The notes under the pieces: generated by a model
Seen by the model: only the letters and a program-made list of their open reading frames with translations
Database searches by the model: none
What the model was told of the DNA's origin: nothing
IMG/VR virus record: IMGVR_UViG_3300025018_002313
Length of the DNA stretch: 49,071 bases
Source of the DNA: a virus
Reading direction: 5' to 3' (one strand)
In this document: one piece after another, positions 1 through 49,071 of the stretch
Position numbering within the stretch: the stretch's first letter is position 1
How the letters are laid out: the number at the start of each line of letters is the position of its first letter
Position numbers and translations under genes: made by a program

Positions 1-25
1 CGTAAATCATATATCTCCATATAAG

Positions 26-110
26 TGGTAGTCGTGGAGGGATTCGAACCCTCAAGCTAAAAAGCGTGGCATTTTAAGTGCCATGAGTTTGCCAATTTCT
101 CCACACGACC
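26..110 (-). tRNA. tRNA-Leu: tRNA-Leu (anticodon UAA), class II with long variable arm, encoded CCA
   Basis: The reverse complement reads GGTCGTG-TG-GAG-AAATTGGCAAA-CTC-A-TGGCA-CTTAAAA-TGCCA-(variable arm)-GAGGG-TTCGAAT-CCCTC-CACGACT-A-CCA. The 7-bp acceptor stem has a G1-U72 wobble pair. The anticodon loop is CTTAAAA, so the anticodon is TAA. A canonical GGTTCGAATCC T-arm is present. Folded by hand, not by software. Confidence 0.8.
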
Positions 111-176
111 ATCTATGCATTCTTTTTTTCTTCAAAGAATGTTTATATTATATGTATTCAAATGTCAAAGATCAAT

Positions 177-207
177 AAAAAAACCCCGGCCTTTTGGACC
201 GGGGTTC
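177..207 (-). terminator. rho-independent terminator (minus-strand orientation) separating the accessory operon from the tRNA
   Basis: The stem CCCCGGCC..GGACCGGGG (183-203) is flanked by an A-run on the plus strand. Read on the minus strand this is hairpin followed by a TTTTTT tract. Confidence 0.7.
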
Positions 208-348
208 TAACTAAATTTATTTAGATAGTTCACACCGGTCTGCGTGGTAGATGCCACAACGAACTGGATGATAAACTCTCTAATATATTTCTCATATAAA
301 TAATTATGCCTTCAGATAATAAAAAATCAACGTATTTTAAAAATATTT

Positions 349-540
349 TTAAGTATTTGTTCCATATGTAATAAACACTGTAATATAAGAACCACAATCT
401 ATATATGTTACGTCATTTTTAGTCCAATCAGTTCCAATATTTGTTATAGCATCCTGCATAATACTGGATAAGGAAGCCATATAAGTTAATGTATCGATTG
501 GATTCTTTAGAAACCCTCTACAATATGTTTTTACTGCCAT
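349..540 (-). CDS. hypothetical small protein (63 aa)
   Basis: ORF with a GGAGAG Shine-Dalgarno 6 nt upstream of the ATG. Last gene before the terminator. No recognisable motif. Confidence 0.45.
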   Translation of the reverse strand: MAVKTYCRGFLKNPIDTLTYMASLSSIMQDAITNIGTDWTKNDVTYIDCGSYITVFITYGTNT

Positions 541-554
541 TTTCTCTCCTGTAA

Positions 555-833
555 CTATTTATCTACTACAATAGTACTTTTTTTAATTCTCGTGGTCTTG
601 GTGCCTGTTAAAAATTCCCATAATGATTTACGCTCTTTAGTATCTTCTAATTTCATATCAATAATTTGGTTCTGTAAATCATTAACTTTATACATTGCTG
701 TTGTTAGATTCTCGTTGGTTCTATTTACTTCTTCTATTAAACTTCTATTAACTATATTCAATTGCGCTATGTCTTTCGACATAGCTTCTAATATACTTTC
801 AATACTCTTTCCTTCAATTTCTATTCTTACCAT
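555..833 (-). CDS. hypothetical coiled-coil protein (92 aa)
   Basis: ORF with heptad-like charged and hydrophobic periodicity. Its start overlaps the stop of the upstream GT2 gene by a few nucleotides, which suggests translational coupling. Confidence 0.5.
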   Translation of the reverse strand: MVRIEIEGKSIESILEAMSKDIAQLNIVNRSLIEEVNRTNENLTTAMYKVNDLQNQIIDMKLEDTKERKSLWEFLTGTKTTRIKKSTIVVDK

Positions 834-1615
834 AATATTATTCTCCCATTCTCTGCTTTTACAGGTTGGTTCAGTGTGTGATGAGTAGTATTTGGATTTC
901 TGAGAGCTGTTTTTACTTTCATCTGTAATTTTTTAGTTTGTTCATCTTCTTGGTTTTTATAAAATTCTCTTCTTTGATCAACTACAATATCTCCATTGGA
1001 GAACTTATCTTTAAATAATTTTGTTTGAGGGTGCCATTGATGAAAAATAGTTAAATTATCGTTAGTAACAACTTCATATTTTTCTCTAATAGTTTTTACA
1101 TAATCTGTATCTTCAAAGCCATGCTTCCAATATTCTGGCCAACCACCTGATTCTAAAAAAGTCTTCTTTGTCATAAACACATTACCACCTCCATGGTGAA
1201 TAATTTGCTTACCATTATCAACTTCATATAGAACTGTTGGATAATAAACTTTACTATCATCTACCATATTAAGTCCGTATTGTATCACTTCTCGGTTAAT
1301 TATCATATCTGCATCTATAAAGAAGATATACTCTCCATTACACTGTGATGCTGCTATGTTCCTTCCTTTTCCAGCAGAGAAACCTACATCACACTGTACA
1401 TCTATTAAATGAATATCAATCATCGGAAGCATCGATTCTAGCCATGTCTCCAGCGGCCAATCAGTTGATTCCCAATCAGCTATTATCAACTCAACCTCTG
1501 AATTTAATGATAGTGATGATGCAATAGATTCAATACAGTTTGGAAACGGATATATAAAACCTCTATCTGTATGAATCTTGGAACGATTCTTTATAGTTGT
1601 ACATATCGATAGCAT
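827..1615 (-). CDS. family-2 (GT-A fold) glycosyltransferase
   Basis: N-terminal 'SICTTIKNRS' resembles the GT2 'S-x-P-x-NR/E' motif. 'ELIIADWESTD' and 'FFIDADMI' look like DxD metal/sugar-binding motifs. Size 262 aa. Confidence 0.6.
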   Translation of the reverse strand: MLSICTTIKNRSKIHTDRGFIYPFPNCIESIASSLSLNSEVELIIADWESTDWPLETWLESMLPMIDIHLIDVQCDVGFSAGKGRNIAASQCNGEYIFFIDADMIINREVIQYGLNMVDDSKVYYPTVLYEVDNGKQIIHHGGGNVFMTKKTFLESGGWPEYWKHGFEDTDYVKTIREKYEVVTNDNLTIFHQWHPQTKLFKDKFSNGDIVVDQRREFYKNQEDEQTKKLQMKVKTALRNPNTTHHTLNQPVKAENGRIILW

Positions 1616-1654
1616 ATCAATACTTTATCACATTAAAAAATAAAGCAAATGCTA

Positions 1655-3559
1655 TTAGGTATCAATCTGCCACAGTGGAATAAGTCTTTCTCCTAGTGTG
1701 GTATTTATTAGTAGGAACTCTCCATCAAACACAGTGCTTGCAGGTGATGTGATAGTTGATGTAAATGTTATGTCATCTAATGTTAACGTAGTTCCTGTTA
1801 TATTAGGATTAATTGTTAGAGGGCTCGCTGGTGTACCGTTCCCGTTGATTGTATCATCCGTAGATACCAGTGAAAGATAATTCCCAGCTGGAGATGCAAC
1901 CTGAGATCTTCCGGTTCCTGTTATATCCTCAACTTCAATTAGCGTCCAGTTTGAACTTTGATATTTAAGAATAATTCTACCAATAAAAACACTTTCTGGT
2001 GTTAATACCGGTAATCCATTTCTTAGATCTAACGGTGATAGTGATTGTTCTTCTGATAAGGATGCACTTTGTGATTGTCCTTGAACAAATATAAATCTAT
2101 GCTTCTGTGATTCAACATCAGCAGCCATTGGAACAGCAACAATCCAAACACTCATAAAGTCATTATTTGACATTGGTGTTTGTGTCCAGATTGTTCCATT
2201 GAACTGATTATAGTATGGTTGATTTCCATTCAATGGAACAATATCATCTGATGTTCCGAATACTCCAACGCCAGTTGAACCAGAAAGCCAGAATTGTGTA
2301 TAGGGGCCGCTTGCTAATGCTGGATTGATTGTTGGTAGATCTTCATCATATATAAGTGCTTCACTAATTGTTGGTCTTCTATTTGCTACAGTGGTGGAAT
2401 TAAGAGTATAATTGCTTAGGGTTCCACCTGTTTGTCTGTATGTACCAATAACTTCATGAAATTCTCTATGAGTAGTATGCTGCATGACACTGTGACATTC
2501 TCTCTGATATACCCAACCACTTGCATTATGGAATGTCCAACAGATTAATAAGTTTTTATAAAAATCGGATGCTAGGGTAGCTGAATCATTCCAAGAAATA
2601 GAATTGCCATCATAATACAGGAAGTATCTTTTTGTTGGGTCATCAGTATGAACAGGAGATGTCCAACCAGATGATAAAACTGGAACTAATGTTCCTTGAT
2701 AGTATGCCTTAACTGTTCCTGTTAGAGTTATTGTTCTGCTTGCTGAATCTCCAGTTACAATAACATCCTCCGGAGCAATAAATCCAGTTGGATCTTCACT
2801 ATCAGAAAGTATTGTTCTAGGAACATAATCATTGATGTTATAATCAAAATCAAAATAATCAGCTCCCTCGTGCCATACGGGAAATTGTCCAGTAGTTGAT
2901 AGTGCGGTTCCATTTACATCAGATAGTTCTTCTAATGTATAATGACGTTCTAGGGTTACAAGAATTGAGCCTAGAGTTGAATGAACAACGCCAACGGTTC
3001 CGACAATATCAGCATGGTGCGGTTCTGTTGGTTCGATATTAGTTAATTGACCAGCAACATCTTTGGATACATATAACAAATCCCCTTCTGCCCATGTAGT
3101 ACCCCAAATTCCAGACCCTGTATAATTTGTTTTTATTTTACGAACATACCCGAATGTTGTGATATAACCAAAGTCATTAGCTGTTATGTCTTTTGTACAG
3201 ACACCAACAACCCTGCATGTCAGTGGGGCATCAGCCTTTGCTAATCTAACATCTGGATATGCCCCTGTTCTGCCAGAAAGATAAACAACTTGTCCATTAG
3301 CAATATCTTCATTGGCTCGAACTTTAACAAACATCTCTTGACCAAGCTGCATTTGGATCTCGCCACCATCAAGACCGAGATCAAGTGTACCATCTGTTTC
3401 ATTCCATGCTAATTGACCTTCTTCAACGATGGATTCTGATGTGAGATTAAATTGTAGAGTTGGGAGTGTTAGATTCCCGTCCATTGTGCTTCCTGCTACA
3501 CCAACAAATCTCTCATCTGCTTGTACTTTTGAATACCCGTTTTTATATGTTGCTGCCAT
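1655..3559 (-). CDS. tail-fiber-like structural protein (634 aa), Asn/Thr/Gly-rich
   Basis: Long ORF with fiber-like composition and an 'MAATYKNGYSK...' N-terminus. A SD-equipped subtilase gene sits immediately upstream of it. No catalytic motif seen. Confidence 0.55.
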   Translation of the reverse strand: MAATYKNGYSKVQADERFVGVAGSTMDGNLTLPTLQFNLTSESIVEEGQLAWNETDGTLDLGLDGGEIQMQLGQEMFVKVRANEDIANGQVVYLSGRTGAYPDVRLAKADAPLTCRVVGVCTKDITANDFGYITTFGYVRKIKTNYTGSGIWGTTWAEGDLLYVSKDVAGQLTNIEPTEPHHADIVGTVGVVHSTLGSILVTLERHYTLEELSDVNGTALSTTGQFPVWHEGADYFDFDYNINDYVPRTILSDSEDPTGFIAPEDVIVTGDSASRTITLTGTVKAYYQGTLVPVLSSGWTSPVHTDDPTKRYFLYYDGNSISWNDSATLASDFYKNLLICWTFHNASGWVYQRECHSVMQHTTHREFHEVIGTYRQTGGTLSNYTLNSTTVANRRPTISEALIYDEDLPTINPALASGPYTQFWLSGSTGVGVFGTSDDIVPLNGNQPYYNQFNGTIWTQTPMSNNDFMSVWIVAVPMAADVESQKHRFIFVQGQSQSASLSEEQSLSPLDLRNGLPVLTPESVFIGRIILKYQSSNWTLIEVEDITGTGRSQVASPAGNYLSLVSTDDTINGNGTPASPLTINPNITGTTLTLDDITFTSTITSPASTVFDGEFLLINTTLGERLIPLWQIDT

Positions 3560-3567
3560 CTATTCTC

Positions 3568-4596
3568 CTAATTCCACCATGACCATAAAACTTTACGAGC
3601 AACCTTCCTTAACCATCCTAGTATCCCTGTAGGCTCTGTCTTCGGTATTGATATAATTGGCTCATCAGCCCCGCTACTGAAAATCAACTTCTCTGGATCA
3701 ATTACTCCATATCCCCAAATCGCATCTTTACCGACAATACCTTTGTCATCGGCATATTTAATTAGATGCTCTTTAATTTGTTCAATTGTTTTGCAGTCGT
3801 TCATTCCAGTTTCTGCTTCTTGCTTGCGATGTTTAGCCAATAAGAGAGCAACCAGTCCTGTAATGAAAGGTGTAGCCATTGATGTTCCACTTAGTTTAGC
3901 GTATTGATTATTCAAGTATGTTGAGTATATATCAACACCCGGAGCACTAAAATCTACCATGGAACCAGTACTGTTAAATCTTGCAGGATTACCTTTTGAA
4001 TCGAACGCTGTAACACAAATAGTTTCTGGGTATTTACCTGGATAATTAACTGCATCACTACGACCATCATTACCCGCGGCACAGATTACTGGAATATTTA
4101 GTTTGTATAGTTCTTTAATTGGATCATGTAGAACAGACTTATCAACCGGCGCACCCAGACTCATCGATACTATATCCGGTTTTGTACGTATAGCATATTT
4201 TAATCCATTTGCTATTTCCTCATACGTTCCACCACCACTATCACCCAATACACGAACAGTAACTATAGTGCACTTTGGTGCTACTCCAACCATTCCGATG
4301 TCGTTATGTCTTGCTCCGATAATACCACAGACATGAGTGCTATGACCATTACCATCCATAATAGTAGATTCACCTTCAATACAGTTTCTACTATCTTTCT
4401 TGTTCATTGCTCCGATTAAATCTGTATGATCAGTAAAGCCAGTATCTAACACCATCACAACAATATCTTCCCCTTCTGTAATAGTCCATGTCTTAGGAAC
4501 ATTTAGCTGTCTTATTCCCCAGTCTTCTACTTGAGATAATGTAGTTACTACATGTTCAACTTTAAACGGTGGTAAAAATATATCTGGATGTCTCAT
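3568..4596 (-). CDS. S8 subtilisin-like serine peptidase
   Basis: Catalytic triad motifs in order: 'VMVLDTGFTDHTDL' (Asp), 'GNGHSTHVCGIIGA' (His) and 'GTSMATPFITGLVA' (Ser). Start moved from the track ORF (4698) to the internal Met at 4596, which has an AAGGAG SD 5 nt upstream and removes a 94-nt overlap with the upstream gene. Confidence 0.8.
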   Translation of the reverse strand: MRHPDIFLPPFKVEHVVTTLSQVEDWGIRQLNVPKTWTITEGEDIVVMVLDTGFTDHTDLIGAMNKKDSRNCIEGESTIMDGNGHSTHVCGIIGARHNDIGMVGVAPKCTIVTVRVLGDSGGGTYEEIANGLKYAIRTKPDIVSMSLGAPVDKSVLHDPIKELYKLNIPVICAAGNDGRSDAVNYPGKYPETICVTAFDSKGNPARFNSTGSMVDFSAPGVDIYSTYLNNQYAKLSGTSMATPFITGLVALLLAKHRKQEAETGMNDCKTIEQIKEHLIKYADDKGIVGKDAIWGYGVIDPEKLIFSSGADEPIISIPKTEPTGILGWLRKVARKVLWSWWN

Positions 4597-4604
4597 TTCA
4601 CTCC

Positions 4605-5000
4605 TTATAGTAATTTTGCTATTGCAGATATTAATGCACTTAATGGTTTGAAAAATATAATTATAATAACTAAAGTAACTATTACTCCTGGAAACCAATG
4701 CATTATAAATTTTTTAGTCCATTGCGACCACGAAAGATTTTCTGTTCTTAGTTTTAAACTGTTTATAACTTCTTTATCTTCTTCATTTTGTTTAGCCATA
4801 CTCTCAAGAGTCGATTCAAGTTTTTCGATTGATTGTGATAGTACTCTAATCGCCCAGACAATACTCTCTTGTGGATTACCATTACCAAACAACACTGTAT
4901 GATGGCTCGTAACACGGCCATTAAGTTCTTCCAGCGCCCTCTGTATTAACGCGAGAGTAACAACAATCTGTTCTTCTTTATCTTTGGACTGAATTGCCAT
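4605..5000 (-). CDS. C-terminally membrane-anchored helical protein (131 aa)
   Basis: Charged helical N-terminal region followed by one strongly hydrophobic C-terminal segment, 'WFPGVIVTLVIIIIFF'. TAATG stop/start overlap with the cupin gene. Confidence 0.5.
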   Translation of the reverse strand: MAIQSKDKEEQIVVTLALIQRALEELNGRVTSHHTVLFGNGNPQESIVWAIRVLSQSIEKLESTLESMAKQNEEDKEVINSLKLRTENLSWSQWTKKFIMHWFPGVIVTLVIIIIFFKPLSALISAIAKLL

Positions 5001-5479
5001 TACTTTGCTCCTCTCTTAGGGGCTGGCCACGCCTTATCAGCAGGTAATACTGCTACTACTATTTCTGTCTCAACATCTACATCAGATGTAATAAAATGAG
5101 GTACATTAGGCTCGATATAGCAAATATCACCCGGCTTGAGCGTCATAGTTATATTACCTTCTTTTAGTACTGTTATCGATCCTTTTATTACACTAAATAT
5201 TTCTGCAACATTATGTGTATGCTTTTCTAATTCTGTATCTGGTGCAAAAAATGTTCTTGCTACTGCAATGTCTTTTATCTTTAATAGCCCGTATGTATGA
5301 ATGTGACCTCTCTTGGTAGGAATATCATATTCATCTTTAGTTCCATCATCATTTATATTTTTTACTATTTGTGCATAGTCAATACAAAACTGTGAACTCA
5401 ATTTCTCAATTGCTTCATTAATATAATCCAATTTAATTTCTTTAGGATTAGTATTCTTATGTGTTAGATCAAACGTCAT
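5000..5479 (-). CDS. cupin-fold (double-stranded beta-helix) metal-binding protein
   Basis: Both cupin motifs are present: 'HTHNVAEIFSVIKG' (H-x-H-x3-E-x6-G) and 'KPGDICYIEPNVPHF' (P-x-G-x5-P-x3-H). Confidence 0.5.
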   Translation of the reverse strand: MTFDLTHKNTNPKEIKLDYINEAIEKLSSQFCIDYAQIVKNINDDGTKDEYDIPTKRGHIHTYGLLKIKDIAVARTFFAPDTELEKHTHNVAEIFSVIKGSITVLKEGNITMTLKPGDICYIEPNVPHFITSDVDVETEIVVAVLPADKAWPAPKRGAK

Positions 5480-5487
5480 TTTTGGTC

Positions 5488-5958
5488 CTAAATAGTGTAA
5501 TGATTAAATACGCGAATATCTGAATCAGTTGAGCCATCAGAGACCAACCATATTCCAGATGTCTCTCTTTCAATAGAATAATATGTACCAGGCTCTACTA
5601 CCATGCCGTTAGCTGTGATTGCTTGAGCTGTTGTCGCAGAGTAGTATAGATAGATATTATTTGTACTTTTATTATAAATCTCAATCAGTGATGATCTATT
5701 TACAAAAACAAGAGGATAAACAGTTGCTGGAGATGAAATAAACGAATGTACTTCATTTTCGTTTGGTACTTGTGTCTCTACAGTTGCACCACTTAGTGTT
5801 GGTGAGTTTACTTGGTATGTTAATAGTGCATATCTACCACGAGATGCAGATAAAGTTTGCATAGTCATACCAAATCTCTGAAGTTCTTCACTTGTCAAGA
5901 CGGTAAATTTACCACGCTCTGCTTCTGCGCATGCAAACCTAGTATTAAAATTCGGCAT
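5488..5958 (-). CDS. hypothetical protein (156 aa), first gene of the accessory operon
   Basis: ORF with AAAGGAGAAAA SD. It is preceded on the minus strand by the repeated 18-mer promoter-like element and an upstream terminator. Confidence 0.55.
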   Translation of the reverse strand: MPNFNTRFACAEAERGKFTVLTSEELQRFGMTMQTLSASRGRYALLTYQVNSPTLSGATVETQVPNENEVHSFISSPATVYPLVFVNRSSLIEIYNKSTNNIYLYYSATTAQAITANGMVVEPGTYYSIERETSGIWLVSDGSTDSDIRVFNHYTI

Positions 5959-6041
5959 TTTTCTCCTTTCACGAGCTATTTGCTGGCGATTTTTATCGCG
6001 GGAACTTCTCAGTTCCGGGTCTACGACCGGGTACTTGGATC

Positions 6042-6059
6042 TTTTAAATATTTAGTCAA
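6042..6059 (-). promoter_or_regulatory. copy 1 of the exact 18-mer TTTTAAATATTTAGTCAA (minus strand TTGACTAAATATTTAAAA), a promoter-like element
   Basis: Identical 18-mer to 38318..38335. Both copies lie just downstream, in the minus-strand sense, of a terminator and 20-100 nt upstream of a minus-strand start codon. Contains the palindrome TAAATATTTA and a TTGACT hexamer. Confidence 0.5.
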
Positions 6060-6074
6060 CTCAGATACAAAGAA

Positions 6075-6114
6075 CAAAAAAAGCCGATAGATTTTAGGTC
6101 TATCGGCTTTTTTA
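6075..6114. terminator. bidirectional rho-independent terminator
   Basis: Stem AGCCGATAGA / TCTATCGGCT with a 7-nt loop, flanked by AAAAAAA on one side and TTTTTT on the other. Confidence 0.75.
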
Positions 6115-6129
6115 TTGAAATTTTGAATT

Positions 6130-6690
6130 TTATGTAAACTCTGTAATCGTCTTAGCAACAAAAGGATCGGCTTCTAACATGGTTATTCCAAACATAGATG
6201 AACTCCAACCACTTCTATAAAAATAATAATATCCTGTTGTTATGCTTGAATCAGTGAATATGCCAGACCCAATAGAAGTAGGTGCATTTCCTCTAAATAT
6301 TGCACCGTCTGTAAAACTAGAACACAAAACAAATGCACCATCACCAATACTTGTTACAGAACTACCTATTGTTAAAGTACCATCAAATCCAGAACAATTA
6401 GCAAATGCCCCGTAACCAATACTTGTTACAGAATTAGGAATTACCAAAGAACCTGTAAGTCCGGCGCATTCGCTAAATGCAACTTCTCCAATAGTTAATA
6501 AATTAGTTGCACCTGACATATCCAATGAAGTGATATTAGTATCTTGATAAAATGCATAATCATCAATACCAACAACATTATGCCCTGCGCCATCATCAGC
6601 AGGGATTACTACTGCTCCGTCACCTAAATTACTATATCCTGATACATATGCATTTGAGCCATCTATTCTATATATTAATGTTACAGCCAT
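6130..6690 (-). CDS. BspA-type leucine-rich-repeat protein (186 aa)
   Basis: Repeating ~23-residue units such as 'IPNSVTSIGYGAFANCSGFDGTLTIGSSVTSIGDGAFVLCSSF', typical of BspA-like LRR. AAAGGAGAATAAACA-ATG RBS. Immediately downstream of the giant repeat fiber. Confidence 0.6.
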   Translation of the reverse strand: MAVTLIYRIDGSNAYVSGYSNLGDGAVVIPADDGAGHNVVGIDDYAFYQDTNITSLDMSGATNLLTIGEVAFSECAGLTGSLVIPNSVTSIGYGAFANCSGFDGTLTIGSSVTSIGDGAFVLCSSFTDGAIFRGNAPTSIGSGIFTDSSITTGYYYFYRSGWSSSMFGITMLEADPFVAKTITEFT

Positions 6691-6704
6691 TGTTTATTCT
6701 CCTT

Positions 6705-9700
6705 TTATGCAAATTCAGTTGTTACCCAAGTTTTCCGACCGGTCGTAATATGCCATTGGTCTGGTAACATCAAATCAAGTTTAACAGATGCAAATGGCTG
6801 GCTTCCTGGATCAGCGGAAGGTCCACTATAAATAGATGCACCATATGCAGAATCATCAATTCTTTGTGAATCGCCAGCAACAACAGACAATTTAACCCCT
6901 GTTGTAAACTTGCTGAATGTATAATATGTTCCTAGGTCGTCAAATGTGACATCAGGTAGCACAAATGCAATCGAAGACAATGCATTACTTGAAACACAGA
7001 ATGTTGTGCTTGATTGCGTTACATCGACATTATATGGTGTTGTATCAACTATAACAACCGAAGGTTTAACCCATTTACTACTATTCGATTGAACAGTAGT
7101 AAATGTTGAATTCCAATTACCGGATGAAGCTTGTATCTCTGTTATGTTAGTACTACCAATACCAGTCAAATAAGACCCGTCACCGAAAAATGCGGTTGCG
7201 CTAATATTATTAGCGCTCAACGTTCCTGTACTTATCCACTCTCCGCGAAGTACATTTGGACCGGGTGTTATTACTCCACTGGTTCGACCGAGATGTACCT
7301 GTCCATCATTAATATAAATCGCGTCACCTTTAGCATCATGACTTCCAGGATCAACTGTACCATAATTATCTATAAACAACTGCGGTGATCCTGCTAAATT
7401 TGGAGCACCTCTACCTGCCCAATACCCTACCGCAATAGAGTTATCTGCTGTACTATAAGCTCCAGCCCATGCACCAATATATGTTGATTGAGATATGCCA
7501 GGACCTGCATAATATCCGGCTTGATATCCAAAAACATCAACGTCTTGCCCTGATAATCCTTCTCCAGCCTTATAGCCAACAATAGAATTTGCTGAATCAA
7601 CGACAACAGCATTTAAGAGAGCGTTAGTACCAAAATATTGCCCTTGTACTATATTTGTACCTGTTCGTAAATCATTGCTAACAACAATCTCTTCACTTGC
7701 ATTTGATGAAATAATTGCACCAGACTCAAATTTAATCGAACTATTACCAACATAGATTGTATCTGCACTAAGAACTCTTGTAGTTATGATATCAGCACTA
7801 AGGAATGGAGTAATGATCATATCTGCATTAAGAGTGTCAGCACTTAACCCACCAGTTACATTCCAATCTCCTCTTAATACTCCATTTTCTCCGAGTACAA
7901 CCCCGTTGGCGGCACTAACAGTAAACTGGTCGCTTGTCGTTGATGATACAGCTGCTGTAAATGAACTCCATACGAATGTTCTACTATGAACTGCTTCTGC
8001 ATTTAGACCTGCTGCATGTGATATGGCACCTGAAGCTACTGTACTCGCTCCCTCTGAGTGAGACGTACTACCGGATGCTATCGTAGCTTGGCCTTCTGCA
8101 TGAGCCTGGCTGCTACTGGCGTAATTTCCAACACCTTCGACATGAGATCCCTGACCGGATGCTGTATTCGATTGACCTTCTGCATGGGCATATAGTCCCG
8201 TCGCGTGATTTAAACTACCTTCTACATGTGTATAGTCATTTGTCGCTTCGTTCAATCCACCCTCTGCATGGGCACAGTGTCCTGTTACATTATTTACAAT
8301 ACCTTCTGCGTGTGATCTCCGACCAGTTACAGTGTTCTCTCGTCCCTCTACATGAGAACATAACCCTGTAGATGTAATATTGTTTCTATATCCTTCAGCA
8401 TGAGACCAATCACCAGATGCTAGGTTATAACCGCCTTGTGCGTGAGACATTACCCCTGTTGCAGATACACCAATACCGAATGCGAACGACCCAGAACCTG
8501 AAGCAATCACAGTGTATCCTGAGCTATCAGGAATATAACCACCAGCAAATGCTCCATCTCCTTGCGCTATAATATCAGCTGATACTGATGCATTAAATCC
8601 TTGAGCATGAGAGCCAGGCCCGGATGCTGTTGTTCGGTATCCTTCTGCATGTGATGCTATTGCGATAGCCGAAGTAAAGTGTCCTTCAGTGTGTGATTCG
8701 TTACCGCTTGCTCTTGTTTCATTTCCTTGCGCGTGTGATGCGTTTCCAATAGCTAAAGTACCGTACCCCTCAGCATGAGATTGTTGACCACTTGCTATTG
8801 TTTGCTCTCCTTCTGCATGAGCGTGTATATTGGATGCAAGCGTCAACCAGCCCTCTGCATGTGCATTTGCGCCTGTTGCAGATGTTTGCCATCCTTCAGC
8901 ATGAGCAGCATTACCAGATGCTATTGTACCTCTACCTTCTGCATGCGAGCCGCTTCCGGATGCAAGTGTATTCTCACCAGGTTCAACATACCCCTCCGCA
9001 TGAGATCCGTACCCTGTTGCTGATATAGAAGCGTGTGCGGTAAATGGTGTTGTTAATAGAGCACCCTCCGCATGTGATCCAGCGCCTTGGGCGCCTATTA
9101 CACCGTTGGCTTTAGCATATCCCTCCGCGTGAGATCCTTCACCTCTAGCAATCTTAAATCCATTATTCGCTATGCCACCGGCTGATCCCTCTGCATGTGC
9201 ACCATCACCAGCTGCTATATTTCCATATTCACCACCAGGTACGTATCCCTCTGCATGTGCTCCAATGCCTGTTGCTATATTTCTATGGCCTTCTGCATGT
9301 GATGCGTATCCGTGTGCATAATTAGTAGAGCCCTCTGAGTGAGAATATGAACCATATGCTGTTGTTACTTCACCTTCTGCATGTGAGGCTTCTCCTTGAG
9401 CTATCGTTTGACTTCCTTCAGCATGAGCAGCATTACCAGATGCCAAAGTATAGCCGCCTTGTGCATGTGAAAATAAACCAATAGCAGATGTCGCGTTGCC
9501 CTCTGTATGAGAACCACGTCCTGATGCTACAGTGCTATCGCCCTCCGCGTGTGAATTATATCCTTGTGCTCTAGTTAAAATGCCCTCAGAATGTGCTGCT
9601 GTTAACCCGACAAAAGTGCTATCACCCTCAGCATGTGAGTAGCTCGCGAGACTGGATGCATATGTATTAATACCTTCTGTGTGTGTTGCAATTCCTTGTG

Positions 9701-10799
9701 CATATGTTCCATGTCCCTCTGCATGCGAAGCGATCGACATTGCAGATGTTGATACACCTTCTGTATGTGATATAGATCCCCATGCAAAAGTATTAATACC
9801 TTCTGCATGTGCGTATGATCCGTTAATAGCACGTGAATGATATCCTTCTGCATGTGAGCCGTCACCGCTAGCTATTGTCTCTATACCTTCAGCATGAGCA
9901 TAAAATCCATCAGATGCTATAGTTTCAGCTCCCTCAGCGTGTCCGCCGTTATCTGCTAAAGTTTTCCATCCTTCGGCGTGTGAGCCATACATCTCATCAC
10001 CAATACTTCCAGTACCAGTTGCTACTGCGCTTGTTTGATAACCTTCTGAGTGAGATGCAACACCGTTTGCTATAGTTCCTGAACCTTGTGCGTTGGCAGC
10101 TCTACCTAGCGCTTTTGTATATTCACCAGAAGTAAATGTACTATCACCATCAGCAACGGAAATATAACCTAGATTAACAGGATCAGGCCACGTTTTTTGA
10201 GCAGAAAGACCTGATTCAATTCTAACACCACCATTAAAACGAGCCCAGTTCTCTGACCAAAGACCAACCCCAGAGAGCGTAACTACCGCTTCTGAAGTCG
10301 GATTTATATTAGATGGAGGATCGAGCCGTAAATCAGGACCAGAAACATAGAATCCACTTAGTTCAAATATCTGTAAATCTGTTGTATTAAGAACAGCTGA
10401 AAATGCAAAAAGGTTTGTAGTCCAGATTGAGTGTGCTGTTAGTGCGTGCTTAAAATTAGCATTACCATCAACAAATAACGCAGGATGAGACATATCGGAC
10501 CAGACGATATTTTCGTTACCGAAACTATCGATACCGATATCACCTTCATATGTGGATGGCGCGCTTATGTAGATGCCTACGGTTCCACCAATAGCGCAAA
10601 TTGCTGCATTGTTAGATTGAAAAAGACCTGCGTACGCGGAAAGCGGTGCGAACGCACTCAGCCCCCCTGCTAGACAGAAATCACCCTGAAACGGGTCATT
10701 TGGATGGGCGATTGGATCATAACCGCCATCTGGTTCTCCTGGTTTGTTGTATGTGTGATGATTATGACGATGCCATTTGTTGTGAAAACGATTACTCAA
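6705..10799 (-). CDS. giant tail fiber/adhesin-like protein (1364 aa) with a ~45-50 unit 14-residue repeat array
   Basis: Uninterrupted 4.1 kb ORF with a GAAGGAGGTATTA-ATG RBS. Residues ~249-937 are tandem 'SHAEGxxTxASGxx' units. N-terminus is His-rich ('HNKWHRHNHHT'). C-terminal ~430 aa is non-repetitive and Gly/Ser/Thr-rich. Confidence 0.8.
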   Translation of the reverse strand: MSNRFHNKWHRHNHHTYNKPGEPDGGYDPIAHPNDPFQGDFCLAGGLSAFAPLSAYAGLFQSNNAAICAIGGTVGIYISAPSTYEGDIGIDSFGNENIVWSDMSHPALFVDGNANFKHALTAHSIWTTNLFAFSAVLNTTDLQIFELSGFYVSGPDLRLDPPSNINPTSEAVVTLSGVGLWSENWARFNGGVRIESGLSAQKTWPDPVNLGYISVADGDSTFTSGEYTKALGRAANAQGSGTIANGVASHSEGYQTSAVATGTGSIGDEMYGSHAEGWKTLADNGGHAEGAETIASDGFYAHAEGIETIASGDGSHAEGYHSRAINGSYAHAEGINTFAWGSISHTEGVSTSAMSIASHAEGHGTYAQGIATHTEGINTYASSLASYSHAEGDSTFVGLTAAHSEGILTRAQGYNSHAEGDSTVASGRGSHTEGNATSAIGLFSHAQGGYTLASGNAAHAEGSQTIAQGEASHAEGEVTTAYGSYSHSEGSTNYAHGYASHAEGHRNIATGIGAHAEGYVPGGEYGNIAAGDGAHAEGSAGGIANNGFKIARGEGSHAEGYAKANGVIGAQGAGSHAEGALLTTPFTAHASISATGYGSHAEGYVEPGENTLASGSGSHAEGRGTIASGNAAHAEGWQTSATGANAHAEGWLTLASNIHAHAEGEQTIASGQQSHAEGYGTLAIGNASHAQGNETRASGNESHTEGHFTSAIAIASHAEGYRTTASGPGSHAQGFNASVSADIIAQGDGAFAGGYIPDSSGYTVIASGSGSFAFGIGVSATGVMSHAQGGYNLASGDWSHAEGYRNNITSTGLCSHVEGRENTVTGRRSHAEGIVNNVTGHCAHAEGGLNEATNDYTHVEGSLNHATGLYAHAEGQSNTASGQGSHVEGVGNYASSSQAHAEGQATIASGSTSHSEGASTVASGAISHAAGLNAEAVHSRTFVWSSFTAAVSSTTSDQFTVSAANGVVLGENGVLRGDWNVTGGLSADTLNADMIITPFLSADIITTRVLSADTIYVGNSSIKFESGAIISSNASEEIVVSNDLRTGTNIVQGQYFGTNALLNAVVVDSANSIVGYKAGEGLSGQDVDVFGYQAGYYAGPGISQSTYIGAWAGAYSTADNSIAVGYWAGRGAPNLAGSPQLFIDNYGTVDPGSHDAKGDAIYINDGQVHLGRTSGVITPGPNVLRGEWISTGTLSANNISATAFFGDGSYLTGIGSTNITEIQASSGNWNSTFTTVQSNSSKWVKPSVVIVDTTPYNVDVTQSSTTFCVSSNALSSIAFVLPDVTFDDLGTYYTFSKFTTGVKLSVVAGDSQRIDDSAYGASIYSGPSADPGSQPFASVKLDLMLPDQWHITTGRKTWVTTEFA
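7990..10055 (-). repeat. 42-nt periodic coding tandem repeat array (degenerate) inside the fiber gene
   Basis: Plus-strand blocks such as cc(t/c)tctgcatg(t/a)ga recur every ~42 nt. They translate to SHAEG on the minus strand. Confidence 0.75.
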
Positions 10800-10863
10800 T
10801 TAATACCTCCTTCAAGCCACTCTTTCGAGGAACATTACTTAATGTTACTATTTTAGATGGTCA

Positions 10864-10878
10864 TTAAATATTTATACA
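10864..10878 (-). promoter_or_regulatory. T4-late-type promoter (minus strand TTGTATAAATATTTA), copy 1 of an exact 15-mer
   Basis: Plus-strand taaatatttatacaa is the reverse complement of TTGTATAAATATTTA, which contains the T4 late -10 consensus TATAAATA. It lies ~70 nt upstream of the fiber ATG. The identical 15-mer recurs upstream of gp25 (33878..33892). Confidence 0.6.
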
Positions 10879-11014
10879 ACTGAGGTCAAATTATGAGTCT
10901 TCTCGCCAATATAATCGTCCGTTAGATCCTAGACCGAATCTAACTGTTATTAGTTTACCGTTTATAGGTAGCTGTTTACTTTTATCACTCCACTGAATAG
11001 TTGGTTTAAAAGCG

Positions 11015-11371
11015 TTAATCAATCTTCGTATCATCTTTTAACTTCCATAGTACTATTCCATCCTCACGTAAACCGAATTTAATACTACGTACACCATTAG
11101 TAGTATATATATTCATCGGAGATTTGCTCCATTCTACTGACGGTGCTGTCACCTTGAATTTTAGTTGATTTTGAAATTCTTCTTTTTTAGCATCCGTCGC
11201 AAGAAACCATATCCAGCCAATAAAGAGGGCAGTTGCAATCCACCTCAGAAACCAGCGGATTACAACCCACCACAAATATATTCTTGTAGCTTTTTGTAGA
11301 GTTAACCATTCTTTAATTTTTTTGTATATATTCATTAATCTCTTATCATATCCAATATAGTCTCTTGACAA
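11015..11371 (-). CDS. small membrane protein (118 aa as tracked; 106 aa if started at the Met at 11335)
   Basis: One long hydrophobic/aromatic segment ('IYLWWVVIRWFLRWIATALFIGWIWFLA') followed by a ~60-aa soluble tail. The Met at 11335 gives a TAATG overlap with the stop of the upstream giant gene. Confidence 0.5.
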   Translation of the reverse strand: MSRDYIGYDKRLMNIYKKIKEWLTLQKATRIYLWWVVIRWFLRWIATALFIGWIWFLATDAKKEEFQNQLKFKVTAPSVEWSKSPMNIYTTNGVRSIKFGLREDGIVLWKLKDDTKID

Positions 11372-14300
11372 GCATATAATTTATCAAAACAACGATTAAT
11401 TGCATCAGCAGTTACTATTTCATTTATACCAACATATATTTGATTTTTTGTGTACGGTAGTAATTTATATTCCTGTGGTGTAAACGTTCTAACAGTTGGT
11501 ACTGGTATATCATTTATAACATCGTATGTAAACCGTCCAATAATAGATCGTCTAAATACCTCTAAGTTATCCCAGTATCTTGCAAAACTACGATTTATTA
11601 CCCAATCTTGATTATACTCATTTGGCTCTATATGAATAGAAGACATCGGCCACAAACTGGTTACATCAGTTCTCAAGTTGATAATATCGAGCTTATCCAC
11701 ATACTTAACGATAGCATTAGTTGACACAATGTAAAGATTTCTATTTAAGTCGTGATAGCAACTCTTATAATCACCGCCATATTCGGTCGCAAATATACCA
11801 ATAATTACACCATCAAACGTAACTTTTAATATACTTTGATCTGTGCATAGATATAAAAATCCACCATCTCTACAAATAGTAAGTCTCTTTGCTGTCTCGT
11901 TCTCTAGCTGTGGCAACTTGAATCCATCGATATAGTTAAAACTACTGTCGAATTTGTATATACCTGTCTGTGTTAATACATAAATGTTGTTGTCGACATC
12001 CAATGCAGTACTAATAGGCTTATTCTTACTATTAAATATGTCTGATTTAAAAGTGCCTAGCCAAGTACCTGTTCTTGCATATTTCTTAATACATAGATTA
12101 TTGTAATCTGTTACCCATATCTGATTTTTGTCAGTAACTAATAAATCTGTAGGATCATAAAACTTATTTTTAGAATTAGCACCGCCAAGGCCGCCCCACG
12201 AGTACATCAATCTCCATCTATCTAGTTCAAAATCATAATTAAAAACAAGCACCCGATACTTACCGGAGTCTAAAATATATATTCTCTGATCAGTGTCAAA
12301 ATCTGCATCCAAATCAATTGCTTGTACATTGATAAAATCATCACCTATACCTTTGAATGTTCGTTCCGCTATTTCCGTGGCAAACATATCCGAGGATAAT
12401 ATTTTAACACTTGTTTTATTCGAGACGAAATGAATATTATCTCCTATGCCGTTTACACTTCGAACAACACAATCAGTCAAGTTGTTAAAATACCCAGATT
12501 CTGCTTGCAGAGGTAAATCATAACCAAGATTAATTCCTGGCTGATCAACACGCCAATGGAAGAATCCAGAAACACCATCATACATGGTACCAAGCCATCC
12601 ATAATACGTTGTAGGAGGTGCATCATACAGTTTTGATTTATCCGATAAATAGGTAACATTCTCTTCAAGATTATTAAACGACTTATTTATATTCCAGTCA
12701 GTTATCCATTCATTCGCCGGCACTCTACATTGATCAATACGATTCGGTAACACAAGTCTGGAGGCTTCGTATACTCGCTCAATATTCGGATCAAATAATT
12801 CAAACTGATTTACAACATTTACAACATTATTAAACACTACAGTCTCATCTGAAGATAATCCATATCCTGTGTATGTAGTTTTTAAAGATATATCATAATC
12901 CCCGGGATTTGTAAACACTGTTATGTATGGGCTCTTAGTAGATGATATCCATGTATTTCCTCTATCTGTCCATGTATATTTCTGTATAAGATTAAACACC
13001 GGAAGAACATTCTCAAACGCAACCAGTTCACCGGTAACAGTATATAAGTTAGAAGTGTATATTGCCGGCTTTAATGGGTAGGCTGTTGCAGTTGAATATG
13101 TAGTACTAAGATTGATTGGCTGTATACACCAAGCTGAAAACGGTGCAGTTAGATCGACCGGTGATATTAATGCAATTACATTTGACTCAATATTAAACAC
13201 TGTTGGAGAGTACTGACTTACTGTTTCTAATCTTTCACCTTCGCTGCTTACAGTAAAAGAAATAGTTTTCGGTAGTATAGCTGTTGTATATGTTTCACTC
13301 CATTGATATGTACTTACTCCCCATGTTGATGTTAGTGCCTGATTTATTTCGATTGGAACAGAAACAGAAAATACCGGGCCAATATCTAACACTAAATTAT
13401 GTGCATTAACACCAAATGGATTATATGATATAACTGTATTCGAAGTTGATAGATAATCAAACATACTCACCATCTTTATAGGCTGCTTAACGTTTGATTT
13501 ATCAATATCAGTTGTAGTAAAATTCTTATATAATACAGGCAGTCCAGTTGTATCATCGTAATGATAATTAGGCATATCTATGGGTAGATCGGGATTAACA
13601 AGTTTACATGATACACTATGTGTTTCAGTTGCAGATGTCGATTGTACGGCTACGCTTACTAGGTTTGATGTTTCTCCGAACGGATATGGTGTAACATCTT
13701 CCACATACCATATGTATGATGCGTCAGTCTCTGGATGTGCACTAAGTGTAAATATTTCTGTGTGGCAATAACCCCACGCACACGGTCCAGGTGTAATACT
13801 CTGATTGCATAAAACTGGTACAAAAGTTTCTGATACATCATCCCATTTATATTCTGGATAAATTGCAAAATCTACTGCTGGAAAATCTGAGAGTATGTTT
13901 ATAGTTTTTGTATCACCTACCTTTGTTATTGGTGTAGGCCATGTGGATGCAGATATACTATCGCCGCATATTTGAATTGTGTATGTTGAATATCCATTTG
14001 GCACTTCATGGGTAAAACTAGTAAACCCAACAGGCTGTGCAGATACATCTCCATTACTAAAAACAAATTTTAAATTTCCTGTAGCGTCAGTTGGTGCTGT
14101 TGTATGATTATGAATTGTTATTACCCACGGAAATACTAATTCATTTTGATCTCTGTATAGAATATGTGTTGAGCTAAGTTCGTTATTAACACTGAATGCA
14201 GGGTAAAATAGAGAATCACTGACCCACTCACTAACATCAAAAATAATATCATAATCGAGTATTAATGAAGAGTCAACAGACTCTACGGCAGATACTGTAA

Positions 14301-15963
14301 TTTGATATGTACTTAATTGTGGTGTAGTTGATACAGTTGATGTTGTTACTTCCAGTCTTAGTGGATCTATATTATATGCTGTGTCTGTGCTAATCGGTCC
14401 AACTTCCGGCACAAATGTATAAATAGTATCATACCATCGATTGTATGCAACGAGCCCTCCATAGATAGATTTGTTACCATACATTAATAATTGATCATCG
14501 TATAAATTGAACGCTTGATCAATACCATCGATTGTACTAACACCGTAAACGTTTAGCGTCAAATATGTTGTAGGTACTAATTCACCCGTTTTTATTACTG
14601 TTGCAGATAATTGCGTTGCACCGGATAGATACAGAAAAGGTCTAAATGGTATATTATTAGTCCATGTGATACCGTCGCTACCGCTAACAGTTATATCATA
14701 TGTCCCTGACCAGTTCTTTGAAGATACAAATACATATTGAGAATCACCATACGGTAAGGAAGGACCATATCCATCAGACTCAATTGTAAAATTAGGATCA
14801 CCCGGACTTGATATCAATACATTTTGAGTGTTGTATGGGTATACTTTCCATCTTAATCTAAAATCAGGAGGAAATTCTCTTGTTGTATTATCATAGTATG
14901 CAGACAAATAAATAGTATTAACTGTTCTCGACGCAATGTTATATTTTGCATGAGAATTAGCAATGAATAATAGCGATCCTGGAGACCGATATGTTATTAG
15001 AATGTCATTATCCGATACTGTTGGCGTGATTGTGTAATAAGTTAATTCAGTTTCGGATGTAGTAAAGAACGCACTTGTTGATGTTAGTGTAGTATCTAGT
15101 GTTAGTCTATTACCTAGACTGTATGGGGTTGAAAATATTTCTGCATTTAAATTTGTTGTAGGTATTGCATCCCATCGTATGTAGCTGCCTGATAGTGGAT
15201 AGTAATCACCGCTTATAGTAGACCAATATGAAGTAACACCTATAGAATTAGATGTTTCCGTTCCAGGTATTGTAGTAACTATGAGCTGTAATGGTGTGTA
15301 TGCAAAAGAGCTAGCTGCTAGTAACGCTTCCTCTGTAAGTGTTTCTGATTCAAGTTGATCACCAGATGCATAGATATAAAAACTTTGATTAGATTTTGCT
15401 GTTAGTGATATAAAATCAGTACCTGTTGATCTTACATATGTTGCAGCAATATATCCTGCGGAGAATCCAGAAGTAAGCGTATCGAGAGTTATTGCACCTG
15501 TCGCATAATCGATCGTTCCTGATGCACCCGGTACATTGAGTGATTGTAATTCACCGTATGTAGGTCCTTCATCAAAAACAAAAGTATGCTCTCCGAGGTA
15601 TATGTAACTTATTGGTTCTGGGTTCCCGGAGATAACTGAACCAATAGCAGATACAGAAACAGTTCCTTCCTTTAATCTACTATAAGTAGTAGCTATGGAA
15701 TCAGTCGTAGGATATCCACTATTTAACTGTGTTATCGTTAGAAGATAATCGTCAATTTCAGTACTAGTTAAAGCGAAAGGAGTATTCCAATCAAATGTAG
15801 AGTCTGAATCTTTAAAAGAGGTATCAAAAAAATTGAAAGCCGTGGTATACGAGCCAAATGTCGGTGAGTATAATACATTCCAGACAATTATATCGTCCGC
15901 AAACAGACCGTTTGCAGATAGATTCAAAATCATATCATTAACATATGTGTTATTATATTTCAC
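11335..15963 (-). CDS. giant baseplate/tail-fiber structural protein (1542 aa)
   Basis: Uninterrupted 4.6 kb ORF in the structural operon with Asn/Thr/Ser/Tyr-rich fiber-like composition. Confidence 0.75.
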   Translation of the reverse strand: MKYNNTYVNDMILNLSANGLFADDIIVWNVLYSPTFGSYTTAFNFFDTSFKDSDSTFDWNTPFALTSTEIDDYLLTITQLNSGYPTTDSIATTYSRLKEGTVSVSAIGSVISGNPEPISYIYLGEHTFVFDEGPTYGELQSLNVPGASGTIDYATGAITLDTLTSGFSAGYIAATYVRSTGTDFISLTAKSNQSFYIYASGDQLESETLTEEALLAASSFAYTPLQLIVTTIPGTETSNSIGVTSYWSTISGDYYPLSGSYIRWDAIPTTNLNAEIFSTPYSLGNRLTLDTTLTSTSAFFTTSETELTYYTITPTVSDNDILITYRSPGSLLFIANSHAKYNIASRTVNTIYLSAYYDNTTREFPPDFRLRWKVYPYNTQNVLISSPGDPNFTIESDGYGPSLPYGDSQYVFVSSKNWSGTYDITVSGSDGITWTNNIPFRPFLYLSGATQLSATVIKTGELVPTTYLTLNVYGVSTIDGIDQAFNLYDDQLLMYGNKSIYGGLVAYNRWYDTIYTFVPEVGPISTDTAYNIDPLRLEVTTSTVSTTPQLSTYQITVSAVESVDSSLILDYDIIFDVSEWVSDSLFYPAFSVNNELSSTHILYRDQNELVFPWVITIHNHTTAPTDATGNLKFVFSNGDVSAQPVGFTSFTHEVPNGYSTYTIQICGDSISASTWPTPITKVGDTKTINILSDFPAVDFAIYPEYKWDDVSETFVPVLCNQSITPGPCAWGYCHTEIFTLSAHPETDASYIWYVEDVTPYPFGETSNLVSVAVQSTSATETHSVSCKLVNPDLPIDMPNYHYDDTTGLPVLYKNFTTTDIDKSNVKQPIKMVSMFDYLSTSNTVISYNPFGVNAHNLVLDIGPVFSVSVPIEINQALTSTWGVSTYQWSETYTTAILPKTISFTVSSEGERLETVSQYSPTVFNIESNVIALISPVDLTAPFSAWCIQPINLSTTYSTATAYPLKPAIYTSNLYTVTGELVAFENVLPVFNLIQKYTWTDRGNTWISSTKSPYITVFTNPGDYDISLKTTYTGYGLSSDETVVFNNVVNVVNQFELFDPNIERVYEASRLVLPNRIDQCRVPANEWITDWNINKSFNNLEENVTYLSDKSKLYDAPPTTYYGWLGTMYDGVSGFFHWRVDQPGINLGYDLPLQAESGYFNNLTDCVVRSVNGIGDNIHFVSNKTSVKILSSDMFATEIAERTFKGIGDDFINVQAIDLDADFDTDQRIYILDSGKYRVLVFNYDFELDRWRLMYSWGGLGGANSKNKFYDPTDLLVTDKNQIWVTDYNNLCIKKYARTGTWLGTFKSDIFNSKNKPISTALDVDNNIYVLTQTGIYKFDSSFNYIDGFKLPQLENETAKRLTICRDGGFLYLCTDQSILKVTFDGVIIGIFATEYGGDYKSCYHDLNRNLYIVSTNAIVKYVDKLDIINLRTDVTSLWPMSSIHIEPNEYNQDWVINRSFARYWDNLEVFRRSIIGRFTYDVINDIPVPTVRTFTPQEYKLLPYTKNQIYVGINEIVTADAINRCFDKLYACQETILDMIRD

Positions 15964-15966
15964 AAT

Positions 15967-18747
15967 TTATTCCCAAACAATTGTATATAGCTCAGTATGT
16001 AAAGGAGCTATCTTCTTTACTGTATCTTTAATAATGTCCTCAATAACCCATCTTAGAGATTGATCTTGAATATTTAACCCTGTGAGCTTTATCTTATAGT
16101 ATTGTGATTTCTTTCCTGGTAATTTATATTTAAAAAATCGCTCAATTTCTTCCAAATACGACTGCAAACCAGTGGGCATATTCCAAGCAATATCTCTGTA
16201 GTCATATTTTAACAAAAAGATATGCGTTAAATCTGAAACAGTTAATGGATAATTATAGATCCGAAAATCATCAATACCTCCTGTAAAATGTAGTTTATCA
16301 TAAAATAACTCTGTACCAAGTGAGTTTATAGCGCCTGCATCTGCGCCAATGAAAATATTATTTTCATAGTTATAATACATATACGTTGACGGTGAGATAG
16401 TAATCGAATCGCGTAAAACAGTATCTATAAAATATTTGAACTTTCCTGTTTTAAACTCGTACGTCATCGCAAAGTGATGCCAATCATTATTATTTAATGA
16501 GCATGCCGGAAAGGCTAATGTTTTTTCTCCGCAGACTGGAATTTTCAAAGTACCAAAAAAGGCTTTTGTTTGTATGGCTGGAATACCATCTATTGGTATA
16601 TAGTTATATTTTCTGTTCCAGTCATAATTAGTATAATTCCTATTATACGGTGCTATATTAAATATGCTTGTGTTCTTTACTTTTTTAAGGGCTAAATCGG
16701 TATTATATTTGTGTATTTTTTGGCCTTGCTCTGATAAAAACCATATATAATCTTCGTAGTCCTCAATAGTATTATTATATTCGTTTGTTAAGCTTATATT
16801 ACTTAATGGATATTCTACATCCAGATGACCTGATAGCGCAACAGACCCATTTACAACTTTAAACCAATTATTTGAATAATCAACAACCCAGTAGTTATTG
16901 CTCTTATCACAAGCAATACTCTGAATATCAACACCTGTTAGCTGTGGTACTGTATAGCTGCTATAACTCCACAGTCCACTAAGAACTGCATATACAGCTG
17001 TATTATTGTTATCATAGAAAACATCCTGACATTTAAATGCATATGGTTGACCATTTAAGTCTACAGCTAGTTTATTAAACGATTCACCAGAAGGATAAAT
17101 ATACTCTGTTAGTTCTTCATAAGCAACATCCCCGGGCTTTTTCCACTTTAAAACACAATAACCGTTGGTTGAATTATTATAATGTCTTACAAGAAGTGGG
17201 TGCACTCCTTCTGTTAGATTTATTCCACATAGAACACCCCCTTGAGTAACAAATGCACTATATGCGCTTGGTCCAATATAAGCAATTGCTTTATCATCTG
17301 CTTGCAGAAAAAAGTTATATAATCCATCTGCTGGTACGTGTAATTCTGCAGACCATATAGATGCATAAAATTGCTTATTAAGACCAGGTACGAATGGATA
17401 ACTTACGTTATTTCTGGAGTAGCTAGTGGTATTGATATTATCATACAGACGGCCAAATACATATTTTGATTCGTCTGGAAATAAGGATGATGCAGTAGGT
17501 TGATAAATTTTTACTGCAACGCCTTTTCGACGCCCTGTAAAATTCCCGAGAGTATCAAATGATGATATATTATTTGTGCTTGAGTCTAAGACCCACACAT
17601 TACTTTTATGATCTAGTTTTATATCTGATAGATTAACATCAGGTGAAAATTCAACAAACGGATCGATATTACTATCTTTATCTATTTTATATAAATGTTT
17701 CTTTCCATTATATAGTCCGTTATCTATAACCCATACATATAAGTCCTTATCAATTGCACAATTAATTGCATTTGAAGTACCGGGCAGTGTTAGTGTGTAT
17801 AATGCTTTGAGATCAGCGTTACAGTCTAATAATACACCTGCGCTGCTAAAAACTGTAATTGTTGGATTATAGAACCCATTATTATAATAGAAGCTCCATC
17901 CACCGCGATAATCATGACTGATAAGCGACCGACCCTTTACTCTACTCCAATCTACTGCTTTTGCCCAGAATGCAATAGTCATATCTGTGCTTATATCAAA
18001 AGAAGGGTTAAATAGAACTTCCACTTCTTGATTTGTTTCCACGAATAGTGATGTATCTTTAATACGTGTTTTATTTACACTAGTAGGATATGTCATTTTA
18101 GAAGTATCGCCTTGTGTAATAATTGTATTCTTAAATGAAGATTTATCGGTTATAGGTAACTCCCAGTCGTCAATGTGAACTCTAAGACCACTCATAGATC
18201 CGCTTAGTGATGTTACAATCCCCTTGTTAAAATTGTTTCCCATGTGGTGATATCTATACCATACACCTGGCATTAGTAACATCGTCGACGGTGTATCATA
18301 CACTGCGGATGCACTCTTTACAAATAAAGCTGTATTTGAATCAATATACCCTGGATCATAGAAGCGATCTATCCAAATTGCTGATGATGCCCCTTGTAGC
18401 GAATTACCAGATAGCCATGAACATAGCCATGTGCCGTGCTGAGGGGTAGATGAGTCACCCCACCAGGTATTCTTTTTATAGTCTGCTACCTTCTGCCATA
18501 TCTTATCTGATCTAAACGGAATTTCACCTGGTGTTGCTCCGCATTCTACAAGCCCCGATGCTGATAAAGGAACTATATTTGCTGAATTGGGATAATGAAA
18601 GTATGTGGTTTTATCTGTAGTAAATATTTGTTCAGCAGTATCTGACTCGAAACCGAGAAATGGTGTTAAATGTCCAAATTCTTGATTTGATCCAGTAAAG
18701 ATTTGTTCATACTCTCTTAAATAAACTGAGCTAGGCTGTAATATCAT
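15967..18747 (-). CDS. structural protein with LamG/ConA-like lectin and PA14-like carbohydrate-binding segments (926 aa)
   Basis: 'TIAFWAKAVDWSRVKGRSLISHDYRGGWSFYYNNG' is LamG-like. 'DGLYNFFLQADDKAIAYIG' matches the PA14 'G-x-Y-x-F-x3-DDG-x-x-i-g' signature. Confidence 0.65.
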   Translation of the reverse strand: MILQPSSVYLREYEQIFTGSNQEFGHLTPFLGFESDTAEQIFTTDKTTYFHYPNSANIVPLSASGLVECGATPGEIPFRSDKIWQKVADYKKNTWWGDSSTPQHGTWLCSWLSGNSLQGASSAIWIDRFYDPGYIDSNTALFVKSASAVYDTPSTMLLMPGVWYRYHHMGNNFNKGIVTSLSGSMSGLRVHIDDWELPITDKSSFKNTIITQGDTSKMTYPTSVNKTRIKDTSLFVETNQEVEVLFNPSFDISTDMTIAFWAKAVDWSRVKGRSLISHDYRGGWSFYYNNGFYNPTITVFSSAGVLLDCNADLKALYTLTLPGTSNAINCAIDKDLYVWVIDNGLYNGKKHLYKIDKDSNIDPFVEFSPDVNLSDIKLDHKSNVWVLDSSTNNISSFDTLGNFTGRRKGVAVKIYQPTASSLFPDESKYVFGRLYDNINTTSYSRNNVSYPFVPGLNKQFYASIWSAELHVPADGLYNFFLQADDKAIAYIGPSAYSAFVTQGGVLCGINLTEGVHPLLVRHYNNSTNGYCVLKWKKPGDVAYEELTEYIYPSGESFNKLAVDLNGQPYAFKCQDVFYDNNNTAVYAVLSGLWSYSSYTVPQLTGVDIQSIACDKSNNYWVVDYSNNWFKVVNGSVALSGHLDVEYPLSNISLTNEYNNTIEDYEDYIWFLSEQGQKIHKYNTDLALKKVKNTSIFNIAPYNRNYTNYDWNRKYNYIPIDGIPAIQTKAFFGTLKIPVCGEKTLAFPACSLNNNDWHHFAMTYEFKTGKFKYFIDTVLRDSITISPSTYMYYNYENNIFIGADAGAINSLGTELFYDKLHFTGGIDDFRIYNYPLTVSDLTHIFLLKYDYRDIAWNMPTGLQSYLEEIERFFKYKLPGKKSQYYKIKLTGLNIQDQSLRWVIEDIIKDTVKKIAPLHTELYTIVWE

Positions 18748-19695
18748 TTATTTTAACTTCCCGAATGTTCGTAAATAATTTTCATATTCTGGTGTTAGAT
18801 AGTTTTTCAGATTGGCAACATTCACTTGCATATCCCCCGTCTTTGTCTGGTTGTTCATAGTGATGTGCATCTCGTAAGGTAAATCAACTAATCTATTAAT
18901 ATTTAGTCCAGAGATACAATGCGTACTTAGTAGCTCCACATTCTTATTATTCTCTATATTTTCAACTGTATTATAATATTTAACCCATGTATGATCGCGT
19001 TGCATACCAGTTAAGGTATATATCATATCATAACTTGATGCGTTAATTAAGAACGGATTATTTGTTGTATAGTCATCATCCTCAACGACACCAATAGCTC
19101 TGACTGCTGAAGAAATGGGGGAGTAACTCCAATATCGTTCAATAACTACAGGACCTACATCATATGGATTATTTATAACTGTTGATATTTGAAGTAGTTC
19201 TCCGTATCTTAATATAGTAAACCGTTGTGTATCAAGATCATCTAACCCCGCAGGAGGTTCGGTTGTTAGCCCGTACGGGAGATACCGATCCACTGTAATA
19301 TACCTGTTATCTCCGTTAACAAAAGAATAGGTATTATCAATATTATAGACTATTCGATAGAATGATGCACTAGTAGCAGATACACCAGTTGCAAATAGTT
19401 CATTATTAATGTTATCAATATACGAACCACCTATCTGAAGAAATGCATATGAGCCAAAATATTCATCCGGATATGGTATCTCAGAAAATGCATCAAAATA
19501 TGATAGTGCTGATGTAAGATACAAAATAGAACTATTATTGATGTCAACGTCTCTTGTTTTTTCAAAAATTGGATGATGAAATAACCTGTAACCGTCTTTC
19601 CATTGTATCAATACTGGTTGTAGACTTGTATTTACATCATACGGATACGATGCTGAAAGTGGATACCAATTTGCGGCACTAATTGGGATTTGCAT
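18748..19695 (-). CDS. hypothetical structural protein (315 aa)
   Basis: ORF in the structural operon with ATGA-type stop/start overlap to the upstream gene. Confidence 0.6.
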   Translation of the reverse strand: MQIPISAANWYPLSASYPYDVNTSLQPVLIQWKDGYRLFHHPIFEKTRDVDINNSSILYLTSALSYFDAFSEIPYPDEYFGSYAFLQIGGSYIDNINNELFATGVSATSASFYRIVYNIDNTYSFVNGDNRYITVDRYLPYGLTTEPPAGLDDLDTQRFTILRYGELLQISTVINNPYDVGPVVIERYWSYSPISSAVRAIGVVEDDDYTTNNPFLINASSYDMIYTLTGMQRDHTWVKYYNTVENIENNKNVELLSTHCISGLNINRLVDLPYEMHITMNNQTKTGDMQVNVANLKNYLTPEYENYLRTFGKLK

Positions 19696-22600
19696 TATTT
19701 CTCTCCTGATAGTACAACTGTATACATACTATTTAATTCTTCACCTTCAAGAATATAAACTACATCATTATTTGAATTTTGATATCTACTTTTAATTAAA
19801 TGTCTAGGCTCTATTACATCATATGGGTATATTATTGGTCCAACACTTTGCCCTATACAAATACTTGCAGAGTTTGTATTACACGCATATACTGATAGAG
19901 TAACACTAAATGTTGCAGGTATTACATTTGTATTTGTAAATGTGTGCGATATTAAATAATTTCTCGGATCATTTGGGTCATATGGAAACGCACTAACACT
20001 CGTTAATACTTGATTTAAATTACTAGCAGTTGGATATGGAAAACGACTAATGCTTTCTGTAGGTGTACCATCACCCCAATCCCAATCGAGCCTGCAGATT
20101 GGAAACGATCCTGGAGTAACACATGATGCTAAGAAATTAATAGTATGTGGACTTACTCCACTCAGCGGCGATCTTATTTCAAAGCAACAATCTGGATAAA
20201 TTTCTGCAACATACACATAAAATGGTTGTATCGATTCATTAACATATCTAGCACAGCAATCAGGAGTGGAAGTGTTACTTGCTTGTACACAAAGCGTTAC
20301 ATCATACGTTCCTGGCATAGTATATGTATGAACAACTGAATGGTTTGTTTGATTTGTCTTCCAGCAGCCTCTGTCAAAATTTCCTCTTGTTATAATATCG
20401 GCTGTAACTAATTGAGTCATACTGTGCTCGTTATAGTAATCACCGAAGTCCCAATGATATGAACTAATAGGGAATGTGTGTGGCTCAGATGAATCAGTAA
20501 ACCATACAGTAAGATTAGGAGCATACCCTGAAACAAAATCTCTATCTGTTGTTGGTAACTGGACAGGGGGCTGTGCGTCAGTTAATAGAGTATTTATATC
20601 CACGATATTTGTTTCATCACTGTACGTGGATGAAACTGTAAACGCGCTAGTTGCCCAGAAGTTTGCAAATGGTTCGAATTCTCTTACACATAAAAACTGA
20701 GTAAATGTTTGCTGGCGTCCACTAGCATCACCACTATGAGTGTTTGATGTACTTGCCGTTACGAAAAGTGATACTGCATAATATCCGTACCGCCAGAAGT
20801 TGTATGTTGCAATATTTGATAGTCCGCCTCTTATGATAGAATTAATTGTATCCGCTGGTAATCTTGTTGCGTCAGTTGTACTCCATGACCATGTAGTCAT
20901 ATATGAGAATACTGTACTATCAATAGGATCCCAGTTTTGAAGAGCCGACATATAGACATTACTTGTACATATTCCCATTGACCAAGTCTCTATTGGGTAT
21001 GTTCTAGCAATTGTTCTGTCCCAGAAATCTGCACTTAATGGATCAGTTCCGTATGCTATATTAAATTGTTCGTATGGATTGTCGTTTACATACCCAACAC
21101 TCTTTTTGAAACGAATAGGTGGCTTAAATGATAATGGGCAATCAAACCATTCAATTCTTGTTGCAGATACTTCATACGGCTCTACCCATAATCGTGCCTC
21201 CGGCCATCTTTCCATTATTGTAGAGCTTGTAATATTACTTGTTGTAGAAATAGACTGAAGGGTATACGGATCTATATTAGATGTTATTACAACTCTTGAT
21301 TCAAAATTACCACTTACCAGTCTACTATCTGTTGTTCTTGTTTGGGGTAATCCTACTTTTGTTGTATCATGATATGTTTTAGCTGGGTTTGTTATCACAT
21401 CGGTTATGTATGTACCGTCTAGATCATAGCTTTGATTTACTTTATGAAGCTCAGTTACTATGTTCGGTATTAGATTACCATAATCACTCTTGTGATCGTC
21501 CATATAAAAATTCCATCCTGTCATAATAAATGATCCAGGATTAGTATGTCCTGAGAGAGTTATAAATAAATCATCATACGCAGACACTGATGTTTGTTGA
21601 TTATTAAATATTTCTTCATTCCACATATATGGTTCGGTTTCTTCTAGTGGTGATGATTGTCTTCCTTGTGAAATAATTAATGAGCAGTCTGGGGGTGTTG
21701 TTTCAGGATGTACGTAATCTAGACTAGCTGGTAATTCTCCGATTGATCCTATCAACAATGAACCAGTGAAGTCAGAGTACATATAAGACGTATTTGCTGC
21801 TTGGGCGCCTCTATCAGCTTGTAGTACGTTGGTACTAAAGTATTTAAGTGTATTAGGTGCTGTATAATTTGGATATATACGTATACCAGAGATATTATCT
21901 ATCTCAGTGCTATGGGTCTCAGCCCAGTCTTGAATTGCAGTTATTGCGTCTGCAATAGTGTTTCTAGACACCTTTGTACCGAATTTATAGCTAACTGATC
22001 CATTAATTCCACTAATTACTTCATACGCATCCCCGGTTAAGCTGCACCAGTCTGTATAGGCCGATGCGGTCATTACAGAAGCATCTCTAGTTAAAAACCA
22101 CTCTACTTCTTTTGTATTTGTAAACGACGGTAGCCACTCATCTAAAGTTACAGAAGGCCAACGGCATTCACCTCCATACGGGTATAAACTATTTTGCTCC
22201 ATTTTATAGTATTTTGCCAGGCCATGCCCGGTTATCCAAATATTATTTTCAGAGTCCGGTGCAACTCCATATATACGAAACGATATTGGAATTTGTGCAT
22301 TTTCAACTACTTCACCTGTCGATTTAGTTCTGGTTGCTATTCTTAAAGTATCAGCACCAGTTTTAGCATTATAAATCTGATATCGATCATTTCCTGCATG
22401 TGGGTATAGTGTATCACTATCAGTTGCTACACCTCTATTTGCACCACTAGTGTCTTTATACGTTCCAGTCCAAATAAGTTTACTACTATCCCATGTATTT
22501 GTTAGCGGTTCATATGCTCCTAAATTAGCTGTAAATATGTGACTAAAGAAAACAGCACCGTCTGGTCCAGATACAATACCATACTCCTCCCCACTGTTAA

Positions 22601-23612
22601 TTGGCCTAGAGTATAGCCACCCTGAAGAAGAATTAATTAATTTAAATATACCTGTTCGGTTACCTCTATGTACTCCATAGTAAATATTAGAATCATTAAG
22701 CGAAGGTACTAACCCGTATATTTGACCACCGACAGTTTTTAGTAGAATTCCATTACTATTACCATCTGGAACTCCGATAGGACAAGAGAATACCTTACCA
22801 TCTGTTGTAAATGTTCCAACGATTGCATTACCCGAGGATTTATCAATAGCAATACCTTGTCCATATCGATCATCTGTACCTGTCCTATAGACATTCTTTA
22901 ATCGGCCTGTTCTTAAGCTGCAACAATATGCTTCACCTACAGCGCCGCCTCGATCTCTATTGGTTATCCAAGCATGCCCACCTATACCATCTGGCCCACC
23001 GTGATTTTCTATGTCTTGATATATACGATTAATGTCAACCGCTGTTCTTGAAACTTTGCTAGGTATACCGCCGGCGGCTGTTCGCAATTTCGTTTGCCAT
23101 ATTCGTTGACCTTCATGGAGTAAGATATTGTGCTTTACCTGATTTTTTGTTGACATACATTGTGCAAGACCCTCTCCAGTATGAGATGTAATAACGTATG
23201 GTGCAGTATCAAACACTCCACCTTGAACATAAGATTGTAGGATATAATATATTGGTCTTCTTGAATAGTACACATCATATAATAACTCTTGATCAGTTGC
23301 AACCTCACTAGTTAATCCGTATAAGGTTCTAAGAGGTGTTGTAATTGCAGTTCCGTTATAGAAACCGGACATGTCATCCGTCATTGAGGTAATAGTTGGT
23401 ACGTCTGTAGTGTTTAAAATTACATATGAGTCCGATAATACTACATCATTAGATGATTCTCCTAATGATCCAATCCATCGAAACACTTTTACTCTAGTGA
23501 AAGGAATTGATGGTTCGAACGACCACTCTAATGAGAATTCATGTGGAGAACTCCCATCCGGTCTGGCTTGGATTACGTCTGGTGAAATATTTGTAAATTG
23601 TGCAAAACTCAT
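19695..23612 (-). CDS. giant structural protein (1305 aa) with two C-terminal PKD-like domains and NHL-like repeats
   Basis: PKD signatures 'HWDFGDYYNE...HTYTMPGTYDVTLCV' and 'DWDWGDGTPTE...HTFTNTNVIPATFSVTLSVYA'. 'YGQGIAIDKSSGNAIV' resembles NHL/beta-propeller blades. Confidence 0.7.
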   Translation of the reverse strand: MSFAQFTNISPDVIQARPDGSSPHEFSLEWSFEPSIPFTRVKVFRWIGSLGESSNDVVLSDSYVILNTTDVPTITSMTDDMSGFYNGTAITTPLRTLYGLTSEVATDQELLYDVYYSRRPIYYILQSYVQGGVFDTAPYVITSHTGEGLAQCMSTKNQVKHNILLHEGQRIWQTKLRTAAGGIPSKVSRTAVDINRIYQDIENHGGPDGIGGHAWITNRDRGGAVGEAYCCSLRTGRLKNVYRTGTDDRYGQGIAIDKSSGNAIVGTFTTDGKVFSCPIGVPDGNSNGILLKTVGGQIYGLVPSLNDSNIYYGVHRGNRTGIFKLINSSSGWLYSRPINSGEEYGIVSGPDGAVFFSHIFTANLGAYEPLTNTWDSSKLIWTGTYKDTSGANRGVATDSDTLYPHAGNDRYQIYNAKTGADTLRIATRTKSTGEVVENAQIPISFRIYGVAPDSENNIWITGHGLAKYYKMEQNSLYPYGGECRWPSVTLDEWLPSFTNTKEVEWFLTRDASVMTASAYTDWCSLTGDAYEVISGINGSVSYKFGTKVSRNTIADAITAIQDWAETHSTEIDNISGIRIYPNYTAPNTLKYFSTNVLQADRGAQAANTSYMYSDFTGSLLIGSIGELPASLDYVHPETTPPDCSLIISQGRQSSPLEETEPYMWNEEIFNNQQTSVSAYDDLFITLSGHTNPGSFIMTGWNFYMDDHKSDYGNLIPNIVTELHKVNQSYDLDGTYITDVITNPAKTYHDTTKVGLPQTRTTDSRLVSGNFESRVVITSNIDPYTLQSISTTSNITSSTIMERWPEARLWVEPYEVSATRIEWFDCPLSFKPPIRFKKSVGYVNDNPYEQFNIAYGTDPLSADFWDRTIARTYPIETWSMGICTSNVYMSALQNWDPIDSTVFSYMTTWSWSTTDATRLPADTINSIIRGGLSNIATYNFWRYGYYAVSLFVTASTSNTHSGDASGRQQTFTQFLCVREFEPFANFWATSAFTVSSTYSDETNIVDINTLLTDAQPPVQLPTTDRDFVSGYAPNLTVWFTDSSEPHTFPISSYHWDFGDYYNEHSMTQLVTADIITRGNFDRGCWKTNQTNHSVVHTYTMPGTYDVTLCVQASNTSTPDCCARYVNESIQPFYVYVAEIYPDCCFEIRSPLSGVSPHTINFLASCVTPGSFPICRLDWDWGDGTPTESISRFPYPTASNLNQVLTSVSAFPYDPNDPRNYLISHTFTNTNVIPATFSVTLSVYACNTNSASICIGQSVGPIIYPYDVIEPRHLIKSRYQNSNNDVVYILEGEELNSMYTVVLSGEK

Positions 23613-23647
23613 TTTATATATTTATTCTCTAACATTGCTTTTCAATG

Positions 23648-26600
23648 TTATACTGAAGGTGTTAGGACCTTATAGCTATTTAATTCATACGTAGAGCCGT
23701 AATGGTTTATATTAATTGTTGTGAAATACATCCCCTGTCTTTCGTTGTTATATCCGATAAATGCAACATTATATTGGTTCGTATCGTTGTTATGTGTAAA
23801 TACAGGGTCTTCAATAGAAGTTAGATTTACACTAGTTAATGCACGAAGAGACGAATCTTTACCGGTATAAATTTTTGCCAATTGATTTATGTTTAAATCA
23901 TATCCGTATAATACTGGATAGAAGTAGGTTCCAGATACTGTACTCGTTGATAATAATGTACATACTGTTGCTTTTTTATCTTCTTCAAAGAACCAAGATC
24001 CGCCATATCGCCCACCACAAAGGCTGATTATATTGATATTATCACCGATAGTGTAAATAGTATTTGCTTTATAATCGAATGTTAATTTCGCCAGCAATAT
24101 ATAATCAGGAATATAAATCATGATAGTATCAAACCAAATATCAAAATCTAATATATTTGCTGATAATGCACTTGCAAAAGAACTATTGAATGAAATAAAC
24201 TTATCGTATACTCCTGATAACGAAATCATACCGGGTCTCATTATGTTTCTTGTATCTCTGGTCCATATTTCTCCGGGTAGATTGCGTTTTTCATACACTG
24301 ATACCCTGCTTGTATATTTTAACAACGAAAACTCATTTGTAAAGATATCAGTTTTCCATTGATATACTTGCTTATTTGGGGGAGGGAATTGATCATACCA
24401 CTTCAAAATAGTATTTTCTTTTCTAAAATTCGATGGCCAATCTATACTATTTTCCCATGTATTGTCATATTCTTGATACCAAGGATCATATAAATCACCC
24501 TGTCGGTGAATACCTGCACTATTATGCTTCTTTATCTCATATTTCGTCTTATATGGACTAAAGTGCTGATGATCTCTTAACCCTATCAGCATACCTGCCT
24601 TTGCACTCTCAGTGAGAATACCTTTTGTCCATGTTGAATCTACACTGACTGTGTAGATCGGCATCAGCTGCGTTTCTTTTGTGAGTCCATAGTTGCTATT
24701 ATAAATCTCTACATTCTGATACGTTCTGTATTGAGTATTCGGAAAGAAAATAATTCCTGTATCTATAGTATTCAACTCATGTGTTCTGTTTTTGCTTAAG
24801 AATGTACTGGCGCCGATCATCTGTGGTATAAAATATCCACCAACCTCTGGTGTTGGATATAACCCACCGACATAAGGTACAGTTGCAACTGTTGGAAAAT
24901 GTCTGTTCGTTAAATAAGCATACGGTGATACAGGAGTGACTAAATCACCACTAACAATCGGCACCCAGACACCACCAGTCGGTGGAATGCCTAGAGACGA
25001 ATCACTTACTTCCTGAGTCCATGTAAACGGTGATGTTGCGAAATAATTTAATAGTAGTGGATATGCACTGTTAGTATCAAGAACAAGGTCAGTGGTATCG
25101 TTTGTTCCGGATATAATCAACTCATTAATATCGTTTCTCATCATACCTGACAAGTTACTGATACCGTCAGTATTAATGATAAGTTTATTCCATTTCGTTT
25201 CGTTTGAATTAACCGTTATACCTAGAGGCTGCTTCCATATAAAACTATCTGATGTATTTCTTTTGTAGCTCAAATACGTGTCCATATTGAGTTTAATATC
25301 TGAAAATTCCGGTTGCGAGATAGGCGTATAATCATCAACAAACTGAATAGATCCACCCCATACATCTATACCTTTGTATTTCGTCTGTATAGAACTTCTG
25401 TCTGTTGCTTTTGCCCAAAACGGACGTGCACCTCGTGATACACCATCAAACGTAAATGTCGAATAATTCCATCCAGACAGCTCAACATTTATTGTGAAGT
25501 TAATAGGTGGAGTTAAAAATGTATATGTGTCTACAATCTCAGTTGAAATTGCCGAAACAAATGTACTTACGGTCCAGAGATCTGAATTACCGAATGAACC
25601 GCTTACCATAAACGGTACACCCTCTTGGAAAACTGGAATCTCAGTCTCAAACATATCTACGCGAGTAATTACAGGGGAATCCCCTACTATATCCCAAACA
25701 GGGGATGATATCGCTAGTGTTTTTGTTCCTTGGCCAGATGTAGTTAAATTTGAATATATGGTTGATGTACTCATATCTGGTAATGCATATGATTCTACAT
25801 CTGTCATTTCAAAATGAGAGGCAGAGAATCCAATTGATACCGTTTTATGTGTATATTCTAAGTAATTACCAGGAGTTAAGATTAATGTTGTTGGTTTCTC
25901 TGTAGATATCCATGCATCATTTAATTGATCATATTCAAGCCCTATCCACTTACATTCTGGTTGATTGTAAGCATACTTTGCTATAAAATATGGTGCATTT
26001 TCAGATGGATTACTGCGGCCTATATTTGAACGAACATATCTATAAACCGTATCTTGTTTGAGTTGGAATGGAGTTCCATTATATGTCAGCCAGTTACCTG
26101 CACTCCACCCAGCGTCTGGTTCAAGATGATCTTCAGACACTTTATACCAACCAAACTCATCGCTATTTGTAAATTTGTATCCCGCTGAATCTGTCCACGT
26201 TTCTAAATTAAATGCGCTCGCTGGATTTGAGACAGATACAATATAATCACAAAATCGATCATAGCTATCGAAATTGCTACCTGGATGCCCAAATGGAGAG
26301 TAAAATACTGATTTACATGTACACTGCTGCCATTGATTGTAATCAATATTATCGTTTTGTTCTGGGCGCTTCTTGAATAGAGATAATAGATTTTGTTTTA
26401 GATACTGACAATCTTGTTGATGATTATAATGAACAAAAACATCATCTGCGTTTGTCAAAGATCCTTCCCATATAAATACTGTTTCAGTTCCCGGATCTAC
26501 TGCGAAATATACACCAGGCTGACGCGGTGCAGAAGTAGGCACGGCACCAGTTATGTTTGGTGCGCAATGTGCTCCTGATAGCCATGCGCCATTTATAACT

Positions 26601-28390
26601 TTTCCGTTAGTAAGTGAGTCAAGTTTAAAAATTGTATCAGCACCATTAACTGCGTTACCAGCTGTCGCCCCTGCAAAAGCTCTGCTAATGTCTATCGCGC
26701 TTAATGCCATAGGAATACAAATGGATGAGGTAACGTACGTTGAGGTAGTACCTTCTACACGCTCAATTGGCCAATAAATTTTGCTAGTGCCAACGTTAAC
26801 AGGTATATCAGTTGTATCCATTTTATACAGCCATGCATACTGTTGACTGTTTGTGTAAACTCCATCTGGCACAGAATCGTGTATTGAATCACTACGAATG
26901 ATTATTTGATCAGCTTGGTCGAATTTTTTACTTGCGTATGCACCTTCATCGATGAGTGTAGTTTCATGAATAGGAATAGATTCAAACGCAGATACGCTCT
27001 GTGCGGTAGTATCCCAATATGTTCTAAGGATAGCACTCTGAACATTTTCATCCAAAAATATAAATGTAGAGTTAATATTTGTTAAAGCTCTGCCAGTCCA
27101 CTCTATATCTTCTCCGCTTATACCAAATCCTGGAAACGGAAAATTAAATAAGTTGTCACCTTCAACCAAATTAGCAGACATAGTTAAGTGACGAGTTACT
27201 TTGTCTGTGCTCTGTAACCATGCACCAGTCGTACTATTATTTCGTGTTGCAAAAATAACATCAGCACTAGTATACTCTTCACCGCCAGTTGCTCCTGAGA
27301 AAATTAAATTCGACTCGGCTAAAGGTACCGGATCAATATATTTATCCAAGTTAACTTCATTTAGATATTCTCCTGATGTCCAATAAAACCAATTATTACC
27401 GGCAACAAACGGGTAACTCATTGTCTGTTTCCATGGTTTAAAATAACCACCGGATATGATATACTGCTGCTCTCCTAGAAACTTTTCTGTTAACGCAATA
27501 CGTGTGTAATCCGCAAGAATTTGACTATCAGGTAACTCAAGAGCTGAAATAGGTATACCTGCTTCATATGCGGCTAGTGTATTCTGCACAGACCAAGTAA
27601 GAGGATTGTCTGCACACACTGGAGATGTACCTGTGTTATACAACCAATCAAATTCATTTATATTAAAACTTTTCGCCGTTAAGTAATCGATGACTGTATC
27701 AGAAGATAGATTAAAATATGTTGATGGAGATGAAGAAGGATCACGATCAAAATAGTTTGTATCATCGTATAGCTCTTCAACTTCAATTCTAAAAGAATTT
27801 ATGGTAGCTGATAATTCAGGTATTGCGTTTAATGTTGACGCCTCTGTAACTGTTGTTATATATTCATTACCAGGGAACCGTCTCTTTGTAAATGCCTTAA
27901 GTAGATATTCGTAGAATAGTCTTTCAAGACCACGCTCTGCACCAGCCATATTATATTTTAGTTTAGCTTTTTTTATAGCTTCACGTTTGTTAATAATATA
28001 AATTGCTATCTCTTTTAATTTACGAGCATAAAATGGAATGACTTGCTCAACTTCAAGCTCATCGTCCCAGTTAATGTCTGTTACCCATTCTTTCTCTGCT
28101 TCAGTTTGAAATGCTAGACTTATTTGTTTGAGTAGCGCGATGTAATCCTCTCGGACTTGCTTACTCTGTACTACTTTTTCTTGATCGCGATCTTCATACC
28201 ATTTTAACAGATACAAATCATATTGCTTTCTCTCTTCACCTGGAATAATACCAACGTTTCTTTGTATCCATGCAGAAAAACTATATGGTAACCGAAGATC
28301 ATTAATTTTTTGACCCTGTAGAGTTTCCTGTATCTGAGATTGCTCAAGGTTTCTTGTCTGTGAATAACTCGTTAAAATTCGCTGTGCCAC
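23648..28390 (-). CDS. giant baseplate/fiber structural protein (1580 aa), helical charged N-terminus
   Basis: Uninterrupted 4.7 kb ORF. The first ~200 aa are Lys/Glu-rich and predicted helical; the rest is fiber-like. Confidence 0.7.
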   Translation of the reverse strand: MAQRILTSYSQTRNLEQSQIQETLQGQKINDLRLPYSFSAWIQRNVGIIPGEERKQYDLYLLKWYEDRDQEKVVQSKQVREDYIALLKQISLAFQTEAEKEWVTDINWDDELEVEQVIPFYARKLKEIAIYIINKREAIKKAKLKYNMAGAERGLERLFYEYLLKAFTKRRFPGNEYITTVTEASTLNAIPELSATINSFRIEVEELYDDTNYFDRDPSSSPSTYFNLSSDTVIDYLTAKSFNINEFDWLYNTGTSPVCADNPLTWSVQNTLAAYEAGIPISALELPDSQILADYTRIALTEKFLGEQQYIISGGYFKPWKQTMSYPFVAGNNWFYWTSGEYLNEVNLDKYIDPVPLAESNLIFSGATGGEEYTSADVIFATRNNSTTGAWLQSTDKVTRHLTMSANLVEGDNLFNFPFPGFGISGEDIEWTGRALTNINSTFIFLDENVQSAILRTYWDTTAQSVSAFESIPIHETTLIDEGAYASKKFDQADQIIIRSDSIHDSVPDGVYTNSQQYAWLYKMDTTDIPVNVGTSKIYWPIERVEGTTSTYVTSSICIPMALSAIDISRAFAGATAGNAVNGADTIFKLDSLTNGKVINGAWLSGAHCAPNITGAVPTSAPRQPGVYFAVDPGTETVFIWEGSLTNADDVFVHYNHQQDCQYLKQNLLSLFKKRPEQNDNIDYNQWQQCTCKSVFYSPFGHPGSNFDSYDRFCDYIVSVSNPASAFNLETWTDSAGYKFTNSDEFGWYKVSEDHLEPDAGWSAGNWLTYNGTPFQLKQDTVYRYVRSNIGRSNPSENAPYFIAKYAYNQPECKWIGLEYDQLNDAWISTEKPTTLILTPGNYLEYTHKTVSIGFSASHFEMTDVESYALPDMSTSTIYSNLTTSGQGTKTLAISSPVWDIVGDSPVITRVDMFETEIPVFQEGVPFMVSGSFGNSDLWTVSTFVSAISTEIVDTYTFLTPPINFTINVELSGWNYSTFTFDGVSRGARPFWAKATDRSSIQTKYKGIDVWGGSIQFVDDYTPISQPEFSDIKLNMDTYLSYKRNTSDSFIWKQPLGITVNSNETKWNKLIINTDGISNLSGMMRNDINELIISGTNDTTDLVLDTNSAYPLLLNYFATSPFTWTQEVSDSSLGIPPTGGVWVPIVSGDLVTPVSPYAYLTNRHFPTVATVPYVGGLYPTPEVGGYFIPQMIGASTFLSKNRTHELNTIDTGIIFFPNTQYRTYQNVEIYNSNYGLTKETQLMPIYTVSVDSTWTKGILTESAKAGMLIGLRDHQHFSPYKTKYEIKKHNSAGIHRQGDLYDPWYQEYDNTWENSIDWPSNFRKENTILKWYDQFPPPNKQVYQWKTDIFTNEFSLLKYTSRVSVYEKRNLPGEIWTRDTRNIMRPGMISLSGVYDKFISFNSSFASALSANILDFDIWFDTIMIYIPDYILLAKLTFDYKANTIYTIGDNINIISLCGGRYGGSWFFEEDKKATVCTLLSTSTVSGTYFYPVLYGYDLNINQLAKIYTGKDSSLRALTSVNLTSIEDPVFTHNNDTNQYNVAFIGYNNERQGMYFTTININHYGSTYELNSYKVLTPSV

Positions 28391-28393
28391 TTA

Positions 28394-31300
28394 TCACTCC
28401 TTAATTAAATCTAAACCTTTATGTAAGATATAATTTAACATCTTTTCTACGGATTCCCCAGAACCATACCAATCATTAACACCGGATGTATTCTCACTTA
28501 AAGTTGTATTTCTGTCTCCCCAATTAATTACTCCAGCTACTTGTTGATTGCAAGATATATCAACAAAATCATAAAAACAAAAACGATCAGTTGTCTCTAT
28601 GAATTCTGTTAGATTTGGTACTGTACTGGTTGCATATATATTCGGTAGTAACCAGGTATAACTAGCAGATAAAGGATAAATGTATACTCCACAAATAACT
28701 GGAGTAACTGATGTACAAGGATTAAATGTGTCATCCGAAACCGTCGATATAGGTGGAACAATTATATTGTACTTATCCGATAAATATTTATCCCTTGTTA
28801 CAAACGGTACATTAGCTGTTACCATATAAAACATTGGATTGAAAGCATTGCCTCTATTCCCTGGGTGGTAGTGTCCACACAATTCGCATTCCGAAAGAAC
28901 TGGAGTTCTTTCACCGCCTGATATAATTACATTATAGCTGTTTGCATAATTTTGTTTACATTTACATCTGCCGCCCCACAGTTTTTGTTGATTAATTGAA
29001 ATAATATCCATTATTCGTTCCAGTTCTAGTGGATATGATAATTGATAATCATCAATTGGGACGTCTACTTTTGAAGCTATATCATAAACTTGTCCTATAT
29101 TACATTCTTCAATATCAGCTCTATTTTGTGTAAAGTTTGCTATACGCTCATATGATTGACGACCAAAAGCTTTACCGTACTCGGTATCATCATTCCCCCA
29201 TACCACGTCCATATACCCGTCCCAGAGAACAATATTTTCGTTTATATGCGAAGGTATAGCTAAAGAATGAACATACTGGCTTGCATTCCAACTTTCATTG
29301 AACTTTCGTATTTCCAGCCCAGTAAAATCTTCAACATTAAAAACTCGGCTCTCACCTTGTATGTATGAAAATCCAGCGGAACCTGCACTTAGCATAACTC
29401 CAGGACTATATTTTCTGTAAAACCGATAACCACACCAATCACCGAATGCCTGTGCAGATTTACTCTGTGAATCACCAGATACAGTATATTGTGTTGTAGG
29501 GAAATTATAAAAAGAATACTGATTATTAGGAGTAATCTCCATAAAATATTCTAGACTACTATCTTGTACTAGATATAGTACGTTTTCGATAGAATTAATA
29601 ACAAACACACGCCCATAAATATCACAACATAATCCTTCAAGTGCATTATATTCAAGTTTTTCTGTATCAGCCCAATCAGGTATGGTAGTAACACCTACCG
29701 TCCATGAAGTCTTTGCTCCACCTGTAGTAACACGAGTTAATGTATTCCAGTCTTCTGTAAACCATACACTCTCACCTCCATCGATAGCAAGATATTCTGG
29801 ATTTACCGCACTGATTGAACATAGTAATGCTCTAGTTGTCGAGCTGTACATATTTACACTACCTTTGCGATAGTCTGGCCCGGCGTGATATGTTAGTGAT
29901 ACCCAGACATCATTTGTTCTACCAATATGAATATCCATCGGATTAGAGCACGTCGGTAATGTAATAGATTGGAGATAATTTCCTTGTGAGTCGAATTGCC
30001 ATAACGCACTTGATAATGAATTTGTATATGAGACCCAAACATTGTTATTCATATCGGTCTCTACTAAAGTTGGCTTGTAGACTGGATCGGCTTCCTCATA
30101 TAGTGAAAATAACGGATCGATAACAGGATCCGGAAATCCGAAAGAAATAACAGCACATATTTGACCATCTAATGTATTAAGTTTTACAGCAGATTCTGAA
30201 TCAAAAAATGACACCCAAAGGTATCCATCACTGTCTAGACTTATGCCAGCAGGTGTTCCGCCGCCTAGATTTGTTCCGAACGATGAAGTATCGCTAAAAT
30301 CTATTGTTGAGAGTAGTACACCATTTGTTGAGAATTTGTACAGCATATCGTTTTCACTATCAGATGCCCATAGATTATAGCAAGGGTCAACCGCAATGCC
30401 GTAAATACCTCCAAATCCAGTTAGCCCCATTATGTTAGTTGTAAATACCTGTAGATCAGCTACATCATAAATCGTCTGGGCTGGACTGATATCGATAATT
30501 TTACTCTCTTTTAGATATGATGTCATCTGATCAACAAGTGTTTGATCGAAACACGGATAATATAATCTGTTTAACGTGTTATTTGTTGGGTTTGATATCC
30601 AATAATATGGAGTGTGTATCCACGTCTTACTAATTGAAACATTACCTGAAACTGTTATCGTAGTAGACAATAGTACTTCTTCAGTAGAGAAGCTGCTTCG
30701 TATCCATCCCTGTGCATCAAATCCATTATTATCATAAGCGGACAGGTAGGCCCACCCTGTTTCCGGTGTCCAAACGACGTTTGTAGATAACGGCAATACA
30801 GACAGATCACGATCAAGAGACCCTGCAAGATACCCATCATAATTTGTTGGAGGAACATCAAATAAAATGTGTGCACAACTATCTGATATTTTATCTGGGC
30901 AGAAGGCAGAAATATAGGTTGTATCGCCGCGTACAGTTATAACATGGGGAATGTTAGTATCCTTCCAGTATAAATCAAACATTGGATATTTACCGTTTCG
31001 TGTAATATCAAATTGTAATGGATCGGTACCGTTTATAAAATAGGGCATAACAATGCCTACTTTGCTATTTGCATATCCCGGTACGTTCTCTAAGGTATCG
31101 CGGGTATCTAGATAAACAGGATAGTCACTAAAATCAACAATAGCCCATAATATAACAGGACTACATCCTTCCGACTGTCTATCATCGATATAATAGAACT
31201 GAGCTGTAGCAATTACGCCTAGTGTATTACCAGAGGCGTCTGTAACTAATGATGTAACAGAAGGTATTATAGACTCGATATAATTTCCGCTCAAATCTGT

Positions 31301-31534
31301 AAAACGCCACTGAGCAAGAAGATGTGACCATTTATTTTGTGGTTGCTGATAAGGAGCTGATCGAGAGTTCTGTGCATACAAATGAATCGTATGAGGGTTA
31401 AGATCCTCCGCGCTTAGAAAGAGTGTAAATGGTTGGTTACCATTACATCCTATAATTCCTGGAGTTGTCGGTATATCTGCCCAAAGAGCAACTGGAAAAC
31501 TCACGGCACTCTGTAATACAAAATTCGTTATCAT
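28394..31534 (-). CDS. baseplate wedge protein in the gp7 position (1046 aa) with NHL-like propeller repeats
   Basis: Immediately follows the gp6-like gene. Size matches T4 gp7 (about 1030 aa as recalled). 'YGIAVDPCYNLWASDSENDMLYKF' is NHL-like. The gp7 assignment is by position and size only. Confidence 0.6.
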   Translation of the reverse strand: MITNFVLQSAVSFPVALWADIPTTPGIIGCNGNQPFTLFLSAEDLNPHTIHLYAQNSRSAPYQQPQNKWSHLLAQWRFTDLSGNYIESIIPSVTSLVTDASGNTLGVIATAQFYYIDDRQSEGCSPVILWAIVDFSDYPVYLDTRDTLENVPGYANSKVGIVMPYFINGTDPLQFDITRNGKYPMFDLYWKDTNIPHVITVRGDTTYISAFCPDKISDSCAHILFDVPPTNYDGYLAGSLDRDLSVLPLSTNVVWTPETGWAYLSAYDNNGFDAQGWIRSSFSTEEVLLSTTITVSGNVSISKTWIHTPYYWISNPTNNTLNRLYYPCFDQTLVDQMTSYLKESKIIDISPAQTIYDVADLQVFTTNIMGLTGFGGIYGIAVDPCYNLWASDSENDMLYKFSTNGVLLSTIDFSDTSSFGTNLGGGTPAGISLDSDGYLWVSFFDSESAVKLNTLDGQICAVISFGFPDPVIDPLFSLYEEADPVYKPTLVETDMNNNVWVSYTNSLSSALWQFDSQGNYLQSITLPTCSNPMDIHIGRTNDVWVSLTYHAGPDYRKGSVNMYSSTTRALLCSISAVNPEYLAIDGGESVWFTEDWNTLTRVTTGGAKTSWTVGVTTIPDWADTEKLEYNALEGLCCDIYGRVFVINSIENVLYLVQDSSLEYFMEITPNNQYSFYNFPTTQYTVSGDSQSKSAQAFGDWCGYRFYRKYSPGVMLSAGSAGFSYIQGESRVFNVEDFTGLEIRKFNESWNASQYVHSLAIPSHINENIVLWDGYMDVVWGNDDTEYGKAFGRQSYERIANFTQNRADIEECNIGQVYDIASKVDVPIDDYQLSYPLELERIMDIISINQQKLWGGRCKCKQNYANSYNVIISGGERTPVLSECELCGHYHPGNRGNAFNPMFYMVTANVPFVTRDKYLSDKYNIIVPPISTVSDDTFNPCTSVTPVICGVYIYPLSASYTWLLPNIYATSTVPNLTEFIETTDRFCFYDFVDISCNQQVAGVINWGDRNTTLSENTSGVNDWYGSGESVEKMLNYILHKGLDLIKE

Positions 31535-33366
31535 TAATATTCAATCGCTTCATAAATTGTTGTCTCAGCTTTAACTACTATCTTCTCAGTAAAATGCTCT
31601 TTATTATCTAAATATGGAAATTTGAAATATTCCAGTGAAACATTTTTCGTAGTTAAAACTCTATCAGTTGGATAAATTGGATTCCATAGTAACATTGATA
31701 AACCATTATATCTAACATTTGGATTATCTTTACGACGAGTATAAAAGGTTTTTATCCCGTCTACACTTAGTATATTATTTGTTAATGTATTTAAATCAAG
31801 TTCTTGACCGAGTGAGATATTATCTCTCGAGAAGTACTCTGTAAATACATCTGCAACATCAAGAGCTATAGAGTTTGTATCTCGTCTTGAATTTGGACTC
31901 TTAACGATATATAGTTCTGTATTTCCAGTATCTTCGAGTGTACCGTTTGCGGATCCATCTAGTGTAATACAAACATTTGTTGCAATATAGACAGGATCTA
32001 AAACGATAGACTCCGATGTAAGAGTCTTTAGAGACCGTAGACCAGATATAATTAACTCTTTCTGAGCCGGGGTTAAGTTTGTAGTTGGATTCTTTGTTTG
32101 TGATATGGTCTTTGGAACAATAACAAAATATACATTATTGAAATTACAACCATCTACAAACAATACCTGGTTATACAATAAATTCGAAACATTATTTGGA
32201 TCTTTTAATCCAATATCATTATAATAGTATTTTACCTGCTCTTGTAGATACGTCCAGTTATTTACAACCGCAACATCATGAATAAGGTTTGCAAAATTTA
32301 TACGAATATAGTTTGAATAATCTTGTTCCGTAATTAATCTATATTGAGAACGGAAACCGCCTGGTGCATTTTGCTTAATCGATTCGATAGATTCCTCTGC
32401 TTGATAGTAGGTTGAAATATTTGTGTTGTCAAAATAGATATCTTTTGCTTGCTGTGTGTTAATAAAAATAATGTTAGTAGATGTTTGCTGGTTAATACTG
32501 TTGATTATTTGATTGAATGTAGTTGTTGAGAACGGGATGATGTTACGTCCACGAATGGAACCAACCCCTACTTCGCCTTCAGCACCATTTGATTGTAAGT
32601 AATAAATTGCAACTCTATCATTTGTATTTAATTTTCTTCCGTTGATACCGTTACCAAACTTAATTTCATATTGTTTGTTTTCGTTAAATCTTATTTCATA
32701 CCCGTTACTAAATGCATCTTCATTATATAGTGACTGCACTCTAGACCACTGTAGCCAATTACCGTTGCTGTAAACATAGACATCAATATTAAAATGGTCT
32801 ACAATGACGTTATCTCCGAGGGTGAAAAATATAATCTCATTATCATTACCAGCGGCGGAATAAATTGGATACTCACGATATCTGCCCTGGTATAGTAATT
32901 TCTGCTTTGTAATGTTTATAAGATTTTCAGTTGCGCCTAATGGCTGTGTTTTTGCAAAAACTATATCTTCATTAAAAGTATATGTTTTTGTTCCGTTTTC
33001 AATATACGAATAACGTGGAATAGTATATAGACCTTCACCGAAAGTTGTGCCTGCCGTCATACCAAATGTTAATGTTGATGTCTGGCGGCCTATTGGCTTG
33101 TAATCAAGAAGTTTTACAATACGATTCATTGCATCATATAGTGTTGTTTCAGAGAACTCTGAATTCGTAGCTGTTTGATTCAGATAATAAAGTAAGGTAT
33201 TGAATGCGTACGCAATTATTTCGTTTATAGTTGAAATATATGAACCTTCATAGTTCTGATCCGTAAAAATATTAGTCTCGTTTAAACGATCCTTGATATA
33301 TTGTTTTAGCGTTAAAGCATCAAAAGATAGATATCCATCTTTTGGTATATTAAATTCTGTTGACAT
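31534..33366 (-). CDS. gp6: baseplate wedge protein gp6-like (Baseplate_J family), 610 aa
   Basis: Follows gp25 as in T4-like phages. The N-terminal region ('YEGSYISTINEIIAYAFNTLLYYLNQTATN...LYDAMNRIVKLLDYKPIGRQTS') parallels T4 gp6 ('FEGSRLNVLCDLLAYNTLYIQQFGNAA...FMRTANLRSSVVQAAQDNGYLP') as recalled. Confidence 0.65.
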   Translation of the reverse strand: MSTEFNIPKDGYLSFDALTLKQYIKDRLNETNIFTDQNYEGSYISTINEIIAYAFNTLLYYLNQTATNSEFSETTLYDAMNRIVKLLDYKPIGRQTSTLTFGMTAGTTFGEGLYTIPRYSYIENGTKTYTFNEDIVFAKTQPLGATENLINITKQKLLYQGRYREYPIYSAAGNDNEIIFFTLGDNVIVDHFNIDVYVYSNGNWLQWSRVQSLYNEDAFSNGYEIRFNENKQYEIKFGNGINGRKLNTNDRVAIYYLQSNGAEGEVGVGSIRGRNIIPFSTTTFNQIINSINQQTSTNIIFINTQQAKDIYFDNTNISTYYQAEESIESIKQNAPGGFRSQYRLITEQDYSNYIRINFANLIHDVAVVNNWTYLQEQVKYYYNDIGLKDPNNVSNLLYNQVLFVDGCNFNNVYFVIVPKTISQTKNPTTNLTPAQKELIISGLRSLKTLTSESIVLDPVYIATNVCITLDGSANGTLEDTGNTELYIVKSPNSRRDTNSIALDVADVFTEYFSRDNISLGQELDLNTLTNNILSVDGIKTFYTRRKDNPNVRYNGLSMLLWNPIYPTDRVLTTKNVSLEYFKFPYLDNKEHFTEKIVVKAETTIYEAIEY

Positions 33367-33381
33367 TATCTATCGTACTCC

Positions 33382-33858
33382 TTAAAATACAAATCCATCT
33401 TTTGTTAATAAACCTTCTAAGCCAACTGGCTCCGTTAGAAGTGGACTACCTACATTTAGTGTTATCACGTATTCGTTCCGATCTTCATATCCAACTATAT
33501 CGAGATTTAATACGCGCACTCTTGACTCCCATTTTCTAATTGCATCACTGATCTCTCTGCCAATTTGTCTCGATAATGTTTCTGTTACAGGCTCAAAAAC
33601 ATATCGTCTTATATCAGAGCCGTACTCAGGTATTAGAAATCGTTCGCCTGGTATCGTATTAAACAAATTCTTTAGAGAATTCCTAATTGCGTTCAAATCA
33701 TATGCAACTTTAATATCTCGACCATTTCCAATAGTACTTTGGAAATTCGCAGCGGAGCCGATTGGATCTTCTGCAAAATCTAAATAAAAATCAACATAAC
33801 TATAATTATCCTCGTTAGTACTTGTATCTTGTAGTGTGTTAAAATTAATAGAGCTCAT
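33382..33858 (-). CDS. gp25: baseplate wedge protein gp25-like (GPW/gp25 lysozyme-like fold)
   Basis: 158 aa with 'LKNLFNTIPGERFLIPEYGSDIRRYVFEP', the GPW_gp25 signature. First gene downstream of the TATAAATA box. Confidence 0.8.
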   Translation of the reverse strand: MSSINFNTLQDTSTNEDNYSYVDFYLDFAEDPIGSAANFQSTIGNGRDIKVAYDLNAIRNSLKNLFNTIPGERFLIPEYGSDIRRYVFEPVTETLSRQIGREISDAIRKWESRVRVLNLDIVGYEDRNEYVITLNVGSPLLTEPVGLEGLLTKDGFVF

Positions 33859-33877
33859 TTTTATTCCTTAAGTAACA

Positions 33878-33892
33878 TAAATATTTATACAA
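33878..33892 (-). promoter_or_regulatory. T4-late-type promoter (minus strand TTGTATAAATATTTA), copy 2 of the exact 15-mer, heading the baseplate operon
   Basis: TATAAATA lies ~24 nt upstream of the gp25 ATG, in a divergent intergenic region. Confidence 0.65.
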
Positions 33893-33915
33893 TACACTGT
33901 TTTTGAAAGGACACA

Positions 33916-34197
33916 ATGGGCATTTTTAATGAGAATGATTTAATATTTGAAAACTATAGAAAAAGTATAGTTGAAAACGGGTATTCATTTCCGGTAACAC
34001 ACAACCCTCGAGCGTATATTGGCGGTAGTATGGTAGAAGAAATAGAATACATCAGGGAAACGATAGTTCCTCTAATCAAATCTGGCAATATTATAGATGC
34101 TCTTAAATTATTTCGTACTATTCCCGGACATCAATACGATGACGAAAGAGAAATGAAAGTTTACGTAGATAAAATTACCAGTCCAGCTTTTCTATAA
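33916..34197 (+). CDS. hypothetical protein (93 aa), plus-strand
   Basis: ORF starting 58 nt from the divergent gp25 start. Its N-terminal 'NENDLIFENYRKSIVENG' motif recurs inside the next protein. Confidence 0.45.
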   Translation: MGIFNENDLIFENYRKSIVENGYSFPVTHNPRAYIGGSMVEEIEYIRETIVPLIKSGNIIDALKLFRTIPGHQYDDEREMKVYVDKITSPAFL

Positions 34198-34200
34198 ATA
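34193..34200 (+). promoter_or_regulatory. T4-late-type TATAAATA box (plus strand)
   Basis: TATAAATA, then AGGAG, then ATG at 34216. Spacing of 15 nt to the start codon. Confidence 0.55.
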
Positions 34201-34215
34201 GTAATAGGAGTAAAT

Positions 34216-35109
34216 ATGAAAAATTTTAGCAGCAATTTTACACAGATTTGTGAAGAAACATTATATCGCTATAACCAAGGTGGTTTTTTACGCGGTGATT
34301 ATGTAACTATTAAAAAGGACGCCCTTAAAAATGATAAGATTGAGAAATTATCAGATCCCATGAAAGCTCTTTTAGAAGATGCAATAAAGAAGAATACAAG
34401 ATTTCGTATTAGTTATATTAAATCAGGTAGATCCGAGGCGCCTAGTGGTCCAGTTGATGCACCGAACATTCCTAGCTGTGCCTGGGCAGATGTTGTAATG
34501 GAATATGCACCGGGCATGTGGAAGGAGCCTATGACTCTTCCTCTTGAAGTTCTTGAGAAGGTAGAACTTGAAGGGGAGATGGATGGCTATCCGCAGTATT
34601 CTGATGAAATTAAAAGAGAAAATGATTACAGCACTAAGGGTGCATCACCAGTGGATCAAACGATGGGGGAAGATTCCAATAGAAAGTTAGCTAGTAAAAA
34701 CACAAAGCTAGCAAATACAAAAAATCCGACACCTGGTGATAAAAAGACTAAAGTACGTGAATCCGTTAATATGCGCCATGAAAATGAGGTTATATTCGAA
34801 TCATATACTAATTCGCTCGAAGAAGGTATCGTTGACTGGGCGGCGGATAAAGCTAAACAAGTAAATGATAATATATCCCAGGGCATAGATATTCGTGCAT
34901 CACTCAATAATCCAGAAAAACTAGCAAATGCATTCTCACAACTTAAACAACAAGATCCAGAAAAACTAAAAGTGACAATTAAAAAACTGCTTGATCAAGG
35001 ATACGATGAACAAGTTACTGCTGCATTTGACTTCCAGGAAGATATAAATCAAGCCATGGGTGATGAGTCAGATAACTGGCATAATGATACAAGCAGTTAT
35101 ATGAATTAA
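34216..35109 (+). CDS. hypothetical highly charged protein (297 aa), plus-strand
   Basis: ORF with AGGAG SD. Lys/Glu/Asp-rich. Contains the internal motif 'HENEVIFESYTNSLEEGIVD' paralogous to the N-terminus of the preceding ORF. Convergent 4-nt overlap with the gp44 stop. Confidence 0.55.
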   Translation: MKNFSSNFTQICEETLYRYNQGGFLRGDYVTIKKDALKNDKIEKLSDPMKALLEDAIKKNTRFRISYIKSGRSEAPSGPVDAPNIPSCAWADVVMEYAPGMWKEPMTLPLEVLEKVELEGEMDGYPQYSDEIKRENDYSTKGASPVDQTMGEDSNRKLASKNTKLANTKNPTPGDKKTKVRESVNMRHENEVIFESYTNSLEEGIVDWAADKAKQVNDNISQGIDIRASLNNPEKLANAFSQLKQQDPEKLKVTIKKLLDQGYDEQVTAAFDFQEDINQAMGDESDNWHNDTSSYMN

Positions 35110-36047
35110 TTTAGTATTTGTAATAGTTGTATTATACAGCAAAATGCATTGATTTCAAAATCCATTACCTGCTGATGAGACTCCATGTAACGACCTACCG
35201 TTAACATGGAGTTTCTCTTTTTGTCTTCTGGTATATCTTGTTCAAAGATATGCTCGAATAGACCCTTTAATAGCAACAAGTAATCACTATTAAATTCTAA
35301 CTCATTCTCTATTACATACTTACGGATCTCGTTTGCACTTTTATTGTCAGATATTAAACTAAAGACCTTACTTGGAAACATAATTTGTGATAGCTTCTCC
35401 GGAATCCTTAATACACCGTTAATAGTATACTGCTGCACACAATTAATAGTACTACGAAGATCCGGATATATAAACTTAATAAGTGCAATTAGTCTCTCTT
35501 TTTGTTCAGCAGATACTTTAACACCTTCAGTTTTTATAATCTCAACCACGCGCTTTACACATCCATCGAATGGTGGTACGATTTCAAAAATCTGTGTGCG
35601 TGAACGAATAGCTCCAATAATTCGGTTCTTATAATTCGCTGTTAAAATGAAACGAACATTATTAATATACTCTTCCATTGTATTTCGAAGAGCTCTCTGT
35701 GCGTCTGGAGTAAGACCATCCATTTCATCCAAAATGACTATCTTTAATCCCCCATCAAATGACTTAGTCTGTGCAAAGTTAATAACTTTTTCCCGGATAA
35801 CGTCAATGCCTCGTTCATCCGAAGCATTAATATATCGATAGGATGAGCCTAACTCTTTTACAATAATCTTTGCTAATGATGTTTTACCAGATCCTGGTGC
35901 ACTAACAAATAGAATATGTGGAATTTTACCATCCTTGAGTTTCTCTTTAAAGAATTCAAGTGTTTCACTATCTAGAATCATTTCGTCTAAAGTTCCTGGT
36001 CTAAACTTTTCTACCCACACATCGTCTAAATCAAAATCATTTAACAT
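35106..36047 (-). CDS. gp44: clamp loader subunit gp44-like (AAA+ RFC-type ATPase)
   Basis: Matches to T4 gp44 as recalled: 'EKFRPGTLDEMILD' vs 'EKYRPSTIDECILP'; Walker A 'GKIPHILFVSAPGSGKTSLAKI'; 'SFDGGLKIVILDEMD' vs 'SFDGRQKVIVIDEFD'; sensor 'SRTQI' vs 'SRCRV'. Confidence 0.9.
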   Translation of the reverse strand: MLNDFDLDDVWVEKFRPGTLDEMILDSETLEFFKEKLKDGKIPHILFVSAPGSGKTSLAKIIVKELGSSYRYINASDERGIDVIREKVINFAQTKSFDGGLKIVILDEMDGLTPDAQRALRNTMEEYINNVRFILTANYKNRIIGAIRSRTQIFEIVPPFDGCVKRVVEIIKTEGVKVSAEQKERLIALIKFIYPDLRSTINCVQQYTINGVLRIPEKLSQIMFPSKVFSLISDNKSANEIRKYVIENELEFNSDYLLLLKGLFEHIFEQDIPEDKKRNSMLTVGRYMESHQQVMDFEINAFCCIIQLLQILN

Positions 36048-36122
36048 GTATTATTATCCCTCCTGGAGCGTATGTATCTCTGTGTTTCCGTTGTTTGATT
36101 AATAAATCACAATATGATTACA

Positions 36123-36611
36123 TTAAATCTTTCCGCTTGATCCAAACCCATTTTCTCCGCGCTCTGTCTCTTCAGCTGTCTCTATCCAATCAACAGCAAA
36201 ATCGACCAATGGGTAAACTGCAATCTGTGCAATGCGCTCTCCAGGCTCAACTACATAATCTTTATCAGACAGGTTATATAATTTGACTCCGGTGTCCCCG
36301 CGATATTGATTATCTATTACCCCGGGATGTGGTATTATACCATGTTTAAAAGACAACCCACTACGCGCTTCAATCTTGAACCAAAACCCTGGCGTGATAT
36401 ACCCCACCTTAATTCCGGTTGGTATAATAGCTGAACATTTTGCTGGGATTGTCGTTCCTTCAATACCGTAAATGTCATAGCAGGTATCACACGTTCCTTC
36501 CAACACATAGGAGACTTCCCCGTCTTTTTCAACATCCAATGGTATATTGTCGTGATTTCGTTTAGGTAATTTTGCTTTATCATCTGTTTTTACAAATTTT
36601 ATCTTAACCAT
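36123..36611 (-). CDS. dut: dUTP diphosphatase (trimeric dUTPase)
   Basis: All five dUTPase motifs are present: 'EARSGLSFKHG', 'GVIDNQYRGD', 'GERIAQIAVYP' and C-terminal 'ERGENGFGSSGK'. Confidence 0.9.
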   Translation of the reverse strand: MVKIKFVKTDDKAKLPKRNHDNIPLDVEKDGEVSYVLEGTCDTCYDIYGIEGTTIPAKCSAIIPTGIKVGYITPGFWFKIEARSGLSFKHGIIPHPGVIDNQYRGDTGVKLYNLSDKDYVVEPGERIAQIAVYPLVDFAVDWIETAEETERGENGFGSSGKI

Positions 36612-36771
36612 TTTCCGTTAACAACTCCTTACCGTGTGAAATTGATTCTTGCATTGGCTGTGGGCGCGTTGCATCTATTGCATTTGATTGTAGCCATGAA
36701 ATTAGCGACATTTGTTTATCGCTTGGTATAATCCATTGCTTTCCGTTTACAACTATTATTGTTTCATTCAT
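36604..36771 (-). CDS. possible small ORF (55 aa) translationally coupled to dut
   Basis: Below the track's 60-aa cutoff. The ATG lies 1 nt after the upstream stop. Its TAA overlaps the dut start (ATGGTTAA), and the dut SD (AAGGAG) is embedded in its 3' end. Confidence 0.3.
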   Translation of the reverse strand: MNETIIVVNGKQWIIPSDKQMSLISWLQSNAIDATRPQPMQESISHGKELLTENG

Positions 36772-36772
36772 A

Positions 36773-36982
36773 TTATTCTCCTATATCTTCATCTAAAGGC
36801 TCTTCAATTGGTGTATTCTTAATTTTCTCTTCTAATAAAGAGACTACAGCATATTCAATAAGAGCTCTATCATCATTTGTAATTCTCTGTAAACCTAAAT
36901 CCCGTAACATTTTTGCTTCACTGGGGGTTACATCTAAATCGAATTTATAGACAGTTTCTTTTCTTTCTTTACCTAATTCCAT
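36773..36982 (-). CDS. hypothetical small acidic protein (69 aa)
   Basis: Track ORF 36773..37021 trimmed to the Met preceded by GAAGGAGGATAT-ATG. Confidence 0.45.
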   Translation of the reverse strand: MELGKERKETVYKFDLDVTPSEAKMLRDLGLQRITNDDRALIEYAVVSLLEEKIKNTPIEEPLDEDIGE

Positions 36983-37055
36983 ATATCCTCCTTCTATACA
37001 TAATTTAAGAATAACATACATACAGAAAAAATCAACGGGATCTCCAGAAGCCTCT

Positions 37056-37063
37056 TATAAATA
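37056..37063 (+). promoter_or_regulatory. TATAAATA box abutting the 37070 ORF (plus strand), part of TATAAATATTTAAAATG
   Basis: Exact T4 late -10 consensus only 6 nt upstream of the ATG. This implies either a leaderless transcript or use of the downstream Mets (residues 24 and 26, preceded by GGTGGG). Confidence 0.4.
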
Positions 37064-37069
37064 TTTAAA

Positions 37070-37567
37070 ATGAATACTACAAACCATGATATCGATGATT
37101 TATTGAATGAACTAAAAGATACCAAAAAACTCGGTGGGATGATAATGGTAGAGCCGCCGGCGGCGACTATACAACCGATTATAAGTGATGAAAATATAAA
37201 TGACTTTATCATGAAGAAGGCGTCCTTGCTTATTCAGCAAGGTATAGATACACTTGAAAAGATTAAGCCAGCTATACAAGGTAGTGGTAATCCTGAAGAA
37301 GTAGAGTCGTACTCTAAGCTTATTACAGCTGTTACATCTACTGTGGATACACTTAATAAAATCAATATCCAGAATAAAAAAGCTGCTTCTTCAAAAGAAT
37401 TGAAGAAGTTAGATATGGAAATAAAACAGGGACAGTTAACTAATAACGGTAATATAAATGTTCTGATTGCACCGAGAGAAGAGATAATGAGTAGACTCTT
37501 CAATGATGCATCAGATTTAGCTATTGACGTTACCTGTGAAGAAACAGAAGATCATATAAGTGATTGA
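37070..37567 (+). CDS. hypothetical helical protein (165 aa), plus-strand
   Basis: ORF convergent with the glutaredoxin-like gene (16-nt 3' overlap). No recognisable motif. Confidence 0.5.
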   Translation: MNTTNHDIDDLLNELKDTKKLGGMIMVEPPAATIQPIISDENINDFIMKKASLLIQQGIDTLEKIKPAIQGSGNPEEVESYSKLITAVTSTVDTLNKINIQNKKAASSKELKKLDMEIKQGQLTNNGNINVLIAPREEIMSRLFNDASDLAIDVTCEETEDHISD

Positions 37568-37800
37568 TGATCCTGCCAGTATTCTGGATCGACTTCTTTG
37601 ATTGAGAGTATATTCTCTAACTCATCATCCAAAAGAATAGGGAAGAGAGACACTCTGTTCTTTCCTAAGAGCTTTTTAACTTGTAGAATTACTCCTAAAG
37701 CCTTTTTACCTTTTCTCGGTAGCTCTAAATAGGGAAGATCAGGGTGCCTCTCTTTTAGGTCCTTACAACTTTTACAATCTTGTAAGCCTAGTATGATCAT
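37552..37800 (-). CDS. glutaredoxin/NrdC-like thioredoxin-fold protein (82 aa)
   Basis: A 'CKSC' CxxC motif near the N-terminus. Size and layout resemble T4 NrdC ('CVYC') as recalled. Confidence 0.4.
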   Translation of the reverse strand: MIILGLQDCKSCKDLKERHPDLPYLELPRKGKKALGVILQVKKLLGKNRVSLFPILLDDELENILSIKEVDPEYWQDHQSLI

Positions 37801-38298
37801 TTATATTTGACCTTGTTCGTACAACCGTGAATGCTCTTCAATGGAATCCCACTGATGCCATTTTGTACCAATCGCGGTAAGAGAATCAATAGAACTCGTC
37901 CATATTCCGTTAATCATTGTACCGGATGCAGCAGATGGTCCTCCAAATAGAGAAGTACCAGTTGATGATACGCTTACTACAACGTCTGTTACAAGAGTTT
38001 CCACATGTGCTACAGTATTATCTACTATAATGTAGAACCATAAAGCTTCTGGTGTTGCATTCACACCGTCCCATGTAATCTCATAGGGTAATGTTGCAGC
38101 ACCAGACAGTGCAATACTAAATCCTGGTAATGTTTGGTTACCGGATATAGAAATACTGTCAATATTAAGTGCGGAAATACCTAATACTGGTGAAAAGGTG
38201 TGTGGGTATGTTGATGCTAGTACAACTAGTGTATCACCATTCGCAACCTCTTTATCTAAATCAAAAATCGTTGTTACTGTATAATTATTATCTGCCAT
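37801..38298 (-). CDS. hypothetical virion-associated protein (165 aa)
   Basis: GGAGGAATTTGAA-ATG RBS. Directly downstream of the second 18-mer promoter-like element and a terminator. Ser/Thr/Gly-rich beta-type composition. Confidence 0.55.
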   Translation of the reverse strand: MADNNYTVTTIFDLDKEVANGDTLVVLASTYPHTFSPVLGISALNIDSISISGNQTLPGFSIALSGAATLPYEITWDGVNATPEALWFYIIVDNTVAHVETLVTDVVVSVSSTGTSLFGGPSAASGTMINGIWTSSIDSLTAIGTKWHQWDSIEEHSRLYEQGQI

Positions 38299-38317
38299 TT
38301 CAAATTCCTCCTATAGG

Positions 38318-38335
38318 TTTTAAATATTTAGTCAA
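38318..38335 (-). promoter_or_regulatory. copy 2 of the exact 18-mer TTTTAAATATTTAGTCAA (minus strand TTGACTAAATATTTAAAA)
   Basis: Identical to 6042..6059. Lies 20 nt upstream of the 38298 start and immediately downstream of the terminator at 38342..38377. Confidence 0.5.
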
Positions 38336-38341
38336 AGTTAG

Positions 38342-38377
38342 AAAGAAAAAAACCCGGCTCTATAAAGAACCGGGTTT
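38342..38377 (-). terminator. rho-independent terminator closing the capsid transcription unit
   Basis: Minus-strand read: AAACCCGG-(loop)-CCGGGTTT followed by TTTTTTTCTTTC. Confidence 0.75.
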
Positions 38378-38394
38378 CTGTAAATAATCGCTTA

Positions 38395-38628
38395 TTAAAC
38401 AACTGTCATGAACACTGGACCAGCCGAGACTTGTCCTGTTGTTGTATTTGCAAAGCAAATCTGTCCACCAGAAAGATATATTTCAACCTGCTGGCCTGAA
38501 AATGCTGCTGCATCTGTCACTCTTTCAGTCATTGCAACGCCTCCATCAGCTGCGAGTTGTGCCGCAATTTTGCTGATATTGTCGTTTTCACTTGCTGTAT
38601 AAGCTTCACCTGAATTTTTATTTTCCAT
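38395..38628 (-). CDS. small protein (77 aa) immediately after the major capsid gene; candidate capsid decoration protein
   Basis: AAAGGAGAAATT-ATG RBS. Same size class and position as T4 Soc, but no sequence similarity seen; the Soc analogy is positional only. The antisense 38408..38602 ORF is rejected. Confidence 0.5.
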   Translation of the reverse strand: MENKNSGEAYTASENDNISKIAAQLAADGGVAMTERVTDAAAFSGQQVEIYLSGGQICFANTTTGQVSAGPVFMTVV

Positions 38629-38671
38629 AATTTCTCCTTTATAGCTTTTGTACTACTATCAGTGTAAATCG

Positions 38672-38693
38672 AGGGAGGGGTTGCCCCCTCCCT
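38672..38693 (-). other. GC-rich 9-bp hairpin (AGGGAGGGG-GTTG-CCCCTCCCT) 8 nt after the gp23 stop; no U-tract
   Basis: Perfect 9-bp G/C stem that stands out in this AT-rich DNA. No poly-U follows on the minus strand, so it is probably an RNA stability/processing stem or attenuator rather than a full terminator. Confidence 0.5.
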
Positions 38694-38700
38694 TTACCGA

Positions 38701-40188
38701 TTATAGATACTGATGTGCCGCGCCAGGAACGAAGCCATCGCCTAGATCCTTAACAACGATTACATGGTAGTATAGATCAGCACCAAAGATGTGATCAACA
38801 ACACCGTAACGAGTCATAAGACCAACACGTGGGCTCATATCGTTTGGACCGATTGTACGCTGTACCATAACTGGGATGTATGGGCAGTACACGATACCTG
38901 TATCGTAATATTCAGAACCCTTATATCCGAGCAAGCAATACTCAAGACGGGTTGTACGCTGGGTCTTATACCCTGGATTACGCATCCATGGCTGTTGAGC
39001 CTCGGTACGTGTATCACGGTAAACCGTGAAGCGTCCGGCGAGTACACCAACCTTAGACACACCAACCTGTTGGGTTGAAACTGTGCTATTTACTGGCATA
39101 AACTTGAATTCAGGAAGCATTTCCATGATTGTGCAAACTGTTGGGGTTGCAACGATGAAGTTAGCAGCACCACGACGGTTACGAACAGCAATACGATTTG
39201 CTTCGATTAGAACCTTCTGATAGAAATCACGGTTACGTTCACCCAACCAACGTGCGTCAGCAGAGATAGGAGTCCATGTGGAGTATCCATAACCAGAGCC
39301 TGCATTAAGAGCGATCTGAATCATTCTCATGATCATTTCACGGTCAATTTCGGCCTGAATTTCGTACGACATTGCATTGGTAAGCTCGTTATCAATATCA
39401 ATACCGTTCATGTTCTTAAGATCTTGCTCGAGCTCGACCGACCATTTTGCTGCCAGACGACGTGTACCAGCTTCAACAGCTGTCTTCTCGAATTCAATGG
39501 TCATCTGTGGAATCTGACCAGTCATTTCATAATTCGATAGCCACTCTGCAACACCACCATCTTCTGGCATAAACTCGAAGTCAGAGGCTGAGCCTAGACC
39601 CGATAGGTATGCGGACGATGTACCAGTATAACGAGTGTCAAGGAAGTTGTAGCCAACCTCTTTGCCATCTGCTGCAGCCTGCGCTGCGCTACGGTACTCA
39701 TCTGGGTTTGTTGCGTCGTAAGTACGGCGTGATGGATCCTGCCAATCAAGGCTTGCACCATCATAACGGTAGCGGAGTGCGAACGCAAGTCCGACCGGGC
39801 CGCTCATTGGCTGCACACCAACGATTTCGTTGGTTATTAATTCTGGGAATGTACGACGAATCATCGGGATAAGTACTTTTGGCAGACGAGCATCACCCGT
39901 TGCGTAAAAGTCTTGGTTACCGACGTTACCGCCCTGATTTCCAACTGTTGCTGGCGAAGCACCATATCCGAATACGGACCCTGGACTTCCTGCTGCTGTC
40001 GTTTCTCTTAAACAGTAACGCTCTTGGTTTTCCAAGAGGATCGCTGTATTCATTCTTGTGTGCTCGTTTTCGATTGGCGCAACTGTTTTGGATTCATAAT
40101 TCAAAACTGGGTCCCATTTTTCAAGGAGTGTCTGCGCCTTACTAGAATCGATATAAGCTGCACCTGGATTTATGTCTTTTTGTCTCAT
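38701..40188 (-). CDS. gp23: major capsid protein, T4 gp23 family
   Basis: 'NEIVGVQPMSGPVGLAFALRY' vs T4 'FDICGVQPMNSPTGQVFALRAVY'. 'GYKGSEYYDTGIVYCPYIPV' vs T4 'GYKGPNEMDAGIYYAPYVAL'. 495 aa. Confidence 0.95.
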   Translation of the reverse strand: MRQKDINPGAAYIDSSKAQTLLEKWDPVLNYESKTVAPIENEHTRMNTAILLENQERYCLRETTAAGSPGSVFGYGASPATVGNQGGNVGNQDFYATGDARLPKVLIPMIRRTFPELITNEIVGVQPMSGPVGLAFALRYRYDGASLDWQDPSRRTYDATNPDEYRSAAQAAADGKEVGYNFLDTRYTGTSSAYLSGLGSASDFEFMPEDGGVAEWLSNYEMTGQIPQMTIEFEKTAVEAGTRRLAAKWSVELEQDLKNMNGIDIDNELTNAMSYEIQAEIDREMIMRMIQIALNAGSGYGYSTWTPISADARWLGERNRDFYQKVLIEANRIAVRNRRGAANFIVATPTVCTIMEMLPEFKFMPVNSTVSTQQVGVSKVGVLAGRFTVYRDTRTEAQQPWMRNPGYKTQRTTRLEYCLLGYKGSEYYDTGIVYCPYIPVMVQRTIGPNDMSPRVGLMTRYGVVDHIFGADLYYHVIVVKDLGDGFVPGAAHQYL

Positions 40189-40215
40189 AATAATTTTCTC
40201 CGTGCTTAAAGAGGT

Positions 40216-41130
40216 TTAACCTCTGTGTGATCTATCCTGTTGTTTTAGGCTTTGTAGATATTCGGAAACAGCTCCTTCGTTTTGGTCTGCACTTTCCTGG
40301 ATAAGTTCAACATCTTTCTTAGGCATATCGACCTTGTTGGTCATGACCTTAGTTTTCTTCTTAGCGTCCTCCGCCAAGACGTGTTGATTTTCGTTCTCGT
40401 CCTTTTCGAACATCTTAACTACATAATCAAAGTTCTCTGTAATATAATCAGGGTCTTTTCCGGATAATACCCTCATAACATAGTGTTTTTTCGTCTTATC
40501 GAAATTCTTCGTGATACCTTCAAGAATTAAGCTTGACTTTGTAGTCTTCACTTCTTGGTTGAGCTTAATGTTCTGCTTTACAGCTTCATTAAGTTCATTC
40601 TTTAGAGCATCAATCGTCTTTTTACCGTCTGCAACTGCTTCTCGAATTGTATCATTTACATATTCTTCATCAATTGCAACTAGGCTCTTAATTTCATCGA
40701 GTGTTCTCTGAGCCTGTCTGTTTGAAACAGCCTCTGCAATCTCACGCTTCGGAACTGCATCCTCGAGATAAAGGTCTAGGTAATTGGACAACTGCTTTAC
40801 TAGTTGCTTTTTAAAGTTGCCAGCATCTTCTTTAATAAGTGTTTGATTCTTCTTAATCAAATACTGTAACTTCTCTGTATGGTCCTCGTCTAACTTTTGT
40901 AGTACACCTGTAAGTTTCTGTGTGTGATCTCTATCGATCGCCTCAAGTAGTTGAGAAAGTTGCTTTGTATGCTCTTCGTCGAGCTTTTCAAGTGCGGACT
41001 TTACTTCTACCTCAAGTCGATCCGTAGCACTCTGTTCGACAGCTTCGTTAAAAGCATCGATTAGAAGTGTTTTAGTATCTTCAGATAAAACATCGGTACC
41101 AATCTGGTCAAGAACATCTGTAATCTTCAT
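40216..41130 (-). CDS. gp22: prohead core scaffold protein, gp22-like
   Basis: 304-aa acidic, Lys/Glu-rich, all-helical protein directly upstream of gp23. The N-terminus 'DAFNEAVEQ' echoes T4 gp22. Confidence 0.7.
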   Translation of the reverse strand: MKITDVLDQIGTDVLSEDTKTLLIDAFNEAVEQSATDRLEVEVKSALEKLDEEHTKQLSQLLEAIDRDHTQKLTGVLQKLDEDHTEKLQYLIKKNQTLIKEDAGNFKKQLVKQLSNYLDLYLEDAVPKREIAEAVSNRQAQRTLDEIKSLVAIDEEYVNDTIREAVADGKKTIDALKNELNEAVKQNIKLNQEVKTTKSSLILEGITKNFDKTKKHYVMRVLSGKDPDYITENFDYVVKMFEKDENENQHVLAEDAKKKTKVMTNKVDMPKKDVELIQESADQNEGAVSEYLQSLKQQDRSHRG

Positions 41131-41133
41131 TGT

Positions 41134-41298
41134 TTATTTCTCCTTTGATAAATTCTTCCTAATTAGGTTCTTGACTTTTTCTTTAACGGCTGAGTCAAGA
41201 CATGCATTTGCACTAGCTAGTTCGCCGTTACAAACATGGTTTATAAACTCACGAATACAGCGCTCATCTGCGGACTCTTTAATAATTTTCTTTCGCAT
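41134..41298 (-). CDS. possible small Cys/His-containing ORF (54 aa) between gp21 and gp22
   Basis: Below the track cutoff. ATAGGAGTATTCT-ATG RBS. 'C-x6-H-x-C-x9-C' spacing. Its 3' end carries the gp22 SD (AAGGAGAAATAAACA-ATG). Confidence 0.35.
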   Translation of the reverse strand: MRKKIIKESADERCIREFINHVCNGELASANACLDSAVKEKVKNLIRKNLSKEK

Positions 41299-41345
41299 AG
41301 AATACTCCTATATTTTTAAATACTTATGGTTCTTAAGAGATATTT

Positions 41346-42038
41346 TTATGCGTTCTTGAGGGCTTTGAGTATATCAAGAACAGCATTTCTGATTTTTTCT
41401 TCTCTTGCAACAGAATGTCTAGGTAAAGAACCTAAACTTGTTTCAAACTTATTATATGATTCAGTAATTGACCCATCAAAATTTAAGATCCATTCTTTTG
41501 CTTCCATAATACCGTTTACAAATGCTTGTGCACCGTTAGGGCCAGCGTTTACTGAAGGATCATGCACAACATCACAGCAAATTAAATGAAACCCATTTAC
41601 TTGATGTGACCCATCGCCCATAGGATTTAGCTTGCCTAAAGCTCTAGATGAAATTCCAAGCTTCACTCCATCCATAATTAAACTGCGAACTACCTGTCCC
41701 ATAGGATTAGATAAAACTTTCGACTTACCTAAAAACACATTATTTTCTTGCTTTAGTTCGGTGACCATATGACATGCTCGCTCTGGATTTACTTCAACTG
41801 AAGCAGGGTGATTAAGTTCGCCGAGTGACCTGTTTTGTGTAACCATTTCTGAAATGTATCTATGTACTTCTGGTACCATTTCATTCAATGTATAAATGCG
41901 GCCATTTTTATTCTTTTGCTCAGCCATTAAGTACGGCCCGCGAATGTACATTGTGCTTGCTTCTTTTGAATTTTTCTCATCGAGTAGTACATCGTACTCG
42001 TAAACTGGTTCTTCAATTAACAGTTTTAACGGTGTCAT
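41346..42038 (-). CDS. gp21: prohead core protease gp21-like
   Basis: 'SLGELNHPASVEVNP' vs T4 'ALGELNHPPRANVDP'. 'GISSRALGKL' vs T4 'GVSSRGLGSL'. Track ORF (to 42152) trimmed to the Met of 'MTPLKLLIEE', which has an AAGGAGATTA SD. This removes the overlap with the next gene. Confidence 0.9.
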   Translation of the reverse strand: MTPLKLLIEEPVYEYDVLLDEKNSKEASTMYIRGPYLMAEQKNKNGRIYTLNEMVPEVHRYISEMVTQNRSLGELNHPASVEVNPERACHMVTELKQENNVFLGKSKVLSNPMGQVVRSLIMDGVKLGISSRALGKLNPMGDGSHQVNGFHLICCDVVHDPSVNAGPNGAQAFVNGIMEAKEWILNFDGSITESYNKFETSLGSLPRHSVAREEKIRNAVLDILKALKNA

Positions 42039-42094
42039 AGTAATCTCCTTTAAATTATTTATCTCTTTATGTCCAAAAATACTCAATAAACCAT

Positions 42095-42538
42095 CTATCG
42101 TAAATCTTTTTCTGTAAGTATTGCAAAGTGGTATCCGTTTTTCTGGCACCATGCTTTAGCAGAATCCCATTTTTGTTGATTTACTGCCCATTGTATTTGC
42201 TCATATAAAATCGTAGATCTCTTTTTATTTTTACTTGTTTTAGGTGGTACTGCTTGAGTACTCGGCTTTACTTCAATTAGATATTTCTTAACACCGTTTG
42301 GTGTTTTCATTTTAATATTACCATCAACAAAATATCTATGAGTTTTACCATCTTTTGGACTTATATACGGTAACACAACGGACTCTGAACCGAAACTAAT
42401 AATATTTTCATTGCGATCGCACCATCGAAGAAAAGATAACTCAAGACCGCTTCGATACACTATAGGCAAAGTCCCTTTATATTTTTCAGGATGCTCAGGA
42501 TGGTATATACCTTGTTTATATGGATTTTTTCTTCTCAT
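42095..42538 (-). CDS. TnsA-N-like PD-(D/E)XK endonuclease (147 aa)
   Basis: 'SGLELSFLRWCDRNENIISFGSESVVLPY...DGKTHRYFVDGNIKM...KKYLIEVKP...AKAWCQKNGYHFAILTEKD' follows the TnsA_N / restriction-endonuclease-like pattern (E ... D ... E-V-K, then Y-x-F-x-i-l-t-e). No SD upstream of the ATG. Confidence 0.5.
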   Translation of the reverse strand: MRRKNPYKQGIYHPEHPEKYKGTLPIVYRSGLELSFLRWCDRNENIISFGSESVVLPYISPKDGKTHRYFVDGNIKMKTPNGVKKYLIEVKPSTQAVPPKTSKNKKRSTILYEQIQWAVNQQKWDSAKAWCQKNGYHFAILTEKDLR

Positions 42539-42627
42539 TTAAAATATTTAAAAATTCTTCAAAATTATTATCTAGAACTAAACAAAAGTTATATCCAGCA
42601 TCTATTTCTACAGAAATATGTCCCCAC

Positions 42628-43095
42628 TTACCAACTAGGTAAATAGCTACCAGTAGAAAAGCTTTCTTCTAGGGCATCGTCTTCGTCTTTCTCATCTTCA
42701 GTATCGTCCCCTTCAGCTTCTTCCTCGGTGGTCTCATCTTCATCATCTGTTTCATTTTCAGACTCTTCATCTTCGATCTCCTCGTCCATGTCATCGCCTA
42801 TTTCAAGTGCAATTCCTCCGAGACCTAGTCCGTCGCCATCGCAGGGCATATCTACGCCAGTTACACTTACTTCGCCTGCTATACCTAATTCATTCTCAAC
42901 TATAGTTCTAAGCGAATCAAGCGCAGACTGAATAATTTCACTAATATTACCACCGATTGGGCCTGATGTACCTTCAATTGCTTGCTCAATTGCTTCTTCT
43001 GCATTCTCTTTAAACAGATCAACAAGGATCTTGTTATACTGTTTCTGCAACTTATCTATTTTACCTGATATTCCAGTTTTCTTTTCTTCTTTCAT
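42628..43095 (-). CDS. acidic prohead core-like protein (155 aa) with a poly-Asp/Glu C-terminal half
   Basis: 'DDMDEEIEDEESENETDDEDETTEEEAEGDDTEDEKDEDD'. Sits in the gp67/gp68 position relative to gp21, but the assignment is positional only. Confidence 0.5.
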   Translation of the reverse strand: MKEEKKTGISGKIDKLQKQYNKILVDLFKENAEEAIEQAIEGTSGPIGGNISEIIQSALDSLRTIVENELGIAGEVSVTGVDMPCDGDGLGLGGIALEIGDDMDEEIEDEESENETDDEDETTEEEAEGDDTEDEKDEDDALEESFSTGSYLPSW

Positions 43096-43118
43096 TTTAT
43101 TCTCCTAAATAATACAGC

Positions 43119-43988
43119 TTAAAATATAGCTGTTGTAATATCATAAAACGCTTCATCTGATGCAACGTCTTGTAACTCTCCTAACTCTTTCAACGGTGTG
43201 ATAAAAATCTCATTTGTCTTTGGCTCTTCTGTTAATTCGATCATTCCTAATTGTTTTAATCCGTGAAGAAGTCTGTAAAATCGATCTTTAAAGCTTGTAA
43301 AAGATCGGCCGTATGAACCTTGTTTATTAGGCTTTTCCGTCTGTTTTAAATTTCTATACATCTTATGTAATTCATCGGAAAAAATACCTTTGCTGGATAA
43401 TCTAGGGTCTTTTCCGCTTTTACTATACCTAGTTAATTTACTTAATGGTACTGTGTTTCCTATCCCCACTGCTTGTAAAATTTCCGCATACAATTTAAAT
43501 AGAAAATCTCTTCTACCCTGTACTGGCATTCTTTTTCCGCCGGTCTTCTGTATTACTCTAATATCTTCATTTTCTAATACACGACCTATATTAGGTGATA
43601 AACGTACTCCTTGAAGCTTGTGTATTTTACCGTTTCTCCATGCTGATTTAAACCGACCGGATGCATTATATGGAAGCCCGTATTTCCTATCCTTCGATCT
43701 AATTTTTCCGGTATATACATCATTCGTTATAATCCAAAAATCTCCTTCTTTTATTCGATTCTTATATTCATCTCTTACATTATCTGATTCATCTCCCCAA
43801 AAACCTTCTTCATAATAGTATTCGTCATCTGGTATATCCCATGTCTTCCATCTAACAAAATACCAAACAGAACTATTATACCCCTTTATAAGGATATAAT
43901 ATCTAGTATAAACAGTATCAAAATAATCTTCGAATAACATTATATTACCCCAGAAAGAATCGAGCAGGTGTAACTTCTCCATAGCCAT
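43119..43988 (-). CDS. hypothetical basic protein (289 aa) with a C-terminal HTH-like segment; alternative start at 43940
   Basis: Lys/Arg/Tyr/Trp-rich. The C-terminal 'SFKDRFYRLLHGLKQLGMIELTEE' looks like a DNA-binding helix. Overlaps the upstream gene by 44 nt unless it starts at Met-17 (43940), which directly follows that gene's stop. Confidence 0.5.
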   Translation of the reverse strand: MAMEKLHLLDSFWGNIMLFEDYFDTVYTRYYILIKGYNSSVWYFVRWKTWDIPDDEYYYEEGFWGDESDNVRDEYKNRIKEGDFWIITNDVYTGKIRSKDRKYGLPYNASGRFKSAWRNGKIHKLQGVRLSPNIGRVLENEDIRVIQKTGGKRMPVQGRRDFLFKLYAEILQAVGIGNTVPLSKLTRYSKSGKDPRLSSKGIFSDELHKMYRNLKQTEKPNKQGSYGRSFTSFKDRFYRLLHGLKQLGMIELTEEPKTNEIFITPLKELGELQDVASDEAFYDITTAIF

Positions 43989-45285
43989 TCATTAGCTCTT
44001 CTTCTAGTGCCTTCTTTTCTTCCAATCCTTGTGATAGTAAATCGTTATAATTAATAACACCACCGCCGAACATTTGTATATTCTGGTACTTACCGCGAAT
44101 ATTACCGATTGCTATTTTCGTAATAGCCAAAGCATAATGTTCAATCCATCGCTCCATAATTAAATCACGTATAGGCTTCTCTACCCAAGCACCCACACAT
44201 CCATAATATCTCTGCCCTCTATTAGGTGCAGGTATAATTCTAAGTAACTGATTACGATTATCAAAATCAATATATGGAACTTGAGCAAGTACCTTCTTTC
44301 TTAAATCCAACCAGCCTTTCATAACTTCCCAAGTTACTAAATCGAACCCTACGTTACCCAACATATAACTAAAATATGTCTGCTGTGCCATAGCTTGTTC
44401 AAGTGTGAACAAAGTATTAATTCCTGTAGACTCTCCTTGCTCAAACCCGAATATATTTATAACTTTTCTATAATCGGCCAGATCGTAATCCCAACAAGCT
44501 GATGCACCGTCAAATAAAGTCTCCGCCAATGCAGGGGTAATTGAAAAGAGTTTATCAATTCTTAATCCAGGCTCAGAATATAAATCAGAATGAAATACTA
44601 AGTACTCTTCTGTAAATCCAGCATACTTTGTATACCACTCGATTGCCTTGTCTATAAAATCGACAATCTGTGAATCTTCACATACTTCAAGATTAACAAA
44701 CGGTGCACCAAGCTGATATTTTATACGGCTAATTAAATTTCCATACGTTTTGATCTTACTATTTAAATTTGTACTTCCACCTGGCTCATTAATACTAATA
44801 CGCTCGTCCTTTGTTGGAGTGTACATAGCAGTGTCAATCTTAATTGAGTCCATTGCTACTGTAGACGTAAACGGAAACACGGTGGAATACATCATCAACG
44901 GTATACCGTACCCTACGTTGTTTACTTTTAATGTTACATATCTACCAGTGGATGAAAGCTGTGAGACGATAGTAGGGTTTGTAACATTTATTGGTGCCGC
45001 TCTATTTGACTGCGCAATCTTGTATAGTGGTAAACCATACCCAGATGTATTAACAGTTGTTGCTAATGCAGCTCCATAACTTGTTGCACTTGTAACTAAA
45101 GTTACGTTTTTAACGTCAATATCTGTTCTTTCAAGTTCAATAATATCCATACTTGGAACGGATGCGGTGAATGTAAAAAGTGGCATTCCTACCTTCTTCT
45201 TGTTTACTTCTAATTCAAGAAAGTATTGAGATGAAGTAGTTCCTGTTACTATTGTACTATTTCTAAATTGTAATACATTGCTCAT
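43945..45285 (-). CDS. hypothetical virion/structural protein (446 aa)
   Basis: Long ORF with Thr/Ser/Val-rich beta-type N-terminal half and a helical C-terminus. Not recognisable as a portal. Confidence 0.6.
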   Translation of the reverse strand: MSNVLQFRNSTIVTGTTSSQYFLELEVNKKKVGMPLFTFTASVPSMDIIELERTDIDVKNVTLVTSATSYGAALATTVNTSGYGLPLYKIAQSNRAAPINVTNPTIVSQLSSTGRYVTLKVNNVGYGIPLMMYSTVFPFTSTVAMDSIKIDTAMYTPTKDERISINEPGGSTNLNSKIKTYGNLISRIKYQLGAPFVNLEVCEDSQIVDFIDKAIEWYTKYAGFTEEYLVFHSDLYSEPGLRIDKLFSITPALAETLFDGASACWDYDLADYRKVINIFGFEQGESTGINTLFTLEQAMAQQTYFSYMLGNVGFDLVTWEVMKGWLDLRKKVLAQVPYIDFDNRNQLLRIIPAPNRGQRYYGCVGAWVEKPIRDLIMERWIEHYALAITKIAIGNIRGKYQNIQMFGGGVINYNDLLSQGLEEKKALEEELMNGYGEVTPARFFLG

Positions 45286-45294
45286 ATTCGATCC

Positions 45295-45807
45295 TTACTT
45301 GTTTGCGTAATACCCGGTGTCAATGAAATCAACAACTATTCCTCTTTCATCGTCCTTCACAGAAGACATACCTGGTAGATTGTACCAATTAACGAATAAG
45401 TTACCCCAAAGATTATTATGCCATGGAGGTGTTAGTTTTAATCTATATTCGATATCATGCGCTACTTCATGCTCTTGTACAGCATCACTGTAATCATTGT
45501 AGTCGTCAGGGCTACATACTACCCAGCATTGACGGTTTCTATAGTTATACCACCCCCCAATCCATGCACCATTATGTTCCGGGAACGGTGATCTAACTGC
45601 CCACATATAGTCAAATTTTTTGCTACCTTTCGTCAGATAGTACTCTCTTCTGTTGTCGTCTTTATATTTTGGATGTGTATTAGTTTTTATTTTTTGAATA
45701 GCATTGTTTGCGTTACCATAACAACGATATAAATTTATACCTTCTCCATGTTTTAATTTCTTTTTTGCTAATCCAAAAAATACTAATATATTGTAAAATA
45801 ATCTCAT
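45295..45807 (-). CDS. small protein with N-terminal hydrophobic segment and an HExxH motif (170 aa)
   Basis: 'MRLFYNILVFFGLA' looks like a signal or anchor. 'VQEHEVAHDIEY' contains HEVAH. Trp/Tyr/Asn-rich. Confidence 0.45.
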   Translation of the reverse strand: MRLFYNILVFFGLAKKKLKHGEGINLYRCYGNANNAIQKIKTNTHPKYKDDNRREYYLTKGSKKFDYMWAVRSPFPEHNGAWIGGWYNYRNRQCWVVCSPDDYNDYSDAVQEHEVAHDIEYRLKLTPPWHNNLWGNLFVNWYNLPGMSSVKDDERGIVVDFIDTGYYANK

Positions 45808-45894
45808 AACTCTCTTTCTTATTAACTGTTATTGTTGTGTATCTTCTTGAAGTATTTAGTTAAACAGTGCTTAAATCGTGTATTTGTGTTTCTC

Positions 45895-47862
45895 TTAAAT
45901 ATTTGTACGCTTGTTGAACTGATCCAGATACAACGATTGAGGGGTAAGGGTATTCCCGTTGCCCTTACCTTCAACAAAATCTAGTGGTTCTGTATTATTA
46001 GTAGCTGGGTTTAAATTATTAACATCTGGACATTCTGCACACGTACCGATTACATAACCATATCTCCCCTGTTCAGTCTCAACTGTATACAAATATTCGT
46101 TTTCGCTAGATTTCATATTCCATACAACACAATGAGCCGCCGTTAGTCCGTGAGGTATTGTTCCGAAATTCATTCGGTGCTTAAAAGAGAAGAAACTATC
46201 AATTACTGTACATCCGTCCAATAGATTACTATGCGAGAAATGTAAATGATGGCCACTTGATCTTGATCCTGCAACATATCCATCAATTCCCGACAGCCCT
46301 GTAGCTCTTTCTGTTCTCTTGTCTGTACATCCGAATAAGACGATACCCGAGGCATTTGCTGTTGATATTAAAAATCCGTGTCTATTGAATTCAGCGATAC
46401 AGTTCTTAACAAGAATATCATTAGACCTTAATACAAACATACAGCCATTACCACCACCACCATATTCTGTTCTTTGAAAATAACAATCCTCTAATGTTAA
46501 CTGGAAGCTGTTGTCTACCTGAATTCCATTTGACAATATATGACACGTAGAGGTTGAATTAGATGCTGGCTGATAAGTGTAAACACGACGAATCCATGAA
46601 TCATAAGAATCATACATTTTTATTACATAACTACCATGCACTTCGTACCCTGTGGTTCCTTCGACAAGCCAATCGTCATTGCCAAATCCTCCAGTAGTAT
46701 TTTCTACATTGCCTATTGAAAAATCTTCTATCCCAACTTCCGATAAAAATCCTGTCGTTCTTAAAACACGCGCATTATCTCTTTGGAACATTGAATATCT
46801 AGTTGGCACGTCGATAGTAATGATATTATTAACATAATCAACAGAAACAACTTTACGAAAATAATTACATGGCTGAGGATATCCGTTCGTTGAGTTCCAG
46901 TAAGCTTCCTGACCGTGATCTGCAACCCAACCATCTGTAAAATCCCACTTCAATAGAACTATATCCCCTGCTGAATAAGCTGAAGAATCCGCGACAGGAA
47001 TTATTTTTGTTGGGCCTGTCAAATCGGATACAATTAATGTTTCATCACTTTCTGTAACAGAGGTACTTACATTTATAATACTCTTTAGACGCATATTTGT
47101 TTCGGTGTTTAGAATATATGTTGAGCCTACTCCCTCACCTCTTAGTATGATATTATTTGACGTTATACTGAGACAATGTGAATTGACACCTGGCGATATA
47201 CTATATGTTCCTGATGGTAGATACACAACTCCGCCTCCTGCTAATGCCGCCGCATCAATTGTATCCTGAATTGCTGATGTAGAATCAGTAGAGCCAGTAT
47301 TATCAGCACCATAGTCTACTACGTTAAATACAGAAGTTGAGGGTGATGGAATTGCTTCTTCTCCCTTCTTATATCCTGCATATGAAAAATCTTGAATAAA
47401 TCCATCTGTGTAGAAACTATTAGTATCAGTTGGTGGTGTCCAATCTGAAGGATACAAAGTTGATTCCCACTTTGTCCCATATGGAGGAGAATTTTTATAT
47501 GGATGGTCACTAGGTAATTTACTAACCAATCCCCACTTCCACGCCAAATAGCCTTCTGTTTTTTCCCTAGTAATATCATCCGCAGAATGAATAACTATCT
47601 CACCTATTTTAACCTTACAGTAATTACCACTAGTATTATCCCCACCTAAATATAGTCTATCAACACCTATATAATCGACAGTTGTTTCGTTTTCCCTTAG
47701 ATTTCCGTTTGCGTATACAATACTGCTTGTGCCCTCTGCAAAAAGTGTAGATATATTTGCCGGTGTCCATGCCGGTGTCCATGCCGGTCTTTCATCAATA
47801 TACAACCTTGTAGTATTTGTATACCACCTTGTAGCATTTGATATAGAGATACGATTACTCAT
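45895..47862 (-). CDS. tailspike / polysaccharide depolymerase with pectate-lyase-type right-handed beta-helix (655 aa)
   Basis: 'VVDYGADNTGSTDSTSAIQDTIDAAALAGGGVVYLPSGTYSI' is the canonical start of pectate_lyase_3-type tailspike helices. AAGGAATAA-ATG RBS. Contains the tandem 'PAWTPAWTP'. Confidence 0.75.
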   Translation of the reverse strand: MSNRISISNATRWYTNTTRLYIDERPAWTPAWTPANISTLFAEGTSSIVYANGNLRENETTVDYIGVDRLYLGGDNTSGNYCKVKIGEIVIHSADDITREKTEGYLAWKWGLVSKLPSDHPYKNSPPYGTKWESTLYPSDWTPPTDTNSFYTDGFIQDFSYAGYKKGEEAIPSPSTSVFNVVDYGADNTGSTDSTSAIQDTIDAAALAGGGVVYLPSGTYSISPGVNSHCLSITSNNIILRGEGVGSTYILNTETNMRLKSIINVSTSVTESDETLIVSDLTGPTKIIPVADSSAYSAGDIVLLKWDFTDGWVADHGQEAYWNSTNGYPQPCNYFRKVVSVDYVNNIITIDVPTRYSMFQRDNARVLRTTGFLSEVGIEDFSIGNVENTTGGFGNDDWLVEGTTGYEVHGSYVIKMYDSYDSWIRRVYTYQPASNSTSTCHILSNGIQVDNSFQLTLEDCYFQRTEYGGGGNGCMFVLRSNDILVKNCIAEFNRHGFLISTANASGIVLFGCTDKRTERATGLSGIDGYVAGSRSSGHHLHFSHSNLLDGCTVIDSFFSFKHRMNFGTIPHGLTAAHCVVWNMKSSENEYLYTVETEQGRYGYVIGTCAECPDVNNLNPATNNTEPLDFVEGKGNGNTLTPQSLYLDQFNKRTNI

Positions 47863-49071
47863 TTATTCCTTACTTAATTCAACCGAATAAACATCAGTGC
47901 CGTCAAAATACTTCAAAAACTTTCCACTTGTAGAAGGGCTATCTGTAATCCATATATCACCAGTAACTCGTTCACTGATAAGTGGGTCAGCGCTAAATTC
48001 GTTAACATTAATTACGCTGCCACCGCTTGGACCTGTTGTTATGGACGCGGTTGCTTCTTGTAATACGCCACCCGTATTAGATATAACAATTGCATTATCT
48101 CCAGTAAGCGATGGTACGATAATATTATTTTCAACCGTAAGATTTCCAATAAATGTGGCATGTCCTGTTCCTTGTTCTATTTCTAGTAATGCAAAATCAT
48201 TTCTATCATCCCATATATGAAAAAATCCAGTTGTTGGTCCTGAACTGTAATAATACATATCCACTTCTCTTTGAGCAAGACCATACCAACTCAACCCAGT
48301 AATAGTAACATCACTATGACTGTTTCTGAAGTTAATCAAATTAGAATTAACTTGTAAGCTAGTTGTTATATCAATACTTCCTTCATTGGTATTAGCACCG
48401 CTTAAGAAAATATTATCCCCGGATATTTTAGGCTCTAAATTAGTTCCAATTCTATTCCAATAGGTATTTGTATCTACATAAGTTTTAACAGCTTGCTCAG
48501 TCGGTACTTTATATTGAGCATTACTGATTAAAGTTCCATCATTTGAAAAACTATTGACACCTGCTCCAGTTGGTAAATAAACTAATCCAGTAGGTATTCG
48601 ACTTCCGGCATAATCCATCAACAACATTCGCTGTGAACCTATAGCCATTCCAAATTGCTGGGTGTTGAGTCCTTCAACTTGATAGAAATTTGGTTGTGGA
48701 GCAAATAGACCGGTACCGAACTTTAGATTGGAAGAGCCTAGTGCTCCAATACCATCAGTGGCTAAATTAACACTACCTTCGATGCTAGCGTCACCAAATA
48801 CGGATAGTTTGTCAAGTCTGTGGTAGATGTAGCTCTGTGCGGGCGCGGCATTGTACTCAAGTGCGATTGTGTATGTGGTACCTTGATCGCTACCTGCACT
48901 ACCGTCCCATTTGTACGCCCCGACTGCAAGTACACCACCATCAGATGACAGGGAGCAGGATTGTCCGAACTCATCATTTGCGCCTGCGTCGGGTGCTGTT
49001 AGTGTGGTTGTGCGCTCTGTCCATGAACTACCATTCCAGTCAAAGATGTAAACTGCACCCTGATTGCTACC
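47863..49071 (-). CDS. tail fiber protein with FG-GAP-like repeats, 5'-truncated by the window edge (at least 402 aa here)
   Basis: The reading frame of track ORF 47863..48648 stays open upstream to the last base of the window. I retranslated it codon by codon and found no stop. The upstream part contains 'GAVYIFDWNGSSW...FGQSCSLSSDGGVLAVGAY', which is FG-GAP-like. The real start lies beyond 49071. Confidence 0.7.
   Translation of the reverse strand, partial: GSNQGAVYIFDWNGSSWTERTTTLTAPDAGANDEFGQSCSLSSDGGVLAVGAYKWDGSAGSDQGTTYTIALEYNAAPAQSYIYHRLDKLSVFGDASIEGSVNLATDGIGALGSSNLKFGTGLFAPQPNFYQVEGLNTQQFGMAIGSQRMLLMDYAGSRIPTGLVYLPTGAGVNSFSNDGTLISNAQYKVPTEQAVKTYVDTNTYWNRIGTNLEPKISGDNIFLSGANTNEGSIDITTSLQVNSNLINFRNSHSDVTITGLSWYGLAQREVDMYYYSSGPTTGFFHIWDDRNDFALLEIEQGTGHATFIGNLTVENNIIVPSLTGDNAIVISNTGGVLQEATASITTGPSGGSVINVNEFSADPLISERVTGDIWITDSPSTSGKFLKYFDGTDVYSVELSKE

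Follow-up and report, generated by a model that had tools for sequence, protein, structure and literature searches.

A subtilase gene in a mosaic, probably late operon of a large T4-like phage

Subtilisin-like proteases of family S8 include the mycosins of type VII secretion, which are exported with a signal peptide and carry a C-terminal transmembrane (TM) anchor, and Tk-subtilisin, which has an N-terminal prodomain. The intracellular subtilisins of Bacillus and Planococcus (2X8J, 6F9M, 7XR8) have the S8 fold with the Asp-His-Ser triad, no signal peptide, no I9 prodomain and a short N-terminal extension; the 6f9m protein lacks a leader sequence and is inhibited by its LIPY/F propeptide (PMC6220982). 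S8 proteases are also annotated in cultured phages (Bacillus SP-15, Goe3-like and Tsamsa-like phages, and Moorella MTATph1), and no experimentally assigned function was found for them. The structural relatives of the β-tulip fold comprise the cement proteins of HFTV1, FCWL1, Pam3, Adjutor and XM1, the base of the phi29 head fibre gp8.5, phi29 gp12 and MoeA, as listed in a review of decoration proteins (PMC7602432).

The window, as we call the whole 49,071-nt stretch of viral DNA that was analysed, contains T4-like genes for a gp23-like MCP, gp6, gp25, a clamp loader, a T4 scaffold protein and a Peptidase_S77 (41346-42152); since the latter is the phage's own prohead protease, the S8 protease described here is not the head protease. 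Eight tightly packed minus-strand genes (5958..349), flanked by two strong terminators, form the single unit that the original prediction had delimited, with all eight ORFs found where it had put them. The features of the region, from 5' to 3' on the minus strand, were the following:

6077..6113, minus strand: intrinsic terminator at the upstream edge of the unit, at the end of the preceding LRR_5 gene (15-bp stem, then a T-run)
6042..6059, minus strand: promoter-like 18-mer TTGACTAAATATTTAAAA with a T4-late-promoter-like box TAAATA (6054..6049), an exact repeat in the window
5964..6039, minus strand: structured 5' leader RNA, from folding and covariation
5488..5958, minus strand: u156, 156 aa, the gene that opens the unit (N-terminal motif AEAERGKF / RGRYALLTY, conserved; jelly-roll at the C-terminus)
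5000..5479, minus strand: Cupin_2 protein, 159 aa (PF07883, 40.6 bits, cut-off 27.2)
4605..5000, minus strand: tail-anchored protein, 131 aa (soluble N-terminal part and one C-terminal TM helix)
3568..4596, minus strand: S8 subtilase of intracellular-subtilisin type, 342 aa from the ATG (PF00082, 2.9e-51)
1655..3559, minus strand: predicted modular virion appendage protein, 634 aa (disordered N-terminus, two domains, short C-terminal module)
827..1615, minus strand: soluble GT-A (GT2) glycosyltransferase, 262 aa (PF00535, 40.3 bits, cut-off 23.3)
555..833, minus strand: 92-aa ORF overlapping the GT2 stop, identical in L003 and L004
349..540, minus strand: 63-aa ORF, last gene of the unit (from the ORF listing, no family)
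180..208, minus strand: intrinsic terminator at the downstream edge of the unit (12-bp stem with 7 GC pairs, then a T-run)
110..26, minus strand: tRNA-Leu(TAA), beyond the downstream terminator

The eight genes are real, and this large T4-like phage probably transcribes them late and as one RNA. Read 5' to 3', the junctions are a gap of 8 nt, a TAATG overlap, 8 nt with AAGGAG (131-aa to S8), TAGGAGAATAGATG (S8 to 634-aa), 39 nt (634-aa to GT2), an ATGGTAA overlap (GT2 to 92-aa) and 14 nt (92-aa to 63-aa). The flanking hairpins, 6113..6077 and 208..180, are the top two terminator-like hairpins in positions 1-7000, both on the minus strand; ten terminator-like sites were observed in the region against 3.2 expected, the internal ones being merely 5-bp stems. 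The Pfam search identified Peptidase_S8 (2.9e-51), Cupin_2 (2e-10) and Glycos_transf_2 (4.2e-10), and no family for the 156-, 92- and 63-aa proteins. By hydropathy, an N-terminal hydrophobic segment was absent from every protein of the unit, the S8 protease included.

The 18-mer occurs in two exact copies in the window, 6042-6059(-) and 38318-38335(-), both with a terminator just before and a minus-strand gene after. The (C/A)TAAATA box, 96-108 nt 5' of the ATG, is kept in most diverged u156 homologues examined, and related ATAAATATTTA boxes lie 5' of other window genes (17 matches against 7.0±2.7 expected). In the leader that follows, four short hairpins, linked by single C residues, lie within an outer stem (P1) and make up a five-way junction with it; the 3' strand of P1 takes in part of the Shine-Dalgarno (SD) GGA. 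The leader folds with an MFE of -21.8 kcal/mol (z=-3.2); its architecture, which arises in 1% of shuffles, is common to ~20 diverged loci, where it lies 5' of the first gene (u156), and compensatory changes were observed in 31 of 38 pairs. The element is confined to u156 gene starts. It resembles SD-sequestering structured 5' leaders and riboswitch-like elements in its position between promoter and SD, in an outer stem that pairs with or beside the SD and in its strong covariation, but it has no Rfam match, even at E≤10, and is unusually regular, with G-C closing pairs in the four hairpins and single-C joints.

The S8 triad is complete, as the original prediction had claimed: D51 (4444-4446), H85 (4342-4344) and S239 (3880-3882) are invariant across 28 homologues, together with the oxyanion N176. 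A TTG start at 4698, given by the mechanical ORF call, was rejected, having no support from homologues or database gene calls. Of the signal peptide or pro-domain that had been proposed as a check, neither a signal peptide nor an I9 prodomain was found, whereas a short N-terminal propeptide of LIPY/F type was present (LPPF, 4564-4575). The best PDB matches include the intracellular subtilisins 6f9m, 7xr8, 7y6m and 2x8j, with alignments beginning at residues 3-6 and DIFLPPFKVEHVV of the phage protein aligned with NIHLIPYRVEQVT of 6f9m; in the homologue alignment the consensus reads KLPPF, with L8 invariant. The likeness to intracellular subtilisins covers the fold, the triad, the lack of signal peptide and I9 prodomain, and the short extension whose L-x-P-F/Y motif aligns with LIPY/F (PMC6220982). 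The phage enzyme differs in its ~35-40% identity, in its LPPF motif, in being encoded by large phages and in adding a C-terminal Pro/Glu/Thr linker followed by a basic amphipathic helix (here 3571-3627) or a TM anchor. These C-terminal tails have a net charge of +2 to +10, are W/F-rich and show helical hydrophobic moments of 0.43-0.93, and a true TM helix occupies the orthologous position in 31 of 84 S8 loci. The best NCBIfam model was that of the mycosins (1.5e-46), although the score of 159 is far below the cut-off of 279, and the best PDB sequence match was Tk-subtilisin (1.8e-51); the phage protein differs from both in having neither signal peptide nor N-terminal prodomain. Judging from its sequence, the S8 protease looks intracellular and membrane-tethered. 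Inteins sit exactly at its catalytic Ser (L010) and at its catalytic His motif (L044/L045), which indicates a conserved, important gene.

Relatives of the S8 protease were found in at least 498 IMG/VR loci and among 3388 database proteins, on contigs of up to 238 kb for the closest relatives and up to 493 kb overall. Identity was at most 48% in cellular genomes (185,579 species genomes) and, by tblastn, at most 41% in cultured phages, mostly Bacillus phages, so that no close relative was found in a cultured phage. The S8 domains of cultured phages share with ours phage encoding and matches to PHROG 3677, and differ in this identity and in belonging to other phage groups and hosts. The family is large, widespread, mainly viral and uncharacterised. 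Its gene lies directly after PhoH in 25 loci, and in other settings before terminase and sheath or between the gene of a ~2800-aa protein and S26, trypsin-like and DnaJ genes. A gene of ≥600 aa adjoins it in 27 of 84 loci against 5% of background genes, a figure dominated by terminase and one giant-protein lineage. These settings, unrelated to fibres, show that the fibre coupling is not conserved and argue against S8 as a fibre-specific partner, from which it would be independent. Three related arrangements have S8 beside or near an appendage gene: that of the window, that of L010 (in the order u156, 1452-aa protein, S8) and that of L001, where S8 is within 7 kb of a fibre homologue and a GT2 homologue is also near. 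The last two leave room for fibre processing and fibre glycosylation.

The 634-aa protein contains a conserved β-tulip (capsid-cement-like) module (aa 36-215, window 2915-3454), matching the β-tulip proteins listed above, and a β-rich distal domain (aa ~260-555, window 1895-2782) that matched nothing in the PDB, followed by a low-confidence linker (aa 560-604) and a small C-terminal module that is also present in another L001 ORF (E=3e-5). Like phi29 gp8.5 it combines the β-tulip module with a projecting distal part; unlike the cement proteins, its gene is not beside the capsid gene and its PF09956 score of 21.5 is below the cut-off of 24. The module is central or C-terminal in some relatives. 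Homologues occur mostly in 35-47-kb phages, near portal and head-closure genes in small phages and after tape-measure and baseplate genes in a siphovirus-like contig. From fold and context, the protein is predicted to be a virion appendage, attached to head or tail, in keeping with its earlier description as fiber-like. u156 is a conserved upstream partner of appendage genes, and the two together, a gene for a small jelly-roll protein and one for an appendage, seem to make up the ancestral unit. The GT-A enzyme, the metal-site cupin and the tail-anchored protein were likewise recovered: the cupin has an intact HxH...E / H metal-binding motif (HTHNVAE...G and PNVPH, read from the translation), the GT2 has the DxD (FIDADM) and GFEDTD motifs with no TM helix and no signal peptide, and the 131-aa protein has its helix at residues 106-124 (window 4629-4685, KD19 2.71).

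The observation behind the original prediction is confirmed, and its interpretation is partly supported. With modest confidence, we read the locus as a mosaic, probably late operon in a ~236-kb T4-like phage, lying at the far end of its fibre/baseplate module, and not as a dedicated fibre-plus-protease system, with S8 a cytoplasmic, self-inhibited, membrane-held protease of general function. Transcription would most likely start from the T4-late-type TAAATA box within the 18-mer and pass through the leader, a conserved five-way junction that reaches the Shine-Dalgarno with its outer stem. The presumed ancestral core would be u156 followed by the appendage gene, here that of the 634-aa protein with its variable distal part; the cupin, tail-anchored and S8 genes would be three accessory genes inserted between them, with the soluble GT2 and two small ORFs after the 634-aa gene. 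S8 would be made in the cytoplasm as a zymogen, with the LPPF propeptide covering the active site in the manner of intracellular subtilisins, and its basic amphipathic C-terminal helix may keep it attached to the inner membrane on the cytoplasmic side (envelope topology assumed), where it would cleave host or phage proteins in a general infection-cycle function common to many large phages. Against this, a late promoter would also fit a role in virion maturation. What was found is a mosaic arrangement and a mainly viral S8 clade, not a conserved host-derived cassette.

The same mosaic gene content and order across relatives, and a protease that looks cytoplasmic and membrane-proximal, are consistent with a possible, if unlikely, alternative, in which GT2, cupin, S8 and the membrane protein remodel the host envelope or proteome (superinfection exclusion or takeover) and lie here only because gene insertion is frequent where the fibre module ends. 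T4-like cyanophages are known to have hyperplastic regions with LPS-type genes. An early takeover is made less likely, however, by the apparent late promoter and by the transcript shared with structural genes.

Late expression would suit S8 as a protease that acts in trans to mature the module's appendage proteins, trimming a terminal assembly or chaperone segment of the 634-aa protein or u156 (compare the S74 intramolecular chaperones, removed in cis). We consider this quite unlikely. The translational closeness of S8 to the 634-aa gene, the L010 order, the distance of ≤7 kb to the fibre homologue in L001, and the linker before a C-terminal module shared with the L001 ORF agree with it; but most S8 loci have no adjoining appendage gene, their neighbours being PhoH, terminase or a cluster of other proteases, the L010 fibre is not homologous to that of the window, and the 634-aa homologues are mostly in 35-47-kb phages, with no S8 gene called in L002 or L091, the two loci from such phages that were examined.

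It is doubtful that GT2 adds sugars to the appendage or to some other protein of the virion while these are still unassembled in the cytoplasm, as happens in mycobacteriophages; in this reading the cupin might serve as a sugar-modifying enzyme and S8 would be incidental. Phage glycosyltransferases are known to glycosylate virions (Freeman et al. 2023, as cited in PMC12619734). As in phage virion-glycosylation modules and envelope-modifying clusters, a soluble GT-A gene with an intact DxD stands directly downstream of a structural gene, and L001 has a larger sugar-modifying set, its fibre homologue being followed by sulfotransferase, pyruvyl transferase, GT7C, Mannosyl_trans3 and the GT2 homologue. 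The association is not conserved, however, as a glycosyltransferase is missing from the surroundings of most 634-aa homologues, nor was an acceptor motif identified. Such gene sets are classically taken as host-envelope or DNA modification genes, and in the near-identical contig L004 the GT2 has a premature stop, which may be a sequencing artefact.

That S8 is a virion-borne or secreted enzyme degrading a proteinaceous host surface layer at adsorption is highly improbable: its gene adjoins appendage genes and PHROG 3677 has S8 domains within large (1125-position) phage proteins, but the protein lacks a signal peptide and is not fused to a structural domain, its propeptide is of intracellular-subtilisin type, and relatives carry a C-terminal membrane anchor.

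The suggestion that the tail-anchored neighbour localises S8 proved unnecessary, as S8 has its own predicted C-terminal membrane-targeting helix, and the pairing is not conserved, the 131-aa protein being absent from the other S8 loci. Its family is tiny, with 13 representatives among 1.84 billion proteins.

The window is a piece of a distant T4-like myovirus, and it codes for a gp23-type major capsid protein (MCP) with 34% identity to cyanophage MCPs, gp6- and gp25-type baseplate proteins, a clamp loader, a T4-type scaffold and a Peptidase_S77 prohead protease. A megablast search of 50,697 cultured phages with positions 1-8000 returned no match and no near-identical record; proteins identical to those of the window were found on a 236-kb metagenomic contig. 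Eight minus-strand ORFs are tightly packed at 5958..349, coding in order for a 156-aa protein (u156), a cupin, a 131-aa protein, an S8 subtilase, a 634-aa fibre-like protein, a GT2 glycosyltransferase and proteins of 92 and 63 aa. Their junctions are, in gene order, 8 nt, a TAATG overlap, 8 nt with AAGGAG, TAGGAGAATAGATG, 39 nt, an ATGGTAA overlap and 14 nt. These ORFs have a terminator-like hairpin on either side, the strongest pair in the region, and bear out the bounded minus-strand unit of the original prediction. The features that frame it are as follows.

6113..6077, minus strand: terminator-like hairpin, upstream boundary of the unit
208..180, minus strand: terminator-like hairpin, downstream boundary of the unit
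26-110: tRNA-Leu(TAA), beyond the unit's terminator
6130-6690, minus strand: BspA-type LRR_5 protein of 186 aa, just upstream of the unit
6705-10799, minus strand: 1364-aa protein with dozens of SHAEG-containing repeats, upstream of the unit

More giant genes (926-1580 aa) continue up to 31.5 kb. The presence of LRR_5 proteins might be a clue to the host group. Genes or arrays for tRNAs often lie beside u156-type operons, as in the window (26-110) and in three of the compared viral loci (L259:337-1453, L261:166-498 and L272:2522-2604). A weak Rfam rnk_leader match at 171-275, scoring below the gathering threshold, is simply the terminator hairpin.

The operon, which encodes an appendage and is probably expressed late, is unremarkable in itself: it shows the mosaic accretion that is usual where a T4-like fibre module ends. 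The functional coupling of fibre, protease and glycosyltransferase into one machine, as formerly proposed, found no support as a conserved system, and the most informative results were side products: the clade to which the subtilase belongs, a widely shared β-tulip appendage module and a candidate new RNA leader. Two more far-reaching readings, which we put forward tentatively and with more doubt than confidence, concern the leader and the subtilases: the ~75-nt leader would be a cis-regulatory RNA of a new class, and the subtilases would form a virus-specific, membrane-tethered, self-inhibited S8 clade. The leader may gate translation or stability of the late appendage operon, perhaps by binding u156 or a small ligand, and the S8 clade may have a dedicated late function, for example in appendage maturation or, at the inner membrane, in the timing of lysis.

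The neighbours of the subtilase gene were compared among its viral relatives, of which at least 498 loci were found in IMG/VR. PhoH lies directly upstream in 25 loci; another group has, immediately downstream, the terminase large subunit and a ~676-aa gene without a family match, the latter taken from T4 gene order to be the sheath gene. Upstream of the subtilase in 13 jumbo-phage loci is a gene for a ~2800-aa protein, and genes for an S26 signal peptidase, a trypsin-like protease and DnaJ follow downstream; the remaining loci have unrelated small genes as neighbours. Since the neighbours vary by lineage, the dedicated link between subtilase and fibre genes that had been proposed is not conserved. 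Because in L010 the subtilase adjoins an unrelated appendage-like gene (1452 aa), and in L001 it lies 7 kb from the fibre homologue within a cluster of sugar-modifying genes, a role in maturing local appendages is still conceivable, if unlikely. The block of subtilase and proteostasis genes is conserved in L043, L047-L055, L058, L064 and L070 (IMG/VR jumbo-phage contigs of up to 315 kb), and it may correspond to the large aquatic phages of the "moraphage" type, whose gene lists include a putative peptidase and DnaJ/DnaK (PMC12619734).

The subtilase starts at the ATG at 4596 (342 aa), a start backed by homologue N-termini and database gene calls. It scored 174.9 bits against PF00082 (cut-off 21.8), covering profile positions 1-288 of 288, and the complete Asp/His/Ser triad that had been claimed for it was confirmed: D51 (DTG), H85 (GHSTH) and S239 (GTSMATP), together with the oxyanion N176 (AAGND), were invariant in 28 homologues, and all four align with those of Tk-subtilisin. 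The search for a signal peptide or a pro-domain gave a divided answer. No signal peptide was found (maximum KD19 of 0.61 across the first 15 KD19 window positions), nor was there a Pfam Inhibitor_I9 match, but a short propeptide motif of the LPPF type was present ahead of the catalytic domain, which begins at about residue 25. At the N-terminus, DIFLPPFKVEHVV aligns with NIHLIPYRVEQVT of 6F9M, an intracellular subtilisin from Planococcus, so that FLPPFKV pairs with HLIPYRV; the family consensus at this motif is KLPPF, with L8 invariant in the 28 homologues, and more distant viral relatives carry LLPY. The LIPY/F propeptide of 6F9M spans the active site of that enzyme and inhibits it, and in the intracellular-subtilisin (ISP) subfamily, whose enzymes are dimeric, such a propeptide sits in the active site and is removed upon activation (PMC6220982). 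Judged by its sequence, the window's enzyme is of the ISP type, sharing with that subfamily the lack of a signal peptide and of an I9 prodomain and a short N-terminal LIPY/F-type motif. It differs from the type VII secretion mycosins in having no signal peptide, and scored 159.2 bits against their model (NCBIfam TIGR03921), below the cut-off of 278.75.

Beyond the catalytic domain, a Pro/Glu/Thr-rich linker leads to a short tail, which in the family is basic (net +2 to +10), Trp/Phe-rich and strongly amphipathic; a real transmembrane helix and a ENGNVDWDKKYE-like tail were found at the same position in 31 of 84 related loci. The subtilase would thus be a cytoplasmic, self-inhibited enzyme tethered at the inner membrane. 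In all, 3388 members of the family were detected; the nearest 120 share 52-71% identity, and contigs reach 238 kb among the closest relatives and 493 kb overall. The clade is essentially viral and uncultured, because its best matches do not exceed 48% identity in a search of one genome per bacterial or archaeal species, or 41% in cultured phages. Many of these cellular matches are in MAGs, possibly including phage contigs, and a recent acquisition from the host is unsupported. Two lineages carry inteins exactly at the catalytic motifs.

L010:12861-15131: intein-split subtilase, GT-intein-SMATP (SGT/C...VHN/SMATP), the +1 residue of the intein being the catalytic Ser
L044:2862-5201 and L045:8345-10684: intein-split subtilases, GHG-intein-TH, with the histidine motif interrupted

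By analogy with other intein hosts, such insertions suggest that the gene is conserved and important. A very large, mostly viral, ISP-like family with catalytic-site inteins and a putative built-in membrane anchor is of interest, as phage cytoplasmic proteases beyond the head proteases are poorly understood, and the family is abundant enough to bear on the way large environmental phages deal with host proteins or their own. The subtilase is not the prohead protease, because the Peptidase_S77, T4 scaffold and MCP genes sit elsewhere in the window. The operon was also rejected as a phage-borne defence system, the subtilase having matched only a generic subtilase model (6.5e-24) and, weakly, IetS in PADLOC, whose models gave no match for the other seven proteins. 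An IS605 OrfB/TnpB (Cas12f-like) gene was seen at L007:5035-6186, about 2 kb upstream of the subtilase gene and adjoining a 1767-aa BNR-repeat protein, on a 175-kb phage contig.

The 634-aa protein gave a confident AlphaFold model (pLDDT 83), with the β-tulip fold of capsid cement (decoration) proteins; residues 73-174 scored 21.5 bits against PF09956 (E = 3.1e-4), under the cut-off of 24, and a precomputed match to this family is present in some homologues. Its large β-rich domain (aa ~260-555) had no PDB match. A single-sequence scan of IMG/VR was negative, and relatives of the module were found there with the trimmed module alignment as query. The module is 50-66% identical across hundreds of proteins, mostly from phages of 35-47 kb, which otherwise have SGNH esterase, LamG, collagen, S74 or YadA-like regions; it is N-terminal in many carriers and internal or C-terminal in others. 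The gene adjoins giant fibre-like genes and gp6/gp25 in the window, its homologue follows tape-measure and baseplate genes in the siphovirus-like contig L091, and many small phages have it a few genes past the portal or directly after a head-closure gene. Given these varied positions, the earlier term "fibre-like" is fair in the sense of a modular virion appendage, with head, neck or baseplate as candidate sites, but not in that of a known tail-fibre family, as PHROG, Pfam and NCBIfam held no such match and the sole PDB sequence match was insignificant. With its high conservation and many distal domains, the β-tulip module is a candidate for the role of universal adaptor in appendages of the head or tail.

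Among the other proteins of the unit, the cupin and the GT-A glycosyltransferase are as had been proposed. The former scored 40.6 bits against PF07883 (cut-off 27.2), its translation having a complete HxH..E/H metal motif (HTHNVAE(x6)G, PNVPH), and the latter, a soluble protein, 40.3 bits against PF00535 (cut-off 23.3), with the DxD present as FIDADM, plus GFEDTD. The 131-aa protein does have the single C-terminal transmembrane helix of a tail-anchored protein, but with 13 representatives among 1.84 billion proteins it was rejected as a conserved partner of the subtilase. The 156-, 92- and 63-aa proteins had no family match in Pfam, PHROG, NCBIfam or PADLOC, and an N-terminal hydrophobic segment was found in none of the eight proteins. 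Cupins near the subtilase in L005 and L007 are without detectable homology to that of the window. A RiPP or glycocin reading (S8 leader peptidase, GT2 and small peptides), considered from general knowledge, met no precursor-like evidence, and the GT2 is short and without a peptide-binding extension, which speaks against it.

The few homologues of u156 share invariant AEAERGKF and RGRYALLTY motifs and a C-terminal jelly-roll, which is without metal ligands and resembles cupins and viral spike domains. A large appendage-like gene directly follows the u156 homologue in L001, in L010 and, twice, in L008; the simplest reading is that a u156-appendage pair was ancestral, and that the cupin, the tail-anchored protein and the subtilase would have been inserted between the two in the window phage.

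The 18-mer TTGACTAAATATTTAAAA, which includes TAAATA, occurs in exactly two copies in the window, each just past a terminator and ahead of a minus-strand gene. Related ATAAATATTTA boxes gave 17 matches against 7.0±2.7 expected, several of them just upstream of genes.

38318-38335, minus strand: second exact copy of the 18-mer, right after the major capsid gene terminator and 19 nt before a 165-aa gene
37801-38298: unannotated 165-aa gene, downstream of the second copy
10863-10875, 23613-23625, 33877-33889, 37057-37069 and 42539-42551, both strands: ATAAATATTTA-type boxes, upstream of structural and other genes

The T4 late promoter is TATAAATA, and the resemblance of the window's TAAATA box to it makes late expression of the unit likely. 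In most of ~20 diverged loci the ATG of the u156 homologue is preceded, at a distance of 96-108 nt, by a (C/A)TAAATA box; in a few the box is displaced (81, 116 nt), altered to TAAGTA or absent.

Comparison of the regions upstream of u156 homologues revealed a structured leader, which is absent at the 38318-38335 copy of the 18-mer.

5964-6039, minus strand: five-way-junction leader, between the TAAATA box and the Shine-Dalgarno (SD) sequence of u156
L001:594-649, L008:7931-7984, L009:7925-7983 and L010:7922-7978: leader homologues, upstream of u156 homologues
L253-L274: leader homologues, just upstream of each u156 homologue

In ~20 diverged loci the ~75-85 nt after the box adopted the same architecture when each was folded alone: an outer stem (P1) around four short hairpins, with single C residues as joiners. 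G-C pairs close most of the hairpins, and their loops are often GAAA. The 3' strand of P1 stops 2-5 nt ahead of the SD or, as in the window, includes it, with a CUCC-like anti-SD as its pairing partner. A closed multiloop with at least four hairpins was predicted for 15 of 21 natural leaders (mean energy z = -3.15) as against 1.0% of dinucleotide shuffles, and this comparison of architecture with shuffles is independent evidence for the structure. In a structure-registered alignment, double-sided changes were seen in 31 of 38 pairs, with a covariation score of 0.596 versus 0.135±0.014 for shuffles and 0.02-0.06 for slid partners; the figure of 100% pairing is circular, because every sequence had been aligned according to its own fold. 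MAFFT and RNAalifold applied to the raw sequences recovered only hairpin 1. An initial three-hairpin descriptor was non-specific (2278 matches versus 1758 in shuffles); a leader descriptor scan of 3.56 Mb of sequence placed the element at 23 u156 gene starts, the other matches being at noise level and mostly in GC-rich bacterial loci. Rfam gave no match on window 5940-6070 (E≤10) or at the leader positions of 17 related loci (E≤1). The leader may be a new RNA element that regulates a late phage operon in cis, and a conserved structured leader on a late structural operon would, if true, be a rare case of RNA-based control of phage virion genes.

The near-identical assemblies L003 and L004 differ from the window at only five sites in 9 kb.

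1347 and 1353 (both in GT2), 3240, 5121 and 8871: assembly differences relative to L003/L004

One of them gives a stop at GT2 codon 90 in L004, but as evidence that the GT2 is dispensable this counts for less, since each of the five differences is C>A or G>T, a pattern suggestive of oxidative sequencing artefacts and not of real variants. One further gene was seen within the head module.

42095-42538, minus strand: TnsA-like or endonuclease-I-like gene, 147 aa, immediately upstream of the prohead protease gene (41346-42152)

It may code for a mobile or homing nuclease.

Follow-up and report, generated by a model that had tools for sequence, protein, structure and literature searches.

The late promoters of phage T4 consist of an 8-bp box, TATAAATA, at -13 to -6, followed by A/T-rich DNA and without a -35 element (PMC2988020, PMC1524935), and the box is read by gp55 together with gp33 and the gp45 sliding clamp (PMC2988020). 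The late promoter of the Aeromonas phage Aeh1 reads CTAAATA from -12, with a/gC at -13/-12 (PMC1524935, PMC2988020). Recognition that is confined to the -10 region and does not need a -35 is also a property of the extended -10 promoters of sigma70 (TGnTATAAT), a likeness noted in PMC2988020. Here, an 18-mer that occurs twice in the DNA of an uncultured T4-like phage is compared with these systems. With high probability, each copy is a T4-type late promoter that restarts transcription past a terminator, which is an expected regulatory signal; this reading is based on motif identity, position, orientation, conservation and spacing.

The phage and the analysed window

The window (the whole stretch of DNA that was analysed, 49,071 nucleotides) is the end of NCBI contig CACVDO010000001.1 (GCA_902729865.1, 236,277 bp), which ends 6 nt past window position 49071, within a tail-fibre-like gene; the same DNA recurs in several metagenome assemblies. 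With few exceptions, the genes of the window are encoded by the minus strand. For the capsid protein (38701-40188), a homologue of gp23, identity to cyanophage gp23 is 32-34%; it has no closer cultured relative in the phage collection searched and is encoded by 80 IMG/VR loci at 62-89% identity. Homologues of the gp21 protease, the gp22 scaffold, a head-closure protein, gp13, the gp25 and gp6 baseplate wedge proteins, the gp44 clamp loader and a dUTPase were also found, and the very large tail-like proteins of the window gave no family match. The window is the late/structural region of a large (236 kb), uncultured, distant T4-like phage.

Promoters of the sigma70 type were seen at 147-175 on the minus strand (TTGATC-17-TATAAT, ahead of the tRNA-Leu(TAA)), at 35131-35158 on the minus strand (TTGAAA-16-TATAAT, 11/12, at the 3' end of the clamp-loader gene and antisense into plus-strand genes) and at 33360-33388 on the plus strand (TTGACA-17-TAAAAT, 11/12, antisense to the gp25-like gene). 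Together with the heavy use of AGGAG, they point to a host with classical promoters and Shine-Dalgarno (SD) sequences.

Sequence and surroundings of the two copies

An exact search of the 49-kb window located TTTTAAATATTTAGTCAA at 6042-6059 and 38318-38335, with no other exact copy; on the coding (minus) strand both copies read TTGACTAAATATTTAAAA, and their identity ends at both edges of the 18-mer. The closest further match, at 13182-13199, has 3 mismatches (expected count at 3 or fewer mismatches, 0.30). The features around the two copies are as follows.

6042..6059, minus strand: copy 1, putative late promoter, ACTAAATA box at 6049-6056 (about -13 to -6), TTTAA at -5 to -1, predicted start near 6043
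38318..38335, minus strand: copy 2, putative late promoter, ACTAAATA box at 38325-38332, predicted start near 38319
6077..6113, minus strand: intrinsic terminator, 15-pair stem and T run, ending 17 nt before copy 1
38348..38379, minus strand: intrinsic terminator, 14-pair stem and T run, ending 12 nt before copy 2
5488..5958, minus strand: first gene of the copy 1 unit, 156 aa, function not assigned
37801..38298, minus strand: first gene of the copy 2 unit, 165 aa, conserved just after the capsid gene in relatives
5959..6043, minus strand: predicted structured 5' leader, 85 nt, of a transcript starting at copy 1

The terminator at 6077..6113 closes the upstream transcription unit (LRR-protein gene 6130-6690), and that at 38348..38379 comes after the capsid gene and a 77-aa gene (38395-38628); the hairpin-then-promoter layout after the capsid gene is the same in relatives. 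Copy 1 is 83 nt from the ATG at 5958 (SD region AAAGGAGAAAAATG) and copy 2 is 19 nt from the ATG at 38298 (SD region TAGGAGGAATTTGAAATG). The initial annotation was right about the exact repeat itself, about the strong terminators just upstream in the minus-strand sense and about the SD-preceded start codons downstream. Downstream of 5488..5958 the copy 1 unit continues with a cupin, a 131-aa protein, an S8 peptidase, a 634-aa protein and a glycosyltransferase.

The 18-mer is the longest dispersed exact repeat of the window, and the next motif-related repeat, the 15-mer TTGTATAAATATTTA at 10865 and 33878, belongs to the same motif family. The initial annotation had held that an 18-nt repeat is not expected by chance. 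On length alone this is marginal: of 200 random sequences that matched the window in length and composition (first-order Markov), 12 had an exact direct repeat of at least 18 nt, so that the repeat by itself has p ~0.06, and the significance of the 18-mer comes from its context and its motif family. These random sequences are what favours a coincidence between two A/T-rich spacers; against it, both copies share their orientation and their terminator-to-gene context, the motif family was recovered independently in relatives, and control hexamers of the same composition gave no comparable signal, which speaks against an artefact of A/T-richness. Coincidence is thus given hardly any weight.

The predicted leader at 5959-6043 folds with a minimum free energy of -21.8 kcal/mol (z = -3.69) into three to four hairpins, and differs from that of the relative L092 at 2 positions, as compared with about 6 synonymous-looking differences in the next 60 coding nucleotides. 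It matched no Rfam family: searches of the whole window, and of 5900-6130 at a relaxed threshold, returned the tRNA only, with the sub-threshold matches all on the terminator hairpin. Nor did any GenBank phage match the 4 kb around copy 1 by megablast.

In L092 (2568-2900), where the site orthologous to copy 1 reads CTAAGTATTTAAAA, nucleotide homology sets in precisely with base 1 of the 18-mer (window 6059), and the LRR_5 (BspA-type) gene 6130-6690 and its terminator are missing, so that the promoter marks the edge of a gene-plus-terminator indel. T4-type phages have mobile promoter/stem-loop cassettes (PeSL), in which early promoters are involved. The present arrangement resembles PeSL in having a stem-loop beside a short conserved promoter at a module boundary and differs from it in that a late promoter follows a terminator; since a single breakpoint was seen, no mobility is claimed. 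The 18-mer has 18 exact matches in IMG/VR, about half of which are coding (LTKYLK) in unrelated contigs; evidence of a mobile element did not come from this search. A promoter-like context was seen for the matches in L103 (3656-3673), L106 (2088-2105), L107 (3-20), L096, L108 and L109; 1 of these follows a terminator-like hairpin (223-kb contig), 2 abut an ATG and 3 are located 12 nt before an ATG. A literature search with the sequence strings returned primer matches only.

Motif family in the window and in relatives

The 18-mer belongs to the motif family (N)(A/C)TAAATA-TTTA(AAA), which ranks above all other non-SD motifs ahead of the genes of the window and of about 12 metagenomic relatives. 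In unbiased 7-mer counts over 116 gene-oriented upstream regions, ATAAATA was observed 41 times (4.2 expected) and ranked, together with TAAATAT, first after SD words; expectation maximization from random seeds, performed on the relatives only, converged repeatedly on ATAAATATTTA. The late-box matrix is written as NATAAATATTTA. At the four positions after the box T, T, T and A predominate in the relatives, and TTTAAAA follows the box in both copies of the 18-mer. In 84 spacers between co-oriented genes, ATAAATA occurred 37 times in sense and 3 times in antisense orientation, and the extended motif TAAATATTTAAA 10 times in sense and never in antisense.

The spot syntenic to copy 2 (after the capsid gene, a small gene and a terminator) carries (N)(A/C)TAAATATTTAAAA in five relatives, with the sequences gCTAAATATTTAAAA (L001), CATAAATATTTAAAA (L004, L009), TATAAATATTTAAAA (L007) and CAATAAATATTTAAAA (L010/L014), each followed by an SD and an ATG. 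Of the 18 bases common to the two copies, 13 (TAAATATTTAAAA) make up the clade-wide consensus. The C at -12, a tolerated variant, recurs at the sites of L001 and L092 that are orthologous.

Within the window, TTGNNTAAATATTTA has four exact matches (0.51 expected at 1 or fewer mismatches), all on the coding strand and all intergenic upstream of genes: the two copies of the 18-mer (TTGAC...) and the two copies of TTGTATAAATATTTA at 10865-10879 and 33878-33892. Scored with the matrix from relatives only, copy 1 reached 14.0 bits and the window contained 9 hits of at least 14 bits, as compared with 0.65 in shuffles, most of them 12-96 nt upstream of a co-oriented start. The perfect T4 box TATAAATA is present at four window sites. 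The candidate late promoters other than the 18-mers are as follows.

10865..10879, minus strand: TTGTATAAATATTTA with a perfect T4 box TATAAATA at 10869-10876, 14.7 bits, 69 nt upstream of the gene of a 1364-aa repeat protein (6705-10799)
33876..33892, both strands: palindromic putative late promoter in a 57-nt divergent spacer, 17.2 and 13.8 bits; TATAAATA on the minus strand faces the gp25-like gene 33382-33858, CATAAATA on the plus strand faces 33916-34197
34193..34200, plus strand: TATAAATA box, 15.2 bits, 15 nt before the ATG of 34216-35109
37056..37063, plus strand: TATAAATA box, with a predicted start 1 nt before the ATG of the SD-less gene 37070-37567; candidate leaderless mRNA
41321..41328, minus strand: CATAAGTA-TTTAAAA variant, 11.2 bits, upstream of the genes for a 54-aa protein, the scaffold and the capsid
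42545..42552, minus strand: TTTAAATA box, 6 nt before the ATG of the SD-less head-closure-like gene 42095-42538; candidate leaderless mRNA
45853..45860, minus strand: third intergenic ACTAAATA box, 11.1 bits, 45 nt upstream of gene 45295-45807
556..563, minus strand: GATAAATA box, 15.7 bits, 15 nt upstream of gene 349-540

Apparent counterparts of the site at 41321..41328 in relatives carry TAAATATTTAAAA, with orthology judged by position only. In the gene of the 1364-aa protein, diverged repeats of 42 nt (14 aa) form a long array at 7990-10100, which is locally GC-rich (0.47), and the protein matches phrog_25468 eight times. The plus-strand ORF 37070-37567 (165 aa) competes with minus-strand ORFs at 36994-37212 and 37234-37503, but is preferred to them on account of the public gene call and the late box; the minus-strand translations resemble hydrophobic artefacts of low complexity.

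A third, related copy had been named at 211-224 (minus strand CTAAATAAATTTAG). This site was rejected: it shares with the 18-mer only the CTAAATA heptamer, of which the window has 15 occurrences, it is not among the top 30 sites of the matrix from relatives, and it is located directly before the terminator 208-180, so that a transcript begun there would be terminated. The tRNA has a sigma70-like TTGATC-17-TATAAT of its own at 175-147. Better additional copies, overlooked in the initial annotation, are those at 10865-10879 and 33878-33892, both of which contain the perfect T4 box TATAAATA.

The alternative suggestion of the initial annotation, a binding site for a dimeric regulator, would make the palindrome TAAATATTTA an operator for a phage or host DNA-binding protein and the likeness to a promoter secondary. 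TAAATATTTA is indeed perfectly palindromic over 10 bp and occurs six times in the window, and T4 DsbA binds A/T-rich sites that overlap late promoters, though weakly (PMC2988020). Conservation is asymmetric, however, with 71-96% in the left half and 52-74% in the right half; TAAATA is kept and the right half broken in L002 (...TATTAT), L003 (...TATTGA) and L013 (...TAGTTA), and the conserved flanks, with NA to the left and AAA to the right, lack mirror symmetry. Moreover, the extended motif is strictly directional, and the distance from motif to ATG varies between 5 and 90 nt. An operator is considered very improbable, and the palindrome appears to be a by-product of a sequence of which the left half alone is well conserved.

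Bases upstream of the box

The late-promoter reading places a TTG at -16 to -14, and this is common to the four full sites (6057-6059, 10877-10879, 33890-33892 and 38333-38335). Taking the two 18-mers as the pattern, the chance of finding it at the other two sites is roughly estimated at ~3e-4. It was not seen in relatives, in which there is no information upstream of -13. The TTG may be a genome-specific promoter extension or a coincidence.

In the 18-mer the TTG is part of a TTGACT hexamer, to which the initial annotation had drawn attention and which differs from the TTGACA of a host sigma70/sigmaA-type -35 at one of six positions; the phage does have sigma70-like promoters elsewhere, such as that ahead of the tRNA. 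No -10-like hexamer is found 16-18 nt downstream of TTGACT in either copy, the hexamers 17 nt downstream being AAGTAC and AGGAGG, so that TTGACT does not serve as a -35. Neither 18-mer site came up in the sigma70 scans, and the orthologous sites in L001, L004, L007, L009, L010 and L092 lack TTGAC. A host promoter of this type can practically be dismissed, and with it the -35 role of the hexamer.

The sites bear some likeness to the extended -10 class: the TG of the TTG falls at about -15/-14, the position of the TG in extended -10 promoters, which is our own inference and an analogy only. They differ from that class in having no TATAAT hexamer and in that the TTG is not conserved in relatives. 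To our knowledge, gp55-type sigmas lack the sigma domain that reads TG.

Spacing between box and start codon

In more distant relatives (many sites in L015-L080; first ATG, ORFs of at least 80 codons), TAAATA-N5-ATG and TAAATA-N6-ATG were counted at 42 and 35 starts, respectively, as compared with 1-15 at other spacings up to 12 nt, and of 15 hexamers with equal composition none but TAAATA and its one-base shifts showed this peak. An SD was present at 0-1% of these starts, as compared with 23-48% overall. In the window, TAAATA-N5/N6-ATG occurs at the following positions.

37056-37072, plus strand
42536-42552, minus strand
23610-23626, minus strand

With the box at -13 to -6 as in T4, this spacing puts the A of the ATG at +1 or +2 and would give leaderless late mRNAs, which suggests that many late mRNAs of this wider T4-like clade may be leaderless. 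A literature search on leaderless late transcripts in T4-like phages returned nothing relevant. The peak at N5/N6 also gives indirect support to a start about 6 nt past the box, as predicted for the two copies of the 18-mer.

The same spacing can be read as the mark of a signal in RNA, that is a processing site or an A/U-rich translation enhancer in read-through transcripts, with TAAATA at SD-less genes acting as a ribosome-recruiting A/U element; the orientation bias by itself cannot tell a promoter from such a signal and fits it equally well. Both copies of the 18-mer are located past strong terminators, however, so that little read-through RNA should contain them, and the starts that they precede by 19 and 83 nt have strong SDs of their own. 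In addition, the motif is the experimentally defined late box of T4, in a phage with T4 core genes. A signal in RNA is therefore judged improbable, though less so than an operator.

At divergent gene pairs, the palindrome (T/C)ATAAATATTTAT(A/G) forms a late box on both strands in a spacer of about 50 nt, as seen in the window at 33876-33892 and 37056-37069, in L004 near 17100-17162 and in L013 near 7665-7720. The divergent arrangement of 33876..33892 is conserved in these two relatives, L004 and L013, which implies putative overlapping bidirectional late promoters at divergent gene pairs.

Comparison with described late promoters

The proposal that the 18-mer is a phage promoter in which CTAAATA is a variant of the late -10 consensus is supported by synteny, motif discovery, orientation bias and spacing and by the promoters described for T4 and Aeh1 (PMC2988020, PMC1524935). 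The box ACTAAATA agrees with the T4 box at 6 of its 8 positions, and at sister sites the box is a perfect TATAAATA. As in T4, an 8-bp box is located about one helical turn upstream of the (here predicted) start and is directly followed by an A/T-rich segment, which is TTTAAAA at both copies, and such sites stand upstream of late/virion genes, on either strand and often after terminators. Both copies are upstream of and co-oriented with genes of a phage that has T4 core late genes, the lateness of the copy 1 cupin/peptidase unit being assumed. In contrast to T4, the 18-mers have AC instead of TA at -13/-12, the TTTA(AAA) of the window motif is far more conserved than the general A/T preference of T4, and the TTG recurs at four window sites.

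With the C for A at -12 and a purine at -13, the core ACTAAATA equals an Aeh1-type box. This C is the rule in Aeh1; here it is a minority variant (3 of about 12 candidate sites in the window, 1 of 39 sites in relatives) that coexists with TATAAATA and CATAAATA, and the two phages are only distantly related.

Some observations run counter to the reading. The cupin, S8 peptidase and glycosyltransferase genes of copy 1 do not belong to the classic virion genes, the sites of relatives rarely have a C at -12, and the TTG of the four sites has no counterpart in the T4 model, in which there is no upstream element. Taken together, the 18-mer is not a new kind of element; it works like a late promoter of the T4 family and very probably is one.

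In the proposed mechanism, the upstream unit would stop at the strong intrinsic terminator and the promoter would restart late transcription for the next unit. In TTG-ACTAAATA-TTTAAAA, the 8-bp late box would occupy about -13 to -6, the A/T-rich segment beyond it would melt on promoter opening, and transcription would begin at the A about 6 nt beyond the box, near 6043 and 38319. With T4 as the analogy, the reader of the box would be the host RNA polymerase core with a phage gp55-type sigma, aided by a sliding clamp. Copy 2 could let the expression level of the capsid gene differ from that of the genes behind it. The start sites, the late timing and the gp55 dependence are inferred.

Searches were performed for the proteins of such a system. 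T4 gp55 used as a tblastn query found no gp55 in the window, about 8 kb beyond it or the relatives' loci, and two weak matches were discarded as a large tail-like protein and a helicase-like ORF; a gp55 HMM found none among 5,567 ORFs of all loci. No homologue of gp55, gp33 or gp45 was seen in this 49-kb genome end and about 8 kb beyond, where a PHROG scan of the 8 kb past the tRNA gave an HNH endonuclease and a phosphoesterase only; the gp44 clamp loader gene is present in the window. Searches for gp55 homologues, first with T4 gp55 and then with a profile of the hits most remote from it, were dominated by other T4-like groups and yielded nothing but Tevenvirinae-like proteins and a second gp55 group, which we take to be that of marine T4-likes.

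A more far-reaching possibility, which we put forward tentatively and consider rather unlikely, is that this clade of ~230 kb phages uses an extended late promoter, (TTG)-NATAAATA-TTTAAAA, in which the TTG at -16 to -14 would be an extra determinant read by a diverged gp55, the palindromic core would fire both ways at divergent pairs, and a distance of 5-6 nt from the ATG would make the late mRNAs of many SD-less genes leaderless, none of which is described for T4. If this were true, the signal would have its strongest and fully extended form in the two identical 18-mers.

Nothing new about transcription follows from the repeat as such; of more interest are the spacing of the leaderless type, the palindromic sites with a box on both strands and the structured leader, which is conserved. 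The analysis provides a working late-promoter model with predicted starts for an uncultured clade of large T4-like phages, which helps to split their genomes into transcription units and to spot late genes among unassigned ORFs, and it extends the late-promoter logic of T4, a bare -10-type box with no -35, to very distant relatives.

Follow-up and report, generated by a model that had tools for sequence, protein, structure and literature searches.

Is the small nuclease gene that lies next to the prohead protease gene of a T4-like virus a resident of the head operon, or is it a selfish gene that has been inserted there? This question is raised by the window, which is the whole 49,071-nt stretch of viral DNA analysed here (IMG/VR record IMGVR_UViG_3300025018_002313). 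A sequence-only reading of the window had pointed out that the T4 head cluster runs in the order 20-67-68-21-22-23, which holds for T4-type phages, and that here two unexpected genes occupy the interval next to gp21: one for a 147-aa protein with the motifs of a restriction-endonuclease-like fold, and one for a 289-aa Lys/Arg/Trp-rich protein. It preferred a freestanding homing-endonuclease-type insertion as the explanation, and offered a nuclease recruited into head morphogenesis as the alternative.

Results

Gene order and lineage

The gene order on the minus strand of the window is gp13 - X - acidic protein - gp4 - gp21 - 54-aa ORF - gp22 - gp23, where X is the basic protein mentioned above (Table 1). 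Both of the unexpected genes are thus present in the interval, and the sequence-only reading had made no mention of a third, which encodes an acidic 155-aa protein. The gp13-type protein has an N-terminal extension of about 150-170 aa, and PF26809 (Phage_T4_gp13) is the precomputed Pfam assignment of products identical or related to it. The gp21 gene most likely starts at the ATG at position 42038, behind AAGGAG, which gives 230 aa rather than the 268-aa ORF, so the gp21 gene does not overlap the nuclease gene. The genes gp21, gp22 and gp23, described before as contiguous, are all present; strictly, the 54-aa ORF separates gp21 from gp22. This ORF shows 89% identity in the closest relative (L001) and 67% in L009, and is also found in L019-L022. 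Profile searches showed that gp6 and gp25 are encoded in the window as well, and an ORF at the window edge runs off the window.

Table 1. Features of the head-gene locus in the window
Feature	Position	Strand	Evidence and remarks
gp13-type neck protein, 446 aa	43945..45285	-	phrog_211 7e-18; tblastn matches to annotated gp13/neck proteins
Protein X, 273 aa	43119..43940	-	start ATG at 43940; longer ORF reaches 43988
Acidic protein, 155 aa, pI 4.05	42628..43095	-	strong Shine-Dalgarno (AGGAG)
AT-rich spacer upstream of gp4, 89 nt	42539..42627	-	without Shine-Dalgarno
Predicted gp4 head-completion nuclease ortholog, 147 aa	42095..42538	-	PF08722 5.5e-19; phrog_218 'head closure' 3.6e-49
gp21 prohead protease, 230 aa	41346..42038	-	Pfam Peptidase_S77 2e-24; phrog_207 3.4e-49
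Basic 54-aa ORF, conserved, between gp21 and gp22	41134..41298	-	kept in relatives
gp22 scaffold protein, 304 aa	40216..41130	-	Pfam T4_CASP 2.7e-06; phrog_237
gp23 major capsid protein, 495 aa	38701..40188	-	Pfam Gp23 2e-91

A blastn search of positions 38500-46000 against 50,697 phage records gave no match, and gp23 shares at most 34% identity with that of any cultured phage. As far as these comparisons indicate, the lineage is without a cultured relative at the DNA level. The T4 late-promoter TATAAATA was not enriched, and none was found upstream of gp4. Scans for sigma-70 promoters and terminators stayed at chance level, and Rfam gave no match. Profile searches of the window genes found no portal gene, in agreement with the earlier remark that none sits at the place predicted from T4.

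The 147-aa nuclease

The 147-aa protein carries the motifs that had been read from its sequence, E33...D72...E89-V-K91 and a C-terminal W..G..F.ILTEKD. The TnsA-N-like PD-(D/E)XK domain expected from them was recovered as a match to PF08722 (Tn7_TnsA-like_N) above the curated cut-off; the match spans residues 43-143, and the protein has this single domain. The phrog_218 match covers residues 7-147, and a match to Phage_endo_I is weaker (6.7e-4). No NCBIfam model matches the protein, and no solved structure is detectable for it by sequence. E33, D72, E89 and K91 are invariant in an alignment of the window protein, Tequatrovirus gp4 and three relatives from the lineage. With tblastn the protein was found in 2575 records of T4-like and Ackermann-type phages, of which 2547 are near full length and annotated as head completion protein or nuclease. 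This is about equal to the 2601 phage records found in the same way with gp23.

These matches identify the 147-aa protein as an ortholog of T4 gp4, the head-completion nuclease, whose activity is predicted here. It belongs to the same family as T4 gp4 and shows approximately 40% full-length identity to Tequatrovirus gp4 (147 vs 150 aa), and the two have in common the one-domain build, the E-D-ExK catalytic residues and late morphogenesis neighbours. Passages of one publication describe T4 gp4 as a virion-associated nuclease with a TnsA-like REase fold and a hallmark of T4-type phages (PMC7824862), which is needed after DNA packaging for filled heads to join tails (PMC7824862, citing Benler et al. 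2020, Virology 543:7). gp4 is also counted as a core morphogenesis gene (PMC2993671). The difference is in location: in T4 and cyanophages the gene adjoins the baseplate genes 53/48 (in T4 also gene 2), whereas its place here and across the uncultured lineage is between genes 13 (neck) and 21 (prohead protease). It is plausible that gp4 acts at the portal, where it would trim or process DNA and so allow the neck proteins to seal it.

The likeness to the N-terminal domain of Tn7 TnsA and to T7 endonuclease I is at the level of the PD-(D/E)XK domain. A Tn7 TnsA transposase was considered and rejected, since the protein has only the N-terminal-type domain, without the TnsA C-terminal domain, and its neighbours are phage structural genes. 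PHROG scans suggested no transposition gene among the other genes of the window. We conclude that the 147-aa protein is a phage morphogenesis enzyme, neither a transposase nor a resolvase.

Position of gp4 and its flanking junctions

Synteny was surveyed in L001, L007, L009 and every IMG/VR locus from L017 to L043, and gp4 was located between gp13 and gp21. All related metagenomic loci that span the region have the order gp13 - slot A - gp4 - slot B - gp21 - gp22 - gp23, and gp4 is never absent from them. gp13 directly adjoins gp4 in nine loci, with a gap of -4 to +3 nt, and the gap between gp4 and gp21 is 24-83 nt in most surveyed loci. Its place between gp13 and gp21 in every spanning relative indicates that gp4 is resident in this lineage and is not an insertion. 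Inserted genes had been expected to be absent from close relatives, with their neighbours abutting there; this is not the case for the nuclease, but it is the case for X, which together with the acidic gene is missing from many relatives where gp13 adjoins gp4. The closest relatives nevertheless keep X. In comparison with L001, dS of gp4 is 1.39, within the span of gp13, X and the acidic gene (1.16-1.47), and dN/dS of gp4 is 0.09, a ratio that is only rough because dS is near saturation. No repeats bracket gp4.

The absence of a Shine-Dalgarno sequence from the nuclease gene was confirmed for the 30 nt upstream of the start. It had been taken as a sign of a selfish nuclease; however, the gp4 start in relatives abuts or overlaps the preceding stop codon, and judging from these loci a missing Shine-Dalgarno is normal for gp4 in the lineage. 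Because the gp4 start adjoins the preceding stop in relatives, the absent ribosome-binding site may reflect translational coupling. The spacer upstream of gp4 is 89 nt in the window and only 3 nt in L001, and no stable RNA fold was found in the 89-nt spacer (z = +1.18).

From the comparison of loci, both junctions flanking gp4 are variable slots, which in relatives are empty or filled by selfish nucleases. Genes of HNH, DUF7487 + HTH, SNase-like and EndoVII-like types are found at the gp13/gp4/gp21 junctions in relatives, and selfish genes occupy junctions in the related contigs L001, L013, L020, L021, L028-L036 and L041. The mobile elements of the relatives include HNH genes, multi-HTH + DUF7487 genes and a gp21 intein, and none of these three is present in the window, where slot A, from gp13 to gp4, holds two accessory genes, those of X and the acidic protein. 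Freestanding homing endonucleases of the Seg/Mob type and the HNH and DUF7487 genes of relatives are comparable to the window genes in using the same junctions. The multi-HTH + DUF7487 proteins have a DNA-recognition module, whereas the window's gp4, universal in the lineage, has none, and X differs from homing endonucleases in that it has no nuclease motif.

The two accessory genes

The most likely start of X lies 4 nt past the gp13 stop and gives 273 aa, not 289, and 273 aa is also the length taken by gene callers on other contigs. The ORF described as Lys/Arg/Trp-rich exists, but its basic charge is restricted to the middle (residues 70-215, pI 10-11), and both ends are acidic. AF2 models of X were poor when built from a 3-sequence alignment (pLDDT 50) and reached pLDDT 73 in a 6-sequence rerun. 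X is composed of a beta-rich, aromatic-rich N-terminal domain, the basic middle and a C-terminal winged-helix domain. The C-terminal part, recognised before as HTH-like, is in the model a winged-helix fold, with a three-helix bundle and a beta-hairpin wing that can be superposed on known winged helices. The winged-helix domain itself is acidic (pI 4.6). No known fold matched the N-terminal domain, and Foldseek searches of BFVD with both AF2 models returned nothing at E <= 0.001. For X and for the acidic protein, Pfam, PHROGs and NCBIfam gave nothing even when E values up to 10 were allowed. With X as the tblastn query, the phage collection yielded no match at E up to 1, and the X profile found nothing among PDB sequences. 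In the family alignment, none of the acidic or catalytic residues of the N-terminal domain is invariant. Profile comparisons of X were negative with T4 gp68, with the GD1 'DNA binding protein' encoded between gp13 and gp14, with DUF7487 proteins, with gp4, and with the P-SSM3 gene downstream of gp4, which proved to be tail-tube-like.

The X family is an orphan one of about seven known members of 258-276 aa. Searches for further X-bearing loci yielded two short contigs in JGI metagenomes and, in IMG/VR, only the known contig. X is present in L001, L007 and L009 and missing from L017, L019 and L022; ranked by identity, these two sets of loci are intermixed. Most related loci do not have X. In L009, X and the acidic gene are swapped in order, and X overlaps the gp4 start. 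X shares 57% identity with its L001 copy, compared with 96% for gp13. Its dN/dS against L001 is 0.24, a rough value with dS near saturation, which indicates a real gene under purifying selection. Judged from these alignments, X is a rare, fast-evolving accessory protein.

In the acidic protein, a Gly-rich linker joins a conserved helical N-terminal part of ~80 aa to a poly-Asp/Glu tail. Orthologs were found in L001, L007, L009, L017, L019 and L022, and the gene is missing from many relatives in which gp13 adjoins gp4. The protein resembles T4 gp67, in which a long Asp/Glu tail also comes after a short helical N-terminal part, and in the head cluster its gene is likewise located shortly upstream of the one for the protease. 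However, it is twice as long as gp67, and no homology between the two was detectable (hhalign probability 1%). Cleavage motifs of the gp21 type, (L/I)xE, are inconsistently conserved in X and the acidic protein and were not used as evidence.

Discussion

We consider it probable, at roughly 85%, that this locus is the operon of late head genes in a T4-like phage that is uncultured and branches deeply, and that gp4 is a resident ortholog in it with variable slots on both sides. That the 147-aa nuclease is instead a freestanding homing-endonuclease-type selfish gene inserted in the prohead cluster, perhaps with the basic protein, is extremely improbable. Its PD-(D/E)XK fold, the lack of a Shine-Dalgarno, the absence of such a gene from the matching site of T4 and the genuine selfish nucleases in the adjoining junctions of relatives would all suit an insertion. 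However, the gene is the ortholog of a core gene (phrog_218) of T4-like and Ackermann-type phages, and the synteny survey contradicts an insertion, as the exact position is kept in every spanning locus. The single-domain protein has no added DNA-binding module, its dN/dS is low, its dS against L001 is in the range of gp13, X and the acidic gene, no flanking repeats are seen, and the absent Shine-Dalgarno is common to relatives whose gp4 start adjoins the preceding stop. The alternative, recruitment of a nuclease into head morphogenesis, describes T4 gp4 literally, but the passages on gp4 in PMC7824862 make this an ancient and already known case and not a local novelty. The instinct of the sequence-only reading about the place was sound, because true selfish nucleases occupy the same junctions in relatives; the gene chosen was the wrong one.

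What X does is a separate matter. X may be made late with the head proteins, bind DNA via its basic middle and winged helix, and accompany the packaged DNA, protecting it or binding its end in a role like that of T4 gp2 or the internal proteins, with the acidic protein as a prohead-core or chaperone partner. We regard this role as possible and hold it tentatively; the acidity of the winged-helix domain, the lack of detectable homology to gp2 and the reversed domain order relative to gp2 are evidence against it. A wider proposal, that X and its acidic partner are an undescribed accessory module of T4-like heads, packaged or portal-associated, in which a late-made X binds the DNA end made by gp4 or otherwise shields injected DNA from host defences, is quite doubtful. 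X would then replace the missing gp2 or internal proteins, its fast evolution would reflect an arms race with hosts, and its aromatic-rich N-terminal domain would be a new domain for binding a DNA end or a host factor.

It is also conceivable, if somewhat doubtful, that X has no role in the virion and is a gene of selfish or mobile-element origin that has settled in the gp13-gp4 hot spot; it could be a decayed homing endonuclease, or accompany one as its DNA-targeting partner or cargo. A mobile origin would suit the patchy distribution, the swapped position and a paralog beside an HNH gene equally well, but the N-terminal domain has no invariant acidic or catalytic residue, and X is not similar to DUF7487, to gp4 or to any family of nucleases. 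Its dN/dS points to a maintained function; within the operon X is closely linked to gp13 or gp4, and it always occurs together with the acidic gene. X is unlikely to be a true homolog of the T4 gp2 DNA-end protector that has diverged beyond recognition and been kept beside its partner gp4. Gene 2 directly follows gene 4 in T4-type phages, gp2 (274 aa, with an HTH) matches X (273 aa, basic, adjoining or near gp4) in size and character, and a passage of PMC7824862 proposes that gp2 works with gp4; gp2 is moreover dispensable and missing from some T4-like phages (PMC2993671), which suits the patchiness of X. The best hhalign match of X, though weak, is in fact gp2, but its probability is only 4% (X family against a 15-sequence gp2 alignment), and a comparison with single-sequence gp2 was also negative. 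In addition, X does not match PF26869 or phrog_429 even at E up to 10, Foldseek against BFVD gave no gp2-like match, and the domain order is reversed, with the HTH N-terminal in T4 gp2 and C-terminal in X. Since gene 14 follows gene 13 in T4, X might be a very divergent gp14 neck protein of the lineage, which is very unlikely. In the window, L001 and L007, X is the gene directly after gp13, its family is close in size to the annotated gp14 proteins compared (250-251 aa), and in none of the related loci was a recognisable gp14 found within 10 kb of gp13. Against this, hhalign gave a probability of about 0.1% (gp14 of Acinetobacter phage 133 and Paraglaciecola phage GD1), X does not match the gp14 PHROGs that Acj133 gp14 matches, and X is not universal beside gp13.

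In conclusion, the flagged nuclease is nothing new in kind: it is another gp4, whose fold and role are already published. A whole uncultured T4-like lineage keeps the head-completion genes 13 and 4 joined to the prohead genes 21-22-23, which places gp4 among the genes it works with and fits a role at the portal. The junctions flanking gp4 are hot spots for selfish nucleases, so annotators risk confusing the resident nuclease with the selfish ones, or the reverse. X, whose gene is linked to that of gp4, joins a winged helix to an N-terminal domain for which no fold was recognised. Should X prove to be packaged and to protect DNA, it would provide a new instance of phages shielding the DNA that they inject.

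Results

The 147-aa nuclease of the prohead gene cluster is gp4, already known in the literature. The sequence-only reading had predicted a TnsA N-terminal fold, and Pfam agrees (Tn7_TnsA-like_N, 5.5e-19, above the cut-off), with a weaker match to Phage_endo_I. Among PHROG profiles, it matches phrog_218, the T4 gene 4 'head completion' family, over nearly its full length (3.6e-49), and an alignment including a Tequatrovirus gp4 shows catalytic E33, D72, E89 and K91 to be invariant. By tblastn it matched 2575 phage records, comprising T4-like phages of enterobacteria, cyanobacteria, vibrios, Aeromonas and Acinetobacter as well as Ackermann-type phages, and almost all annotated matches were head completion protein, head closure or head completion nuclease. 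gp23 matched 2601 records, so gp4 is roughly as widespread as the capsid gene. The protein is a virion-associated nuclease of TnsA-like restriction-endonuclease fold typical of T4-type phages (PMC7824862), and it is included in the core morphogenesis gene list (PMC2993671). The non-specific DNase activity of T4 gp4 is required for morphogenesis, according to Benler et al. 2020 as cited in PMC7824862.

By blastn, positions 38500-46000 had no DNA-level match among 50,697 phage records, and gp23 reaches no more than 34% identity to that of any cultured phage, so metagenomic relatives were gathered. These were three contigs, L001 (the closest relative), L007 and L009, bearing the gene of X, the basic protein encoded next to gp13, and 28 IMG/VR loci retrieved by searching with an alignment of gp13; all were annotated locally with profiles and reference proteins. 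In every related locus spanning the region, the gene order was gp13-[slot A]-gp4-[slot B]-gp21-(small ORF)-gp22-gp23, where the slots are the two junctions beside gp4. gp13 and gp4 abut or overlap in nine loci (gaps of -4 to +3 nt), and in most loci 24-83 nt separate gp4 from gp21. In T4 and a cyanophage, gp4 lies beside baseplate genes, in T4 also beside gene 2, whereas here it occupies the gp13-gp21 interval. Because all spanning relatives share this position, it is the order of the lineage and not a local event. Against L001, dS of gp4 is 1.39, like that of its neighbors (gp13, X and the acidic gene, 1.16-1.47), and dN/dS is 0.09; no repeats bracketing gp4 were found. Thus, gp4 is resident at a lineage-specific yet conserved position, and the inserted homing-type nuclease first proposed does not hold: the observation and the fold prediction stand, but the gene is the known gp4. 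The absence of a Shine-Dalgarno sequence is real and likewise typical of the lineage: L001 gp4, starting 3 nt past the preceding stop, also lacks one.

All real genes in 38-49 kb of the window are on the minus strand. Three details of the earlier gene list were revised: X most likely starts with the ATG at 43940, 4 nt past the gp13 stop, the resulting 273 aa being the gene callers' choice on other contigs; gp21 most likely starts at 42038, preceded by AAGGAG; and an acidic gene between the nuclease and X had been left unmentioned.

Coordinates of features in the window and in related loci
Sequence	Feature	Position	Strand	Size and remarks
Window	Fibre-like ORF, FG-GAP-like repeats	47863 to beyond 49071	-	incomplete, leaves window end
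Window	Pectate-lyase-fold tailspike-like protein	45895-47862	-	655 aa
Window	Unknown	45295-45807	-	170 aa
Window	gp13-type neck protein	43945-45285	-	446 aa
Window	X	43119-43940	-	273 aa
Window	Acidic protein	42628-43095	-	155 aa
Window	Spacer before gp4	42539-42627	-	89 nt, AT-rich
Window	Nuclease (gp4)	42095-42538	-	147 aa
Window	gp21 protease	41346-42038	-	230 aa
Window	Conserved small ORF	41134-41298	-	54 aa
Window	gp22 scaffold	40216-41130	-	304 aa
Window	gp23 capsid	38701-40188	-	495 aa
Window	dUTPase-like gene	36123-36611		
Window	gp44-like clamp loader	35106-36047		
Window	gp25 baseplate gene	33382-33858		
Window	gp6 baseplate gene	31534-33366		
Window	Very large ORFs in a row	6705-31534	-	1364, 1542, 926, 1305, 1580, 1046 aa
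L021	Multi-HTH + DUF7487, slot A	3016-4095		345-359 aa
L029	Multi-HTH + DUF7487, slot A	3441-4478		345-359 aa; same gene in L028-L036
L041	Multi-HTH + DUF7487, slot A	10877-11956		345-359 aa
L013	Multi-HTH + DUF7487, directly upstream of X	96-1262		388 aa
L035	SNase-like gene, slot A			
L020	EndoVII-like gene, slot B			
L001	HNH homing endonuclease, slot B	5706-6407		233 aa; phrog_559, 9e-57
L001	Paralog of X C-terminal winged-helix domain, beside HNH gene	4978-5649		223 aa; hhalign E 4.9e-5
L024, L040	gp21 ORF with intein-like insert	11468-13246 (both)		592 aa; IMG/VR contigs, 143 and 203 kb

In the closest relative, only 3 nt separate the acidic gene from gp4; the longer spacer of the window has no Rfam match, and neither a stable fold nor a promoter consensus was seen in it. 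The small ORF between gp21 and gp22, where T4 has no gene, encodes a basic protein that is 89% identical in L001 and 67% in L009 and is also present in L019-L022. An N-terminal extension of ~150-170 aa, common to the window, L001, L009, L017, L007 and L020/L021, makes gp13 longer than in outer relatives (~295 aa) or in Acinetobacter phage 133 (306 aa). In the relatives, the portal gene is found upstream of gp13, immediately next to it in L007, L023 and L035 and at a distance of 0.5-9 kb in the others; where relatives have it close by, the window has three other genes, and the portal must lie outside the window. Replication genes (34216-36611) stand between the baseplate genes and the capsid module, and the order around these modules is strongly shuffled relative to T4. 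The very large ORFs are presumably tail-fibre or baseplate proteins; among those scanned against PHROG only the 1364-aa protein matched, in eight repeated stretches, a family of unknown function.

Selfish nucleases do occur at the junctions beside gp4 in relatives, as the sequence-only reading would have it, but none is present in the window, where the gene singled out was resident gp4. The slot A and L013 proteins with several HTH modules and C-terminal DUF7487 (PF24308) have an E...D...ExK pattern in that domain and weak PD-(D/E)XK, PDDEXK_3, Phage_endo_I and gp4 PHROG (phrog_218) signals; they look like freestanding PD-(D/E)XK homing endonucleases. In L024 and L040, gp21, otherwise about 225 aa, carries an intein-like insert of ~368 aa at the conserved GELNHP/S site, right after GELNHP, beginning with Cys, ending in ...GN before Ser and containing the LAGLIDADG-like blocks LGIWLAEGY and YWFNLGDGRF. 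The two extra genes in the gp4-gp21 gap of L001, the X paralog and the HNH gene, are absent from the window.

Searches with X against Pfam, PHROG, NCBIfam and PDB sequences gave no match. In 5.8 billion protein clusters there were three hits (X itself, a relative with 57% identity and a fragment), and three more full-length relatives, at about 25% identity, came from searching 1.84 billion representatives with a profile. An AF2 model from a 6-sequence alignment (mean pLDDT 73) predicts a beta-rich domain at residues ~11-135, a disordered loop at 172-183, and helices with a beta hairpin at 140-273. The beta-rich domain contains invariant aromatics (Y14, W26, W34, Y41, F68, Y76, Y87), and none of its acidic residues is invariant; the middle stretch, residues 70-215, is basic. 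X is accessory in the lineage. In the subclade closest to the window, L001, L007 and L009 have it, following the acidic gene in L009 instead of preceding it, and L017, L019 and L022 lack it. The window and L001 copies of X are 57% identical, compared with 96-99% for gp13, gp22 and gp23; its dS (~1.17) is at the gp13 level and its dN ten times higher. The resulting dN/dS of 0.24, versus 0.023 for gp13, indicates a working gene under much looser, or partly diversifying, selection.

Profile comparisons of X supported none of the identities compared, namely gp2 (probability 4%), gp14 (about 0.1%), gp68, a DUF7487 protein and gp4. In the acidic protein, the N-terminal ~80 residues are conserved across the whole subclade and followed by a variable Asp/Glu tail. 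T4 gp67 is an acidic protein similarly built; homology between the two was not detectable by profile comparison.

Discussion

It is established for the gp4 family that the protein works once DNA is packaged, making heads able to bind tails (Benler et al. 2020, via PMC7824862). With gene 4 adjoining neck gene 13 just upstream of the prohead genes, head-completion factors may be made together with the head. X would be a late DNA-binding accessory protein that accompanies packaged DNA, binding its ends or protecting it in the manner of gp2 or the internal proteins; the acidic protein would be a core or chaperone partner. This is our leading model, held tentatively at a probability of roughly 0.3. 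The tight operon coupling of X to gp13 or gp4, its linkage to gp4, a trait of T4 gene 2 too, its basic middle and winged helix, its gp2-like patchiness and its arms-race-like evolution all point that way. An origin of X from a mobile element, the main rival, is only slightly less probable: the slot held by X is a junction used by mobile elements, a paralog of its C-terminal domain lies beside the HNH gene in L001, and a DUF7487 gene lies upstream of X in L013.

With the nuclease identified as gp4, the remaining novelty lies in X, an orphan winged-helix protein family, and in the hot spot for mobile elements around gp4.
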